Shown: positions 1 through 64,000 of the stretch, one piece after another
Numbering within the stretch: the stretch's first letter is position 1
Layout: every line of letters starts with the position of its first letter
Source: Guillardia theta CCMP2712
Lineage: Eukaryota > Protista > Cryptophyta
NCBI RefSeq assembly: GCF_000315625.1
Contig: NW_005434671.1
Coordinates: forward strand, 124,001-188,000
Length of the DNA: 64,000 nucleotides
Direction of reading: 5' to 3'
Translations under genes and position numbers: made by a program
Notes under the pieces: model-generated
Told to the model about the DNA's origin: nothing
What the model saw: the letters and a program-made list of their open reading frames with translations, nothing else
Database searches by the model: none

Positions 1-932
1 TTAATTTCAGACTCACCTGCAGCTCAAAGACTGGGTAAGATATGCTACCATTTGGCCCGTCAATAGAGTGCCTTTTAACAGTATCCATGTTAACGGCCAT
101 TTCATCCTCCAAAACCCAGTCATTCAAAGTACAAGTCATTGCTTCTAGAAGTTATCCTTACCTTCGCTGCCACACCCTTCATGTCTATCAAAAATCTCAG
201 CAACAACCCTATGTCTTGAACCGAAGGATTTGCAGTGTTGGATAAATGTCCACTGATGTCACTAATCGCAGGTATATTTCGCAATGCATCGTCCAACTTT
301 CTGAAATCTTCGCCACCACACAAGTCTACAAAACAGTCAGGAAATGGATCAAATACAGTGACTCTGCGAAAAGATCGGTTCGCTGCCACCGCCAAACAAA
401 TCAATGTATCCAATGTCTTGCGCTTGTTTGAAGCAAACTCTACGACATCAGAGAAATCGTTAACAGCATGTTGATACTTGTTCGTTCTGAAATCTGGATC
501 AATCGAGCATTCACACCTTTCGATCGCCTCGACAATGAGCTCAATCAGAACATTGATGGGTGTTCGTTTTTCAGCTGCTCGGCAGGCAACAGACTCGAGC
601 TCGGTGCCTGATCCCGAAGGAGACTTCTCACCCCCGAAGATGAGGATGGTTCCCTCTTCACACGAAGGAATGTACACGAAGACGTTGGAACACTGACCAA
701 GTGCTTCAAACGCAAACCCAACCCCCACCGACAGCAGTCGCTCTTCATCATTCCATTTCAGCCACCTCACCATCATTCGCGCCCCTGCATCGTTGGCCCC
801 TCCTCTGAGGAGTTGCCGCCTACCAGGACCACATGTCCTGTCCTGTCTGGTTGGAAATTTCCCATTGAAGCTGCAGACAAGCGCGGCAATCTCCGCGTCC
901 CTTCCCCTCGCCATCTCGCCGCCCCCTGCCAT
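1..932 (-). CDS. PARP6/8/16-like mono-ADP-ribosyltransferase, N-terminal part (runs off the window start)
   Basis: ORF 120-944 contains TLDTLICLAVAANRSFRRVTVFDPFP...DFRKLDDALRNIPAISDI...LLRFLI, resembling the helical domain preceding the catalytic domain in PARP16/PARP6/8. GT-AG introns near 161 and 16. Catalytic domain not in window. Confidence 0.55.
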
Positions 933-1916
933 GATTTTGACCAATTTGACCAGCCAGCTAGAATTTTCTGAACAAACTCACTAAGCTAATCGGATAACCG
1001 GGCCACCCTAACTGAGGCAAGCCTGCTTGGGAATAGCAGGGCAGCTCGATGAGATAGAGCAAGATATAGAGCGCCGAAACGCTGCCACCAGAGGATCACA
1101 GGGCGATGCGGCCTGCAGAAAGGCGATGGTGAAGAAGGTGAGTGGAGGAAGAGATGAAGAGATGAAGAGATAACGAGACGATGAAGACTAAGATGGCGTT
1201 TCTAAAGGTGTTATAGAAGGCAAGCCAATGAAGAACAGATTCGGATTCTCTGTTTTGTTGACCATTGTAGTTTTCGGAAGCTACCAGGTGAAACACCTGC
1301 CTCATGTTGAGGTGATGACATGGGAAACTGAAGACTTTGATTAGCTGAGTGTTGAATCCAAGAAACTTTTATCCCAAGTGAGATGTGAATGTTCCGACGA
1401 CTCTGCACTGAAACATTTTTGAAGGACGTTAGGAAGAAGTTGAAGGAATTCGGGATTTCAAAGGATCAGGCGTGTTGTTGCATTTAAGACATCTTGGATC
1501 ATGACATGCGTGCAGATTGGCGGTCTAGAAGTTGTACTCAAAGCTGAGAAGGAGCAAAGGAAAGAAACTGTTTGGTTGTCATTTTTGTCGGGGAAGTCTG
1601 AACAGAAAGAAGTTAAGAAGCTGTTAAAGGCTAAGCATCCCAGCCTGAAAGCAAAGCGAAAGACAGTTGAAGGGAGCAAATGCCTCAAGATCTCTTCAAA
1701 CCCAAAAACGTCTACAAAAGCAGAAGTAAAAATCATCATGTTTTGTCGATGTGAATGACCGTGACGCTTTCAGTCGGAACAGAAGGAGCCACCAAAGGAA
1801 AAAGCAGTTCAAGGTTTGTCTTGGACCACATCCTAATCCCCTCTGCCTCTGCCTCTGCCTCTGCCTCTGTCTTTAGGCCTCATCATGCCCCTACAACCTT
1901 TCTTCTTTGCTCTGTC

Positions 1917-2967
1917 ATGGCGTTAGTCGATTTATCCTCATCTCTATTCCACGATCTAAATGTTGGTTGCGACGCAGTGATTACAGGGGAGGATAACGCA
2001 GAGCTGAAGCAAGACAAATACATTCGATCGATTCGAAAACGTCTCCGACAGATTGAAGAGCTGGAGGAAGTAAGTTGAGAAGAATCACAGCTAGGAATAT
2101 GATGTGTCTGATTGCTTTTATTGCAAAGAAAAAACAAAGAGGGGAATCTTTGAATGCAGAGCAAGTGAAGAAGATTTTGAGAAAGGTGGAGGTACAGAAG
2201 GAGTTACAAGCTGCGACTAAGACAACCTCAGCACCCGAGAAGACCTCGGTCTTCTATCTCTTCCTATGCTTGACGCGCTGACACTGAAACAGGATAGCGA
2301 TGACGATGACCGGACTCGCGGCCGAGATCCGATGCTGGTTGCTCCGACGAAGACTAACTATGAGATGATGAAGCTTATAAGACAGAAGGTGACGTTGCCA
2401 GTAGTGTCTCGACTTGCTCATGAGCTCCAGATCGAGGCTGTACGATCCACCGACGAGTACAAGAGGAGGAGAGAACTTCGGAGGTCGAGGAAGAAGAAAG
2501 AAGAAATAGTGGAAGATGAAGAAGATTTGTGCATTGGCGAGCCGCAGTTTGGTCCTAACGGCGAGATGTTGGATGTGATCTGGAGGAACGTATCAGAACC
2601 CAAGACTGCACAAACCGCCGAGGTGAAGCAGAAGAAGCGAAAGAAAGAGGCTCCTCCTCCCAAATCTCCCGAACCCCCCGAACCTCAAGATCCACCAGGG
2701 AACAAGGAGGCCCTGGAGCTTCGGTTGACACCGACCAAGAAGGGTCAGACATCTCCGTTTGCAGGCAAAGTGAAGATCACGGAGGGGGAGCTGCTGCTGG
2801 GCACCAACTCAGATGGGACGCTCAAGGAGAGGCTGGAGCTTCTGACTCAAGTCTCTCTCAAGGATCTGTGTCGTCGTGCTGGAGTGCCGGTGAGCGGGAA
2901 GAAAGAAGAACAGATCAACCGGCTCTTGGGGCCTCTTTCACTCATGATCGCTAAGGAGAAGAAGTAA
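1917..2967 (+). CDS. Multi-exon protein with PYM/eIF2A-C-like coiled motif and C-terminal SAP domain
   Basis: IRSIRKRLRQIEELE...GESLNAEQVKKI motif; C-terminal LKDLCRRAGVPVSGKKEEQINRL fits the SAP consensus; GTAAG donor at 2070. Confidence 0.6.
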
Positions 2968-3027
2968 GGAATGGGAATGGGATGAATTCATGTCTTTTGA
3001 ATTAATAATAAGTAAGTAATCTTGCAC

Positions 3028-5813
3028 CTAGCCAGATCTAATGTTCGGCTTGAATGTGCACTCCTTCAAATCCTCCCTTTCCTTCATCTCTCTCAGCTCA
3101 GCTAAGACTGCATCTCGAATTTTCTGCCTTTGGATACTTTTCTCGTAGAAGTCATTGGGTCCCTCCTTGAATTCTTTCACAACCTTGTCCTGGCTTTCGT
3201 TCTGATCTTGCGAAGTCACGCTCACCCTCTCATCGATGAACGTGTTCAAGGACATGGCTTCTGAGAACGCCGAATGATTCTCACTGTTCTCCGAGCAAGA
3301 ATCGTCTCCAGCGTTTTCAAGAGGAACTCCCAATTTCCGGTTGCCTTTCTTCAAGGACGTGATACCAAAGATGACATGCCAAGGTGAGAAGCCATTGCTA
3401 AGAGGCGTCTTAAACTCCGCCAAACATGCTTGCTTGAACTGATCGAATGTTAACGGCCGAGGCGAGAACTCAGCGCATTTCATCAAGACAGGCATTATGA
3501 CAGATGCTGTTTCTTCATGTCCGAGCAGTTTAGCTTGACTTCGAACTTGTACTGGCAAAGTTGGAGGCGTGACCAACCCATCTCCATCTCTGTCGAGCGC
3601 TGCAAAGATGTATCGAAGATGTTGTTCCTTAGCATTTTCTATGATCTTCTTGGAGCCTTTACAGGATTTCGGGGCGTTTCTGGTCTCGTCCATCTGTCTG
3701 TCTCTCTCTGCCATCATGTAAGCCTTTCTTCGCTCAGATTCCTGTCACAACCTCAGCCATCGACACACAGGGGAGAAAGCTTGCTCACCTTGTAAACAGA
3801 AAATTGCTTCTCTCCTATTCTTTGCGCCTCCCAGATCGATATCTTCTTTTCTTGACTCCCTTCCCCCTTGATTCTAGTCTGTCCTGACGAGTAATCTGGA
3901 GACCACAAGAGCTTCGAGATTGTCGCACTCAACCCTTTCGGGTCACTCGTGATACTCTCATCTCTTGACAGCAGTTTCAAGTCAAGCTGATAAGGCGATT
4001 GCAGCCTTGATACCATGGCCTGGGGAAACTCTTTCAGTTGATTCAATCGTCTTCGTGCGCGTCATCGACCTGTTCTTGTTCCCGGGAAAGCTTTTTTGTC
4101 GGAGTCTTCAAGCTAGACACACTCTCCCAGACATAAGACTGGCTTGGCTTCTTGCTAAAAGCTTCTTCATAAAGATGCTCATGCACGTTGCCTTCATGGG
4201 TCCTTGCACTCAACATGCGCTTGCAGTCGCTTATTTTTGGCTTGAAGGTGCACTCTTTCAGTTCTTGAGTCAGATGTTTGATTTGATTTTGTTCTTCCTC
4301 CACTTTCTTGGATTTCATCAAATTTTCTAGGCGTCGATCCCAGTTGTCTCTCTTGAGTTGTCTAGCCTTCAACCCGATGTCTGGTTGAAACGGGTCTAAC
4401 TGCAGTCCTTTGACAAATTGACTCTCTCGTTCGAGCACCTTTTTCAGCTTATCTTCATCATGTCGAGAAATCTCGCTCTCCCTCTTTCGTCGCAATGTTT
4501 CTGCTTCTTCATATAATCGGTTGAAAATCGAGCTGTTGTCAGGGAACGAGGAGAGTGAATGCGCACTGTTCGAAGGGTTGGACTTGCATTTGGAGCTCTT
4601 CTGCTTGAATTCCTTCTCTTGCTCCGCTTGTTGTTTCTGCTTTAATTGGATGGACTGCTCCAAACTTGTCATTCTTCGCTTGACTTCCTGGTACAGCCTT
4701 TCATGTACATTCTTCACCTGATCACAAAACATCAATGTTTGCTTCATGGGATTGCAACAGAGAGCGACAAGTACCGCATCCCTTGTAGGCTGAGGCCGCT
4801 CCTTTGGTGCAGATCTTGTTCGATTCCGGGGAGTGCCTGATAATCTCGTCATGCACATACATCCTTCATAAAGATCCCCTTACTGTGATTCGAAGCTGAA
4901 CGGTTAGCGCTTGTCTGTTGGCGGAAAGCAAAACTGAGTTATGAACGGCAGAGAAATATCTGACAGCAACCTTGACATCTTCCTCTCTGTCGGATCTTGA
5001 TGCTCTTTCTCTTGGTGCTGATCTTGGGCGAGATGTGTACAGATGTTGGAACTCAAGAGATTCAGGTCCAGACCATCTTCAACAAATAAGTCAGCAACAG
5101 CACAAATACAATTCCTGAGAATACTTTCTTGATTGGCGAGATTGCAACCATCGATTCCTTGCACTTTCGCAAAGTTCTCTCTTCTTCTCTATCAGCTTCA
5201 TGCCATTATCATACAACCTATTCCCAACCCGAAGGTATTCCGAAGGACTAAGAACGCTGTATCCGATCTTCCCTCTATTTTCGATTGACATCAATTCTTT
5301 CTTGTAAGCGGTTTGATTCATCAACTCCAGATCTTTGAGAACAGATAAATTGTTTTTCTGCTTGGTCGATTGACTTTCCCAATGAAAGAAGGAACCATCT
5401 TCGCTGAGGACTTCCCTATCACAGTGCATGCGAGGCATGGAGTCATAATCTTCGGTGGAATATTCTATTGGTTCTAGTGGATGATAACTTTCAGGCGTGG
5501 AAGATGTGCCTTTCAATGTTGCTGGAATTTCTCGCTCAAACGATTGGTTTATCTTGTCCATTACATTCATGTTTCTCACACCAAAACTGTTTGCAAGAGT
5601 CTTTTCAATGTGCTCAGCGAGTTTCTGTGCAACTTTGGTTTTGGACAATTGGTAAGTTTCGCAAAAATCGATTGCCAGCTTCTCAACATCGTCATTTTGA
5701 CGTAAAGCTATTTTCCCTATCCTTCCGTCCCCGATGTCAATGCTCATAATTGCAACCACCTTCGAGTTTTTGATTTTCTCCATGTTTGCCCGACTGTGGT
5801 CAACAAGGACCAA
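3028..5813 (-). CDS. Multi-exon coiled-coil protein with ECTFKP repeats and a C-terminal EF-hand-like loop
   Basis: Collinear ORFs 5091-5813, 4043-4858, 3028-3717; repeated LKECTFKP and xHERLY motifs; IFAALDRDGDGLVT EF-hand-like loop. Confidence 0.6.
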
Positions 5814-6805
5814 GTTTACTGGGACAGGCGTGAACGATGAAATGGGAGAATCTGCACGTGCTGGGGTGTATCGAGTGAGGCAAATTCAACACTGTCGCAA
5901 CTGCTTTCACAGGATCAAAACTTTCTCATCTCACTGATTCACATGCGAGCTCAGCCTAAAAATCATTTCAAACTCCACTTCCTCTCTCTTGTTCTGTCTC
6001 GTTGGTAGACCTCCCTATCCTTGGTCTGCCAACTCTTAAGCTCTCACTGACTTTCTGCGGGTTCCCTCGCCCATCATTGACTTTAACCAAGGCCTGGATG
6101 TAACAGACCAGGCCGCCGGCTCTGCGTAAACTTGGTAGGTGGGGTGGGGACCCACCCTCGGCCTCGTCGCTGTCGTACGGTACAGAAGTGAAACCGTCGA
6201 GGCCCATTCATCCCAAGGGGTAGTCTGAGAGCAGCCTCGGCGTTCCACCACCTACCGGTCACCGGGTACTGGAATCTGTTACTCAAAGTTAAGTTAAAAA
6301 TCAGTACGAGGACAATCAGGAGAGTCGAGGAGGCTTGACCCTGACACTGTCGCACAGGCCAAACGGCGAGAAGAGAAAAGACAGCGAGAACCAAACCCAA
6401 TCCTGCCAGTACTGGAATTATTCTGTAGGGCCGGTCCTATCAGAGTCCACGCTCAGGCTGCACCTAAAACCAGGTCCTGCCGGGGACTGGCAGAGTCCAC
6501 TGAAGGGCCCCGGCAGTGGGTCAGAGGGTGGGTGGCCCGGGCCCGACCGCTAGTGTGATGCCACGGTGCTGCTGCACTTTCTGAGGGCCTGTGCCGCTAG
6601 CGAAGTGCCGCAGTGCGGCCATACTATGATAAGACGGTGGCCCATGATGGTCTACAGCCTGGCAGGCTTGACCCGGGGGCAACCGTAAAACACCGCGACA
6701 GGCCGCGGCGGCGGGGCTTCCGAGCCTTCAGTGAAATGAGCCTTGATCGGACGGTCCCCGGCCCCCCGGCGGCCGGCCCGGCCGCGTGCGGCCCCGGCGG
6801 GTCTC

Positions 6806-7200
6806 TGACGGATCACATGGATCTTATATAGAGCCCAGACTTGCCGAGCCCAAAAACTGAGAAATTGTAACTGTTCTGGAACGGTACGGTTCTCCATTCC
6901 GACTATTCGATGGAATGACCAGAGGAAGCATCCTCGGGGCGGACAATACCCCTGGTTATCTGTATATAAGCATGGGGTCTTGTCTTCCTCTCTCTCTGTC
7001 TCTTTCCCTCTCTTCTCCCTCTTTCTTTCTCCTCATTCTCTCTCTCTTCTCTTTTCCTTTCTCACTATCTCTTAATCTTTTTCTTTCTCCTATCCTTTCA
7101 GTCTCTGTTGTCTTCCTATCCTTGCTCTACTTATAAATACTCTTATCTCTGAAGTCAATTACCTATCTGCTCTAACTTCGCTACTGCATACAATCCATCG
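6806..7200 (+). repeat. 5' LTR (TG...CG)
   Basis: Matches 12790-13184 by eye at all but the first and last base; TATA-like TATATAAG at 6963; long CT-rich tract; imperfect terminal IR TGACGGAT/ATCCATC(A). Confidence 0.95.
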
Positions 7201-7213
7201 GTTATGATAGCCT
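7200..7213 (+). promoter_or_regulatory. Primer-binding site, half-tRNA-iMet type
   Basis: GGTTATGA(TA)GCC resembles the complement of the initiator tRNA anticodon arm used by copia/Ty5; contains the gag ATG at 7204. Confidence 0.65.
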
Positions 7214-10200
7214 CGTTCTCTACTACGCCAGGGCTGACTTCTTTCTCCAATACAGCCACACTCAGTCTTGGAATTCTTGTGCTTTGGTTCGCTTACTGCA
7301 CTTTTCGACTCATCTGTTCAATCTACACAACATTGTCTGACTGGAAAGGCCGAATCTACAACAATGTATGCTTTCCATCACTACTGAACCTGTTCAACAG
7401 AAACAAACTGGCAGACCTGACAACCGACGCACAGGCTAATCTTCAATACGCCAGCACACCGCATGTGCATCGATATGTCACCAAATCCCCCAATGTTGCT
7501 CCTAACATTCTGTTTGCACATGATACCCCAACTACTTCTGGGGCAACCAAATATTCTTCTAAGGTTCTTCGACGAACAACACCAGTTTATCGTCCGAACC
7601 CAATGAGTGTGACAACTGTGAAATCTCCCACCAGTACCCCGGCACAAGTTACGATTATTTCCTCGCCATCCGGCATAGAGTTTCCACCGCTTCCACGTAG
7701 CACTGACTATGACGCACTGGACACTTGGAAACAAGGGGTAGAGAGAATCTTCCGACGTCATTCCATCCCAATGTCCGACTGGCTTCCCATCCTAGCGGAC
7801 GATCCTCGCACTGATGAACGACTGGTAAGTATCATTCGCAATGTGCAATTTGACGTAGGACCTGGAGCTTCACCCTCACAGTACTGGGAAGGTGTTATCT
7901 CTAGAGTTTTTCGTTGCACTAAATGCCCACGACCATGGGACCGGTTCTCAACACTACAGAAGAACCTTATTACGCTGAAACAGAGCAGCTCTCTTGAGCT
8001 ATACCTACTTGAGTTTGAGAATCGCTGGCGAGAACTCGCAGTATGGGCATGTGACTTTAATCTAGAAGATGGACTACCAACCCAGGATAACTTGATTACT
8101 CTACTCATTCAAGGACTGGACTCGAGATGTAGTTCAGCAGTGGCTGGCAGAACTGATGAGATTGTGAATGCCGAGACACTCACTGATGCAATGGATTTGA
8201 TTGCAGACATCTGTTCTGAATACAAGGTGGCTGGACTTGATGAGGAATCGTTCGCTCGGCTGAATAATCGTACCAAACGGACATACGGTCAGGGACTCAG
8301 GAGTGACAACATGCTTCGGGTCGAGACACCAACCGTAAGAACACCCAGCTGCATTCCCCAATCTCTCGCTTGTTACTCACGGCTCACAAAACTGTCTGCA
8401 GATACTCGAAGACTAAGTCACCACTCGCCTCAAGGGTCATGGAAGTCGAGGATCGGAATACTTCCTCTGCCACCGAACTACAGGAAACTACGTTCGCAGT
8501 ATTTTCCCCTACAAAATTTATCGTACCATCGTGCTAATAATACAACGACCCTAGCGTCTTCACGACTCGGATTGAAATCATGGCGAATTACTCAGAGGAA
8601 CTCGATTGCCCTGAAAACTACTGTCAGCCCCCTGAAAGACAAGGAGCATCATCCTCTTTCAAGGCAGACGGCTACACCTCTCGCTCCAACCACTGGGCAA
8701 CTTCCAGCGGAGACTGTGATGAACCTGGCAGAACACTATGTCAGTCCACCCAGTTCTTCAGATGAAACCCCTGAGCAACCAGGAATTCAAATTGTGTTGG
8801 ATACGGGAGCCTCCGATCATTTCTTCAACTCTGACATTCTTAATTTCATCACTGAACTTAATTCTGAACCTCTGGAGTTGCAAGTGAATACCATTCTTGG
8901 CAGTACACAAAACCAGACTGTGCTCCCAACTCGTAGACAGAGAGCTGACATATTCTCTGTCACAGCAAGGCTTCCTTTTCTTCCTGAGTCAGATCTATCA
9001 GGATTTTTCTCGCCAGACTTCATGGTGAATCTACTTTCAGCCGCCCGACTAGTGGAAAGTGGTTACTTTGTTATTCTCTGTAAAAACCATTCGGTCGTGT
9101 GCTGTCCTATAGAAAGTACCGGATCAGATGGCTCTATCCTGGTAATTCCTCTTCTCCGTTCTGGCAATACCTGGATCTTCAACTCTAGTCACCAGACAAG
9201 GTACTTAATTCGTACATCCTTACTGAACAAATTCTTGCTGTGGCTGTTGAATCCACATACCTCAGAAGTGCCAGACATCGCAGAGGCAGCCTATGTGGAC
9301 TCAAATAAGAATAAGAATGTGACAGATCAATTGTATCCTCCATTTGCACAGTTCTGCTGCAGCACGCCTACGCTCAACAGAGAATACAAGGAAACTGAAA
9401 GATCTGCGACCAGCTCAGCTCCTGAGGGATTGCCTACTGCTTCCCCTGCCGTACCGATTGGCAACACTGACACAGCTAGTAACCATCACAGTACTGAACA
9501 ATCTCTGTCTCAAAAGGCACAGTTTCTCCAGAAGTTACATCTTAAACTGGGACATGCGAACATGGTTGCCCTCACCAAACTACACTACAGCACGGCTGAA
9601 GTTCCGGAGGTACCGCGGAAGTATCTCTGCCTGGATGAAAAATGCCTGTGCTGCCTTAGAATGAAGAGCAAACAGATCCTGGCAAGTAAGCACAACGGTG
9701 AAATAACCAAATTGTGTGCGACACAGAGAAACTTTCAACCACTAGAGAAGTTACACGCTGATCTAGCAGGTCCACTGAACATTCGGACTCACAAAGGAGC
9801 AAGGCACTTTCTCGTAATCACTGACCAGGCGACACGCTTCCGATGGGTTCTACTAGTTCCCAAAAAGGATGATGTACCTGAACTCCTTCAAAGCTTCTTT
9901 CGAGACCTGCTTGCAGAATTTGGCACTAACGTAAAAATACTGATCCTACAAACCGACTGTGGCAGCGAATTTAAGAATCAGAAACTCAACACCATTCTGC
10001 AAAATGCTGGAATCAGACCTGAATACTCTTGTCCTTACACTCCAAGTCAGAATGGTATTGCAGAATCTTCGGTCAAGAGAATCAAAGAGATCACTCGAGC
10101 ATTCATGGACACATCCAATTTACCCCAGAGCCTCTGGGGGTTTGCAGCGGTACACGCTGCACGTGTTGCAAATCTCATTCCTCATCGGTTACTAAACTAT

Positions 10201-11817
10201 CAGACTCCGTTTCAATTACTGTACGGATATTACCCATCACTCAACAAGCTTCCGGTGTTCGGATGCTATGCTTGTGTTCACAGGAAAAATAACAAAGGTT
10301 CACTGGTTGGAAGCACTGTTGAAGGAATCTATCTCGGAGATGCTGATCCACTGTTTAATACAAAGGGTTATCTCGTGTATGGACCAAAGTCAAAACGATT
10401 CTTCATCTCCACGTCTGTGGCGTTTGATGAAAGCTTATACCCTTGCAGGCCAAAGAGCTCACGAAGGTTGACAGATCTCAAGGACATAAGTACACTACTT
10501 ACCGACAATGAACTTGAGTACCCTGACTACTCCAGCTCTGATCTATCAGAACACCACCAAGTCATGAGCTGTGAGCAACAATCTGGCAGTACTGATTGCT
10601 GTACAGATCTGATGAATCACGAATCTCCGAAATCTGTTCCCGGCAATGTGCATAAAGCAAAAGATACAGAACCACTGATCAAACAACGACATAGTTTGAA
10701 AACTCTGAGCAGAAAACAACTGGTCAATGCACTTGTCAGAAATAAGGTTCAACTCGAATTACCATCATACTTCTATCCGGATGAGACACCTGGAACATGG
10801 ACAGTCATGAGCCACAGAAGGGAACAAAGGAATAAGCAGACCTACCTTCTCACCAAAGTAGTGGACTGTCCTGTACCAGATGACATTGGAAAGATAATTC
10901 CACTGAAAACTGACAATTCTGAGTTCTCCTTACAGAAAGTGTTGGACCTTCAATTTAACTTTCCTCAGTATCTAGATGACATACTCTCTGTACAGCAGGG
11001 GCGTACAAGTCCAGAAGAATCAGTGAACCCCACATCTACTGCCTACTTCACCTCATCAACTCTCACTTACTGGCAGCGGATCAAGGAACCCAAAAGCATA
11101 AAGGAAGCATACGAAAGCGAACATAGAGACAAATGGATGAAAGCACTCCAAGATGAAATGACTAGCCTTGAACAAAAATTGGTGTATACTACTGAGTCAC
11201 AGGTTCCTCCCGGAACAAAAACTATCCCTTGCAAACCAGTTTTCAAGGTAAAAACAAATTCAGATGGAACCCTAGACAAATTCAAGGCTCGTATAGTAGC
11301 GTTGGGATATCGTCAAGTGAAGGGTATCGACTATGAAGAGACATTTGCACCATTTGTAGACCTGAGCACTATTCGATTGCTATTTGCATTGGCCGTAGAA
11401 TACACCTATCACATTCACCATGTCGACGTAAAAACTGCCTTCCTAAATGCAAACATAGACAAGGAAATTTATACCAGACCTCCCAAGGACTTATTGAAGT
11501 ACTTACGTGCATGGCTCACAGGAAGTGTCCCAATAGACCTACCAGAGGACGACAGAGTATTCTGGAAACTGCAGCGAGCACTATATGGTACCAAACAAGC
11601 CCCTAACTTGTGGAGTGTAACCTTACGAAATTACTTGTTACAATTAGGATTTCGTGACGTCGGATTTGAAAAATCTGTATACATTCGCAGAAAACCAGAT
11701 GGGGGTGTTCTAATCGTACTTGTCTGGGTGGATGATGTGTTACTGTTTGGAGACACCTTGGAACCTATCAATGAATTCAAGACAGAATTGAATAACAGGG
11801 TTCCCAATCACCGATAA
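7204..11817 (+). CDS. Copia gag-pol polyprotein (gag, aspartic protease, integrase, RT N-terminal part)
   Basis: VLDTGASDHF protease; HLKLGH...CLCC zinc finger; HADLAGP / TDCGSEF / QNGIAE DDE triad; TKGY; KARIVALG, DVKTAFLN, LYGTKQAP and WVDD RT motifs. Confidence 0.95.
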   Translation: MIASFSTTPGLTSFSNTATLSLGILVLWFAYCTFRLICSIYTTLSDWKGRIYNNVCFPSLLNLFNRNKLADLTTDAQANLQYASTPHVHRYVTKSPNVAPNILFAHDTPTTSGATKYSSKVLRRTTPVYRPNPMSVTTVKSPTSTPAQVTIISSPSGIEFPPLPRSTDYDALDTWKQGVERIFRRHSIPMSDWLPILADDPRTDERLVSIIRNVQFDVGPGASPSQYWEGVISRVFRCTKCPRPWDRFSTLQKNLITLKQSSSLELYLLEFENRWRELAVWACDFNLEDGLPTQDNLITLLIQGLDSRCSSAVAGRTDEIVNAETLTDAMDLIADICSEYKVAGLDEESFARLNNRTKRTYGQGLRSDNMLRVETPTVRTPSCIPQSLACYSRLTKLSADTRRLSHHSPQGSWKSRIGILPLPPNYRKLRSQYFPLQNLSYHRANNTTTLASSRLGLKSWRITQRNSIALKTTVSPLKDKEHHPLSRQTATPLAPTTGQLPAETVMNLAEHYVSPPSSSDETPEQPGIQIVLDTGASDHFFNSDILNFITELNSEPLELQVNTILGSTQNQTVLPTRRQRADIFSVTARLPFLPESDLSGFFSPDFMVNLLSAARLVESGYFVILCKNHSVVCCPIESTGSDGSILVIPLLRSGNTWIFNSSHQTRYLIRTSLLNKFLLWLLNPHTSEVPDIAEAAYVDSNKNKNVTDQLYPPFAQFCCSTPTLNREYKETERSATSSAPEGLPTASPAVPIGNTDTASNHHSTEQSLSQKAQFLQKLHLKLGHANMVALTKLHYSTAEVPEVPRKYLCLDEKCLCCLRMKSKQILASKHNGEITKLCATQRNFQPLEKLHADLAGPLNIRTHKGARHFLVITDQATRFRWVLLVPKKDDVPELLQSFFRDLLAEFGTNVKILILQTDCGSEFKNQKLNTILQNAGIRPEYSCPYTPSQNGIAESSVKRIKEITRAFMDTSNLPQSLWGFAAVHAARVANLIPHRLLNYQTPFQLLYGYYPSLNKLPVFGCYACVHRKNNKGSLVGSTVEGIYLGDADPLFNTKGYLVYGPKSKRFFISTSVAFDESLYPCRPKSSRRLTDLKDISTLLTDNELEYPDYSSSDLSEHHQVMSCEQQSGSTDCCTDLMNHESPKSVPGNVHKAKDTEPLIKQRHSLKTLSRKQLVNALVRNKVQLELPSYFYPDETPGTWTVMSHRREQRNKQTYLLTKVVDCPVPDDIGKIIPLKTDNSEFSLQKVLDLQFNFPQYLDDILSVQQGRTSPEESVNPTSTAYFTSSTLTYWQRIKEPKSIKEAYESEHRDKWMKALQDEMTSLEQKLVYTTESQVPPGTKTIPCKPVFKVKTNSDGTLDKFKARIVALGYRQVKGIDYEETFAPFVDLSTIRLLFALAVEYTYHIHHVDVKTAFLNANIDKEIYTRPPKDLLKYLRAWLTGSVPIDLPEDDRVFWKLQRALYGTKQAPNLWSVTLRNYLLQLGFRDVGFEKSVYIRRKPDGGVLIVLVWVDDVLLFGDTLEPINEFKTELNNRVPNHR

Positions 11818-12760
11818 GGGAGAAGTGGAATACTTCTTAGGGGTAGAGATCAAACGAGATCTTGAAACAGGAAGCATCACACTCTCTCAAGAAAAATTCA
11901 TCAACGAAATATTGACAGAATTCGAGATAGATGAGAAAATGAAAGCCTGGACTCCTGGAACTACAACCAAACAAAAACTTAGTGATGATGGAGATTACCT
12001 TCACAAAGGAGACCAGACGAGATATCAACAACTGATAGGCAAACTCAATTATCTCTCGGTGTTTACAAGACCTGACTTGGCCTACACAATCTCAAGACTC
12101 TCACAACATCTGAGAGCACCCACTGTAACAAATTGGAAGGAAGCTATGAGAGTTCTTCATTATCTAAATCAGACAAAAAATATGGGAATAATTTTCAAAC
12201 GGGCCGGAAGTCTACACTCACCATGTCCTGGATTAATTGCATACAGCGATAGCGATTTTGGAGGAGACTCCTCAGATCGTCGCTCAACCATTGGCTTACT
12301 TCTGCAATACAATGGTGCCCCGATAGTCTGGAAGGCTAAGAAACTCAAACTTGTCACCCTTAGTACAGCCGAATCAGAGTATTGTGCAGGCGCAAAGGCT
12401 GGAGTAGAAATCATCTACATACGACAAATATTAGAGGACCTGGGTCTAGAGTGTATCAATCCAACTCCATTGTACATTGACAATCAGGCTGCAATCTGCA
12501 TTGCAAAGAATCCAGGAAAAAAGAGTTTGGCTAAACACATTGACATCAAGAGGTTTTTCCTAAGACAACTTGTGGAAGAGAATACCGTTAACGTACAATA
12601 TGTACAGACCTCGAAGATGTTGGCTGACCTCATGACAAAATCACTTGGACGCTATCAACACATGAATCTGACTAAGCAGGTATTGGGCCAATTTGAGTCT
12701 TTCCAACATCCATCCCTTGATCCAATCTCAGAACTAAAACCTACAGACTCACCTGACTAG
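11801..12760 (+). CDS. Copia pol C-terminal part (RT thumb and RNase H), separated by a +1 frameshift
   Basis: FPITDKGEVEYFLGVEI, TRPDL, YSDSDF, STAESEY, IDNQAA, KHIDIK, ADLMTK motifs. Confidence 0.93.
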   Translation, partial: FPITDKGEVEYFLGVEIKRDLETGSITLSQEKFINEILTEFEIDEKMKAWTPGTTTKQKLSDDGDYLHKGDQTRYQQLIGKLNYLSVFTRPDLAYTISRLSQHLRAPTVTNWKEAMRVLHYLNQTKNMGIIFKRAGSLHSPCPGLIAYSDSDFGGDSSDRRSTIGLLLQYNGAPIVWKAKKLKLVTLSTAESEYCAGAKAGVEIIYIRQILEDLGLECINPTPLYIDNQAAICIAKNPGKKSLAKHIDIKRFFLRQLVEENTVNVQYVQTSKMLADLMTKSLGRYQHMNLTKQVLGQFESFQHPSLDPISELKPTDSPD

Positions 12761-12782
12761 GGACTCTACCATGTCTGGTCTC

Positions 12783-12789
12783 AGGGGGG
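12783..12789 (+). promoter_or_regulatory. Polypurine tract
   Basis: AGGGGGG immediately 5' of the 3' LTR. Confidence 0.8.
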
Positions 12790-13184
12790 CGACGGATCAC
12801 ATGGATCTTATATAGAGCCCAGACTTGCCGAGCCCAAAAACTGAGAAATTGTAACTGTTCTGGAACGGTACGGTTCTCCATTCCGACTATTCGATGGAAT
12901 GACCAGAGGAAGCATCCTCGGGGCGGACAATACCCCTGGTTATCTGTATATAAGCATGGGGTCTTGTCTTCCTCTCTCTCTGTCTCTTTCCCTCTCTTCT
13001 CCCTCTTTCTTTCTCCTCATTCTCTCTCTCTTCTCTTTTCCTTTCTCACTATCTCTTAATCTTTTTCTTTCTCCTATCCTTTCAGTCTCTGTTGTCTTCC
13101 TATCCTTGCTCTACTTATAAATACTCTTATCTCTGAAGTCAATTACCTATCTGCTCTAACTTCGCTACTGCATACAATCCATCA
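12790..13184 (+). repeat. 3' LTR (CG...CA)
   Basis: Copy of 6806-7200 at offset 5984, followed by TSD GTCTC. Confidence 0.95.
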
Positions 13185-14092
13185 GTCTCAGTCTTACTCC
13201 CTGAGGCTCCGGCGGTCGAAGTGCACTGTGAGACACTGTCATCTTGCGAGGCCGAGCCGCGCCCGCTGAGGTTCTCGTCCGATCACTGGCCCTTCGACGG
13301 TGAGCCGAGGGCTGCTCTGTGAGGCTTTCAGTGTGACTCAAAGTTAAGTTAAAAATCAGTACGAAGTAGTGCCACGGTGATTTGAGTACTACTGTGGGAC
13401 CGTGTAAAAAATTGCGACTAATAAAAATAGAACGGCCGCTCAACGGTTCTTGTAGACTCTCTGAGGCAGGGCTCTAAAGAGTTCGGCATTACTACAGGCC
13501 GAGTAAACAACTGTGCCAGGCGGACCCTGCTCAGTGCATGGAGGGAAATGGGCAGTGGGGGTGGGGGTGGGGTGAGGGGTCCGTTGGGCTTCTCGGAGGT
13601 GCCGACGGTGTGGCCCCCGGCAGGGGTAGGGTGGTTAATGTATGGAACTTGGGGTCCACTGTGCTTCTAACCTGGGGGTACTCCGTCAGTATGGCGAGGT
13701 CGGTGGCGTCCCCTTGCAGTTGAAGGGGAAGAGAAGAGAGGGTGAGAAGGGAGGTGAGAGAAGAGGGAGGAAAGGAGAGACAGAACACGATTGCATGGAT
13801 CGCTGACATTGGTTCCCTGTGCTGCATACGGCGACGCGTTCAAAGGGTACAAGAATGAAACCTGAAAAGGTCAACTGCCCAGTATTCCATCCAATGTCTC
13901 TTGGGATAAACAGCCTGTGAGAACAACGAAATGAGCTGGAGTGAATGGTGACACGATCGAACTCTGAGGAGATCAATATTGGATTGGACGCACTTTCAAA
14001 GCCAGAATGAAATCAACGCTCATATGATCAAGTTGTTTCGAGTTCGTGCATCAGTGTTGTAATCCAGGGATAATCAGGGTCATCTCATCAAC

Positions 14093-16924
14093 ATGTCTTT
14101 GTCATTACATTCGTTCGCATCGGTTTCTCATCTTTTAGAGCAGCAGTCAGAGAGTGCTAGTGACAACTTCCTTCAAGTCTGGAGGAATTGTGTGAAGACT
14201 GGAGCAACCAACGCCAGAAATCCAAGTTGTCTGTCCTTGCTGTCCGAATCCGAAGCTGAGACGTTGTCTCATCTCGGAAGGCCTCTCACATATCAACGAG
14301 GACATGTGCTCTTCCGACATGATCAAGATAGCACGTACATCGGTGTCGTCATTGCAGGCAGATTTCGGGTGTCTCATACACAACCGCAACTCAGGAATGT
14401 TGTTCCTGATTTTCTAGAAATGGGAGACACGGTGGGAGAGTATACATTTGCACTTGATGGACAGATTGCTGGTGGAAAGCGAGAAGCGACTGTTGTCGCA
14501 GAGGTCGACGAGAGCTGCGTCTTTGCCATCGACTACAAGAAGTTTGCCACGTACATCGATGATTTGCCTCGCCCAAGGAACGAATCCTTACGAGCCGAGA
14601 TTGCGCTTTTGCTCATCCCGCATCTCTACCCCGAAATGAAGAGACAGCACTTTCGGAGGACGAGGTCTTCTGTCTCTGACATCTCCTCGTCGCTGGTGTC
14701 TACCCCTGGGCGATCCGGAAACAGGTCAAGAGTTTCTCCCGTCACGATCTTGAACTTAGACTCGGTAGCGGAGTGCTCCTGGATAGGCAAGAGGAAGCAC
14801 CAGGAAGCTTCTGTGGCAGCCAATGCCCTGCTGGCGAATGATGTTCAAGTTCCACAGGTGGCGTTCTTCAACAACGGAGAGATCTCGTCGTGGTATTTTG
14901 GAAACTTCAACTCGTTGATGAGGAGGAGCAGAGAAAGAATGGCCTCATGGCAGCTCCTGGAAGAGCTCACCAAGAAGTCAACTACTTCAGACAGGAGAGA
15001 TGGGGCCATTGCCCTCCTCGTCTGCTGCAAGAATGGAAAGGACCCGTGCACTGAATCAGTCCAATGTCGATTTCTTGACAAGAAACGATTGGAGATGATT
15101 CTTTCCGGCGCAAAGTCAAACCAGTTCACTGGATACATTGTGAAATTTCAGAGGGAAAATCACTCATCACATCGCGAGTATATCTTGCAATGTCTTTGGA
15201 GTCAACATTCGTTCTCAGTAGAATGGGTCAAAGAATCTGACCTCGAATGTTTCACTCAGGTTCATATTCCTTCCCATTTCAATCGAAGCAGCTCCAAACG
15301 ATTACAAAGCAAGATGAGAATCAAATATCACAAGTTTATTCCAGGTTCCCTGTCATTGTTCGGCGATCATCTGATCACTGCAAACAAATTCAAGACTTCT
15401 GCGACAGACACCAGCTCTCAAAAACAAGAACCTCCGCCGTTAGAGGAAGAGGATGTCGTTGTGGACAGTGAGATCATTGATCTCAAGACTAGAGAGCTCT
15501 TGAAGTCTGCTTGTCAAAAAATTGCTGCCACTGTGATGGAGAACGCGAATGAAAGCTCTACAGCGAGAGCGAAGGCTGAATTGGATGCGAATCAATACGG
15601 ACGAAATCAAGTTTCCGACTTCATTTCTCTCGAAACTATGACATGTTTCTTCAAAATATCCAAGATGGGAAAACCTGTTCTTCTACATTGCAGTGCTGCC
15701 ATGAGCCACCCTGAGACTACAACGGCCATTCCTGAAAGTGCAAAGAATGAGCTGATGGATCCGAAGTTTGAAACTTTCCGCTACTTTGCTGCTCTGGGAT
15801 CTGATCAAGTGAGATTAAGCGGCATGGGCGAGAGGGCATTCCTACTTGACTTTACAGAGTTTCTTGCTCTCTTGACTCAGATCGGTTTGCTCTATCGATA
15901 CACATCAGTCACAGATGCTTCTTCCAGCTTCAAACAGGTCTGCATGACGTCAAGTGTCGAAGATGGTCAACTAGACTACGCCAAGTACTGTGCCTGCATG
16001 CGTATTCTGTCTTCAAAGCTCCGGCTGGACAAGGACGAAGCGCAAGAGGTTGCGAGGGATGACCGGTCAGAAAGAAATGTGGCGAGAATGTCTAGCGAAG
16101 TGTCGAACATCTCTTCCATCAAGGAGGAGAGCTCGTTCAAGGAAGAGGGTCAAGAGCTTCAGGTAGGACTCCAGCAGGTTAAAAAGAGTCAAAAGGTTCA
16201 TCGCAAGAGAATGGGCAGGATTCTCGCGTCGGCCATCATTGCGGCCAACGAGACCGAGGAGTTCGAGAAGCGGGTGGCAGATCGGGAGGAGAAGTATCAG
16301 ATGCGGATCGCAGAGTACAGGAAGAAGATACAGCAGAAAGCTGCTGCAGACAGGAAAGCTGTGGAGCAAAAGTTGGAGCGGGCCCAGCATAAGGCAGAGG
16401 AGAAGCACAGGATGGCTGAAATGAAGGCCAATGAAACTTGGGAGAGAGTACACGAGAAGTGAGCACAGTTTGTTCCGATGATATTCAAACACTGATGAGC
16501 ACGATGTGGTTTACAGGTCGAGGAAGGTTCTCGAAGCCAGGATGAATGAAGCACGGAAGAGACAACAGGAATCGGAGATGCGACGAGCAGCAAGTCGCAG
16601 GAAACTCCTTCAACTGAGGCAAATGGCTGAGCGAAGACGAGATGAGATCAGCAAGAAGTCAGAGTTGCTGGAAAGTCACAGGGAAGAAGTGTTTCACAGA
16701 CAGAAGATTGCGAAAGAAAGAAGAGAGAGCTCTTCTTCATGGTTGAGAAGGAGAAAGACATCATGACCGACCTATTCCAAGAGTTTCCCAAGAACAGGCA
16801 CCCGAGCAGACCATGGAGACTGATTGATCTGAGTGGAGACGCATTGCCGGATGTGTTTGAGATAGCAAAGAACAGCACCAAAGATGTTGTGCAGACAGAT
16901 AATTTCTTGTTCTCTCCTGCATAA
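14093..16924 (+). CDS. Cyclic-nucleotide-binding-domain protein with p25-alpha/EF-like segment and C-terminal coiled coil
   Basis: YQRGHVLFRHDQ...VVIAGRFRV...GDTVGEY...KREATVVA matches a CNB domain; 789-aa ORF plus short 3' exons. Confidence 0.7.
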
Positions 16925-17023
16925 CATGCTTACTTGGCTCAACTGTACAAATCTCCAGAACAACCGTAAACTGTAAAATGTACGATGGTTTAGAACTTTG
17001 TTGAATTATGAAGGGCAGGAATA

Positions 17024-18027
17024 TCACAGTTCCGTGCAAGCTTTCCAAATTTCCACGATACCATCTTTGACTTTCTTCCAAGCCAGATGCCCGCGCGATA
17101 AAATGTCGTAGTGATCTGCTTCCGGAATCTTTACGATCTGCAGCAGCAAGTCCGAGTCTTGCTTTTCCTTTGCTGCTTTCTGGTAGTACTTCTCTATCAT
17201 GTCTGCAGGAACATCCCTGTCCTCTGAACCAACGACCAGCAGAATGTTTCGCCTTGCTGGAAGCAGGCGGATAGGAGAAGCCTTGCTATACTCCCTCAAC
17301 CCTTCTGCTGTGTCTGGCGTGCACTTCATGTACAACTCGATCGCATCTCCCTCGTCGCTCAGACGTCTCCTGTACCCATCCTCCAGATCCGTCACTGGTG
17401 CGACTGCTACGATCAGCCTGACGTTGACTCGTAGCTCCTGCTCTCCCAGCCACAGGACAAGAGCTCCTCCCGCTGAGTGCCCGACCAGCATCACCCTGTC
17501 GAGGTCCAGGTGCAGCGCCTTCCTCCCACACGGGCGTCAGCTGCATCATCCACACATCTCAGAGGCGCTCACGTGCTCTTGGCAGACGTGTGGAAGGGCA
17601 TTCAACGCTTCCACCCCGTCTAGATTGGTTCCTGGCCATCCTGGGAGGATATCAGTCGTCTCGCCCTCGTCTTCCTCGTCTCCAAGACGCGTTCGTTCAC
17701 CTCCTCCTTCATCGTCGCGTCTCCTATACTCCACCTCTGCCACAGCAAAGCCTAAGTCGCAGAGATCAACAACAATGCTGGTAATGGGCGTGTTGTCGAT
17801 TGTCCTGAAATCCGAGGTAAGTGGGCAGGGGATAGAGTAGTTCTTGCAAACCATTTCTGCTTCCAGAATCCTCCGTGAAACAAAACCGCGACTGGAATTA
17901 TTTCCTTTGCCAGCGATTAGCAATCAGACGAAGAGCTCGAGCAGCTCCATACCGACCCTCGCGGTTCTGGGCAAGTGATTCTCAAGTATTGGCAAGGGTG
18001 AGAGCCATAGCAATGAGTGCAGCTCAT
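17024..18027 (-). CDS. Alpha/beta hydrolase (HSL / kynurenine-formamidase-like esterase)
   Basis: Exons read YGSHPCQY, VLFHGGFW, GHSAGG nucleophile elbow, GSEDRDV acid and ADHY His. Confidence 0.85.
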
Positions 18028-18557
18028 CTACAGAAGCCAGTCATGACAGCATCAAGTCGGATAAGGATATGAGAGCAAGAAGCTGCGATGACAGCATGAA
18101 GCGAATCAAGCTACATGCACAGCATCAAGTGCGAGATAACGGCATGCCATGTTCTCTCATCCGACCCTCCCTCCACAATTCCGATACACTAGCATCGCTC
18201 TAGTGCTACCTTGACCGCCGGGCCGGGAGTCCCGGCGGCCCGGCCCGGCACTTCGGATGATCGGCACTCAGTGACTCCGGATCGGAGGCCCGGCCGCACA
18301 GATCCCGGCCTGTCAGGCCGCAGCTCAGCCAGTGAGTCTCGCGGCCATGCAGGGCCAATGGTTTCCGACATTCAGTACCCACCGTTTATCCAACTTGCGG
18401 TCCCCGGCGTACTCAGGCGTGACTCTTTATCATCCGGCGGCGAAAGAAGTTCAAGTTGTTAAAAAACGACTCTCGTTAGTCTTTTCTCTATTCACGCCTA
18501 TGTACAACTGAAGGTTTTTGGGAAGCTGAACGCCCAGAACTGACCGCAGCTCTAAGG

Positions 18558-19946
18558 TCACAGCTCCTCTGACTCTTCCTTGAGCATATCATCCCCCCGT
18601 ATTAAGTGCTTGATATCCTCGGCCTGCATTTGAGAGCCTTGCCTGAGATCTTCTTCTTCTTCTTCTTCTCCTTCTTCTTCTTCTTCTTTCGGAACAGGAG
18701 ACTCCCTGAACAGCTCGTGCTCCTCATCCTCATCATCGCTCTTGTAACCTTGCGGAAATTCCGAACCTTGGTCCTCATCGTCCATTTCTTCATCCTGTGA
18801 AAAGGAGGGCGCGCTGACAATTTCGTCCATGTATCGCTGCTCTTCAGGGTCCAGGCTGCTGTTTGTGGTGTACACATCGCTGCTGCTTTCGACGATCAAG
18901 TTGTGGATGGGCTCTTGTTTGGTTTTGACCTCAGTTGATGAGGATTTTGAGGAACTGGAGGATGTGGAACCAGTAGAGGAGCCAACTGAATCATCTAGAG
19001 AGTACTCTTCTAAGGAGCTTGACGATGTATCTCGATCTGCAGTGTCTTCGTTCACGATCTCGTCATCGTTGGTCTGGTGAAGCGGTGGAATCGTGAAACC
19101 ATCGCCAGAATTAAGACCTGCTGCGATCTTCTCTTGCAGTATAACCTCCTCCTGTTGCCTGGCCAGGAACGACTTGTATCGTTCCATATCGTATCCTTCA
19201 GCAATCAACTGTTCCTTCACACTGGAAGCGAATCATACATAATGTAGAGATCTCAAAGTTAGTTGGATACCTTTCAACAACATGCTCATATCCATCGAGA
19301 TAATCTGGAGCGTGTACCTGGACCCACCAGTGATATGGATCAAGCAGTCGGGCCTTTGCTGCGTACTTGGCTGCTTCTTCTGGTTTATTTCTGTCAAGCT
19401 CCAATGTCACATCAGGTAACATACACAAGCACTAGCACCTGTGTTTCAGAAGAATTTGTGCATAGCTGGCCAAAAACTGCGAGAAGATCAGGTGTGAAAG
19501 AGAAACCAAGACATAAATACTTACGCAGACATTGAATGGGTCATTCTTAATGTCTTCGATCAATCTAGCAAGCAAGTAAGGAGCCCGGCGGACGTGAGGT
19601 GGTGAAATCACAACCCTTGCTCGATCTCATCGAGACCGCAAGGCGGGCCCTCCAAGATCTTCTTGATTGTGTATGGATCATCGGGATTCTCTTCCGAGCT
19701 CTATACCAACAGCCGTCAGCATTCGCTGCAGGCATTTGAAAGTCCTACATGGAAATCCGACTCCTGATCCTGCTCTCCCAGTAGCCTGAAGCAGCTGTCT
19801 TTCTGCAGCTTGCTTGATTCCATGCCGCCTCTGAGTCTGAGGACATGACTGCGCGTGAGACCAGCCTTCCCTCTTCGCTCCATGGCGTGATCCTCTGACG
19901 CCGCCATCAGCAATAACCATGCGCCTGCTGCCATTGCGAGTCGCAT
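18558..19946 (-). CDS. Hypothetical signal-peptide protein with LRLRGG motif, TPR-like segment and acidic tail
   Basis: MRLAMAAGAWLLLMAAS...LRLRGG; EEAAKYAAKARLLDP; D/E/S-rich last exon; collinear minus-strand ORFs. Confidence 0.55.
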
Positions 19947-20223
19947 TTCGCCCTCATCCCCGCTCATGATTGGAAATTCCAAGTCATGCACAAGTCATGC
20001 AGAGGTCATGCCTGAAGGTATGCAAGCCTATGCCGACCTGCATGCAGATGCCGTGCTGACGCCATGTCATACGCCATGCACCACGGGAACATGCTTGGCC
20101 ATGATACGTAGGAGGATGCACGTGTAGGAGGATCACGAAGAAGGAGAGTGGAGGAGGTCAAGGAGGGGAGGGGAGAGCATTGCCCTTGGATGAGAAAGAG
20201 CCCTCACAAGAACCTCAGCAAAG

Positions 20224-22146
20224 ATGGGCAGGTTGATGCGGAGCGACAGGCTTGTCCTGGCTCTCCTTGGACTCGCACTCTGCTTCGGAGCTGAATATGA
20301 TCGAGATGATAACGGTTCAAGGGTGGAGAAGTCCCGGCAGGACGAAGCTGACCAGGAGCCAGAATGCATGTTCATGCTCTTGAGCCCTGAGCTGGATGTT
20401 GTGTACGAGGGGAGGATCCCCTCCTTCGAGATACAGGTTTCTCCGGCTTGTCCTTGCCCGAGCAACGGAGAGCATGAGATTGCGATATGGATTTCTCGTG
20501 AATCCAACAAGAGGCACCTCAACGTTGTGACAAACATGTCGTGCACTTTTCTTCAAGAAGATTTTGGATTGATTGATCTCATCGACATCAAGGATGGTCA
20601 CTGGGAGGGAGGAGTCACCTTCAACACTCTCTGGGGCATGCATCAGCCTGTTAGGTTTGATTTTGTTTCACCTTTCAACCCACAGATCGATGTCTTGCTA
20701 CCAACACCAGGATACGTTTATGGCGCAGGTGTAGACCCAGTGATAGTGCTGCACATTCACGATATCACGGATCCGCACGAGCCGCTCCTTGGAATCCTCG
20801 TTAGGATCACCGTCAACGGGGTGGAAGGAGCCATCACTCGCAACCCTGGGAGAGACAAGTATATCCATCTGCGAGAAAGCGCAGAAGGCGAATACTTCCC
20901 GGATGGCCGGTATGACATCCAGCTACAGGTGTTGGACCTCTTGTACAGACCACGAGGGGAACCTGTGTCTCTGGATGTTGTGATCGATAGGAGTAAGCCG
21001 CCGGCAAGCAAGTCCGACAGAGTTCTTCATGACTGTCCGGCACCTGCAGACATCTCCAGATGTCCCAACTGCTCTTCTCACGGAACTTGCAGAGGCGACA
21101 TCGTCTGCGAATGCGATGCTGACTGGATCGGAGACACTTGCCAGCACCACATGCTCACCCACACGCATTTCTTGCCCGATCTTGACAAGGAAGATACTGC
21201 CACGAGGTGCCATAGAAGGTCGAGATGGGTCAATTCAACCCGACGAATCGCTGCTGCGATCCAACAGCAACAGAATCCCCCATCTTGCTCCGACGAGCAT
21301 GTGCAGTATCTTACGGACATGAACCGACATCCTCTTGCTGTTGGTCACGGACTTCGATGGGAGGCATTGATGTTGGGTGAGAGCCTCAAGAACAAATCCA
21401 TCTACCTGCCTGGGCCAACATGGTCTCTTTTCAGCTACCACAAGTGTGCTGGCCTCGGCCTCTGGTGCCACCTGGAACACCCGACGACGTGCAAGGCCGC
21501 AAACATGTCAAGTGTGCGCGAGATCGCCAGTCAAGTGCTGGTGACTCATGTGACTCGCCGGTGGGACTTTGCTGAAGGGTTTCATGATGTCGGAATGTTC
21601 AACTGGTTTTCCACGCTCATGGGCTTGACAGTAAGGCCCAGGTCTCTGCTGCACTCCGAGCTCAACCACATGAAGAATGTCATCGGATTCAAACATCCCA
21701 TCATCGGGGTGCACATCAGGTATGGAGATGGATGCCTGCCCAATCAGTTGCATCGGCCGCCGTGTGAGCCTGTAGAAACCTATGTCGAAGAGATCATGCG
21801 GATGGTCATGAAGTATGAAGTCTCCACAGTCTTCCTGGCCACCGACAGTGCGCAGGCTCTGGAGCAACTGAAGAGCAATTTCGACTTCGAGACGCTGCAT
21901 GCCCCTGTAGATCGGAGCCTCTTCGACTCAAGGTGGTGGATAGATCACAGAGCAGCGTTCGGAGTTGTTGACCCGATGCAAGTCGGGGAGAGTGCGCTCA
22001 TGGACTTGCTGCTGCTGTCAGAGTGCGATTATTTCATCGGCACCTTCTCATCACATTTCAGTCTGGCAGCGTTTGAACTATCAACATTTAAAAAGGGATA
22101 CGTTCCTCCATATGTGAGTTATATTTGCATCTTATCGAGCGCTTGA
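20224..22146 (+). CDS. GT23 (FUT8/NodZ-like) alpha-1,6-fucosyltransferase with EGF-like domain
   Basis: Signal peptide; CSSHGTC...CECDADWIGDTC EGF; IIGVHIRYGD, VFLATD and DLLLLSECDYFIGTFSS motifs. Confidence 0.85.
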   Translation: MGRLMRSDRLVLALLGLALCFGAEYDRDDNGSRVEKSRQDEADQEPECMFMLLSPELDVVYEGRIPSFEIQVSPACPCPSNGEHEIAIWISRESNKRHLNVVTNMSCTFLQEDFGLIDLIDIKDGHWEGGVTFNTLWGMHQPVRFDFVSPFNPQIDVLLPTPGYVYGAGVDPVIVLHIHDITDPHEPLLGILVRITVNGVEGAITRNPGRDKYIHLRESAEGEYFPDGRYDIQLQVLDLLYRPRGEPVSLDVVIDRSKPPASKSDRVLHDCPAPADISRCPNCSSHGTCRGDIVCECDADWIGDTCQHHMLTHTHFLPDLDKEDTATRCHRRSRWVNSTRRIAAAIQQQQNPPSCSDEHVQYLTDMNRHPLAVGHGLRWEALMLGESLKNKSIYLPGPTWSLFSYHKCAGLGLWCHLEHPTTCKAANMSSVREIASQVLVTHVTRRWDFAEGFHDVGMFNWFSTLMGLTVRPRSLLHSELNHMKNVIGFKHPIIGVHIRYGDGCLPNQLHRPPCEPVETYVEEIMRMVMKYEVSTVFLATDSAQALEQLKSNFDFETLHAPVDRSLFDSRWWIDHRAAFGVVDPMQVGESALMDLLLLSECDYFIGTFSSHFSLAAFELSTFKKGYVPPYVSYICILSSA

Positions 22147-22311
22147 TAACCGCTGTACCTTTACAGATTTCTGTCGATTGCCCATGGAAACCCGTGCGAG
22201 CTTTCTCACATCTGCATCCCCTCCCAAATTGTCAGCACAAAGTCACAAAGATCAGTTGAAGCACAAACACTCTTAGTGTAGATAATCGTAGACGCACACG
22301 TAGAATAGATC

Positions 22312-24358
22312 TCACCTTCATCCCATTCTCCTTGGCCCATTTCTTTAAACACAGATTCAGTACAGCTCAATGTAAATATCATTCTTTGTTACCTTGAAAG
22401 CTCTCAAGATGTACTCGACTTGTGGGTTTTCAGTGTTTCTCAGCATGATCGAAATCTCCCTCAGATTATCCCTCGGCTCACGCCCAGCAACAATTTGTTG
22501 GAACGCACCAACGCTCGCGCCGCGCTTGCCATCCCAAAAGACAGGGTTTGGATCCAACCTTTCCAAAACATCGAAAGCTTTCAAAGAATAAAAGAAGTGG
22601 CCCATCTTGTAACAGTCATTTGCAATGAGCTGAACGAGGTTGAACGACTCATGCGAAGTTTCCAACTTCAGATACAGCTCCCATGACAACCTCGGTTTGC
22701 CGTTGTAGATGTAACTCCTGGCCAGAGCCATGATGTAGGAGTATTCTGATTTGAACTGGAAATCAAAATCAGAATGAAAGTAGCAGTATAGTATGGCTCT
22801 CAAGTCAATTCGTGATCACCTTTGGATTTGTGACCATCGTGAGGTGCTCCTCGGCATCTTTGTAGTGACCGGAGGCGCATTTTGCGATTCCCATGTTGTA
22901 ATTGAACTCGTCGACATTGAACAGGTAAGCCTGCCAATCATTTCAACGGCTGGTATTGGTTCTTATCGAGTGATACCTTGATGGACTTGAGATAAATCAA
23001 AACTTCGTCAAACTGCTTCAACAGGAAGAAGCACATCGCCATGCTCTGTCGTCCTGGGATCGTGTCACAGTGGCTGCTTGAGGCTCCTACCAGCTGAAAG
23101 TATTGCTGGGCAGACTTCAACATTTCTCTGTTGTCTTCAATTTGACCTAAGCATGCAAAAATGACTCCTTTGAGGATGTACTCGTCCGGGGTCGAGGGCT
23201 CTATGTCTTTCATGAGTTGCAAAGCATCCTTGTATTCTTCGTTCTTCAGATGGTAAATTATCAAATTCAACCTGGCTTCCGGGATTGCATCAATCAAAGG
23301 AGGTAGAATTTGCATGGCATTTTCCCCACTTCGGAACACGCAGAGGTTATGCCGCACCAAGTCATTATCGTATTGTGTTATCGAAATTCCTTGCTTGTCT
23401 GCTAATTTCTTCAGCTCAGCTTCTCCCGCTTTCCCATCATACAGTCTAGAGTGATTACAAGCCTTGAGATTTACCCCAACGACACTGTCTGGGAATTGTT
23501 GTAGATACACTTGAAGGATCTCAAGGGAGACATCATAATAATCCATCTTGTAGTAGCATAGTGCCACATAAACGTTCAAAGCCAAGTATTCTCGGTTTTC
23601 CAATAGAAGGCGCTTGTATATATCTGTTGCCTCTTGGTAATGGTTTCGCAGGTAATGGATTGATGCCAAAGAAAGCTTTAAAAGATATCAAAATGCAAAA
23701 AGTTTCCTGAAATCACTTGTACCTGATCTTCCGTATCATCTGTCAATTTCTGATGATAAATCATGAGCTTGTTTTCGTCACCACGTTTGTGTGCCAGGTG
23801 GAACAGAAGTCTATTTTGTAGTCGTCCAGGAGCCCCTTGGGAAAAGATGAGACAGGTACAGATGCAGCAAGAATGTCAAAAGACCTGTCAAACCCGATCC
23901 CGTCCTCAAAGCTGTATCATATGACTCGTTGTACTGCCCTGCAAATAAATTGAGGCAAATAGATGTGAACCGAAGCATCTGATTACCCAAGTAAAATAGT
24001 GCGCATGCTTTGTACAGATTCCAGACAGGTTCTGATTGTGCTAGACTGATTAGTTCGTCCAGATGCTGTCAAAATGTGACTCATTTGATCGTCTGCAAGG
24101 CAGAAAACTCCTCACCGTGCACGAGTTCTTGTAATCCCCTAGATGAAAAGCACAATAAGCCATCCACATAGTGAGGGATTCAGACTCGGAGTAGTCTCCT
24201 GCCGCTTGTTTGGTGTTGCTCTCAAAGTTGAGCAGGCCAAGAGCTCCTGACCAATCATGTTTGTCTACAAACTCATCGAGCGTGGGCTTCTTCTTCGCAG
24301 TCTTCTCTTTGGAAAGATCTGCCTTGTTGCTGGAAGGGATGGCTCGTCGAGGAAGCAT
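22312..24358 (-). CDS. IFT56: Intraflagellar transport protein 56 (TTC26/DYF-13)
   Basis: [80 protein letters not shown]; multi-exon; 3' end approximate. Confidence 0.95.
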
Positions 24359-24957
24359 TCTGTTTCTTCTCCCTCCTGTTGTCTACTGAGGATGCAGTTG
24401 CTATCAGTGTCTTCACTGCATGAAGCCGCTCGGCAGCGCCTTCTCTTGCCCTCTGTGCATTTCGGTTGGCGGGACCTACCAGGGTTCGAACTTTAGTCAA
24501 CACGATCAATTTTATAAATATATTTTATATGACATTGTGAATTAAAACGGTTAAAACCACAGATTTTCTCTGAATCAAATCGATTTGCATGTGTCATCCC
24601 GGCGGGCCGAGTGGGGCCTCAGCTGGAGACTGAGTAGGCGACCAATCAGCTCGTCAATGTCGCTGATTGTCTCAGTGCTTGTCCTGCTTCACCGCATCCT
24701 CCACCTCCATTCCTTTCATCACCTCTTCCTCTTCCACTTCCTCCATCAACCCCAAATGCAGGAGCTCCTGCAGCAGCACACGTACGACGCTCAAACTCTT
24801 GACAGGGCAGCTCACCAAAACTTTCTGCGAGCGACTGAAAGCGAACTCGATGACCTCCGAGGCTCTAGACGCAGAGACCCGCCAATCCTGAGGAGAGGAG
24901 GGAAAGGTGAATGAACAGTGAGGAGAGGAGGAGAGCTTACCGCTGAGTTGTCTTCCT

Positions 24958-27900
24958 TCAAGGGGAAACAGCAGACATGAAGGTGATCGCAACCGCGGAT
25001 GTCAGGCTATTCAAAGTGGAATCAGCTTGCAGCGGTACAACACAGACATGTACATCATCGAAGAATGTCACAGCGTAAGCAACATCCTCGTCTTGCAGCG
25101 CTCGTGCAGACGCTTGAAGTTGTGCTGTGCTCAGGTACACCTTCTCTCCTAGAACAAGCAGGTCGACTGGCTCTGACGTCTTGCAGGAAACACAAGTGTT
25201 GTCACATGAAGTCGGCTTGCTCTTCTCCTCGTGTCCCTCCGCCTCCTGCTCTCTCGAGCTGCCACTGATGTTCTTTGGGATCCTACGTGGGGCTGCGTCT
25301 CCTGACCTCTCACTGGCAGGAGGAACAGGATTCTTCGGGAGCTCTTGCTGGCATAACTTTGCTTCAGAGGGGATGCTCCTTGATCGAGGAGGCTCTTCGT
25401 TGTACGAGGGGAGGAGCTCGAGATCATCAGTTGAATTGTCCAGGCTCCTCGTCACTTTCTCCGCCACCCCGTCAAGAAGTTTGACCTCCGTCGCTGACAA
25501 TTTCGACTCGACTCGAGGCGTCAGCTCCGTCTTACTCTCTAAGTCTTGCTCTGCTTCTTGCTTCAATTCTTGCTCTGCCTCAAGCTGCACATCTTGAACT
25601 CGCGATCTTCTTGTCCCCTCGGTACTTGAAATAGTCTGCCGATGATTCTCCATTGACATTTCTTTCAGAAGTATCATGGAGCTGAGAATTTCTTGTTGGA
25701 TCACCGACACCAATCGCGCTGTTTCTTTCATCGCATCATCTTTCAATCTCGAATGTGCCATCAACATTTGGTTCATTTTTCGAACCATTTGTTGACAGTT
25801 CAGATGTTCACATCCATTCGAGATTTCTTCTCCCGTTCCATATTCGATCTTGTGTTCCACTGAGAAAAGATTGGCCAAGAACCCAATCACATCATGTTGA
25901 AAAGTGTTGAGATGCTCATGGGTAAGGCGGATCTGTTCTGACATTACCGTTTCTTTCAGTTCTCGAAAACGAGAATCAAACTCTTCGAAAACCCTGACAA
26001 GATTGTCAACTTTGACTCTGTCTCCAACTGCTGCGTTGGTTTTCTCCTCCGAATCGGCATGGTCATATGGAGCCACTCCGTCTGATGAAATGCCCAAGTC
26101 TGAAAGTACTTCTTGTCATATCATCAAAGAAAGGTGGGTTCCATGTCATCAACATAGGATACACAACAGACAATAAAACTACTAGATTCATGCCTTTTGA
26201 ATGGTAGACAAGACAATTTTGAGTAGATCAAATACTGATTTCTAGATAATCGACATCAATTCTCACCTTGATGACGTACCCTTGTTTCATTGGTCAAATT
26301 CTGAAGATTTCAAGATTCAGGACCCGCAGGCATTCAGAATAGAAACAAAAATACTGACTTGACAAACATCCTTGAAATCCTCTTGTAACGCTGCCTCTCG
26401 AAGTTGTTCCTAACGTCTCAATCAGCCGCAAGTCCGTCTTAAGCTTACACAGTCACCTGTAGAAGTCGAATCTCTGCCTTGCACTTGGCAAGTTCTTTCT
26501 CTAATGTTCTTACGACAAATGTCTTGGATTCATCTCCGTTTCTCACAGGCACCACCATGGCAAAAAGCTGCTCATTACTATCACGCTGATAACTGTACTT
26601 CTGCAGCTGATCGGCAGATGAGCTGCACGACATATTCTGCTCGTCGTGTTTCTGCGAAATCGACAAGACTGCCAGCTGCTTCTCAAGCTTTGCTATCTTT
26701 GCCATCGCTTCAGCATGCGACACCTTGAGATTGAGGATTCCCTCAAGAATCTCCAAAGTCGCAGGGTTCATCTCAGACAGGGTCTTTTCATCAACATCTC
26801 CTCCCATCATGTTGATGATGAACGCTGACTTGTCTTGCGCATGCACATCTGACTCCTCCTTCAATATTGCAGAGCATGACGAAACGATCCTCAAGATCAC
26901 CTTGGGTACAGTCAGCATCGCGTCTGCATCGCAAGGTAAAGTTAGCACCCTCTTCTCTGCTACAGTGGAATCCAGTGCGACCGACAAGGAGTCCACTGCT
27001 TCCTTCCCGCGCCTCAAGGCTTCCATTCTCATCTTGTTCTCCATGACCTGAGGTGCCCACAGCATCAGGAAAAGGTATAGATGGAATGAGAGAGAAAGGG
27101 AGAGCCACAGAAACTGAAGGAATGCTCAGAGCAAATTCAACATGGCAACCAACGATATGCGTGCCACAGAAAGACGAGGAGAAAAAGTGAAGAGAGAATG
27201 AGGGGAAGACAGTGTCGGTGAAAGCGATGGCATCACTCACAAGTCTTCGGATTTCTGCCTTGAGAGCTGCCGATTCATGTTTCATCAACACTCGACTAGA
27301 TGTTTGCTCATCGTGTGAGATGTCACCGTCTGCCATGTCAAGAGAGTGGTCTCGATCGGTCGAGTCTCGAAACCGAGCGCGTGCTCTGGGAGAGTTCTTG
27401 GCACGTGGTTTGTCAGGGACCTTGACCATCCCTCTCTCTTCAGAAGACAGACGCTCTTGTTGGTGGACTTGCTGATATCGCTTGCTCCGAATAAACCTTC
27501 TCTTCTTCGGGCTTCGATGCGAAACTTGATCTGGTTGTGTAGCTGTCACCCTTGGTCTGCCGCGAGGAGATTTGAACTTCTGCTATGACAAACATCAGCA
27601 GAGGGCTTGCTTCAAGAAGTAAGACCTCTTGCTTTCGCTCGGAGCTGCGCATGTAGACGGTCCTGCTGTAACTAGGTCGATCTCTGTATGATGGCAGATC
27701 TTTGAAAGAGGAATGATCTTGGTAGTTTACATGCCCCTCGTACGCTGACTCATCCTTATCGAGAAGCGGTTGATTTTGATCTAGACAATGATGATGATCT
27801 AGCAACTGATGCTGACCGTCTTGTTGGCCCTGATCCAGCCTATTAAGCTTGAGGCTGGGAAGCGTTGGGCGGAAAGCTTTCATTGAACTATGTGTAGTTG

Positions 27901-28037
27901 AACTACGAGGACTTTCAAAGTCATCATAATTTATAGTCTGCATTCGAGGGCCTATTGATTGATCACGCCATTTCAACAGAAATGCAACATGCGGATAACT
28001 TACGTGCTGTCATGGGTCGATTTAAACGTTGAGACAT
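24958..28037 (-). CDS. Hypothetical multi-exon coiled-coil protein
   Basis: Collinear minus ORFs (27440-27976, 26445-27065, 24958-26097) separated by short GT-AG introns; no recognised domain. Confidence 0.5.
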
Positions 28038-28594
28038 CGGCAGAAAGATACCCTTCTGTCTTCCCTCATGAACATGTTCATGGCTCTGTGGCACATGTCA
28101 GAGATCTAAACTCCGATACAGCACCCACGTCATCACCTCCAAGAGTCTCGGAGCAACTGGAGGCCCACTGGATGCTCGAGTTGTAACTGAATACATGTCT
28201 GAAGCACCGGCACCATTTGACGCATTTTCAATTGGATTCTTCACAAACCTGTTCAAAGAATTTGTTCGCCTCTCCCCTTTTGAGGCCAAGTTGACAATCA
28301 TGACTGGTATTCCTGCTGTTCTTGTTCTCCTCTCTCTCCTCCTCCTCTCTCTTGCCCTCCTCTTGCTTCTTCTCGTCCTTCTCCGCTCTCTTCGCCCCTC
28401 ATAGCTGCCGCAGGGGAAGCAGCGCCATTGCGGTTTGACGTCCGTTATGAAGCACTTGTTGATTCGGGCCAGCCCCGGTGTTTCATTCTCTAAAGACAGC
28501 AATTTTTCTCGGAAAATAAACAGACCCATTGAAAATTCTGCCTCGTGTTAAATTCCAATGATATCTTTGAGGCGGACTGTATAATCGTGGAAAA

Positions 28595-29904
28595 ATGGTG
28601 AAAGCGACTATGAGCGGAGGAACTTGCTTCCTATGGGACTGGGTGAGATGGCGATGAGGGAGAAGAGGTAGAGAAAGAGGAGGAACATGAGAAGGGAGAA
28701 GAAGAAGGAGAAGAAGTAGGATGAATGGACAGGTTCTCATCTCTTGACATCTGAACAAGCTGTGTGCTGCTCATTAGGATCTCGCCCTTAGCTTGAGAAC
28801 GAGACATCGGATAGCAGGAAGCTTTGTTGGGCGCAGAAGACATGGAAGCAGCGAGGTATTCTGTTGCACATTGCCTGCAATGTGTAACAACAATACAGGC
28901 TGCTGAGAGTGTCCTGCCCGTTGCACTCATGCCCGAGGTATGACGATGTGTCTTGGACTTGGTCCAATAACGAAATCTCAGGAGATCTGCCTTGCACTTG
29001 AGATGGGCTGGATTGATCGGAGAAATGTTGTCGGGAAAACTCTTTGTGCGCCATCTAAGTAAGGTAGCAGGTGAAATATGACCTGAGGTCAAGGAGCGAT
29101 TCAGCGAGTCCCTCCAATGAGAAAGAGGATGCCACGAATGATGCAAAGATGACGACGATATCTATTCCTTTCCTCCCTCCTCAAGATTCCTATAGCATCG
29201 AGCTCCATGCAGGTACTTCTATGAGATTGCAAAGATCTGCTCAAACCCTTGTTCGAAGGTTTCTTAGACGATTTTCTGAGAGACGTCAATAACCAACGGA
29301 GGTGTGAATTCAGCAGATGATTGCCTCGATTTTGATTTCTTTCATCGTTATCTAGATATCGAATCTTCAAAGATCTGTGGGAGAAAGGGTCAATCTCCTC
29401 ATGTCGACGCTGTGATCTGATGGGGCTCAAGGTACTGGATCAGCTCCGGCTCAAAGTTCGGGGCAGACTTTCTCCTATATCCGGAATGCTGTGATGTTAT
29501 GAGATTGCGATGTTACGTGAATGTGTACGATAGGCCGATATAATGGACTGTCATGCCTCCCACTTGGTGTTTGTCGTAGACACAGTCGAATTCCAATTAA
29601 GGGTGATTGATGCGAATCGATATGCAACTTGTCATGGATTGTCAGGTTCAAGATGTTGTGGGGATGAGTCGAGTTGCAGCATCTGCAAACAAGAGGTGAA
29701 GTAGAACAGCTAAGACTGACATGCGCTCTTATCTCTTGACCAGGGTGGCCATTGCTTGCGTCAACCACGATGAGCAACCGGTCCTCTCTTCTGTTTACGC
29801 TTTGACGATTTTGATTGGTTTTTGTTTTTGCATGTCGTGTCGGTGAACAGATCTACCATGTCTTGTCGTACTTACCCCACCTCTCTACAGCTCGTGGAAT
29901 GTGA
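28595..29904 (+). CDS. TSEN34: tRNA-splicing endonuclease catalytic subunit Sen34 (multi-exon, missed by the ORF track)
   Basis: Spliced exons read LRTRHRIAGSFVG, LPVALMPEEI, YRIFKDLWEKGYWISSGSKFGADFLLYP, DCHASHLV, DVVGMSRVAASANKR, giving the Tyr-His-Lys triad. Confidence 0.85.
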
Positions 29905-30034
29905 ATGATCTCTTTACAGTCTAGTCTACAAACTTGAATCTGCCAAACTCCAAGGAATCGGCAAGAATCAACAAGGCTAAGGTTTACACCTTGAAAAGAT
30001 TTCCTTTCGGTAGATGCTGTGAACGACCTTTGAA

Positions 30035-32017
30035 TCATGCTGGAGTCGTTCGGAGACATCTGGTCTCTATCTCGTCTAGCTCGATCCTTTGAGCTCTTCC
30101 TCCATCCATCCACATTGCATGCGTTGCGACCCTGAGGATGAACGAGATATCGTGGGATACGAAGATAAGGGCGCCCGGGTAATCTTCCAAGCTGTCTTCA
30201 AGAGCCACGAGAGCGTCGAGGTCGAGATGGCTGTTGGGCTCGTCCAAGAGGATCACGCTAGGAGCATCCAGGGAGAGCTCAGCAAACGCGTAGGCAACGC
30301 GTTGTCCTCCCGAGAGGTTCTTTAGTGCAGTCCTCTCAGCTGTTTGCGGCGCCCCCAACCCAAACGAGCCGATGTGCTTCCAGAGGTCATGTCGCTTTAC
30401 GGTTGGATGCTTTGAGCAGAGTCGGTCGAGAGCTGGCAGGTCTTCTCGTCCAAGTTCTGCCACCACATCTTGCTTGAAATATCCAAAACTTGGTACACGA
30501 ATCTGAACGCTTCCAGAACAAGGATTCAGCTCACCGGCTAGTAAGTTCATCAGGGTCGTCTTCCCCTGCCCGTTGGCTCCAAGGATAGCAAGACGTTGAC
30601 CTGCCTCCACGTTGAGACTGACGTCTGTCAGCTGGAAAGGAGTCGTGCTGGAAGCTGACGGGCCTGGGGCCTCGTCACTTGTCGTAGAAGCAGGTGCTCT
30701 AGTGAACGAAAGGTTCTGAGCGACGATGAGCGGGCCAGAGAAGCGAGGAAGAGTTGGCTCGGGTGTGGAAAACCTCAGAGCGCTTTGAGAATGCTCCTGT
30801 TCAACGTGCTCCACATCCGCCAGCATCGTAGTAAAGTATCCAATGCGATCTCGATTCAGCTTGAAGCGATGACCCTTTGCGTTCCTCTCATACCCAATAC
30901 GATCTTCTGCTTTCTGCCGTCTTGACGCGACTTGTTTTAGCTTCTTGTCATCCTTGTGCTTCAACGCCTGAGCCTTGCTGGCCTGCAAGCTTTCTTCCAT
31001 ACGAGCTTTCTTGCGATCTATAGCTGACTGCATCCGCTCTGCAAAAGCAGCCTTGTCTTCTATGGTCTGAAGGAACGTGTCGTAATTGCCTTTGTAATAT
31101 TCGAGCTGCTTGTTCTTGAACCAAATGATTTCTTCTGCTACACTGTTGAGGAACGATCGAACATGTGACACCATCACAACAGTCATGTCGTTGAACTCCT
31201 CCTTTATGATCCGTTGCAACCAACTTATGCCGGCGATGCACAGGTGGTTCGTGGGCTCATCCATCAGGAGGACGTCAGGCCTCCACAGAAGTGCTTTAGC
31301 TAACAGTACACGCATGCGCCATCCTCCCGAGAGACTGTCGTAGCAGCGACTGAGATCATCTTTCTTCAACGACATGGAAGCTGCCACTTGCACGATCGTG
31401 GACATATCCGGTTCATGCAAGTCCAAGTCCAAGTCATCAACATGATATGATACATCTTGAACCTCTCCATCAGACCCTGCAGACGTGTTCTCTTCACTCC
31501 TCTCAAGTGCCAGGTAACTCTCTCTTGCAACCTTGCCTCTCGCGCGCGTCTGCTGCTCTGCCAGAATCGCCCATTCCTCCTTCTCGCTGAAATTTGCGCG
31601 GAGATACTCAGGACGCTTACGGAGCACATCCAGAATTGAAAGGCCTTCTTCACTTTGCCCAGCGCCTTCAGCTCCGCAGTTCCGAGCATCGAACTCCATC
31701 GTCTGTCTGATGATCATGAACTTGAGTCGTTTCCTTATGTGCAGCGGGAGCAACCTGCCGTTTGCAAGGCAGTCGAACAGAATGCTCTTGCCGACTCCGT
31801 TGCGGCCCAGCAGGCCATAATGAACTCCAGGCTTCAAGAGCACGTGAGCTCCGACCAGCAGCTCTCTGCCCTCCACGGCAATGTTTACATCCTTCAAGTC
31901 GATAGACAAACTCTCGTCGATGGCGAACCTGGATGCTTGCGCTGACGCTTCGATGGAGAGGTCCCAACTTTTAGGAAGACGATGCTTGTACTCGCCCATA
32001 TCCTCGTGCTGCTTCAC
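30035..32017 (-). CDS. ABC-F family ATPase (ABCF3/GCN20-like)
   Basis: Two NBDs without TM segments: GRNGVGKS / LSGGWRMR / LMDEPTNHL and GANGQGKT / LSGGQR / LLDEPNSHLD; true start probably upstream. Confidence 0.9.
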   Translation of the reverse strand: MKQHEDMGEYKHRLPKSWDLSIEASAQASRFAIDESLSIDLKDVNIAVEGRELLVGAHVLLKPGVHYGLLGRNGVGKSILFDCLANGRLLPLHIRKRLKFMIIRQTMEFDARNCGAEGAGQSEEGLSILDVLRKRPEYLRANFSEKEEWAILAEQQTRARGKVARESYLALERSEENTSAGSDGEVQDVSYHVDDLDLDLHEPDMSTIVQVAASMSLKKDDLSRCYDSLSGGWRMRVLLAKALLWRPDVLLMDEPTNHLCIAGISWLQRIIKEEFNDMTVVMVSHVRSFLNSVAEEIIWFKNKQLEYYKGNYDTFLQTIEDKAAFAERMQSAIDRKKARMEESLQASKAQALKHKDDKKLKQVASRRQKAEDRIGYERNAKGHRFKLNRDRIGYFTTMLADVEHVEQEHSQSALRFSTPEPTLPRFSGPLIVAQNLSFTRAPASTTSDEAPGPSASSTTPFQLTDVSLNVEAGQRLAILGANGQGKTTLMNLLAGELNPCSGSVQIRVPSFGYFKQDVVAELGREDLPALDRLCSKHPTVKRHDLWKHIGSFGLGAPQTAERTALKNLSGGQRVAYAFAELSLDAPSVILLDEPNSHLDLDALVALEDSLEDYPGALIFVSHDISFILRVATHAMWMDGGRAQRIELDEIETRCLRTTPA

Positions 32018-32290
32018 AGCGTATGCTCTCTTCTCACCTTCCTTTCTCCTCGTCCCCTCCCATTCCGCCTGCTCGCGGCATTTCTATTTGAGATGCGCCT
32101 CTTCATCTGCCGGCCCGCCTCGCTGACTGGTCTGCGACCCCAGCGCCAGGATGGCAGGTGCTATCCTCGCTGCTGCCTCGTTAGCGCTGCCTGACAGCAG
32201 CAGCGACTCTCGGATCGCATGCACCCCTTCCTGCCACCACCCGTCACTGCGAGCGAGCCACCGATGACGATGAGCTCACTTCGCTTCTGT

Positions 32291-35239
32291 TCAACGCTTG
32301 CAGGGCAATTCCTGGACAAGACTGTTTAGGATAGGTAAAGTTCGAGCTCTTCCCGCACCTTGAACGAGGCGAACAACTCCTGATTGTGGGAGGAGTTGTG
32401 AAGATTGTTCAGCTTGAAAGCTTTCAAGGTTTGGTCTGACGAAATTCAATGTGCGTACCGTTGGTGCATGCTGCAAGAAGCTTGTCCTTGCTCCCTGCCG
32501 TCCACCACTGTCTTGATAGTCAGATGCAGACACGACGGTATCGTGAAAGCACATGGACTACTCCTTGTCGACACTGAATCAGGCTCAACCGGAAGTGTAA
32601 GGCACCTTTGATGTGCTCTCCACTCTTGACGAAGTCAAAGCCCTGGGATTGTCTCAGTTATCGTCGCGACCCATCAGGTCACCTTGAACACAAGGTTACA
32701 TCTTGTCAATGCCATGGAGTAAATCTCAACAGCCTGACGTCAATTCAGCTGGCATAAGCAGAATCAAACGCGAGTACCTCTTCAAACCTGCGCATCTTAG
32801 CCGCATGATCGCCTCGCCCCACGTGCTCCTCCAGCCATGGAAGCATCTCCTGTACGACGCTTTCTTCATAACTTCGCTGCACTTTCACCCTCGCTTCTTC
32901 AACCCGCTCAGCTCCATGCTCCGGTGAGATCTGTTGTAGGGATGAGAGAGCGCCCCAGCCTCCTACATGCACCTCTTGAAAGGCACTCGATGCTTGCTCC
33001 ACGCATCGCTTCGCTAACTCAAAATCCTTCTCTTGGACTGCCTGTGCTGCATCCTCCTTAGAACTTCTCACTCAACACACTTTCACACACACCAGCTCTG
33101 TCCAAGTACTCATCTCCCAGTTCCAACAAAGAGTTGATGTACGCAAAGTCCGACCGAACAATCATCTCCCTAGCACGAGAAGTGAGCACAGGAGTCTTCA
33201 TTCAGCCTCTTACCTGCAGACAAGGTCGTACTCTCTTGCTGTGCTCTTCACAAACAGATCCTTAGCTTCTTTGCTCCTCCTCTTGGAGTAAGCGTAATCA
33301 GCATCCGAAAACCTCCCCTCAGCCTCTGTCAGTGCAGAAAGAGCCTTGAGGTATGAGTTTAAGCTGTGTTGCATCTCAGCACATCTTTTGATCATTCCTT
33401 TCAGCTTTGCGTTTGCGCTCTGTGACCACACATCTCGCAGAAATTTCTTGTAGTGACTGACAAATTGATCACGACTTGTGATCTCTTGTGAGACCAAATC
33501 TTGCAACATCGGCTCATCAAAGTCCTTGGGAAAACTCATGAACAAAACAAAATGTAGAATGTCATCGTTGTTTTTCATGAGAACTTCAAAGAATTCCTTT
33601 GGGACAAAAGATGCCAAGACTTCTGCGAGGTCTCCAAACGGAGCAATCGTTTCTTTTGGCATCACGCAAACAGCAACCAGTCTCAGGACATCTGAGTTTG
33701 TATGTGCAGGTTCGCAGCTCGTCTTGAGGTCTTGCCTCGCGGTCTTGAGGGTTCGTTCTAGCTCTGCGACAGCAACATGTGCTTCTTGTCTTGTAAATTG
33801 AGAGCTGCGCAAGAACTCAACACGTTCAAACATGATCCTGCTTTGCTCGATCTTGTCCACGAAAGCGAACAGATGACTCGTTTTCATTCTCCGTGTGGAG
33901 ATAGAAGTTTTTCTTGCATCAACGAAGAATTGAACTTTAGAGTATCCGACCTGTTCTGCTATTCTAATCTGCAAGCTTTCACTTGAGGTGCTAAGCCTAT
34001 TCTCCGTCATGCGCACAGCCTTGTCAGCTAGTTCAAACTCATTCTCGTCCAAAATATTTTCATAAAAAGCATTCAGAACATCGAAATGTCGTTTGAAACT
34101 CAGTGAGATTTGATCCTGTAGACTTACAATCTTACAAATTGTTTCCAGATCTTCGAAAGCAGAAGCAAACTCTGAAATTGATATTGCATGTCGACCTCCT
34201 TTTGAGTGTCTTTGCAAGAAGTTCATCAATTCTTCTTTTCCCGGCAAGACATTGAACACAATCTTACACACATTTTCAAGCTCGCTTAGAGTCACTTTTA
34301 CTTGTTCTCCTCCGATGTGCGCTTGATCGAGGCAGCTTTGACATCTCCTCTTGGTTTCTTCATCGGGCTCAATACCATTGTACACTGACAGCTGTCTTTG
34401 AACTTTGGTCCAAGTCTGCTCCATGCTGGCATGAAGCTCCCACGCCCTCTGGAGTACTAGGAATGATTGGTCAAACGATTCCAAGATTTCCATTGAAATC
34501 GATTCTATTCTCTGATTGCACCCACTCATCTTGGCGTGCAGAGACTTCTCTGCTTGATCTAGCTCTGCATCGCTCTCTTCTACCGCGGGAGGCTCTAACT
34601 TCGTTTTACGCAGCCGCTTAGTAAAGCAGAAAGACAAGAGCAGATTCAAGCCTTTTTGCACATGTAATCGCTTCACCTTGACAGCAAACTACGAGTCAAG
34701 AACAAAGGTCTCACGTAGCATGGGATACCTCCTCAAGCGCTTCTTTATGCTTGTCGATCTCTGCACAAGCTTTCTCGTGCAGTTTCCATGTTTCTGCTCT
34801 GCTCTCTTCTCTCGTCATGAGACTTCGAAGAATCTTGCGGATGGCCGGGCCATGCGCGTACGTCAGGCTCCTGTTGCCCATGGCGTCGCGCGCGTTCACG
34901 TCTGCTCGTCTCGTCAGCAAGTACTCGACTACCGTGTCGTCTCCGCTCGTTGCGGCGTAGAAGAGAGACGTCCATCCCTCCCGGTTGCCTCGCGCCTGGC
35001 ACTGAGCGTCGATGTCGAACGGCCTGCCGTGCTGCTGGCGAAGCCAATCGCAACCCTCCCCCTCCAAGAGCCCTCGAACAGCATCGAGATCTCCGTTCTG
35101 ACAAGCGATGTGCTGCAGCAGTTTCAGTGCTGGGCAAGCAGCATGCATCCTTCCTCCCTCTCACCACAGGGTCTTTCTCACTCATGTAAGCTCTCCACGC
35201 TTGCTCGCCTTCAAGCTCCATCGCGTTCGCCTCTCCCAT
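32291..35239 (-). CDS. Ankyrin-repeat protein with long helical region
   Basis: HIACQNGDLDAVRGLL and GWTSLFYAATSGDDTVVEYLLTRRADVNARD ankyrin repeats; downstream 488-aa exon; ends approximate. Confidence 0.7.
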
Positions 35240-35346
35240 TCCCTTCCCTTGCCCGGAACAAGGAGGTCCGGCCGGACTCACCGAATTCACTGGGGTAGGT
35301 TTTACTCTTTGTAGGGCGAGGAGAAGAGGGAGGGGAGTAGCAACAG

Positions 35347-36348
35347 ATGAAGCATCCTGTGTGCAAGACCTACGAAGAAGCCATGGAGGTGGTGAGATCA
35401 ACCGAGCATGAAGTGCTTGAGATGCACTCGCACTGTCTGTTTACTCTCAACAACATGACGTCTCTGTGCAATCGGCTGAAAACCAACAGGAACCTTGTCA
35501 TCCTTATCCTTGGAGGTCTCGGACTGGGAAGCTCAGCAGGAAAGGAACTCGGAGTAGCGCTGCGGACGCATCCTGTACTGCAAGAGCTGCACCTGCACAA
35601 CAACAAGCTCGGCTACGAGGGGGTTCAACTCTTGTCCGAAGCGCTCATCAGCAGCAAGGAGGTGAACGAGGCTCCCAACAGGCTGCTCAAGGTGCTTGTC
35701 CTCCGCAACAACGACATAGGAAGGCACTGCAGCAGCATGTGCAATCTCTGTCGCTTCGCTCCTGATTTCCCTTGCGCGCTCCTGCAAGTGACATGTCTGC
35801 AAGTGATCGACCTCAACGCCAACAGGATAGAAGTTCTCCCCCTCCAGCTGTCCCTCATGCCTAACGTGAGATGCTCCTGCCCCTTCAACTGCTCCTTCTT
35901 TCTCTAACTCTCAGCTCTCAGCTCCTTGCTCTCGATGTCCGAGGAAATCCTATCGCCAACGTTCCCATGGATGTGATGTTAACAGCAAGGAAAGGTGTGC
36001 ACCCTCTCCTCCTGTTCCGATGGCATGGCGAGTCAACATGACAAGGTGACAAGTGCTGGCAGGGCATCAGGCGGGTTGGCCGAGCTTGAAAGAGTGGATG
36101 AAGGAGGAGCTGCAGAAAGAAGCCTCGTCCTCTTCACCAGCAGGGTCGATCTTGAGCATGGACTACTAGAAGGCACTAACAGAGAAGTTTTGCCTCACAA
36201 CTCCGAACAAGTATTTTATGGGGTACAGAAAGATGACAGAAGGTTTACAGAGCTGAAGAAGTCAAAACCGATGGATGGAGAGCACGGACGTATACGAGGA
36301 CGAGTCATGAAGCAGGGATACAAGAGATACGAAGCGACGAGAGTGTAA
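35347..36348 (+). CDS. Leucine-rich-repeat protein (RNI-like)
   Basis: LQELHLHNNKLG, LKVLVLRNNDIG, LQVIDLNANRI. Confidence 0.75.
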
Positions 36349-36427
36349 GGGTGCGAATCTTTCCACCCTTATTTCACACTTCTTACACTGACCTCGCCTG
36401 AAGCACATTCCTCCTCTACCTCGCACC

Positions 36428-36631
36428 ATGGCTCCCCTCCCTCCTCCTCGCTCTACCATCAAGATCGCACACGTGTCAGATTGGCTTCCCTCCTCACAGC
36501 TTCCGATCCTGTGCTCGTCGACTAGGCCAGGACCCAAGAACGGAGAAGCTCTGCTTCAAAGTGTGATGGCCGCGAGACGAAAAGCGACAAGGATCGGAGA
36601 GATGCCAGGAGATCAGAAGACGTCAGGATGA
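36428..36631 (+). CDS. Microprotein family copy 1 (67 aa)
   Basis: MAPLPPPRSTIKIAHVSDW...NGEALLQSVMAA; CGCACC-ATG context; paralogous to 39991 and 41210. Confidence 0.7.
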   Translation: MAPLPPPRSTIKIAHVSDWLPSSQLPILCSSTRPGPKNGEALLQSVMAARRKATRIGEMPGDQKTSG

Positions 36632-37537
36632 GCTTTCTCGATCGAACACAATTGAAGCGGAATGTGTGTAAATATTTTTCTTGTGTAAAGTACAGGGATG
36701 CAATAAACGAGTCTAGCATTTAGTGAAAGATAGGATATCCGCACGTATCGAGTCTTGGGTGAGCCTCCCAAGCTTGTACGAAATTTCTTTATGTTTACCA
36801 TCTCGGACGACATCGAGACGGAGGACAGATCAGCAGATTAGATGCTCCAAGGCATTGAGATCAGCGCGCACAGCAGCATGGCTCATGACGTGCAAACATC
36901 TTTCGATCAAGCAAGGTACATCAATGAGTGTTGTCAGGCCGCTGTGACGTCACGGGTTCATGGGAACTTGATGATCGAAGAGTGTGCTGAACCTGCAGGA
37001 AGCAAGTCGCTCTCGGGTGAACTTGGAAGCTGCGTTTGCTTCGCCGTCACGGGCTGAACTCGTGCGGTGAAGGAGGGAGAGGAAGTGATAGAGGAGGAGG
37101 AAGAGGGAAACTGAAAATGACAATCAGCCGCTAGCTAGTCAAATCCGTCTTGACCGCCCCCTTGAACTTGGAAGGAAAGTTTCAAAGTTTGAATCGAACA
37201 ACTTCAGCAACAAACTTTTGAGCAAACCTGTGACTCGAAGTTTCTTCGGTTGAAATGAGCCGTTGCTTTGAAAGTCATGGATTGTGGCCTAAATTTGTAT
37301 TTAAAAATTGAATTTCAAAAGTAGAAAAACTTTTCCTGGAAAATTTGTACACAATCCCCCGAATAGTTGCCAAAAGTACCAAATCATCGCTGACCGGAAC
37401 CGCGACCGGTAAATTCGTTCCAACGGCCAAAATCTGGCGTTGACAAGAGTGAAGTGAAGAAGCGACGAGCAACGAGCAAGGAGATCAGGCACGTGGGTCA
37501 GAAGATCAAGCTCAAGTTAGACCATCAGCAGCGATTC

Positions 37538-39654
37538 ATGTCTCGTACAGAAGTTCAGATCCCTAAGCTCCCGGGGTTTGGATTCTCCCATGTAAGTGCT
37601 CGTTGATCCTTGTCCTCACTTCCACTAATAATTTGCTGCAGCATGTTGGCAAAAGCGACTTCCGCAAGGCATCTCGTTTCGGATACAAGGATGGTCAGTG
37701 CATTTACACTCCGCGCGAGGAGCAAGAGCAAGCCAAGTTACTTGGCGATCGACCACTGACCAACACCCGACACCCTTTCGAAATGTCCTCGTCTGAGTGG
37801 ATGGCTAGCAAGAATCCTTTGCAATCAGAAAGTTCCTTCACCCCCAGATATGCTCTTCTCGACAAGAAGGTGCTGCGCTACTATGGTGTTTATGTGGATA
37901 CCGTTGATCCCTCTGTCATCGGAAGTGCTCCGCTTGATGCCCAGGTGAGAGACAACAACTTTGTGCATGAGTGCACCATTCTCTACTACCTCGAAGATGG
38001 CACCATGCAAGTCGGCGAGAAGAGGCAAGACAACAGCGGTATGATGCAGGGTCAAGTGGTGAAAAGAACGCACGTTCCCAAGCCCATTTACAATGAGGAA
38101 GGATGGATTCTTCCGAATCCCAATGAGGCTCCTAACGGCACAGCGAGCTTGCTCAACGATTCATCTTCAAGCCTGTCCTCGTTCTACACTCCTGATGACT
38201 TTGAGATTGGAGGAGAAATCAACATCTTTGGGAGGTTGTTCTACATCTTCGATTGTGATCAGTTCACCAGAGATTATCACGATCAAGTCTTGGGCCGCCC
38301 CATCGAACCGGCCGTAATCCATACAGCAAGGCAGAATGCCCCCAAGGACAAGTACATAGCGCATGTTACTAGGCAGAAGACGGCAAAGATGGAGCTCGCT
38401 CACCGTCATACAGCCTTTGCAGCCAGTGGAATCATCAAGGAGGAGGATCATGGGGCTTATCTCAAGTTCTTGCAGTGGGATACCAAGGTGCTCAGATTTT
38501 ATTGCGTGTGGGATGACAGACAGACCATGTACGGCGACCAAAGGAAGTTTGTGATTCGTTACTACTTAGCGAACGACACGATGGACATGGTGGAAGACAA
38601 AGTCGCCAACAGCGGGAGGGTGACGGGCAACTTCCTCAAGCGAGGCCGAGTGCCCAAGAAAACGCCAGCAAGCATTGTGGGGACGGGAGATGTCCACACG
38701 GGCGACTACTATACACCAGCTGACCTGATGGTGGGAGATACCATCACCATCTACAACAGGTCTGCAGCAGGAGGTGGTGCTGCTCTAGTGCTGATTGTGA
38801 TACGTAATTTGCAGGATCTTCTTCATCTATGGCTGTGATGAGTTCACAAGGAGATATTACGCACAAAACTTTGGGATTTCAGACATGCCCGAGTATGACG
38901 TCGAGCACGAGCAGCAGCCTCAGGCCATCGTTAGAGCGCCAGTTCCTCCATACACAGGTCCTCTCGTCCTGATGCTTCTTGTTGTCTCATGAAGTAGCTT
39001 GTAGGGTTTGGAACGCAGGAAGACTCTTTCGGCTCTGTTCTCTACCTGGTACCAAAACCGCCGCACAAGTCGTTCCAGAAGATGTTGGATGTAACATCGC
39101 TGTCATGTGAAACGAGCTGAGCTAATCAAGCATGTCAGAATGAGAAGAAGCGATTGAGGTTTCGAGCGAGGTTGGCAAAGCCCAAGGACTCGCTGGACGA
39201 GCAGAGGAGGTTTATCATCACCTACTTCATGGTGCAGACTCGTGCATGACTGGAGGGAGTCTGATAATCGATTCCAGGGGGATGATTCCATCTCTGTCTA
39301 TGAGGAGACGATCAACAACAGCGGGAGGGTAGGAGGTAAGAAAGACCTCTCCTGTTCTCTCGTCTTCTGCAACCAACTCATCTACATCCACTACAGGCAA
39401 GTTCCTTGAGAGAAGCAAGATAGCCAAGCCTGATCCCGAGCTCGGCTCATCCAACCTGGAATACTACGAGATTCAGGTTCCTGTCACGGCAGAGCTTGTA
39501 TGATTTCTTTGTCTCAACTCGTCGGCAGGACATGATTATCGACACCGTCGTGACCTTTAACTGCCATGAGTTCTACCTGATGGAGATTGACGAGTACAGC
39601 CGCAAGATCTTGTTGAAAATGTTTCCGGGGCGAGAGGACTTGGTGAAGAAGTAG
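37538..39654 (+). CDS. EFHC/RIB72-family DM10-domain axonemal protein
   Basis: N-terminal IPKLPGFGF; three DM10 domains (KVLRYY...YYLEDGTM, KVLRFY...YYLANDTM, RLRFRARL...RRFIITYF); no C-terminal EF-hands seen. Confidence 0.92.
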
Positions 39655-39990
39655 ATCATGGCTTAACAAGACTGACTCACGATGAATGAAATGTGCACTC
39701 CGAATCCCTGAAACTTGGATTGCCCAATCATGATAACTGAAGGTTCCAAGTTTTTTCCAAGAGTATGCCACTCATGACGTTTTTCACCGTGTCACTGAGC
39801 CCCGGGCCGCACCGGCCGGCCCGGTCGGACTGAAGAGTCTTTAAGAAGCCGCAACTAAGGCTCATGCCGAAAAAGGCAAACCTTTAAAATATTTTTTGAT
39901 TAAAATGATTTTAGATATCTCCCTGGATCGAGCAAAGATGCTCGCGCTGCTTGAGGGACTGACTCTTGCGACCCCCCCGCTCCTGCCGCC

Positions 39991-40203
39991 ATGTCGCCTC
40001 TCCCTCCTCCTGGCTTCACCATCAAGATCGCTCATGTCTCCACCTGGTCTCTTCCTTCGTCTACTCCCAGCTCAAATTCGTGGACCAGGCCTGAGTCGAG
40101 AAACGACGTTCTGCTTCAGAATGTGATGATAGCTAGGAGGATGACAATGTCAAGCCTGGAAGGAATCAGCGTAGACGGTGTAAATCAGATCGAGGTAATA
40201 TGA
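39991..40203 (+). CDS. Microprotein family copy 2 (70 aa)
   Basis: MSPLPPPGFTIKIAHVSTW...NDVLLQNVMIA; GCCGCC-ATG context. Confidence 0.7.
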   Translation: MSPLPPPGFTIKIAHVSTWSLPSSTPSSNSWTRPESRNDVLLQNVMIARRMTMSSLEGISVDGVNQIEVI

Positions 40204-41209
40204 TGATCATGATGATGATGAACCAGGTGGGGTGTAAATTGCTAAAGAAAGTACTTCTTGTCCAGACCATGTGTATATAAATAGAGTTCTCCTGAGAACG
40301 ATGTGTGATGTGCGCGACCAAAGAAGAAAATCATTTGCTTGACAACGCGACAATAATGATCAGATGCGGCAATGCATGATCAAACGATGTCGTCGGCGGC
40401 GGAAGCAGCAGCAGCCATCCCATCCCAATCATCTCCTGAAAGGCGAGCATCCTGCTGTGGCGAAGAAAATCAAGGTTTTCCTCCAACAAGATCAAGCTCC
40501 TAGCACGAGCTCCAGGTCCGTCGTCGTCATAAATGTAATTAACATTACCACCATCACCACCATCACCATCATCACCACCATCGTCTTCAACACCCCCTCT
40601 TAGCCACCACCATCAATGACAACTACAGCAGACGCAGAAGCAGCAACAAGATCAAGCAAGCAACGTGAACAAAAACAACAATGACGGAAGAAGGGAGGAG
40701 GCACGAACGACGAGATGATGATGAGATAGATAAAAAATAGGAAGTGCTGTGATAGTTGCCAGCTTTTGCTGTTCTTGTATCATCATTGAATATAGATGAC
40801 GATTCATCATTGTAACATTGATCACAGCTGAACAAAGATCGTGCAACTGATAAAACTCCCGACAGAGAAAGACATTCTGTACCATTCATGGAATTTGTCA
40901 CTGTCTCCATTCTCATCTCGGTTCACGATCAAGGGCGAGCGATCTGAATGTCGGAACGAGGAGGAGGCGACCGCGACAAGGCGGGGGTGGTCACAAGAAA
41001 AAAAAAAGAACAAAAGCTGAAAGAAAGAATATCCTTCGTTTGCAAGCGCTGCAGTTTTCGAGCGTTTGGTATCTCAGGAGTCATTGTTCTCGCGGAAGCT
41101 CATGAGTCAGATGTTTAACCCTTGCAACAAGTCGGGGCTCGGGGTGCGCATCTTTTACAAGTGCTTTATTGTTGTCCTTGTGTGTGCCCTTGGCTGCTCG
41201 CCGGCCGCC

Positions 41210-41404
41210 ATGTCGCCTCTCCCTCCTCCTCGCCTCACCATCAAGATCGCTCATGTCTCCGAATGGTCGCCTGCTTCATCACTCACGACCAAGTCTGCAT
41301 TCCACAACGGGGGAGCTCTGCTTTGGAACGTCATGGAGGCGACGAACAAGATGCAACAGAAATGTAGAATTGCAGCACAAGAGAGAAAGACAACGGCGCG
41401 ATGA
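41210..41404 (+). CDS. Microprotein family copy 3 (64 aa)
   Basis: MSPLPPPRLTIKIAHVSEW...NGGALLWNVMEA; GCCGCC-ATG context; internal Met of ORF 41066-41404. Confidence 0.7.
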   Translation: MSPLPPPRLTIKIAHVSEWSPASSLTTKSAFHNGGALLWNVMEATNKMQQKCRIAAQERKTTAR

Positions 41405-41541
41405 AGAACGACAGGACAGGGCTTACATGAGGTAGAAGAGGTGTGAGTTAAGCTCGGTGTACAGTAGAACAATCATAATAACAATACATAGTCGACATGC
41501 TACATCTGAGGTGCATCTATTTGCCTGGTCCACGGATCCAA

Positions 41542-44343
41542 CTAGCTCTGATTGCTGCTAGAAGGAGTCCTGCTGGGCACGATCATCTTAGATCCCAGCA
41601 GCGGAGTCAAGAGCTACGATCCGATCAGTCCCCATGACATGTTTGTGCGAGGCTTGTTACCTGTACGACGCTGTTCACAGCATCATAGAACACCTCGCGC
41701 GGTTGGATGGAGTCCGACGAAGTGTCATATACCAGCTGCTCCATGGTAACAAAGTCTGGGTCGTCCTCTGTAAATCGTGTCAGCCCCAAGACTCCCTCGC
41801 GACTTCCTTTCACTGCTTCAACCCCTAAATTGATCAAGTGTAGCTTCGACTGAACTTAACCCCCTTCTACCATCATTCCCTCTCTTGTCATAGAATCTTC
41901 AGCATCCTGGCTATACTTACCCGAAGGCAGCTTGGCGACTGCTGGCACGACGGGCAACCAGGCGGTGAAGACCGACGAGCTCTCATAGTCTCTCGTCTCG
42001 TCCATGTAGATCCAAACGAGCTTCTTGCCCAGCTCAAGGGCGACTAGAACCTCCGCTCGTAGATGAGGAGATGCTTCAACTTGCGCAGAGATGAGGCACA
42101 AGACAGCCTTTGCTCGGCAAACTCCTCGCGCAAGGTTGCAGGCCCCATCTTGAAACGTGGTGATGACCCGCAAGCCTCTTGTGTGCACACATGTCAAGAA
42201 GAGCGATACTGCCGCTGATAGTCTGTCACCTGCTCTCTAGCTCCACTCTCAGGAAGCTAGCGATCTTGTCGTGCGGACTTTGAACCGAGATCATTACGTC
42301 CTGTCAGCACTCAACACGGGAATGAAGAGCCAGTAACAAGTCACGATTCGATTCTCTTCTAATGAATCCATCGGATTGAGATCCTTCAAACACGAAATTC
42401 AGCCATCTTGCAACAGAAATGACTCACCAACATATTGTGGAGGAAACCCAAGAGCCCACAAAGCTGCTTCTGCTGCACAGCGAGCGACGTTGCTGCTGCT
42501 GTTTTTGAATACCTGAAAGTACTCTATGGTCAAACATTCACCATCAACCAAACGTCTCATCCAAGAGAGTTGTCAAGAACAAGCAGGCATCGTCAAGTTC
42601 GAGTGTGTGCCTACATTTGTGAGAATCGAGAGAATTTCGGATGTCTCTTCGATCACTCTGGCCTGAATCTTCTTGTTCTGTGCAAATCGAAGCAGCGATG
42701 TGCAACTAATCTCTTCTGCAACCGGATTCCTGTGCCGGCCGTCAAAGATAATGAGTAGCTCAAAATCACAAAATGTCTGATCATGTGCAAGCTCCACTCT
42801 GCATAGGTATATTCATGCATACAGCGAGATCAACTCACACAACTTTCTGCTTGAGGACCTGAGACATTGGTTACAATACTTCTGGTAGTTTAAAGAATCT
42901 CGGTGACCTTGACAAACAACGATGGGCAACCAAGTTCCAGTAGTTGCGCGTGCTGATCTTCATGTATGCAAAAGTTGCTGACAGACATACAAACTTTCCA
43001 TATCGTCCCATATCTCCCTCCGAACATCTAAATCGCCGAAACTCAACATAAGGAGCAAGCGGCACGAGATGATTGGTGAGAAAGAAGCAAGAGAGGTAGC
43101 ACCTTACGGTTGAGAACCGCTTTCAGGGCTGAAATGCATTTCACAACTATCTGATGCTCGTCATTCAGAATCTGAATCAAGTTCCTTCAGTTCTTCGCTC
43201 AAGGATCGATGAGTATCAGTAAAGCATATACCGGAAATTCTTGAATCGGCAAGCCCCCGGCTATGTTTGCAACTGCAAGGACTGCACTCATGCTGTTGAG
43301 CTCGATCTTGTCTTTGAGGACGATCGGACTGAGAGTCTCGACAACTCCATCCTGAAACAAAAGAGGCCTGCTGGCTGGCCTGTAGCTCAAGCTGCAAACA
43401 AAACCCACGGCTGCACTGACGACAAAATGTGGAGTATCTTCGTGTGATATCAAGTGTTTTGCTTTATCAAGGATGTTGTCCTTTAAGATGATGTCATGAA
43501 CATCCCATGAGCTGTTTGCTGTGTTGTTGAGGACATGGAAAATGCATTCACGAACTCTCCATGATATTCTTTTCTCGCTCAGCAACCCAGCAAGAATGCT
43601 TGGCAGAGATTTCCTCGAGTTGAGAATGGTCAAGTTTTCCTTCATCACCTGCACTCTTGCTTTGAGCTCGTTGCTTTTGGTCGCGTCAGCTGAGATAGCT
43701 TCTTCTTTCAACTGGTTGATGACGGTTTCTTCATCTTTTGCCATACTGCGAGCTTCTGACTTCCAGTTCCCAATGATGGTTTCAGCAACACGTGAATTAT
43801 CATAACTCAACTGCACAAGAGTTCTGAGACATCGCCAAACAAGAACTTCAGGTGTGTCTGATGCTGAGATCAGATCAACGAGAACTCCAGAAACATGCGG
43901 AAACTTTCCATATTCGCATACCAACGCCTGCCTCCGATTCTCAACGCTCTTGTTTTCATGTTCAGATAATCTCCAGCATTGAATGGCTGCTTCACATTTC
44001 GATTCAAGAGGAGCTCGTTTGCTCGTCAATGTTTCAAAACTATCCTCCAGGAACGAAAAAAATTCCGCATTCTCGACCTCAGACTCGAAGACAGCTTTAG
44101 AGACTACTGACATGACAAGTGTGACTTTTGTTGTCTCTTTGCAAAGATCTGCTCATTCCTTTCCAACTGCCATGACGGATCGTGAGAAGATTTGATCTAA
44201 GAAGCAACATCACAACACGGCATCAATCCCCTCCATTTCCTCTTCGCATGCAAAACTCAATCTTCTAAGAGATTTTTGACGTACATCTCGCTCGTCACAA
44301 CTCCACTATCTTCCATCTTCTGCATCTTGTCGACCCTGTTCAT
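41542..44343 (-). CDS. Armadillo-repeat protein with C-terminal TIR domain
   Basis: ARM-like helices in 43199-44113; spliced 3' exons read DVMISVQSPHDKIASFLRVELESRGLRV...KAVLCLISAQVEASPHLRAEVLVALELGKKLVWI (TIR_2 pattern). Confidence 0.7.
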
Positions 44344-44761
44344 CTCTGTCTCCTCTTTCTCCCTTCCTCCCTGCCTGTGATCCTCCTACTCTACGAATTT
44401 CGGATCCCCGACATGGTAACAAACTGACCGTTACATTGAATCGTTATTTGTAACCTTCAGTCTGTAACGATTGCCGAACCAGTGGCCTTTCGCTGCTATG
44501 CAGGTCAGTGCAGAGTGTATGGGAATGACGAGACAACAGGAATGCGGTCATCGTTGCTGATATCATTCGCATCATGAGAAAAATCGCTGCCGATGTCATT
44601 TTCAACCATCCGTGCAATCATTTTCATTTCCACCATCTCGTTGCCCGTTGCGTCAAGTGTGCAGTCCGTTGCTCTCTTTGTCGTCAGATTCCGAATTGTA
44701 GACGCTGCCTCCATGCTTTCCCAGACACTGTTTGATATTTTCTAGAACTTCATTTAGTGTC

Positions 44762-45867
44762 ATGGTTGTGGGATGTCGTACGACGAAAGTCCATGTTGTC
44801 TTGTGTTTGTTCAGTGGGGAGGTACACATTCTTTCGTCAGCCAACACAATTCTTGTAGTATTGATAGCTTTACTCGCAGAAGGCACACAAGCAACTTGCC
44901 CTAGTGGTTGGGCTGATCTTTCTTGGCTTGTGTGGTGTGATTACCCTTCTGTCAGTGAACCATCAGGTAAGGGTGAATTGTTGGATGGAAGTGCACTGAT
45001 AAAGTACACCAGCAACCTTCCTCTCTCCTGAATGTCGTCTCAAGAATCCACAGAAGATGGGGACCGCGTATCACTCAGCTTGCAGCAAGTGCAGACCCTG
45101 CAGCAGCGTCTCCCACGGAAGATTTGAATCATTACCTGCGAGCCAGCGCCGATAGCATTGCCTATTCCTGTGGAGGAAAGGAAGTTGCAGAAGTCTGCTT
45201 GTTATCCACAGAAACCTGTGTTGCGTCGATGCAGAAGAAGATACAATACACGACTGAACAAGCTATCAGCAGGCGAGTCCATACGATTCATGTGCATCTT
45301 CACAAGGGGTTCTTGCCTTACTGTATGCTTGACAGAGATCTGGGGACGTGCAGCTGCTTTCAACAGAATGGATGCTCGGCAGGCTGTAATGCAGCCATGC
45401 AGAGCATGTTCGGGGGATACATCTCCGTTGCCGGTAGGGTTTAGTCCTCACCAGTTAAAAACTCTCTGTGTAGCGTTGACCGATGTGCTCTTCTGGCAGA
45501 TTGCCCACTCGACACCTCGTCCTACATGTTTACAGGTGAGGACAATGGATGATTTCTTGCAAGTAATCTTGGCCATGGCACAGGATCAAACCCTTACGAC
45601 ATGTACGGAGAAGATATGTTTGGAAGCTACAGATATCCCGTGAGTCGCTGCCATCGTCTGGCATCCTGTCTGAACGAGCTTTCAGGGAGTTGTGTACAGC
45701 TCGGCTGGGGCCTTCTACAAGGCGAACCCTTCTAATCAGATGCTAGCTCAGGTACGATCTTTCGTGTGGCATGCTCGTGGAAGTGATATCGATGCAGGTT
45801 GAATCCAACGAGCCGATCTATCTCGTTCCTCGCGCTCGCAAACTTGCAATGGGGCGCAAGATTTGAT
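44762..45867 (+). CDS. Hypothetical secreted cysteine-rich protein (multi-exon)
   Basis: Hydrophobic LVVLIALLAEGTQA followed by TCPSGW; Cys-rich exons; regular short introns; boundaries approximate. Confidence 0.4.
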
Positions 45868-45983
45868 GCGTGAACAATCTATTCTTGTAGAACTAAACGA
45901 CCACGTTAGGGTTGGTGTTGGATAAAGAGAATCCTCGTCCTTCCCTCTTTTCTTGCTGACTCTCTCAGTGCGTCCATTGACTT

Positions 45984-47790
45984 TTAGGCTCCAACATGAG
46001 CCACACAAGTGGTAACAAGTTGCCCGTTGCGGATACGAGTCTCGTACTGTAAATCAATCAGTCCATCTGTCGTCCGAGGAATGAAACGTCAAACCTGCTC
46101 TGGGATTGGCAGCTCAGTTGGATCCTCCGCGTCGCTCTAGAGGAGAGTCAGCTGGAGGTGAGATGCAGAGAATACCTGAACCTTAGCTGGAAGGACGATG
46201 TTCAACTCAGAGCACTTGGAGGTTACAATCGCCACATCTTCGTCGACGCATCTCTGCGAGAGATACACGATGACGCCAGCGCAGCCGTCGATGGTGATCA
46301 TCGGGGTCCAGTCAAGGATCTGCCAGGAGCACTGAGCAACGGGCCTGCACTCTTGCAGGAGAAACCTGAATCTCACACGACTTGCAGTTGATCACGTCTA
46401 CTGAAGCCACGCACGAATCGACTACCATCGAAGTCTTCGTGCAGCCGTCCATCTGAACCGTGTTGATTTTGCCAGGGATCTAATTCCAGTCAGATCCCGC
46501 ATGCCATACCAGACTTGCATTGAACCTGGAGCAGCGATCCTTTGCATTGCGCCATACAGACAGAGGTCTTGGTGCTTGCATCATCAATCTTGAGGTCTCG
46601 ATTGTTCTCCATGTTCTCGATGAACCACTTGGCTCCATTCTTCTCCATCTTGGGAGGCTTCTTGGCAGGTTCGGCGCGGGATCTTGCAGGTCAAGACCGC
46701 TGTCAGACCGTTCGTGTCACTCCTCCCTTATGCTTACATGGTAGAGGAAGACTTCTCCTTGTCTGCTACCACAGATGAAGCGCGCAGGGCAGGATTCTTG
46801 TGAGTCATCTGATCTTTGCTCACCTACATAAGTTATATGATAACAATCAGTACACCCTGAAGACAACAGCCGAAATACCTTCTTCAAGCCTTTGGTCACG
46901 CCGCCTTCGCCTTTTGCGTTAATTTCGGCAAACAGAGCAGCATGGGCCGAGGGTCCCGAGCTTGCAGGCTTGGCGACATCATCGAAGAATCCTGCAGGAG
47001 GAGGGGGAGGAGGAGGAGGAGGACCTCCAGCAGGGGGAGGGGGAGGAGCACCGGAGGCTGTAGACGCGGCTTTTGCAGGTTCGCTACCCGCGGTGTAGTC
47101 TGGTAGCATCAAGGTTACATTCACGACGATCAAGACAATCAGCCGACCTGTTCCTCCTCTTGGATTCCAAGCGACGCCAGTTGTGTGATGTGCTTTCACG
47201 TACTTCTGGAGCTCGAGCAAGAACTGCTTGAAAGACTTGGCGAAGTTAACATGGTTCTCGTCCTTTCCTCGAAACTCCATCATGATCTTGTTGCCATACA
47301 TCTCGCTTGCGGGAATGACGTCACCCAAATAAGGAGCAGGAAGATCGATAGCAATCCATCCGAGGCATGCTGCACCCTCCGCAACCATGGCAAGATGGTT
47401 GAATCTGCTGCTCCTCCTGTCCTTGAGCGAGTCAACCTTTGACATGGCTTCAGAAACCGGAGCGAGAACTTTCTGCATGTCATTCGCATTGGGTTTCACA
47501 CACTTGCTTGCGATGACAAGAAACTTCCTCTGCTCGTTGATAGCTCCTCGGAAGGCAGTGATGACCCCTTCAACGTCTTTCTCAAAGGATTTCGCCGCAG
47601 TCTCAATGGGAGCAAAGTGCGTGTGGATCAATTCGTCGAATGCTTTGACAAATGGAGCATCTTCCTGAGGTGCAGCTTCCTGGCCTGCAGAAGCTCCTGG
47701 ACCTACACCGACTGAACGCATCCGTGACTCGATTGCTTCCAGCCTTGCTGCCACCGCCTCCAGACGAGAAATCGCTTCGGAACCATTCAT
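45984..47790 (-). CDS. CAP: Adenylyl cyclase-associated protein (CAP/Srv2)
   Basis: SRLEAVAARLE motif, FNHLAMVAEG, YVKAHHTTG, polyproline, WH2 ALFAEIN...TKGLKKV, C-terminal ITIDGCAG...TSKCSELN...ELPIPEQ. Confidence 0.95.
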
Positions 47791-48033
47791 CTGCAGATAG
47801 GAATGAGTTATCAGACAGGATCAGAGTTACTACTCATTGATTCAAACATCACAGGCCATGACGATGTAAACATCAAGATCAAGTATTGGCAAATGTCTTT
47901 TCTACACTCAGTTCGTGACTCGACCAACGTACCACGTCATCTGAACACGAGGATAGTACGCTAGGGCTGACAAAAGTACTGTGAAACTGAAAGCTTTCTA
48001 CAAGTATCAAGACATCTATCCTGATATGAGAAG

Positions 48034-48053
48034 GGAGCAGGAGCAGAAGCAGG

Positions 48054-48095
<42 letters not shown>
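48034..48095 (+). repeat. (GGAGCA)n microsatellite
   Basis: About 10 hexamer units. Confidence 0.9.
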
Positions 48096-48563
48096 GGGCA
48101 CATTTGGACAAACTCCTGGCACAGCCATGTGGCGCCAAAACCTTATGCAGTTCGAAATAATTGGGGTAGGGTAGAGGTAAGGGGGTAATTTGAATAGTAT
48201 GTCGGTGGTCAAACGGAGGGGTAGTCTGGTGTTGGGTCTGTCTACTGAACCCCAACAAAAAAGAAGGTAGGGGTGGTTACATTTTCCTAGTTCCTGTAGG
48301 GGGTAGTATCTTAAGATGTTTGCAAGGTGGATGGGTCAGTGTCACTATTTGAACACAGAGTCCGATCGTCGATCGGACCGGGGCGGCCGGCGGCGGGCCC
48401 TTCCCGGGGCCCGGCCAACGCCGACTCACGAGTCAGTCTGTCAGCGAGTTATCTGGCCCTCAGTACTGAGTGGCCCGGGCTGGGAGTGAAGGGCCGGGAT
48501 TTGCCAGTCACGGCCAAATAGCTTTATTACTTCCACGGGAGGCTTTAGATGATTTACCAGCCC

Positions 48564-50380
48564 TCATTGTGTTGCTGCTTCCTCCACGACAGCCCCCTCT
48601 GCAAGCATAGTCGTGAGTTCACACCAGTCAGACATCTTCTCAGTTGCAGGCTCAATCCTTCCTCCCAATCCCCTCCAGGCCACCACCCGCTCTCGTCTTC
48701 ACACAGAGGAATCTACCTATCGTCGTTCGAACAGCTTCTTTGGGCTGATACAAACAGTTTAGCTCCTCGCAAGATCTCGATGTTTGATCTCACCTGCAGG
48801 TCGACGAGCCGATTGCTCTCCGCTGCAAGATCGCTCACTCCTATCCTCCCTTGCAACTGACAAAGAAGCTGAGAACTATTTTCCAGCTTGCTCCCAGCTG
48901 ACCTTGATCCACTTTGCAACCGCTTCCATCTCCTCAGTTGAGATGTAGATGAACTTTCCACGGTCATCCAGGAGACCTGCAACGAGGTAAGAAGCGAGCT
49001 ACAGGGAGGAGAACCTACCAGTGATTCTTCCCATGGCCTCTAAACCTTCTACTCTGTTCACAACCTTGACAAGAGTATCAGAAAGACATCCAATAAGGTC
49101 CTGCAGCGGCTCCGTGGCTCACCTCCTGGGTCTTGAGTTTGAATTCACTTGCAACCTCGTCCAGCGGAGAAATCTTCTTGGCCTTGAGATAGTCAATGAA
49201 TTCCTGGCAATGTCTCAGTCATCCCGCTACCTCACAATTCGAACAGACTGACCTGAAGCATTCCCTGCGATTCTTGCAAATCTTCGTCTGCCTGGGCTCC
49301 ACCTTCCCCAGTCTCGAAGAGGTCCTGACAGAGAAGTGAATGAGACAAACAAGTCAGTGATGCAAGAGTCCGAGGATACACTCCGACAGGACAAGTTTTA
49401 GCCGAATCTTACCTTCCACTTGTCGTATTCTTCTTCCTCTTTCTTCTTCTTTTCCTCCTACGATATCAAAAGATCAAGGGAGCCACGACATGGTCAGCCC
49501 AAATACCAGAGCTCGTTTCTCTTCTTCTTCTTTCTCTTTCTCTTCTCTACGACGCTGCTCTTCCCTTCACAAAGACATGAGCACTCCAACAAGAAGAAGT
49601 ACTGCTCACCTCTCTCTCGCTTCCTCCTCACGCTTTTCAGCAAGCTCTTTCTTTCTCTTTCGATCCTGACCAATCTATAAGAAAGAACTTCCATGATCCA
49701 CTTCTAGGAACCTCTTCGATAGCCTCACGTTGAGCTCGTTTTTCCTGTTTGAAAATCAAATCAAACAAACTCTGGCATGATTTAACACAAACCTCTTTTG
49801 CTTCCATTTTCGCCAACTTCTTCTTCCCGATCTTCTTCCCATCATTGAAAGCATCTTCTTCATCTTCATTCTCTTCGTCCCCAGCCTGCCAATACACCTC
49901 AGCAATCACGGTCATCATCAACTAGTATCTTTTCATCCATTATCAAAAGCATTTCTTCCTCTTCGTTGTCTCTACTTGCCTGTCTCCGAGCACGCATCCT
50001 TGCCAGCGCGGTCCTCCTCGCCGCCGCTCCCCCAGCAGGGACCGCTTCGTCCTCCTCGTCCCTTGGAACCCTTCCTCTCCCTCCCTCAGCATTTACAGGA
50101 TCATGCCCTTTCGAATATGCCCACCTTCACAACCACACCATAAGGCCCAACATGCCAAGCAGCAGGTGAGCATGCGTTAGCAGGTACTCACTTTCCAACA
50201 ACCAGCGCGAGTATGAGGAAAAACCCCAGCACAAAGTAGAGAGGCAGCCTGCCATAGGAGGCAGTCAAGACAAAGTGTAGGAGACGACCTCATCTACATG
50301 GTTTGCGGAGGAGCTTCTCCTCGCATCTGTTGGAACCTGGCGCTGCTCGATACGTCATCGTCCCCTATCTCGTCCTCCAT
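48564..50380 (-). CDS. DDRGK1: DDRGK domain-containing protein 1 (UFBP1)
   Basis: N-terminal TM; [15 protein letters not shown]; [24 protein letters not shown]; [16 protein letters not shown]; ends approximate. Confidence 0.9.
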
Positions 50381-50897
50381 CGCCGCCTGCCGAGCGCATC
50401 AATGCTTGACCTCGTACAAGAATGCTTTATACCACAGCTGAGCTGAACAAGAAGCAGACGACGAGGAGGAGGAGGACTGTCAGTTGTCTCCTCCCCTCTC
50501 TCATGCTCCCACTGCCTCCGCCGCTTGCCGCCAGCATGGCCTCCAAGCAGCAAGACCGCATCCCCACTCAACCCGTCCGGCGGACTCCGGGGCCCGGAAC
50601 TTTGAACTCGTCGGCAGGTGAGAAACGATGTTTCAGGATCTATCGGGGGTGGGGTGATCACATGACCCCTACTCTATAGTGAAACAGTTGTGAGAAATCA
50701 GGGGTAATATGGAACAGTACGGGTAGGCAATTGATGTGGGTGATTAGGCCGAAATGCAGGCGAGGTCTGTAGGATAGAGGAAGACAACGTGGAGGGGAGG
50801 GCATGCTGGAGCCTGAGAGAAGGAAGATGTCTCAAGGGGTTTTGATGGATTGAAATCTGAAGAGAGACAAAAACAGCAGCAAAAGCTACTGATAGCG

Positions 50898-51746
50898 ATG
50901 CCATTGCAATGCATCGACTGTATGAATTAGAACCAAACCAATCGTATTTCCTGTTTCCTCCTCCTTCAAGTTCGCATGTCTGACTCAAGCTTGTAGGATT
51001 CCAAAGGATAATACATCGAAATGCCCATAAGCTCATTCAGCCTTCCCTTCCCGTCAGTTTTCTTGCCGTTTTATCCCGTGGTGATTTGACTTTTCATTAG
51101 TAACTGCAAATGGTGACACCGTACTGAACACAGGCACTTGTTCTCATACAGAATTTCTGTGCTGGAAAGTTTTTGTTCAGCAGGAAATTTCTAGGAAAGT
51201 ATCAAGAAATCGATCTATCTCTTGCTACTGTGAGGACCGAGGGATTCATCGTTGCAGTCCTGGTCCTGGTCCTGTGGATGCGAGTGATGCTGACATCCAA
51301 GAAGTACTACGTGGAAGCAAGTCCAGTGAGAAAACTTTGCTTGCAGGATTGAACATGAACATAATGATTTCATGCGCAGGTGTATCAGTGGAATCCGAAC
51401 AGCCTGGGGATCGTCTTTGTCTGCCTGTTCACTCCGTTCCATTGTTACCTCTTTCTTCTTGGCATTCCAGATGAATCGCTGCTGATGTCATATGTGGTTT
51501 GGGCGACTGGATATGGCTACATGCTGTTACTTTTGGCGTACCTCTTTACCCAAAGAGAGAAAATCTTGTCGAACATAAACAACGCTTCTTATCGCCACCA
51601 GGTGGAAGAATACAACACAGCTTGGAACGCTAGGAGACAACAAGAGACTGTGGTGAGTTGTTATGATCTGCACTGACACGAAGTCGATATATGATGAGTG
51701 TGTAGGAGTACGACGATTTCTTGAACACGCTGAATGTTATGCGATG
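50898..51746 (+). CDS. Small membrane protein, possibly Nur1/Mug154-like
   Basis: VYQWNPNSLGIVFVCLFTPFH plus a second TM segment; weak resemblance only; boundaries approximate. Confidence 0.3.
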
Positions 51747-51885
51747 ATGTCAGGTATGAATGAAACATGAATAAATGTGATACAGCCGCATTCGGATTCG
51801 GATTCAACTTTTAATCACGCTTGCCGATGTCACAGGCAATGAAGCAATTATCACTTGATCTTTGCGACTGTTACATGCAAAGAAA

Positions 51886-54571
51886 TCACATTTCATCTTG
51901 GAGCGGGTTGAGCGGATCATATCTCCTCCTGCAACGTAGGTGAACATTGAAGCAGCAGCGGGGGGTAAAGACGATCTCACTGTCGTTTGGCATCTTTCGG
52001 TCGCTGATCTTTGAGAGGATCATCTGTGCGAGGCATGAGAACAGAATGTTGGAGTGACAATGAGGGCGATGAGGTAGGGGATGAGGGTGATGAGGTAGGC
52101 AGTTACATGTCGCAAGGGAGTCGTCGTTCTCCATCTCTCTTTGCAGGAAGCTAACCTGTAAGTAAAATGTCAGTGACAAAGAACTCGACAAGTGATAGCT
52201 TTCCTTGCTCTCTTTCGCAAACTTCAATCCGTTTCCCTGGAATCACTGTCAAGCACAACTAGCAATCATCGAATAATCAAACCCCGAGCCAATCAGAATC
52301 ATCATAATCATCCAGCGCTTCCTGCCAGCCGATAGCACCGACTTCTGTTCTCACAAGCTCCTGCTTCTGCTGCTCCTTTTCTCTTTCCCTTTCAGCCTCT
52401 TTTTCCTTCTCTCTCTCTCTCTCCCTCTCCCTCTCTGCCTTGGCCAGTTGCTTTTGTTTGGCTATTCCCTGCAGCAACGTTAATCTCAATCAAACAAAGC
52501 ATCTCACACCCACCATCACATCCCCGAATAGAGTTTTTCCGACATCTATCGAAATGTCAAATGAAAGCTCGAACACGTGTCAATCTACTCTCTCTGAATG
52601 CCTGCAGCTTCTCCATGGTGTCGAATTGTCTGTGTTTCCCTGCACGCATCCTCACGTTCCTTGTGAACTGACACGTTCAGAGTTTTGGATTTACCAGTCT
52701 GTTTCTTCCTTTTCAGTTGCGCTCTCTTCTGTTCATGAGTGCTCAACAACTCTGCGTCTTTATCGATGGCCTGATCTCCAAGTTTCACTGCTCGCGTTCC
52801 TTTCTTCATGTTCAAGATTTCTTTCTGCAGAAACCAATGTCTATCATTGCAAGGGAAGAGAGGGGAGCAGGAGGAAAGAAAGGATGACCTTCAGACGTTC
52901 CATCTCCAAGATCCGAGCTTCTCTCTCCTTCTCCCTCTCATCGAAATCATCTGGCATGTCAATGTTCTCCTGTACAGAATCATATTCATTCTGAATTTCC
53001 ATCATCAATACAGACCTCTTGCTTGGTCTGATCTTGCAGCTTCTTCAGTTTGGTCTCCTTCACTGCCACAAAACGTTCCACCCGTTTCTCTCCAGCTGAC
53101 TTCTTCTTCGATTTTTCTGTCAACATTGTTGATGATTGCAAGCATCATCATTTCCATCGCACCATCGTCACTGGAAGAGTACTCGTCTTCATCTGCATCA
53201 TCATTCCCTCCTACATGAAAAAGGAGGTCAGAGCGACGGGCCATGACACGAGGGGAAAGCATGAGATCCTCACCTGCCGCCTTGCGAACTTCCATCTCAT
53301 CTCTCCTCTTGTCTTCTACACTTCTCTCGAGCCCAACCTCGTCACTCTCCTTCACCAGCCTGGCGAGCCATCAAGATGCAGCAAATGACGAACAAACATT
53401 CAACCTTGCATCTTCAAGCACATCATGTGCCGATACCATCTTCTTCTTGATCGGAAGGGTCGTCGACTCTTCCTCAAGTCCTGTATTCCCCCATCAACAC
53501 GCCCATGACTCCAAGATGAAGACTCACCAGGCGCTTCCTCGTCATCGGCAAAGGACAAGAGGGATTTGTTCTTCTTGACTTTGATCTTCACCAAGCATGT
53601 CAAGCTGTCGCTTCAATCTAAACACAAGACAACCTTGGGCTTCTCTTCCTCTTGCTGTTTGGGAGCGACTTCTCTCGGAATGATATCATCGAATGGGTTC
53701 AACAAGACCTCCGTCGACAGGATGCGAGGAGGGTAGAGAGGACGGTCATCCTGATCGCATTCGCTCGCTCCCATTGCATCTAGGTTAAAGATAGTCTTGC
53801 CAGTGACCTGCGAGAATCTTACAAGTGCCACGTCACCATGAAGTCATCGACCTTTCCGAATATTGTATGCTTCCCATTCAACCATTCGCACGGTGCTGAC
53901 AATACTGTTATGCGAGCACCGACGGAACGAATCCTTACCCAACGTCATGAAGAATTGACTGCCGTTGTCGTTCTAAGGGCACACAAAAACTATGAGCAGC
54001 GCAGCAAGGCGAGCACAGCACTCACTCTTCCTCCATTTGCCATCGCCACTAACCCCCTGACCGAAAACCTCAAGCGAGAGTGGATCTCATCCTTGAAAGT
54101 TTCGCCGTAGACTGATTCCCCTGCCAGGCTGTTACATCATCACATGTACTACGTCGTCAGTGAACCTCCTGAGCCAGTTCCCGTTGGATCGCCACCTGTC
54201 GGTAACAAACAAGAGGAAGCAGCAGGTTCAGAGATCCACAGCACAGAGTTGTCACATAGAGACCTTGCACCATGAACTTTGGGATAATACGATGAAACAT
54301 CGTGTTGTCATAGTATCCCTGATGAGGGGGCAGCCATATCAATGCCGGACCATCCCAACCGAATAATCGAAACGGCCTACCTCCATGCAGAGTTGGATGA
54401 AATTTCGACATGCTAGCGGCGCTTCTTTGCTCCAGAGCTCGATGTCGATTTCTCCCATAGTCGTGGTCAGCAGCACCTGTACGACCCTTCACGTTCATTC
54501 TAGACCGCGCAAGCAAGGAGGTCTCTTGCCTTGCCATTGGTAGGCGGCAAGTTCTGGTAGATTTGCGACAT
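51886..54571 (-). CDS. CWC27: Spliceosomal cyclophilin CWC27
   Basis: MSQIYQNLPPTNGKVLL...IELWSKEAPLACRNFIQLCMEGYYDNTMFHR...HSRLRF...HTIFGKVTGKTIFN...DRPLYPPRI...NPFDDIIPR; long charged tail ending YDPLNP. Confidence 0.92.
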
Positions 54572-55051
54572 TGTTCACCAAATGTCCTGGACGAATCAGG
54601 ATGTCACGTCCACAACCATGGTAAAGAAACTCGGATCGTTCGTTGGAACGTCCTATGATGAAGAGATGTTTCCAATAGCGGGACAGATTCCTATCAGACA
54701 AGGTGGAGGATGCAGGACTTGCAGTGCTACACGTAGACTTTCTCCTGATCCTCTCGCTGCCTCTAGCTCAGCCTCTCTCCTCCTGCATGCGCGCTCTTGG
54801 AATCTCGCGCGCATAGAAAGATGGACCCACATCCCTCCTCGCACCCACGGGAAAAGAGTTTCAGAATCGCAGTCGGAGAGGAAGACGGAAGAAGGAAGGA
54901 GGAAGCCAAGCAGGAAGAGACAGAGGAGGGAGGGAAGGAGAGAGGAGGAGAGTGAGCGAGGGGATGAGGGGGAAAGAGTGAGCGGGGTGGGACTGAGGGA
55001 GGGGGGCGGCAGGGAGAGGTTGGGTGGGGAGGAGGGAGGAGACGGGCAGAG

Positions 55052-56818
55052 ATGGAGAACGGGATCAAAGACAAGGACAAGGCTCCTGTCAAGACAAAGG
55101 CGAAACGCCTCAATGACACGGAACGGCTAGAGATCATCGCGAAACTTCAAGGGTCGAACATGAGTCAGCGAGCTGTATCGCGGGAGTATGGAGTGAGCGA
55201 AGGAGCCATCAGGAAGCTGTTGAAGCAGAAGAACTCCATCCTGCGCCGCGCTGAGAATGTATCGATGGCGAAGAGGATCAAGACATACCGAGCCTCTGCT
55301 CCACTCTTCCCTGCTCTCGAGGACAAGCTGTTCCGATGGGTGGATGGTTGTCAGAAGAGAAAAGTTCAGGTCTCTCCTTCCATGGCCATAGCCAAGGCCG
55401 CAGAACTGGCCAAGACGAGTGATGGTGGTTCAGAGAAGAGTTTCAAGGCCTCGTGGAAGTGGTTCTCGAGCTTCAGGAGGAGGAAAGGACTGCCGATGCT
55501 GCGAGGAGAAGGGAGCAAGGCTGAGCCCGACCTGCATGACACGTTGCAGAAGCTGGCGGAGATTATCGCTAAGTTCCCGGCTGAGAATGTTTACAGCATC
55601 GCTGAGACCGGGCTGTTCTATCGGATGCTGCCGCATCACAGTTTGCTGCCGTCTGAAGAAGACATCACAAGTGGCCCAGCGGCTAAACTTCAGAATGAAC
55701 GCATCTCAGTGCTCGTGTGCGCCAACGCGACAGGTTCTCATAGAATCCCGTGTGCTATCGTCGGGCATGCGTCACAGCCAGCACGTGCCTGGCCGACCCC
55801 ATACTTCTCTCAAAGGCAAGCTTGCGTAGATGGAGTAGTGCTCAAGAGTTGGTTTGACGAGGTGTTCTGCCCTTGTGTCCGGCAGTTCACCTCACAACCA
55901 GTCCTCCTCCTTGTCAATGACATGCAAGGGATGGCGAACGATCAGCTTGAGCAGGAGAAAGTGAAGCTGATCACGATCCCAGCGTGTCTGAAGCTGGCCA
56001 TTGACCAGGAGCTCATCGCCAGTCTTAAGAAGAGATACAAATTCCTTCACCTCAAAGAGGTCTTGGCATTCCATGCTCTGCATGATAGCGTGAGATCGCA
56101 GCTGAAAGAGTCTGCAAGATCTCTTCCTCTGGACTGTGCTGGTGTCAGGTATGGGAGGCCTGCAAACCTGCTGGATGCTGCCAACTTCTTGAAGGCTGCG
56201 TGGGAGTCGATCAGCATGGATGCCGTGAGGCACTCGTTCATCAGAGCCAACCTGGGGATCCGATACAGAGGGATGGTGGATACTGACGCTGCCAATGACC
56301 CCGAGCCCGATCAGCACGAGTACAACATGGCCGAGCTGATTGGAGGCAGTGCTGTGCTGAGCATCGAAGACCTGAATCGGTGGGAGCTCGCGGACCAGGA
56401 AGACTCGGAGGAGTTCAAGAGGGCCGTTTTGGAGGAGGTGGAAGCGGAGCTCAGTCTCGAGCATCTAGACCACGAGGACTTGGGTCATGGGCAATCCTAT
56501 GTGAAAGATGGTGACGTGGACGCTATGGAGGGTACTCCCCGCTCCACTGCCACCCCAGCTGCTGACCGGGCCTCTGACCCGGCAAGGGATGCCGCAAAGA
56601 ATGTGGCTGCTGGGCCTGTCGGTTTCTCAGGATGGAGGCAGGTGTACGAGACATACGGCTGCTTCATGGACAACCTCTATCACCCGGCAGCAGCTGAGTC
56701 GGCGGGCGAGCAGTATGAATCAATCATCGAAGGCCTCGAGAGAGTCAGGCCTCTCCTCAAGGGCCTTGTACATCGCGACGGCACTTCCATCCACTTCGCT
56801 TGCCCGCCCCCGCCGTAA
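55052..56818 (+). CDS. pogo/Tigger transposase-derived (CENP-B-like) protein
   Basis: HTH-psq (SQRAVSREYGVSEGAIRK), CENP-B HTH (FKASWKWFSSFRRR), DDE_1-like domain (AETGLFYR, ERISVLVCANATG, DQELIASLK); intronless. Confidence 0.88.
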   Translation: MENGIKDKDKAPVKTKAKRLNDTERLEIIAKLQGSNMSQRAVSREYGVSEGAIRKLLKQKNSILRRAENVSMAKRIKTYRASAPLFPALEDKLFRWVDGCQKRKVQVSPSMAIAKAAELAKTSDGGSEKSFKASWKWFSSFRRRKGLPMLRGEGSKAEPDLHDTLQKLAEIIAKFPAENVYSIAETGLFYRMLPHHSLLPSEEDITSGPAAKLQNERISVLVCANATGSHRIPCAIVGHASQPARAWPTPYFSQRQACVDGVVLKSWFDEVFCPCVRQFTSQPVLLLVNDMQGMANDQLEQEKVKLITIPACLKLAIDQELIASLKKRYKFLHLKEVLAFHALHDSVRSQLKESARSLPLDCAGVRYGRPANLLDAANFLKAAWESISMDAVRHSFIRANLGIRYRGMVDTDAANDPEPDQHEYNMAELIGGSAVLSIEDLNRWELADQEDSEEFKRAVLEEVEAELSLEHLDHEDLGHGQSYVKDGDVDAMEGTPRSTATPAADRASDPARDAAKNVAAGPVGFSGWRQVYETYGCFMDNLYHPAAAESAGEQYESIIEGLERVRPLLKGLVHRDGTSIHFACPPPP

Positions 56819-58636
56819 AATCTTGAAGGTGGTCAGTCAGGCCGACCGGTCCCCGGGTGATTGGGCGCATGCTTTCAATAAAGTACAGTAAGATACTCAC
56901 GGCATCGCCACGACCGCTGCATGCCCCGTGGGGACCGCTATGTCGACGAAGGAGATGACCTGCCCGTTGGCGATCCAGTCCGTGAAGGTAGGGGGGCAGT
57001 GGTAGGCCGTCCGCATCAAGAAGCAGGTGTTTGTGGGAGAAGCCGGCCTCCGAGCACCGCGAATCGGAGTAGCACTTGAACTGCCGACGAATGTTTTTAT
57101 CCCAAGTATATCTTCCTAATTTATTCTACCTTCTTGTTACATCATAACACTTTTCTTCTACCATCATCCTGTGTCCATGCTCGTGGTCCCTGTTTCTCCC
57201 TTCCCTCGGATCATCGTCGTTCGATCTCTTATCCTGCTAATCCTATCACCTTACTTTGTCATCAATGGCTTGTTACTTCGTCGCTCGTCGTTCATTGTCA
57301 GGCTGAGCCCTCGTGTGATCTCAAGTTACACATTGTGTGGCCACCGCATTTCAAGCTTCGACCGGAGGTTGCGTGAATTCATCGGTCTTCATTCTACACC
57401 GTGTTCGGGCAGTCCAGTTCTTCTCTGACTTCACGGCGGCTCCAAGTGAGGGCCCAGGACCGCTGCACATTAACTTGAGATGATGTCGTCACGACATCTT
57501 CAGGCCAACAGGTGTCTGATCATTGTTCAGCTGACACATTGGGACCGCTGTTTCCTCAGGGCTTCAACCTCTTCGCTTTCTTCTGACCTCTTGCTAATAG
57601 ATTTAACCCAGACCTCCCCAGCTGTCAAGCAGCAAGTCGCCCTCGCCTCCCTTCTGCTCTCCTATCTCCACTCTATTTCCCATGCTTTCCCTTCCTTCCC
57701 TCCTCCCCTCCCCTCCTTTCTATGTTTGCCTGAAGGATACGTGCAGGCAAGCAAAGGTTTTTCCATGCAGGAAGCGCAGGGGCCAGGAGCGCGACCTGCG
57801 TTTCAGGGCGGGGGCCGTGCTGACGCGCGATAAACCGCCCTTCGAGTACCGTCACCCGCCTCTGCACCTCCCTCCACCGCGCGAGCTCGTCGTCAGGGCC
57901 ACCATCGTGAAGACAACAACCGAGACATGATAATGGGGCAGTCGGGATGGTCTGCGCCGTCGCGCGCTCAACGTCTTGAGGGTCATCTCCGTCGTCATCG
58001 TCGCCTTCCGATCGTCCTCTACGCGTTCAGCGTCGTGGTGACCTTTCCCTTCTTCCTCTTCCACGAGGTCAGCGAGTCAGGCTCGCCATCCAGGGCGTGA
58101 TCATGAGACACACCGTCTAGAGGCGGAGGGATCCGATCGGCCTAGGTAGTAGTTTATTGACGTTAAACGTTTCGTTACTAGGACACGCAAGGGGCGCGGC
58201 GAGGCTAAACAGGCAAGACAGCGTCATCCGGGAGTTCCCAGAGCTTCCGGTGACGATGGACGTTGGCGGGCCACTGCTCAGGGCCGCATGCCCGCAGTGC
58301 CGCCGCGGCGGCCTGCAGCGCCTTCAAGTTGCCGGTCACACTTGACAGCCCGGCCAGTGTGACAGCCGGGCCTAGGCCGCCCCGGGCTGCCGGCCCGCGC
58401 CCGGGTACACTGAACTCATCTCCGAAAAGCCTTATCGGAACCATCCTACTGCCATGCCGACCGAGCGAGAGCAGCTTCAAGTTATGTCCCCGAGTGAGGG
58501 CATGCAGGGATGAAGTAAGAGGAGGACAAGACACGCGTGTGTTGACGCATCGAGCTGCCTGCGCTGCTTCCACTAAGAGTGGGAAAGTCACTTGTCTCTG
58601 GATTCCTTCCATTTCAGTGAGCAACAACTTCAGACC

Positions 58637-60200
58637 ATGACGTCGGCAAGGTCTCTCCTGTCAACCTGCATCATGATCGCTCTGGTTTTCAACGGTCTTG
58701 CTTCTGGGAGCATTGAGGTAACAGTAGATGAAAATCGTTTTACCCCCTAGATCCTTTCTAGTATTGATTCGGGGTACAGGATGAAGAGGTACCGCTCTTG
58801 CCAAAGTTTTCGTCCGAGGAGCAGGACTATCAGAAAGTGAGCTTGCCCACACATTGACGAGCTCATTCGGAATCTTTTCACTGATATATTTCTGATAGCG
58901 CTCTTGGGAAAATCTCATCGGCTGCTCCATAGCAATCAGGATGGCAAATAGCATTTTTGGAGATGTGAATGCAGAAAGTGCGGGGAACAAGACTTTGTCG
59001 TTGAAGGTCAGCAATGCAAATTGATCCTGATTTCCTTCTGCTGGCTGCATGTCACATTCATCATGAGATCACTCGTCTGTTGTGCATGCAAGAATGGTGC
59101 GGCAGTGATTTTTGGGCAACAACAGGACGCGAAATACAAAATGAAAAGTCAGTGCAAGTCGCTTGGAGGAATTTTCAACACGATGTGAGCTGTGTAGAGA
59201 TGGTCTTGATTGACAATGACTATGATGAAGGTGCAATCGGATATACACCACAATAGTAAAAAAACTGAAGAAAAGGGAGAAGGGAAGGTGAATTCATCAC
59301 AACAATCCGATTTGCGCTGCTGACTTTCGACCCTACCCTGATTAGCAAGTTAACGTCTCAAGCATTCTTGAAGGGTAATCTTATCATTCACAGTTGCCTT
59401 GCATCATGATGTCCGCACAGCGATCCGAACAGGAAAAGTCTGTCAGAGCAAAGATGTAACAGATGTAGTCTCAGGTCTTGTCAACATTCTCCTTCTCTCA
59501 CTGAATTCTCACCTGCAGATTTCAGCCCGAAAGCAGGATGCCGAAAGCGAGGAGACTGCTCTATTCACAGCCACATCTCAGAACTCGTCCTGGAGGTTCG
59601 AAGACGTTGGTGGTGAAACTTGTCACGTTGGATATCAGGGAGATCTTTCTTTCAGGAGAGGGTCGGCTCATTCGGCGAGTACGAAGATACCGCCTGTTTG
59701 TTATTCAGAAGATTTCTTCTTAACCTAATCGATTGAATTTGTAGATCATTCACCTCATGTTTGGAATGACTCCAGACTGGGGAGGGAAACCCTTCGGGTG
59801 AGATTTTGAGATGTTCCTTTCAAGCTCTTCTGTTCGGGATGGAGCTGACGGATGTGTTGGATCAGGATTGCTCACTATCTGTGTGTGCGGACAGCAAGCG
59901 ACATCATGAAGGTCAATTGCTCCACACCTTGTAAATTTTCCAACAAACAGCACACAGAACGCTACGATATTCCTCTACTACAAGCATGAACCCCAGGGAA
60001 AGGTGAAACAATCTTGCAAGAAATTGGAACCCGTAACATCGCTTTTGTCAGTGGTGGAAGAAAGCAAAACAACTTTTGCAGCCAATTCGCGTTGATCCTG
60101 TCGTGAAGGTGTGTATATACCTAGTTGTGTGTGTGTAAACTTACAAGTGACCATGGCGAAGATGAATGGAAGAGATATACCGAACATGGCACATGTGATG
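58637..60200 (+). CDS. Hypothetical secreted multi-exon protein
   Basis: MTSARSLLSTCIMIALVFNGLASG signal-like start then GTAAC donor and many short introns; 3' extent uncertain. Confidence 0.3.
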
Positions 60201-61939
60201 GAAATGTTCACGACCCGAATGTTGTGTGAGCTCGACTTTTAGGTTTCAGACCTTCTCAGGTTGCAGGCCTTGCGCGATCTCGGAGGTGAGACAAGTCGTG
60301 TTGAAAAGTCAATCATGAAGTTTGTTTGCTGGCAGGGATTTACATGGACATCGACGTCATTACTATCCGCTCTTTCGCGCCGTTGATGAAGGTCGAAATC
60401 TTCTCCTTTTCTCCCCTTGTGACTTGCCCATATCAGGATAACTCGTTTGTGATGGGGCAAGAGGGGGAGAAAGTGAGATAAACGAGTTTCATAACCTGCT
60501 GTTGTTGATCAACGAGTAGGGAGTCTACGGATTATGCAACGCTGTAATGCTGTCATCGCCCAACTCAACTTTTGTAAGAGATTTCGTTTACATTTCATGA
60601 TTTCAGAGATCATGATGAAAAGGATGGGTATGGATGGGTAGAAATGATGATTGAGGCAATGGTGGTGACTATACTATGATAATATGATGATGATGATGGA
60701 GGCAGAGTAGGAAAATTTGCGAATGGCGATGATGGAATCCTTGAACTGTTTCTGCTACCGCTGACCAATCCATGAAAGGTGAACTTGTGGATTCGTCACT
60801 ATGCGGAAGCATATGACCCAGCAATCTGGAGTATGCATTCAGGTAAGGTACAAACAAGTACAATGTACAAGAGGGGCGAAACGTGAACGCGAGAGCTTTG
60901 GAAGAGAAGAGTAGACGGTAGCTTCTGACGCAATGCTTGCTTACAGTCAAACTTCCGAGCATTCTCAGCCATTTATATCCCTCAGAGATCACTCAGGTGA
61001 CATGTTTCTCCTTCACTCTCCGTCATGATCTTTCCTGGCAAGGTGAATGATAAAGTCTTCTTCTATCCTCTCTGGGACAAAATCGACTACTTGTTCACCG
61101 GTGAGAAGTGCAGCTGTAGAAGATGGTGGCGGTGATGATGGAGATGATGATGTACATTGGTAGGACACGGAGAAACATTTCCTCGCAACATCGGTAGGCA
61201 TGTGCAGCTTGATCTCTCCCCACTGATCAGCTGCAGCGATGCATCTTTGGGAGTCTCTGTCGTGGGACAAGTACATTTCAAGGTTAGAGATGATATCTGC
61301 CTCCATCATCGTCTCCTCACCAAACTTGCATGATTGTCCTTCAGGCTCAACTTCGATTATATCATGAACGTCGACAACAACTTTAACAATCTAGTCTGTT
61401 CCTGTCTCTTCCTGCTTTCCTCATCTGAGACATTCATGGCAGGTGCGTCCCTTCCTCAAAGAGGAGACAAGAGGCAAAGCCTGACAGAGACAAGTGGAGG
61501 GGTATCCACGTTTGTGTGATTGAAAGGATCATTCAGAAGAGCCGATTCATTTCTAAACTTGCATCATTTCTGAACCTGCATCTATGTACCACTCTTACGC
61601 GTTCATCTGTACCGCATACGTCCTGCGGGTGTTCACTTCATTAACATAATATGCTGACATCATCGCTATTTCAAAATTTGCTACTCGTGTCCTCCTGCTG
61701 TCTCTGTCAAATTCCATCTGTTGTAGAAGAGGAGGGAGGAAGAAGGGAGCGAAGATAGAGGAGAAAATTTGAGGATACTGGAGTGAGCGAGAGAGTATGA
61801 AGGAGGGAGGAGTAACAGAGAAGAGCGGCGGAAGAGGAGCAACAACTTCGACTCGGGCACGAGGGAAGGAAGAAGAGGAAGGGAGGAGAAGGGAGGGAGG
61901 AGGAGAGGAACCTGAGGCACTACACGCGCAGACTCAGCC

Positions 61940-61987
61940 TTGAGTTGGGAGAGCTCATCGTCGGCAGTCTGTGGCCAGCGAGTTAAT

Positions 61988-62078
<91 letters not shown>

Positions 62079-63154
62079 CGCTCCCGCTCCCGCTCCCGCT
62101 CCTGCTCCTGCTCCTGCTCCTGCTCCGGCTTTGACTTACCTCATGGCTAGAGGAGCGCGATGAGTGTCTTGCTCCGATGACACGCTGGTTCAGCTTGGCG
62201 AATGAGTTGAGCTCCTAGTCTCAGAGTTATGCCGCTTCACTCCTCCCTCCGTGTCACCTGGTCAGCCGACTCGCGATGCCATCGCCTTTTCGTGTTGGCC
62301 TTGGGGAAGATCTGAGGAAGGGACACGCGGGTCAGCAAGAGATGGCCAGCTCGCAGCATTGCCTCGTCGTTGAGATGCTTCAGGTGTGTCAATTCTTCGC
62401 TCCCGCTCAGCGCATGGCGCGACCTCCGTGTCCTGGGGGGCAGCACGGCTGAGCTTAGTCTCTGCATGCTTGCCAACTCCTCGTCTGCAGTCTCCTTGTG
62501 CCACCTCGCAGCTCTAGGAGACTTGGAGAAGATCTGGTTGTTCAGGTTCGCATAATTCGAGAGTTCCTGGCTGGCTGAGAATCGTTTGTCCTCTCTCTTC
62601 GCCTCTTCGCGGCTGAACATTCCATTGTTCAAGTGTACCGCAGGCAGGACGGCATGCTTAGTTCGCACGTGAGGAGAGGAAGGGCGATGGGAGCGAATCC
62701 TCTTAGGATGAAGCTTTACGCGTGCTCCATGGCCATGAAGAAGACTGGAAGCTTCCTCCTCCTCCTCGAAGGATCGGGGAAAGACTTGTCGATTGAGTTT
62801 CGACCACTTGTTGATCATACCTTGAGACATGTCGCGAGCCTGGGCAACGGATCAGGCTTCAATACAGAGCATGTGGAGACAAGATCTCACCTTGCTGTGG
62901 TCGATACCGGAAGTCTTGCTCTTCTTTCCTTCACCTCCCATCTCCACGCTCTTCAATCTGTCGTCCCCGTACCCCATAGCGTACCGATACGATCGCATCA
63001 GCTGATCTGCTCTCATGGTCCTCCATGACGCCGGATCCCGCACACGGTCCTCGTCCTCTCTTAGCATGATGGGCTCATGTGTTCCCTGCATGGCGCCGAG
63101 CATGGCCATGAGGGCCACAGCCATCGCTGCCATCGAGGCGGCGCGCCACACCAT
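61940..63154 (-). CDS. Hypothetical signal-peptide protein
   Basis: MVWRAASMAAMAVALMAMLGAMQG start; collinear exons 62237-62830; 3' end uncertain. Confidence 0.5.
61988..62126 (+). repeat. (CTCCTG)n microsatellite, intronic
   Basis: About 23 hexamer units between a minus-strand GTAAGT donor (~62139) and a CAG acceptor (~61969). Confidence 0.9.
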
Positions 63155-63251
63155 CTTTGCTCTACCCCTTCGACTACCCCACCCCTGGAGATGACAAGAA
63201 TTATATTCTCTTAGAGGAGGTACCAACCACTTTCCGTCTAGGGGTAGCGCC

Positions 63252-64000
63252 ATGCCGATCAGGGAACGTATCGAGGCGCTGAAGGGTGCGCTGATGGAGA
63301 AGATGGAGGGACAGGAGAGCGTCAGGTTGCCGAGAAAGTCCAAGAGCGCGACGAGAGGCCAGCTGGATGAAGCCAGAGCTGCTCAGCTGGGCGACTCGTC
63401 AAGTAGACTAGAAGCTAGTGACATGGGGAGCGTGGTACAAGACGAAGGTGGTGGGGGAGGCAGCGAGGCCTCGCGCAGGCTATCCCGTCTGGAAAGGAAG
63501 ATCGAAAAGATCGAGAAGCTTTCGAAGAAGGAGAACGTGAACTTTCAGCACAAACATAATAGCATCGAGCATGGAGTAAGAGGCTTGAAATCGGCGAGGC
63601 AGCAGGCATCGCAGGAGGGAGCAGAAGAGACAGATGTACAGAAGGAAAAGCTTGTTGCTATGATAGAAGCGATGAAGATTGAAAGGGAAGGCAGCTTCAA
63701 GCAGCTGCAAGCGTACATCCATCAGCGCCACGAAGCCATGAAACAAGACATTCATCGCAAGCTGCTGGAACAGTCTGAACCAGCGAAAGCACAAGAACGA
63801 TTCGGGATGGGGGGAAGGGATTGGAAGGAGCAGATAGACATGCACGACTCCGCTATGGCATACTCAGAGAACTTGATCATGATAGCTCTGCAGCAGAAGA
63901 TGGACATGTTGCGCCTTGAACTTCTACGAGAGAAAACGATCTGGCAGAAGACCATCGAGCAAGTTCAAGACGCCATGAGCGGAATGGTGTTATCTCTCGC
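63252..64000 (+). CDS. Hypothetical coiled-coil protein (partial)
   Basis: MPIRERIEALKGALMEK... frame stays open to the window end; GCGCC-ATG context. Confidence 0.6.
   Translation, partial: MPIRERIEALKGALMEKMEGQESVRLPRKSKSATRGQLDEARAAQLGDSSSRLEASDMGSVVQDEGGGGGSEASRRLSRLERKIEKIEKLSKKENVNFQHKHNSIEHGVRGLKSARQQASQEGAEETDVQKEKLVAMIEAMKIEREGSFKQLQAYIHQRHEAMKQDIHRKLLEQSEPAKAQERFGMGGRDWKEQIDMHDSAMAYSENLIMIALQQKMDMLRLELLREKTIWQKTIEQVQDAMSGMVLSL

Follow-up and report, generated by a model that had tools for sequence, protein, structure and literature searches.

A Ty1/copia retrotransposon of Guillardia theta whose terminal CA appears not to be encoded at its inner LTR junctions

The window analyzed here is a stretch of 64,000 nucleotides from Guillardia theta CCMP2712 (contig NW_005434671.1, positions 124,001 to 188,000 of the forward strand). 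It carries a Ty1/copia LTR retrotransposon with a repeat unit of 393 bp (GACGG...CCATC) and a 5-bp target site duplication (TSD), GTCTC; the features are listed in Table 1. The element has much of what is expected of this group: an integrase positioned upstream of a copia-type reverse transcriptase (RT) in the polyprotein, two direct LTRs flanked by a 5-bp TSD, a primer binding site (PBS) just inside the 5' LTR and a polypurine tract (PPT) just before the 3' LTR. A domain search of the polyprotein placed rve at residues 845-947, SH3_retrovirus at 1007-1079 and RVT_2 at 1333-1531.

Table 1. Features of the retrotransposon in the window (positions within the 64,000-nucleotide stretch).
Feature	Position	Strand	Remarks
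Left TSD copy, GTCTC	6801..6805	+	same 5 bases directly after the element, 13185-13189
Outer T, left end	6806	+	would pair with the A proposed for the minus-strand 3' end; inner left junction has C at 12790
5' LTR repeat unit, 393 bp, GACGG...CCATC	6807..7199	+	identical to 12791-13183
PBS, GGTTATGA-TA-GCCTCG	7200..7215	+	complement of host initiator tRNA-Met bases 26-39, with TA interruption
Long ORF, 1537 aa	7204..11817	+	stop at 11815-11817; integrase core, SH3-like domain, first three quarters of copia-type RT
Second ORF, 311 aa, different frame	11825..12760	+	carries the polyprotein on: RT end and RNase H region
Polypurine run AGGGGGG, then C (inner left junction)	12783..12790	+	
3' LTR repeat unit, 393 bp	12791..13183	+	
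Outer A, right end (A of the CA-3' end)	13184	+	CCATC directly abuts the PBS at the inner junction, without this A
Right TSD copy, GTCTC	13185..13189	+	

The long ORF is 84% identical to an intact relative of 1864 aa (P0002), and the identity across both ORFs is 84-94%. The polyprotein of P0002 is encoded in one open frame, while in the window copy the frame is broken near 11806-11817; at about 11806-11807 the window copy differs by one base in length from both environmental relatives described below. The window copy is without intact autonomous coding capacity, and the frame break could also be a base-calling error of the assembly.

The left outer end of the element reads GTCTC-T-GACGG (6801-6811) and the right outer end reads CCATC-A-GTCTC (13179-13189). 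On the inner side, the 5' LTR ends as CCATC-G-GTTATGATAGCC (7195-7212) and the 3' LTR starts as AGGGGGG-C-GACGG (12783-12795); the inner junctions are GGGGGGC/GACGG and CCATC/GGTTATG. When the two LTRs were aligned, the 393 bases between the end positions were identical, and the sole differences were at position 1 (T/C) and at position 395 (G/A). Sequence and alignment thus confirmed the initial reading of the junctions, with LTRs at 6806-7200 and 12790-13184, identical 393 internal bases and a TSD abutting the T and the A. The PBS begins with the G at 7200, and the C at 12790 adjoins the polypurine run. Therefore, the repeated unit has 393 bp, with one extra T:A pair outside each end, which describes the element more clearly than 'CG inner termini'.

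Three other placements of the boundaries were rejected. An LTR ending in ...CCA and followed by a TC spacer lacks a TG counterpart at the left end, and every copy contains TCA. A 7-bp TSD including the T and the A fails because the flanking bases mismatch. The T and the A could not have come from the target DNA, since both sit between the TSD and the element.

What is expected of a Ty1/copia element and is not met here is that both LTRs read TG...CA, with the integrase signal templated from the inner junctions; inner C/GACGG and CCATC/GG were found in every full-length copy. The departure concerns one feature of the replication scheme and not the protein family.

Bases 26-39 of the host initiator tRNA-Met, in the anticodon stem-loop, are complementary to the PBS, which is of the 'half-tRNA' type, as in the priming of copia (PMC5371799). 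In the window element the match consists of 8+6 bases around the 2-base TA, a form common to the two environmental relatives; the 14-base match is uninterrupted in C97 and C46, two further full-length copies. The complementarity implies that the primer would be a 39-base 5' fragment of the initiator tRNA.

We observed the same terminal pattern in the other members of the window element's family (family A). In 3/3 full-length copies the two LTRs differed only at the first and the last base. Copy C97 (TSD AACAT) showed these two end differences only, and so did copy C46 (TSD CTGGC), whose 404-bp LTRs are 94% identical to the window LTR. In each of the three copies a perfect 5-bp TSD of its own directly abuts the T and the A. 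Given the recurrence in C97 and C46, the window pattern is not a matter of chance. The original prediction was that all full-length copies would read TG/CG/CG/CA and that solo LTRs would read TG...CA; the former was found in all three copies, and the latter in solo LTRs with TSDs GATCT and GTCCG.

The counts of single ends agreed with this picture. The left end was T at 12/12 clearly outer positions and C at 4/4 positions after the polypurine run (Fisher p = 5e-4). Five further left ends not adjoining a PPT, with unresolved flanks, read C or G. For the right ends, tallied as exact 15-base matches to the LTR end, we found A at 9 of the 11 ends not beside a PBS and G at all 5 ends beside one (Fisher p = 5e-3); several truncated fragments likewise had flanks that could not be resolved.

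The pattern is also inherited. Four copies and two environmental contigs have the same PPT-side junction, CTCAGGGGGGC/GACGG, and in these contigs, which are about 85% identical, both inner junctions are retained. The 'short' template is thus a stable inherited state.

Both close environmental contigs end inside LTRs, so the outer ends are not covered by them. A 14-base scan of metagenome contigs for outer ends elsewhere gave 120 loci, none with real similarity, and two scans of viral contigs gave chance matches only. A canonical multi-copy half-tRNA family that could serve as a control was not found in the same genome: there were four CA/GGTTATGAGCC sites, each a single occurrence without a second LTR end. 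A search for relics of LTR-LTR junctions, which would expose free cDNA ends, found none.

The terminal pattern first noted in the window extended to more than 100 ends (among the matches listed) of a second family, family B. This is a high-copy element of about 1.5 kb with termini TGATGGAA...TTCCGTCA; its paired ends are about 1.5 kb apart, the LTR has about 330 bp, the PBS reads GGTTATG[A/G]GCC and the tract reads CGGGGGGAG. With LTRs, a PBS and a PPT and no room for gag-pol, it is a miniature non-autonomous (TRIM-like) element. The longest stop-free stretch in one copy was 123 codons; its protein similarity was not searched.

For family B the separation of outer and inner ends was sharp. Right ends had A at 61/67 outer positions and at 0/33 PBS-adjacent ones (Fisher p = 1e-20), while left ends had T at 63/66 outer positions and at 0/30 PPT-adjacent ones (Fisher p = 8e-22), in both cases for the first 100 among the matches listed; a further 95 matches lie outside these tallies. 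The left boundary was located via the LTR-start motif beside the polypurine run, and the inner left base after CGGGGGGAG was G in 30/30 (among the matches listed). About 25 perfect 5-bp TSDs could be read directly against the T and the A. A six-copy alignment of this family, with strongly diverged and indel-rich copies, gave no left boundary.

A third family showed the same pattern in a few copies. Families A and B share the terminal motif TGAYGGAW, the PBS type and similar polypurine runs; therefore, they probably use one element-encoded machinery. Family A has C and family B has G as the inner left base, with outer T in both. The outer base is thus not copied from its neighbor or from a leftover primer residue.

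De novo acquisition of A, non-templated or opposite a leftover primer residue, had been proposed at the outset; it agrees with all the data, as an inference only. As the best explanation as a whole we favor, with moderate confidence, an untemplated A added by the RT that completes the CA end in each cycle. The window element itself is, on a similarly qualified judgment, best explained as a young Ty1/copia element that acquired its ends by such an addition. Reverse transcriptases are generally able to extend blunt ends (PMC3035444).

The proposed course of events would be as follows. The element RNA would encode a cDNA that is one base pair short at each end (GACGG...CCATC). Both DNA strands would be finished, and then each 3' end would gain one A that no template base specifies. 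The likeliest agent would be the element's own RT, acting by blunt-end addition or by placing A at the very last template position, and the integrase may additionally trim longer tails to the first CA. The added A would convert ...C-3' to ...CA-3'OH, which the integrase would join to the 5-bp staggered cut. Host gap repair would then supply T opposite each A, and the integrated copy would read TG...CA on the outside. The inner junctions, which are the sole transcribed ones, would never gain the T:A pair. The genomic pattern, its recurrence and its inheritance are seen directly in the sequences, while the enzyme that adds the A, the timing of the addition and whether the integrase requires the A are only inferred, from genome sequence alone.

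A further-reaching reading, on which we are evenly divided, is that the addition is an obligatory and selected step. The lineage and its miniature dependants would then rely in each cycle on the template-independent A of a polymerase for the CA-3'OH, and the integration signal would have been partly moved out of the genome.

Could the outer base pairs have arisen after insertion? A pair of chance mutations, outer-end CpG deamination in a CG...CG element or an assembly error may be suggested by family A, where all four junction bases are in CpG context and the differences are transitions. We give such changes or errors practically no credence. The same two differences occurred in otherwise identical LTR pairs of three independent copies, more than 120 outer and more than 60 inner ends of family B showed the same split (among the matches listed), and the inner bases are common to the environmental relatives. 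The original prediction had called two independent mutations unlikely, and the recurrence now excludes chance mutations. CpG deamination, then seen as the main alternative, is excluded too: it would have to hit only the outer ends in every insertion, and the left difference in family B, G vs T, is a transversion outside CpG and not a deamination product. A source of the right-end A in the tRNA primer is very unlikely for other reasons. In the host initiator tRNA, ...CAUAACC is followed by U (the gene reads ...CTCATAACC-T-CG), so that right after ...AACC there is a U by which a primer of 40 bases, or a residual rU, might specify the A. However, the terminal U of a 40-base primer would face C and give ...CCATA rather than ...CCATCA. 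A U copied into the plus-strand strong-stop DNA would produce an inner-junction A in the progeny, which was never seen (0/38 PBS-adjacent junctions, with 0/5 in family A and 0/33 in family B, among the matches listed). No pairing register of this tRNA would give CCATCA without an A at the inner junction as well. The symmetric left T, preceded in the template by C or G, could not be explained by the tRNA either.

The remaining alternatives keep the gained base and change how it is gained. Since sequence identifies no enzyme and the pattern is present in at least two families of one host, the A:T pair might be added not by the element RT but by a repair polymerase, a terminal transferase or some other activity of the host acting on the cDNA or the integration intermediate. 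We consider this improbable, as the shared motifs, PBS type and polypurine runs point, probably, to one element-encoded machinery, and a single base gained per end, nearly always A, is how polymerases behave at blunt ends. Somewhat better placed, though still unlikely, is a terminal mismatch instead of an overhang: each strand would start one base earlier or keep the last primer ribonucleotide, the polymerase reaching the end of that template would place A opposite the final residue irrespective of its identity, and the mismatched 5' residue would be lost in gap repair. The genomic outcome would be the same, and in family A a polypurine primer that terminates with the final G of AGGGGGG would reflect cleavage at a more usual site than after the C. 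For the mismatch to work, however, A would have to be misincorporated almost every time, facing C at three ends and G at the family B left end. It cannot be separated from the addition of one base by genome sequence alone, and it is a sub-variant of the RT-added A that we favor, because the A is still untemplated.

We compared the ends with those of known systems; no description of this terminal pattern was found in the literature searched. The window element and its family are like Ty1 and canonical Ty1/copia elements in having the integrase before the RT, LTRs, a 5-bp TSD, a polypurine run ahead of the 3' LTR and integrated TG...CA ends. All LTRs of Ty1 end in CA, and its blunt cDNA is used without processing (PMC8487063) by an integrase that needs the terminal CA (PMC8487063, PMC2939329). 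In Ty1 the inner junctions therefore carry the CA and template it, while the Guillardia theta elements are without the A, and without the T on the opposite side, at both inner junctions.

In Drosophila copia and yeast Ty5, CA directly precedes GGTTATG. Their PBS, too, is complementary to the initiator tRNA at its anticodon stem-loop; in Guillardia theta, unlike in them, the sequence just before the PBS is ...ATC or ...GTC and lacks the A. Retroviruses and Ty3 are similar in that inner junctions and integrated outer ends differ systematically and the cDNA ends are remodelled before joining. Their templates encode extra bases past the CA, which the integrase removes (PMC8487063, PMC1636480). The present case is the mirror image: the template falls one base short, and the missing base has to be acquired. 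Retroviral-type 3'-end processing was rejected for these elements: a CA from which the observed integrated end could derive is missing at and around the inner right junction, and the inner left junction is without a TG.

The RT of Tf1 in fission yeast leaves non-templated nucleotides on most cDNA 3' ends in vivo (PMC11042837). In Tf1 they are regarded as untidy surplus, since the integrase signal is already encoded in the ends, while here the addition would complete the signal. The LTR ends of tomato TARE1 depart from the standard motif and have 'TA' starts (PMC3701649). In TARE1 both LTRs have the same atypical start; in our case the outer ends are canonical, and the inner ends alone deviate.

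According to the textbook scheme, a fresh insertion has two identical LTRs, and its conserved TG...CA ends derive from the RNA. More than 150 insertion ends in at least two families contradict this as regards the terminal base pair. If the A is indeed added by the RT, non-templated addition is constructive in retroelement replication, and the elements would offer a natural system for studying how an integrase deals with a one-base 3' overhang. If, in addition, the step is obligatory, what is taken for 'polymerase sloppiness' elsewhere would be a selected step here, and no new insertion would have a fully identical pair of LTRs. Since the alga can be cultured, the effect is open to direct testing. 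Programs for LTR detection that insist on identical ends, or on TG/CA in each LTR, will set boundaries off by one, misread the TSD or discard such families, and dating by LTR divergence would count two differences that are not mutational.

Another base was observed at about 5-9% of the family B outer ends (among the matches listed). One copy, C30 (TSD CAGTC), has non-A extras at both ends. Such ends may indicate that the integrase does not strictly need the A, or they may be later mutations.

The window holds one LTR element. Over 395 aligned positions, its two LTRs showed mismatches only at position 1 (T vs. C) and at position 395 (G vs. A). The original prediction had described the termini as TG/CA at the outer ends, next to the target duplication, and CG at the inner junctions (U5-PBS and PPT-U3); both the sequence and the alignment agree with this description. 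Because the sequence following the 5' LTR complements the initiator tRNA, the PBS begins with the G at 7200, which leaves a repeat unit of 393 bp, GACGG...CCATC. The element belongs to Ty1/copia in its protein content and layout. Canonical members have TG...CA in both LTRs, one feature of the replication scheme that the window element lacks. A very GC-rich, low-complexity stretch of CCGG/GGCC-type words lies beside the element (6741-6800).

Coordinates and sequences of the window element, its genomic copies (family A) and a second family of miniature elements (family B); C-numbers are contigs of the genome assembly
Feature	Position	Sequence or content	Remark
Left flank	T at 6806	GTCTC, then T, then GACGG	
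5' LTR right boundary	to 7199	CCATC, then GGTTATGATAGCCTCG	
Long ORF	7204-11817	integrase core, retroviral SH3-like domain, copia-type reverse transcriptase	domains in this order
Second ORF	11825-12760	same polyprotein continued	other frame
Polypurine run and inner left base	12783-12790	AGGGGGG-C	directly 5' of 3' LTR
3' LTR	12791-13183	GACGG...CCATC	
Right flank	A at 13184	A, then GTCTC	
Full-length copy	C97	target duplication AACAT	LTRs 395 bp
Full-length copy	C46	target duplication CTGGC	LTRs 404 bp, 94% identity to window LTR
Unresolved family A left ends	C8, C75 (two), C13:919227, C129:77349		
Family B termini		TGATGGAACG...TTCCGTCA	half-tRNA PBS, same as family A
Family B duplication examples		TATCA, CTCTC, AGAAC, CAGAC, CCTCT, CTGAC, CAGGC, AGGCC, AAGAC, CCGGG, GCCAA, GTGAC, GGGTC	

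In the genome (87.1 Mb, 669 contigs) we found two further full-length copies, C97 and C46, in which the paired LTRs again had mismatches only at their two extreme positions, T/C at the start and G/A at the end. Judged by LTR pairs without internal differences in all three, the full-length copies are recent insertions. Their four termini followed the expected pattern, T...G in the 5' LTR and C...A in the 3' LTR, and TG...CA was also seen in the solo LTRs of C18 and C140, flanked by duplications GATCT and GTCCG, as had been predicted. We then tallied every near-perfect match to the LTR ends, with right ends taken as exact 15-base matches. The left inner base was C in 4/4 cases after CTCAGGGGGG, while clearly outer left ends had T in 12/12 (Fisher p 5e-4); right ends had G in all five cases beside the PBS and A in 9 of the 11 outer ones (Fisher p 0.005). 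Five more left ends had C or G with no clear polypurine run and unresolved flanks. An LTR copy at C8:820526-820951 opens with C|GACGG in the absence of a polypurine run; its flanks are mutually reverse-complementary, GTACGGTGA ... TCACCGTAC, and its origin is unexplained. A related 5' LTR end (C67:122153-122184) has CCATC and five extra bases, CGATC, before GGTTATGAGCC.

Family B was found during the tRNA gene search, its 5' LTR ending in ...GTC immediately before GGTTATG. Its paired ends are ~1.5 kb apart with LTRs of ~330 bp, which leaves no space for a polyprotein, and at least 140 LTR ends are present (e.g., C43:518578-520108 and C41:242646-244168). Counts were made on the first 100 matches listed for each end, of 142 and 153. 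Among the right-end matches listed, 33 adjoin the PBS, none of them with A (0/33), compared with A in 61 of the 67 outer ends (T 3, G 2, C 1; Fisher p 1e-20). Among the left-end matches listed, G was present in 30/30 inner ends after CGGGGGGAG, with 4 variant tracts in addition, and the 66 outer ends had T 63, C 2 and A 1 (Fisher p 8e-22). When left and right flanks were paired by position, the matches listed gave ~25 perfect 5-bp duplications abutting T and A. The final base of the duplication was C in 16/25, and G was not favoured in mirror fashion at the first position. This suggests that target preference is oriented or that a repeat serves as insertion site (AAGAC was seen four times). 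At C30:377875-379442 (minus strand) the perfect duplication CAGTC was accompanied by extra C (left) and T (right) rather than T and A; single non-canonical extra bases were observed on C22 (right T, duplication TAAAC) and C62 (left C, duplication AGATC). Such outer ends may have mutated after insertion, or a base other than A may on rare occasions have been added and tolerated by integrase. In families A and B alike, TGAYGGAW is the terminal motif on both strands, and the two also agree in PBS type and G-run tract; from these features we infer that family B is probably mobilised by copia proteins from this lineage. The same pattern was seen in a third family (PBS copy on C7, A-bearing outer ends on C32 and C48), of which few copies were found. 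The difference between inner and outer termini is thus confirmed and greatly extended.

Over 5.6-6.1 kb, two environmental contigs, ENA ERZ930071 and JGI 3300013132, had ~85% identity to the window element. Both contain GGGGGGC|GACGG, and the ENA contig, the only one reaching the 5' junction, contains CCATC|GGTTATGATAGCC. With the inner junctions kept in these relatives, the template one base short is a stable transmitted state, not a dead-copy defect. The environmental, metagenome and viral contigs scanned gave no outer ends of a second organism, and no canonical control family was found in the G. theta genome. The half-tRNA site motif occurred 163 times in the genome compared to 9 for the reversed control. 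At four sites (C1:226348, C17:498613, C1:638145 and C2:677378) CA stands directly 5' of GGTTATGAGCC, resembling canonical LTR-PBS junctions; the preceding 15-16 bases are unique in the genome and, therefore, there is no matching 3' LTR.

Several sources of the outer T and A could be rejected. Chance mutation, already doubted in the original prediction, and assembly error are ruled out by the identical inner-outer split in every independent insertion. CpG deamination, then held to be the main alternative, fails on the same recurrence and on the left contrast of family B, G vs. T, which is not a deamination product. The two bases do not come from the target, since each separates the duplication from the repeat unit; a 7-bp duplication including them is rejected, as the flanks do not match. 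Neither could the outer base be copied from the adjacent template base or a leftover primer residue, because the adjacent base differs between families A (C) and B (G), while both have T as outer base. The tRNA U after ...AACC cannot be the source of the right-end A either. A 40-base primer would yield ...CCATA, and copying of this U into plus-strand strong-stop DNA, in any scheme, predicts A at the inner junction of progeny, which was seen in 0/38.

According to the standard scheme, the position where plus-strand synthesis starts after the polypurine primer fixes the left cDNA end, and the first nucleotide joined to the tRNA primer fixes the right end. The finished duplex expected from these templates should be GACGG...CCATC. 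Integrated copies are longer by one pair at either end, and in both cases the base added to the strand that integrase joins is A. In the simplest account, each cDNA 3' end would gain one A unspecified by the template, converting ...C-3' into ...CA-3'OH; integrase would join these ends across a 5-bp stagger, and gap repair would fill in T opposite each A. The untemplated addition originally proposed has support from genome evidence only, with the enzymatic step inferred. The A could be a +1 overhang at the cDNA 3' ends, could be inserted opposite the final residue of the template, whether a deoxy- or a ribonucleotide, or could remain after integrase cuts longer tails back to the first CA; genome sequence cannot separate these variants, and addition by a host enzyme is possible. 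Support for the mechanism is by analogy with other systems: Ty1 integrase needs CA at the terminus and acts on blunt ends that have not been processed (PMC8487063, PMC2939329), Tf1 reverse transcriptase leaves non-templated nucleotides on most cDNA 3' ends (PMC11042837), and blunt-end extension is within reach of reverse transcriptases (PMC3035444).

Retroviral and Ty3 templates carry extra bases past CA that integrase removes; the window element is the mirror image. Elements with atypical termini such as TARE1 are unlike it in having their odd motif in both LTRs (PMC3701649). Full-text literature searches, with most subscription journals outside their scope, gave no report of LTR pairs systematically differing at the terminal base or of a templated end without A.

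The genomic initiator-type tRNA-Met genes have the anticodon stem-loop CGAGG-CTCATAA-CCTCG, and the 5' LTR of C97 and C46 is followed by GGTTATGAGCCTCG, which is exactly complementary to tRNA bases 26-39. This PBS is of the 'half-tRNA' type known from Drosophila copia (PMC5371799). In the window a 2-base TA (7208-7209) splits the PBS, so that tRNA pairing is 8+6 rather than 14; two genomic copies have this split in common with an environmental contig of ~85% identity (L003 and L085:349-364, individual loci). Since it is so shared and the LTRs of the window copy are identical, the interrupted PBS seems compatible with transposition. The two window ORFs had 84% and 94% identity to an intact 1864-residue protein of an environmental contig; at the frame break (~11806-11817) the window differs by one base in length from two relatives. 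The true start codon of the polyprotein is unclear, because the ATG inside the PBS, only a candidate, opens merely a 44-codon frame in C97 and C46, which lack the TA. In the window (7204-7206), the C150 copy and the environmental relative (L085:352) the polyprotein ORF starts at this ATG, the complement of the CAU anticodon of the initiator tRNA, and the first 18 polyprotein residues are the same in the window and the environmental relative.

What the first reader, a model, noticed from the sequence alone, without database searches (positions are those of the whole stretch)
36428..41404. Local family of three unannotated 64-70 aa microproteins with two conserved blocks
Seen: three intronless plus-strand ORFs (36428-36631, 39991-40203, 41210-41404) share M[AS]PLPPPxxTIKIAHVSxW and NxxxLLx[NS]VMxA, with a variable linker and tail. 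Each has a Kozak-like start (CGCACC or GCCGCC-ATG) and an AT-rich 3' flank. Several differences in the conserved block are synonymous (GCA CAC GTG TCA vs GCT CAT GTC TCC for AHVS) and the linker indel keeps frame, suggesting selection on the peptide. No signal peptide and no domain I recognise. Inference: a lineage-specific cytosolic peptide family, with a polyproline docking motif plus an amphipathic helix as in inhibitor or adaptor peptides. The copies flank the EFHC gene and abut the ARM-TIR gene.
Basis: partly seen in the sequence, partly recalled or inferred. Interest (0 to 1): 0.75.

Follow-up and report, generated by a model that had tools for sequence, protein, structure and literature searches.

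The report
Cryptophyte-only two-motif microprotein gene family
The three small ORFs are real, unannotated members of a family of about 25 tiny, basic, mostly disordered proteins found only in the alga Guillardia theta and its sister genus Hanusia; two short peptide motifs are kept by selection, but what they bind is unknown.

Summary
All three plus-strand ORFs (67, 70 and 64 aa) exist as described and share an N-terminal block, M-x-PLPPP-x-x-TIKIAHVS-x-W, and a second block, LL-x-[NS]-VM-x-A.

They are not only a local trio. The genome (87 Mb, Guillardia theta CCMP2712) holds at least 25 loci of this family in small clusters on nine contigs:
- 18 intact ORFs of 64-112 aa;
- one interrupted by an assembly gap;
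- two distant relatives;
- four broken relics, one of them in the window at 40929-40984 on the minus strand.

Conservation is at the peptide level. In the two blocks dN/dS is 0.23 in the ORF frame and 1.3-1.9 in the shifted frames. The linker varies by in-frame indels, and the start Met stays 7-20 residues before block 1.

An exhaustive HMM search of 1.84 billion proteins found only two G. theta hypothetical-protein clusters and two Hanusia phi proteins. One Hanusia protein has the same 78-aa length, start and stop as its G. theta counterpart.

There is no Pfam, PDB or TE link. AlphaFold predicts one helix (block 2) and an otherwise extended chain.

Best reading: complete single-exon genes for disordered, basic microproteins that dock onto an unknown partner. 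Function is untested, and c2 and c3 may be under relaxed constraint.

The parts
36428..36631 (+). c1: 67-aa microprotein ORF and the most canonical of the three (pI 10.4, net charge +5). Block 1 is at 36440-36484 and block 2 at 36548-36583.
   Evidence: (E = 1.2e-20 against the 16-member family model)
36667..36707 (+). 3' flank of c1: two TGTAA motifs (36667-36671, 36684-36688) and one AATAAA (36702-36707), 36-76 nt after the stop. Candidate 3'-end processing signals.
   Evidence: TGTA is 5-fold enriched after the stops of family members, P = 5e-13
39991..40203 (+). c2: 70-aa microprotein ORF. Block 1 is at 40003-40047 and block 2 at 40108-40143. It is atypical: Gly replaces Arg8 and it is not basic (pI 6.5). 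A TGTAA lies at 40233-40237.
   Evidence: (E = 2.6e-20)
40929..40984 (-). Degenerate relic copy of block 1 (reads SPPPRSDIQIA). The start codon position is TTG, a TGA follows after 16 codons, and there is no block 2. It is divergent from c3, with 226 nt between the start positions.
   Evidence: (inverted repeats I1-I3)
41210..41404 (+). c3: 64-aa microprotein ORF. Block 1 is at 41222-41266 and block 2 at 41315-41350. Block 2 is degenerate: the near-invariant Arg is Thr. A TGTAC lies at 41458-41462.
   Evidence: (E = 5.2e-18)

Best explanation
The three ORFs are complete, single-exon genes of a taxonomically restricted family of microproteins, known only from Guillardia theta and Hanusia phi. 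Members are 64-117 aa, mostly basic (pI 9.3-11.5) and rich in Ser, Pro and Thr.

Each protein is mainly a disordered chain carrying two conserved short linear motifs:
1. An N-terminal extended segment, P-x-x-[ST]-I-x-I-x-x-V-S-x-W. Its most conserved residues (I11, I13, S17, W19) fall on alternate positions, that is, on one face of a beta-strand.
2. A short helix, LL-x-N-V-[ML]-x-A-R, followed by basic residues.

The linker between the motifs (15-50 aa) and the tail evolve freely.

Shown: the ORFs exist, the family exists, selection acts on the two motifs in the ORF frame, start and stop positions are conserved, and there is no known homologue.

Inferred: the proteins work as docking or regulatory peptides. 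Block 1 would add a strand to a folded partner and block 2 would bind as a short hydrophobic-then-basic helix, so each microprotein tethers, occludes or competes at a partner site.

The family grows and decays by local tandem and inverted duplication of gene units of about 300-480 bp (birth and death). Within this window c1 looks functional; c2 and c3 are more derived and may be under relaxed constraint.
For: Coding and selection:
- In the two blocks, summed over five independent pairs, pS = 0.525 and pN = 0.183, giving dN/dS = 0.23. The same nucleotides read in the +1 and +2 frames give 1.33 and 1.85. Fisher p = 1e-10.
- Third codon positions vary most: 0.39 and 0.57, against 0.15 and 0.29 at second positions.
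- 16 non-identical intact members keep both blocks in one open frame despite linker indels. The other five frames carry 18-55 stops over the same DNA.
- The Met lies 7-20 residues before block 1 in all intact members.

Complete genes rather than first exons:
- Three paralogues are annotated with exactly the Met-to-stop ORF, at 67 and 78 aa.
- Hanusia phi P0004 is 78 aa, 53% identical end to end to G. theta P0002, with the same start and stop.
- TGTA motifs are 5-fold enriched in the 130 nt after the stops: 30 observed against 5.6 expected, P = 5e-13.

Restricted range:
- An exhaustive HMM search gave only four hits, all Guillardia or Hanusia.
- Two metagenome scans found nothing.
- Pfam, PDB sequences and the ESM Atlas gave nothing.

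Architecture:
- AlphaFold2 with the family alignment gives mean pLDDT 68. The only secondary structure is a helix at residues 36-56, and the block-2 decade has pLDDT 86.

Not a transposable element:
- Close paralogues share only units of about 300-480 nt.
- Neighbours are unrelated host genes and none is a TE protein.
Against:
- Whole-ORF dN/dS is 0.4-1.2, because the linker and tail are unconstrained or unalignable.
- The blocks were chosen for their amino-acid conservation, which biases dN/dS downward. The shifted-frame control addresses this only in part.
- Between c2 and c3 the blocks give dN/dS of about 1.0, on small counts (Sd 4.2, Nd 13.8). c3 lacks the near-invariant Arg of block 2.
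- No binding partner is identified, and no known motif class is met (see membership tests).
- Four relics show that copies decay.
- ACC-ATC-AAG-ATC in block 1 is almost invariant even at third positions. This could be codon bias or an added RNA- or DNA-level constraint.
- That the Hanusia phi proteins derive from a transcriptome is my own recollection and was not verified here.
Confidence: 0.6

Rival explanations
1. The ORFs are first exons, or 5' parts, of longer spliced genes. The conserved blocks would then be an N-terminal module and the stop codons would lie in introns.
For: G. theta nuclear genes are intron-rich (own knowledge). c2 ends in GAG|GTAATA, overlapping its stop, and c3 has GAG|GTAGAA about 25 nt after its stop. 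Both resemble splice donors.
Against: - There is no conserved GT at a conserved position after block 2.
- Three paralogues are annotated as exactly the Met-to-stop ORF.
- Hanusia P0004 ends at the same residue as G. theta P0002.
- All database relatives are 67-117 aa and no longer protein carries the blocks, in a search with no length limit.
- TGTA signals cluster just after the stops.
Confidence: 0.08
2. The similarity is a non-coding dispersed repeat or a transposable-element fragment. The ORFs would be accidental open frames in C/T-rich DNA.
For: - Copies occur in inverted pairs: window 40929-40984(-) with 41210(+), C298, C77 and C355.
- Four copies are frame-disrupted or truncated.
- Upstream leaders are C/T-rich, so long open frames are easy to get.
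- ACCATCAAGATC is almost invariant at the DNA level.
Against: - The substitution pattern is frame-specific: dN/dS 0.23 in frame against 1.3-1.9 out of frame.
- 16 of 16 non-identical intact members keep both blocks in frame across variable linkers.
- The start Met and the stop position are conserved, the latter across genera.
- No TE proteins, terminal repeats or larger shared unit lie around the copies.
Confidence: 0.03
3. The proteins are real, but they act through charge rather than by docking onto a specific protein partner. They would be small basic, Ser/Pro-rich polypeptides that bind nucleic acid, ribosomes or chromatin, or acidic membranes, with block 2's basic helix as the contact.
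For: pI is 9.3-11.5 and net charge +3 to +9 in 17 of 18 members. A basic cluster (R-R/K-K) follows the block-2 helix. The weak, non-significant PDB similarities were to ribosomal protein uS8 and others.
Against: The best-conserved residues are hydrophobic or specific (I13, S17, W19, L43, V46, A49), not the basic ones. Lys12 and the residues after Arg50 vary. c2 is not basic. Sequence-specific conservation of a 10-residue strand is not expected for purely electrostatic binding.
Confidence: 0.15
4. Block 1 is a HORMA-domain closure motif, like the Mad2-interaction motif. The family would then be decoys or regulators that are trapped under the safety belt of a HORMA protein.
For: The published Mad2-interaction consensus is K/R-psi-psi-x-phi-x-x-x-P, with a proline of variable position (PMC4657174). 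The paralogues with K-I-L-[HQ]-V-S-P-W fit K-psi-psi-x-phi and have a proline two residues earlier. The motif is predicted extended, as a closure motif must be. G. theta has a HORMA gene.
Against: - In the three window copies the second psi is Ala and there is no proline.
- The Lys is not invariant, while the family's invariant residues (P7, S17, W19) are not part of the consensus.
- The five-residue core occurs 1.84 times per 1000 aa in random six-frame translation of the window, so the match is cheap.
- No binding test was possible.
Confidence: 0.05

Closest known systems
Guillardia theta hypothetical proteins GUITHDRAFT_155960 (XP_005820641, 67 aa) and GUITHDRAFT_119972 / GUITHDRAFT_122248 (78 aa), and Hanusia phi EukProt EP00960 P056468 (78 aa) and P063790 (117 aa)
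   Same: Same family: Met close to block 1, both blocks present, a Ser/Pro-rich linker, 64-117 aa, basic.
   Different: They are 24-46% identical to c1. The window copies have a shorter linker, an acidic or Thr residue instead of Pro or Ala before the Trp, and no Cys-x-Asp before block 2. All are uncharacterised, and no paper mentions them.
Short-linear-motif microproteins that regulate a folded hub. PP1 inhibitors with RVxF and SILK motifs, and Mad2 ligands with a Mad2-interaction motif, are examples of the kind.
   Same: Small and disordered, with conservation confined to two short motifs separated by a free linker. One motif is extended and strand-like, the other helical.
   Different: No defining consensus of these classes is met (see membership tests). 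There is no homology and the partner is unknown.
Taxonomically restricted (orphan) multigene families of protist genomes
   Same: Restricted to two sister genera, arranged in clusters, evolving by birth and death with relics, and lacking any known domain.
   Different: There is unusually clear evidence of peptide-level constraint and of ORF boundaries conserved across genera for proteins this small.

Membership tests
Guillardia/Hanusia two-block microprotein family (GUITHDRAFT_155960 type; uncharacterised) | Block 1, P-x-x-[ST]-[IV]-x-I-x-x-[VI]-S-x-W, within 20 residues of the start Met | tested here: met
   c1, c2 and c3 all carry it 9 residues after the Met. Family-model E-values are 1e-20 to 5e-18.
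Guillardia/Hanusia two-block microprotein family (GUITHDRAFT_155960 type; uncharacterised) | Block 2, L-L-x-[NS]-V-[ML]-x-A-R, in the same frame, with the stop 10-60 codons later | tested here: met
   Present in all three. c3 has Thr in place of the near-invariant Arg.
Mad2-interaction / HORMA closure motif (K/R-psi-psi-x-phi-x-x-x-P; PMC4657174) | K/R, two aliphatic residues, x, a hydrophobic residue, then a proline | tested here: not met
   The window copies read K-I-A-H-V-S-[DTE]-W-[SL], so the second aliphatic is Ala and there is no proline. Paralogues with K-I-L-[HQ]-V-S-P fit only in part. The core pattern is common by chance.
PP1-docking RVxF motif ([RK]-x(0,1)-[VI]-{P}-[FW]; consensus from own knowledge) | Val/Ile and Phe/Trp separated by exactly one non-Pro residue, preceded by a basic residue | tested here: not met
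   Block 1 has V-S-x-W, so two residues lie between Val and Trp, and the second is often Pro in paralogues.
Class II SH3 ligand (PxxPx[KR]; consensus from own knowledge) | P-x-x-P-x-[KR], conserved across the family | tested here: not met
   c1 and c3 (PLPPPR) fit. c2 (PLPPPG) and the C77 (TLPTPR), C298 (PLPAPR) and C355 members do not. Only Pro7 is invariant.
WH2 actin-binding motif (Pfam PF02205) | A match to the WH2 profile (an LLxxI helix followed by LKKV) | tested here: not met
   No Pfam family matched any of the three ORFs at E up to 10. The spacing from LL to the basic pair is shorter than in WH2 (own reading).
Transposable element or non-coding dispersed repeat | A larger shared unit with termini or TE proteins, and conservation independent of reading frame | tested here: not met
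   The shared unit is only about 300-480 nt. Neighbours are host genes. Conservation is frame-specific.
First exon of a longer gene, or a conserved-peptide uORF | A conserved splice donor after the conserved part, or a constant downstream main ORF | tested here: inconclusive
   There is no conserved donor position and downstream genes differ between loci. Annotated and Hanusia relatives end at the ORF stop. No transcript data for the window loci could be consulted.

The most novel reading that the evidence does not exclude
The family is a lineage-specific set of roughly 20 decoy ligands for a conserved cell-cycle or chromosome hub. Block 1 (K-I-[LA]-[HQ]-V-S-[P/x]-W) would mimic a HORMA-domain closure motif and be captured by Mad2, Rev7 or a HORMAD, and block 2 would add a second contact. 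This would be an expanded family of genome-encoded microprotein regulators of a HORMA switch in an alga.
Probability: 0.05. Interest if true: 0.8.

Novelty: categorically new. Interest (0 to 1): 0.45.

Why it matters
Microproteins under 100 aa are routinely missed in protist annotation. Here 3 of 3 window copies, and most of the roughly 25 loci, have no gene model.

This family is a clean case where sequence alone gives strong evidence that such ORFs are real genes: frame-specific constraint, conserved ORF boundaries across two genera, and a shared 3' signal.

It belongs to no described family ('new' here means new in sequence space; no new mechanism has been demonstrated). It offers two sharply defined peptide motifs that can be synthesised and used directly to fish for partners in a model cryptophyte.

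It also provides a small test set for improving small-ORF annotation, and a candidate 3'-end signal (TGTA) for G. theta nuclear genes.

If the partner is a conserved hub, the family would show how a lineage invents and expands motif-only regulators.

Tried and rejected
Searches that returned nothing useful:
- Pfam on the three ORFs at E up to 10 gave nothing.
- The PDB sequence search with the family profile gave only chance-level hits, E = 1-5.
- The ESM Atlas gave scores up to 0.85 to unnamed bacterial clusters, which is uninformative.
- The word-index protein search found only one paralogue and missed an exact member, so I relied on the exhaustive HMM search instead.
- Two metagenome scans, using A-type and P-type motif patterns, found no relatives. 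The alignment of all members was too divergent for that tool.
- A literature search for the three annotated locus tags found no papers.
- The earlier notes of this scan for this region concern a Copia element and a Kv channel and do not bear on this finding.

The 854-nt ENA contig that carries a 107-aa call of the C298 paralogue (P0003), and any transcript-like contigs, could therefore not be inspected.

Analyses that did not settle their question:
- Whole-ORF dN/dS is not informative, because the linker is saturated or unalignable.
- The family tree is unresolved: 11 of 15 inner branches have under 80% support. Monophyly of the window trio cannot be claimed.

Readings considered and rejected:
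- Cryptophyte phycoerythrin alpha-subunit: there is no signal or transit peptide and no chromophore Cys.
- Pyrenoid Rubisco-binding motif, LC8 TQT motif, calcineurin PxIxIT, APC/C D-box and a ribbon-helix-helix fold: none fits the conserved positions. These comparisons rest on consensus patterns recalled from my own knowledge.
- c1 as the first exon of the DM10 (EFHC-like) gene: that gene's N-terminal region lies in the 37603 ORF, about 1 kb downstream. That this region resembles the EFHC N-terminus is my own comparison with the human EFHC1 sequence as I recall it.


Full report
**1. The observation**

The three plus-strand ORFs exist exactly as described: 36428-36631 (67 aa), 39991-40203 (70 aa) and 41210-41404 (64 aa). 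They share 22 invariant columns, concentrated in two blocks:
- Block 1, at the N-terminus: M-[AS]-PLPPP-x-x-TIKIAHVS-x-W.
- Block 2: LL-x-[NS]-VM-x-A.

DNA similarity starts about 9 nt before the ATG (CGCACC or GCCGCC before ATG), runs through block 1, resumes at block 2 and then disappears. The flanks do not align.

It lies at 40929-40984 on the minus strand, 226 nt from c3 and pointing away from it. It reads S-PPPRSDIQIA, has TTG at the start position and a TGA 16 codons later, and has no block 2.

**2. A genome-wide family, not a local trio**

The window is C3:124001-188000 of an 87-Mb, 669-contig assembly. The only named database relatives identify it as Guillardia theta CCMP2712.

A profile of the three ORFs, and then of 16 members, finds the same two-block ORF elsewhere:

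| Contig | Copies |
|---|---|
| C77 | 3 |
| C169 | 4 |
| C74 | 2 intact + 1 relic |
| C355 | 2 |
| C298 | 1 + 1 interrupted by an assembly gap |
| C163 | 1 |
| C245 | 1 |
| C304 | 1 |
| C46 | a distant tandem pair |
| C3 (46862 and 86603) | 2 broken copies: one frameshifted between the blocks, one truncated |

Together with the window, that makes 18 intact ORFs of 64-112 aa, one gap-interrupted copy, two distant relatives and four relics.

The C298 and C163 copies are 99% identical over 480 nt, and C163's copy lies at a contig end, so they may be an assembly duplicate.

Copies often form divergent or convergent inverted pairs a few hundred bases apart. Two sequence types can be told apart:
- K-I-A-H-V-S-[A/x]-W with [AG]-x-LL before block 2. 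The window copies are of this type.
- K-I-L-[HQ]-V-S-P-W with C-x-D-LL.

Each type includes one Hanusia sequence. The tree is too poorly resolved to say more: 11 of 15 inner branches have under 80% support.

**3. Coding or repeat?**

Several independent lines point to coding.

(a) *Frame-specific constraint.* In the two blocks, over five phylogenetically independent pairs, pS = 0.525 and pN = 0.183, giving dN/dS = 0.23. The same nucleotides re-cut in the +1 and +2 frames give 1.33 and 1.85. The Fisher test of synonymous against non-synonymous changes gives p = 1e-10.
- Pairwise differences per codon position are 0.25 / 0.15 / 0.39 in block 1 and 0.30 / 0.29 / 0.57 in block 2.
- Pro, Arg, Ser, Ala, His, Val and Leu codons vary freely at third positions.
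- Caveat: the blocks were chosen for amino-acid conservation. The shifted-frame control is the safeguard.
- A residual oddity is that ACC-ATC-AAG-ATC is almost invariant at the DNA level.

(b) *Frame maintenance.* The linker differs in length by up to about 35 residues, yet both blocks stay in one open frame in all 16 non-identical intact members. The other five frames of the same DNA carry 18-55 stops in total.

(c) *Conserved ORF boundaries.* A Met lies 7-20 residues before block 1 in every intact copy. The stop follows block 2 by 10-60 codons.

(d) *Independent gene models.* Three paralogues are annotated with exactly the Met-to-stop ORF: GUITHDRAFT_155960 (67 aa), and GUITHDRAFT_119972 and _122248 (78 aa).

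(e) *Conservation in another genus.* An exhaustive HMM search of 1.84 billion cluster representatives returned only four proteins: the two G. theta clusters and two from Hanusia phi (EukProt EP00960). Hanusia phi is described as closely related to G. theta (PMC10877234).
- Hanusia P0004 is 78 aa and 53% identical end to end to G. theta P0002, which is also 78 aa. They share start, stop and even the tail pattern.
- To my knowledge the Hanusia data set is a transcriptome, which would mean these genes are expressed. I could not verify that here.

(f) *A shared 3' element.* TGTA occurs 30 times in the 130 nt after the stops of 13 members, against 5.6 expected from the window's frequency (P = 5e-13). 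It occurs only 4 times in the 130 nt upstream.
- c1 also has AATAAA 71 nt after its stop.
- I read this as a candidate 3'-end signal. That reading is untested.

(g) *No sign of a mobile element.* Close paralogues share only about 300-480 nt, essentially leader plus ORF plus a short 3' stretch. Long ORFs near the other clusters are ordinary host genes: RWP-RK, Ras, TRM1, a DEAD helicase, Myb and a 2OG-Fe(II) oxygenase. Around the window copies lie an LRR gene, a DM10 (EFHC-like) gene, an ARM-like gene and CAP. No functional theme recurs among these neighbours.

**4. Limits for the three window copies**

Their exact sequences are absent from the 15-billion-protein collection. No representative containing them appeared in the exhaustive search. 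So they are unannotated.

Block-level dN/dS is 0.13 for c1 against c2 and 0.19 for c1 against c3, but about 1.0 for c2 against c3 on few changes. c3 has lost the near-invariant Arg of block 2. c2 has Gly for Arg8 and, unlike the rest of the family, is not basic (pI 6.5). c1 is therefore the most canonical copy. c2 and c3 may be diverging under relaxed constraint, and the relic at 40929-40984 shows the end point of that process.

**5. What the protein looks like**

Members are 64-117 aa. In 17 of 18 the pI is 9.3-11.5 and the net charge +3 to +9. Ser, Pro and Thr make up 24-44% of residues.

No hydrophobic signal-peptide core is visible at the N-terminus (read directly from the sequence).

AlphaFold2 with the 16-member alignment gives mean pLDDT 68 and pTM 0.29. 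The only secondary structure is a helix at residues 36-56, covering block 2; that decade has pLDDT 86. The N-terminal 20 residues are extended, with pLDDT about 76.

In block 1 the best-conserved residues (I11, I13, S17, W19, with H/Q15) sit at alternate positions, which is one face of a strand. In block 2 they are L43, V46 and A49, followed by R50 and further basic residues. The helix is a hydrophobic patch followed by a basic cluster. It is not strongly amphipathic: the hydrophobic moment is 0.03-0.35.

**6. Mechanism**

*Shown:* two short peptide motifs are under purifying selection within otherwise free-evolving, disordered, basic microproteins.

*Inferred:* these are motif-only docking or regulatory peptides. 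Block 1 would bind by adding a strand to a folded partner, with one conserved face and an anchoring Trp. Block 2 would bind as a short helix with an adjacent basic patch. The variable linker would let the two contacts reach two sites.

I put about 0.85 on 'real translated microprotein genes' and about 0.5 on the docking-peptide mechanism. The partner is unknown.

Alternatives are listed with odds under rival explanations: charge-driven binding to nucleic acid or ribosomes, first exons of longer genes, a non-coding repeat, and a HORMA closure-motif mimic.

**7. Comparison with known motif classes**

- *Mad2-interaction motif.* The published consensus is K/R-psi-psi-x-phi-x-x-x-P (PMC4657174). 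The K-I-L-[HQ]-V-S-P-W paralogues match it only in part. The window copies do not match: they have Ala at the second aliphatic position and no proline. The five-residue core occurs 1.84 times per 1000 aa in random translation, so the resemblance is cheap. G. theta does have a HORMA gene, so this reading is not excluded, but I rate it at about 5%.
- *RVxF, class II SH3 ligand and WH2.* These patterns are not met at the family level (see membership tests). Pfam finds nothing.
- *Closest relatives.* The only real relatives are the uncharacterised Guillardia and Hanusia proteins, and no paper mentions them.

**8. Novelty and verdict**

This is a real gene family restricted to Guillardia and Hanusia, and it belongs to no described family. 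Most of its members, including all three in this window, are missing from the annotation.

I rate it 'categorically new' only in the sense of sequence space. No new mechanism has been demonstrated, and orphan families are common in protist genomes, so interest is moderate (0.45).

Its interpretation is partly supported. The parts that hold are a lineage-specific peptide family, selection on the peptide, and a helix. The parts that do not hold or remain untested are local-only distribution, a conserved polyproline ligand, strong amphipathicity, and any functional link to the EFHC and ARM neighbours.

Noticed in passing
window 6280-6306(-) and 13335-13361(-); also L024:1016-1055, L034 (four places), L032:843-877, L038:2118-2195: A 27-40 nt repeat (TACTG[CA]TTTTTAACTTAACTTTGAGTA) lies on either side of the Copia element that others noted at 6801-13189. 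It recurs within 1-2 kb of family clusters on C169, C304, C245 and C355. Chance expectation in the window is 0.
   Followed up: partly
130 nt downstream of the stop codons of family members (for example window 36667-36688, 40233-40237, 41458-41462): TGTA motifs (TGTAA, TGTAG, TGTAC) are 5-fold enriched after the stops: 30 observed against 5.6 expected. This is a candidate 3'-end or polyadenylation signal of G. theta nuclear genes.
   Followed up: partly
window 40534-40594: A tandem array with a 9-nt period (CATCACCAC and variants, 5 or more units) lies in the spacer between c2 and c3.
   Followed up: no
G000:C3:46702-46930(-) and C3:86594-86671(-), 77 kb and 37 kb before the window start: Two broken copies of the 78-aa subfamily lie on the same contig as the window. 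One has a frameshift between the blocks and the other is truncated after block 1. Beyond the copies, their flanks are 87-98% identical to each other over about 1 kb, which suggests a segmental duplication.
   Followed up: partly
G000:C46:377936-378094(+) and 379346-379504(+) (L047, L049): A tandem pair of ORFs of about 120 aa carries a clear block 2 (ELLQGVLEARK) and a much-diverged block 1 (PPTFSIALVS, with no Trp). These are probably distant members of the family.
   Followed up: partly
window 37603-39654(+), 35347-36348(+), 41856-44113(-), 46717-47790(-): The neighbouring genes are a DM10-domain (EFHC/Rib72-like) gene, an LRR gene that ends 80 nt before c1, an ARM-like gene convergent with c3, and a cyclase-associated protein (CAP) gene.
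   Followed up: partly
block 1 codons 10-13 in all members (window 36455-36466, 40018-40029, 41237-41248): ACC-ATC-AAG-ATC is almost invariant at third positions across the family, although neighbouring codons vary freely. This may be codon bias or an additional RNA- or DNA-level constraint.
   Followed up: no
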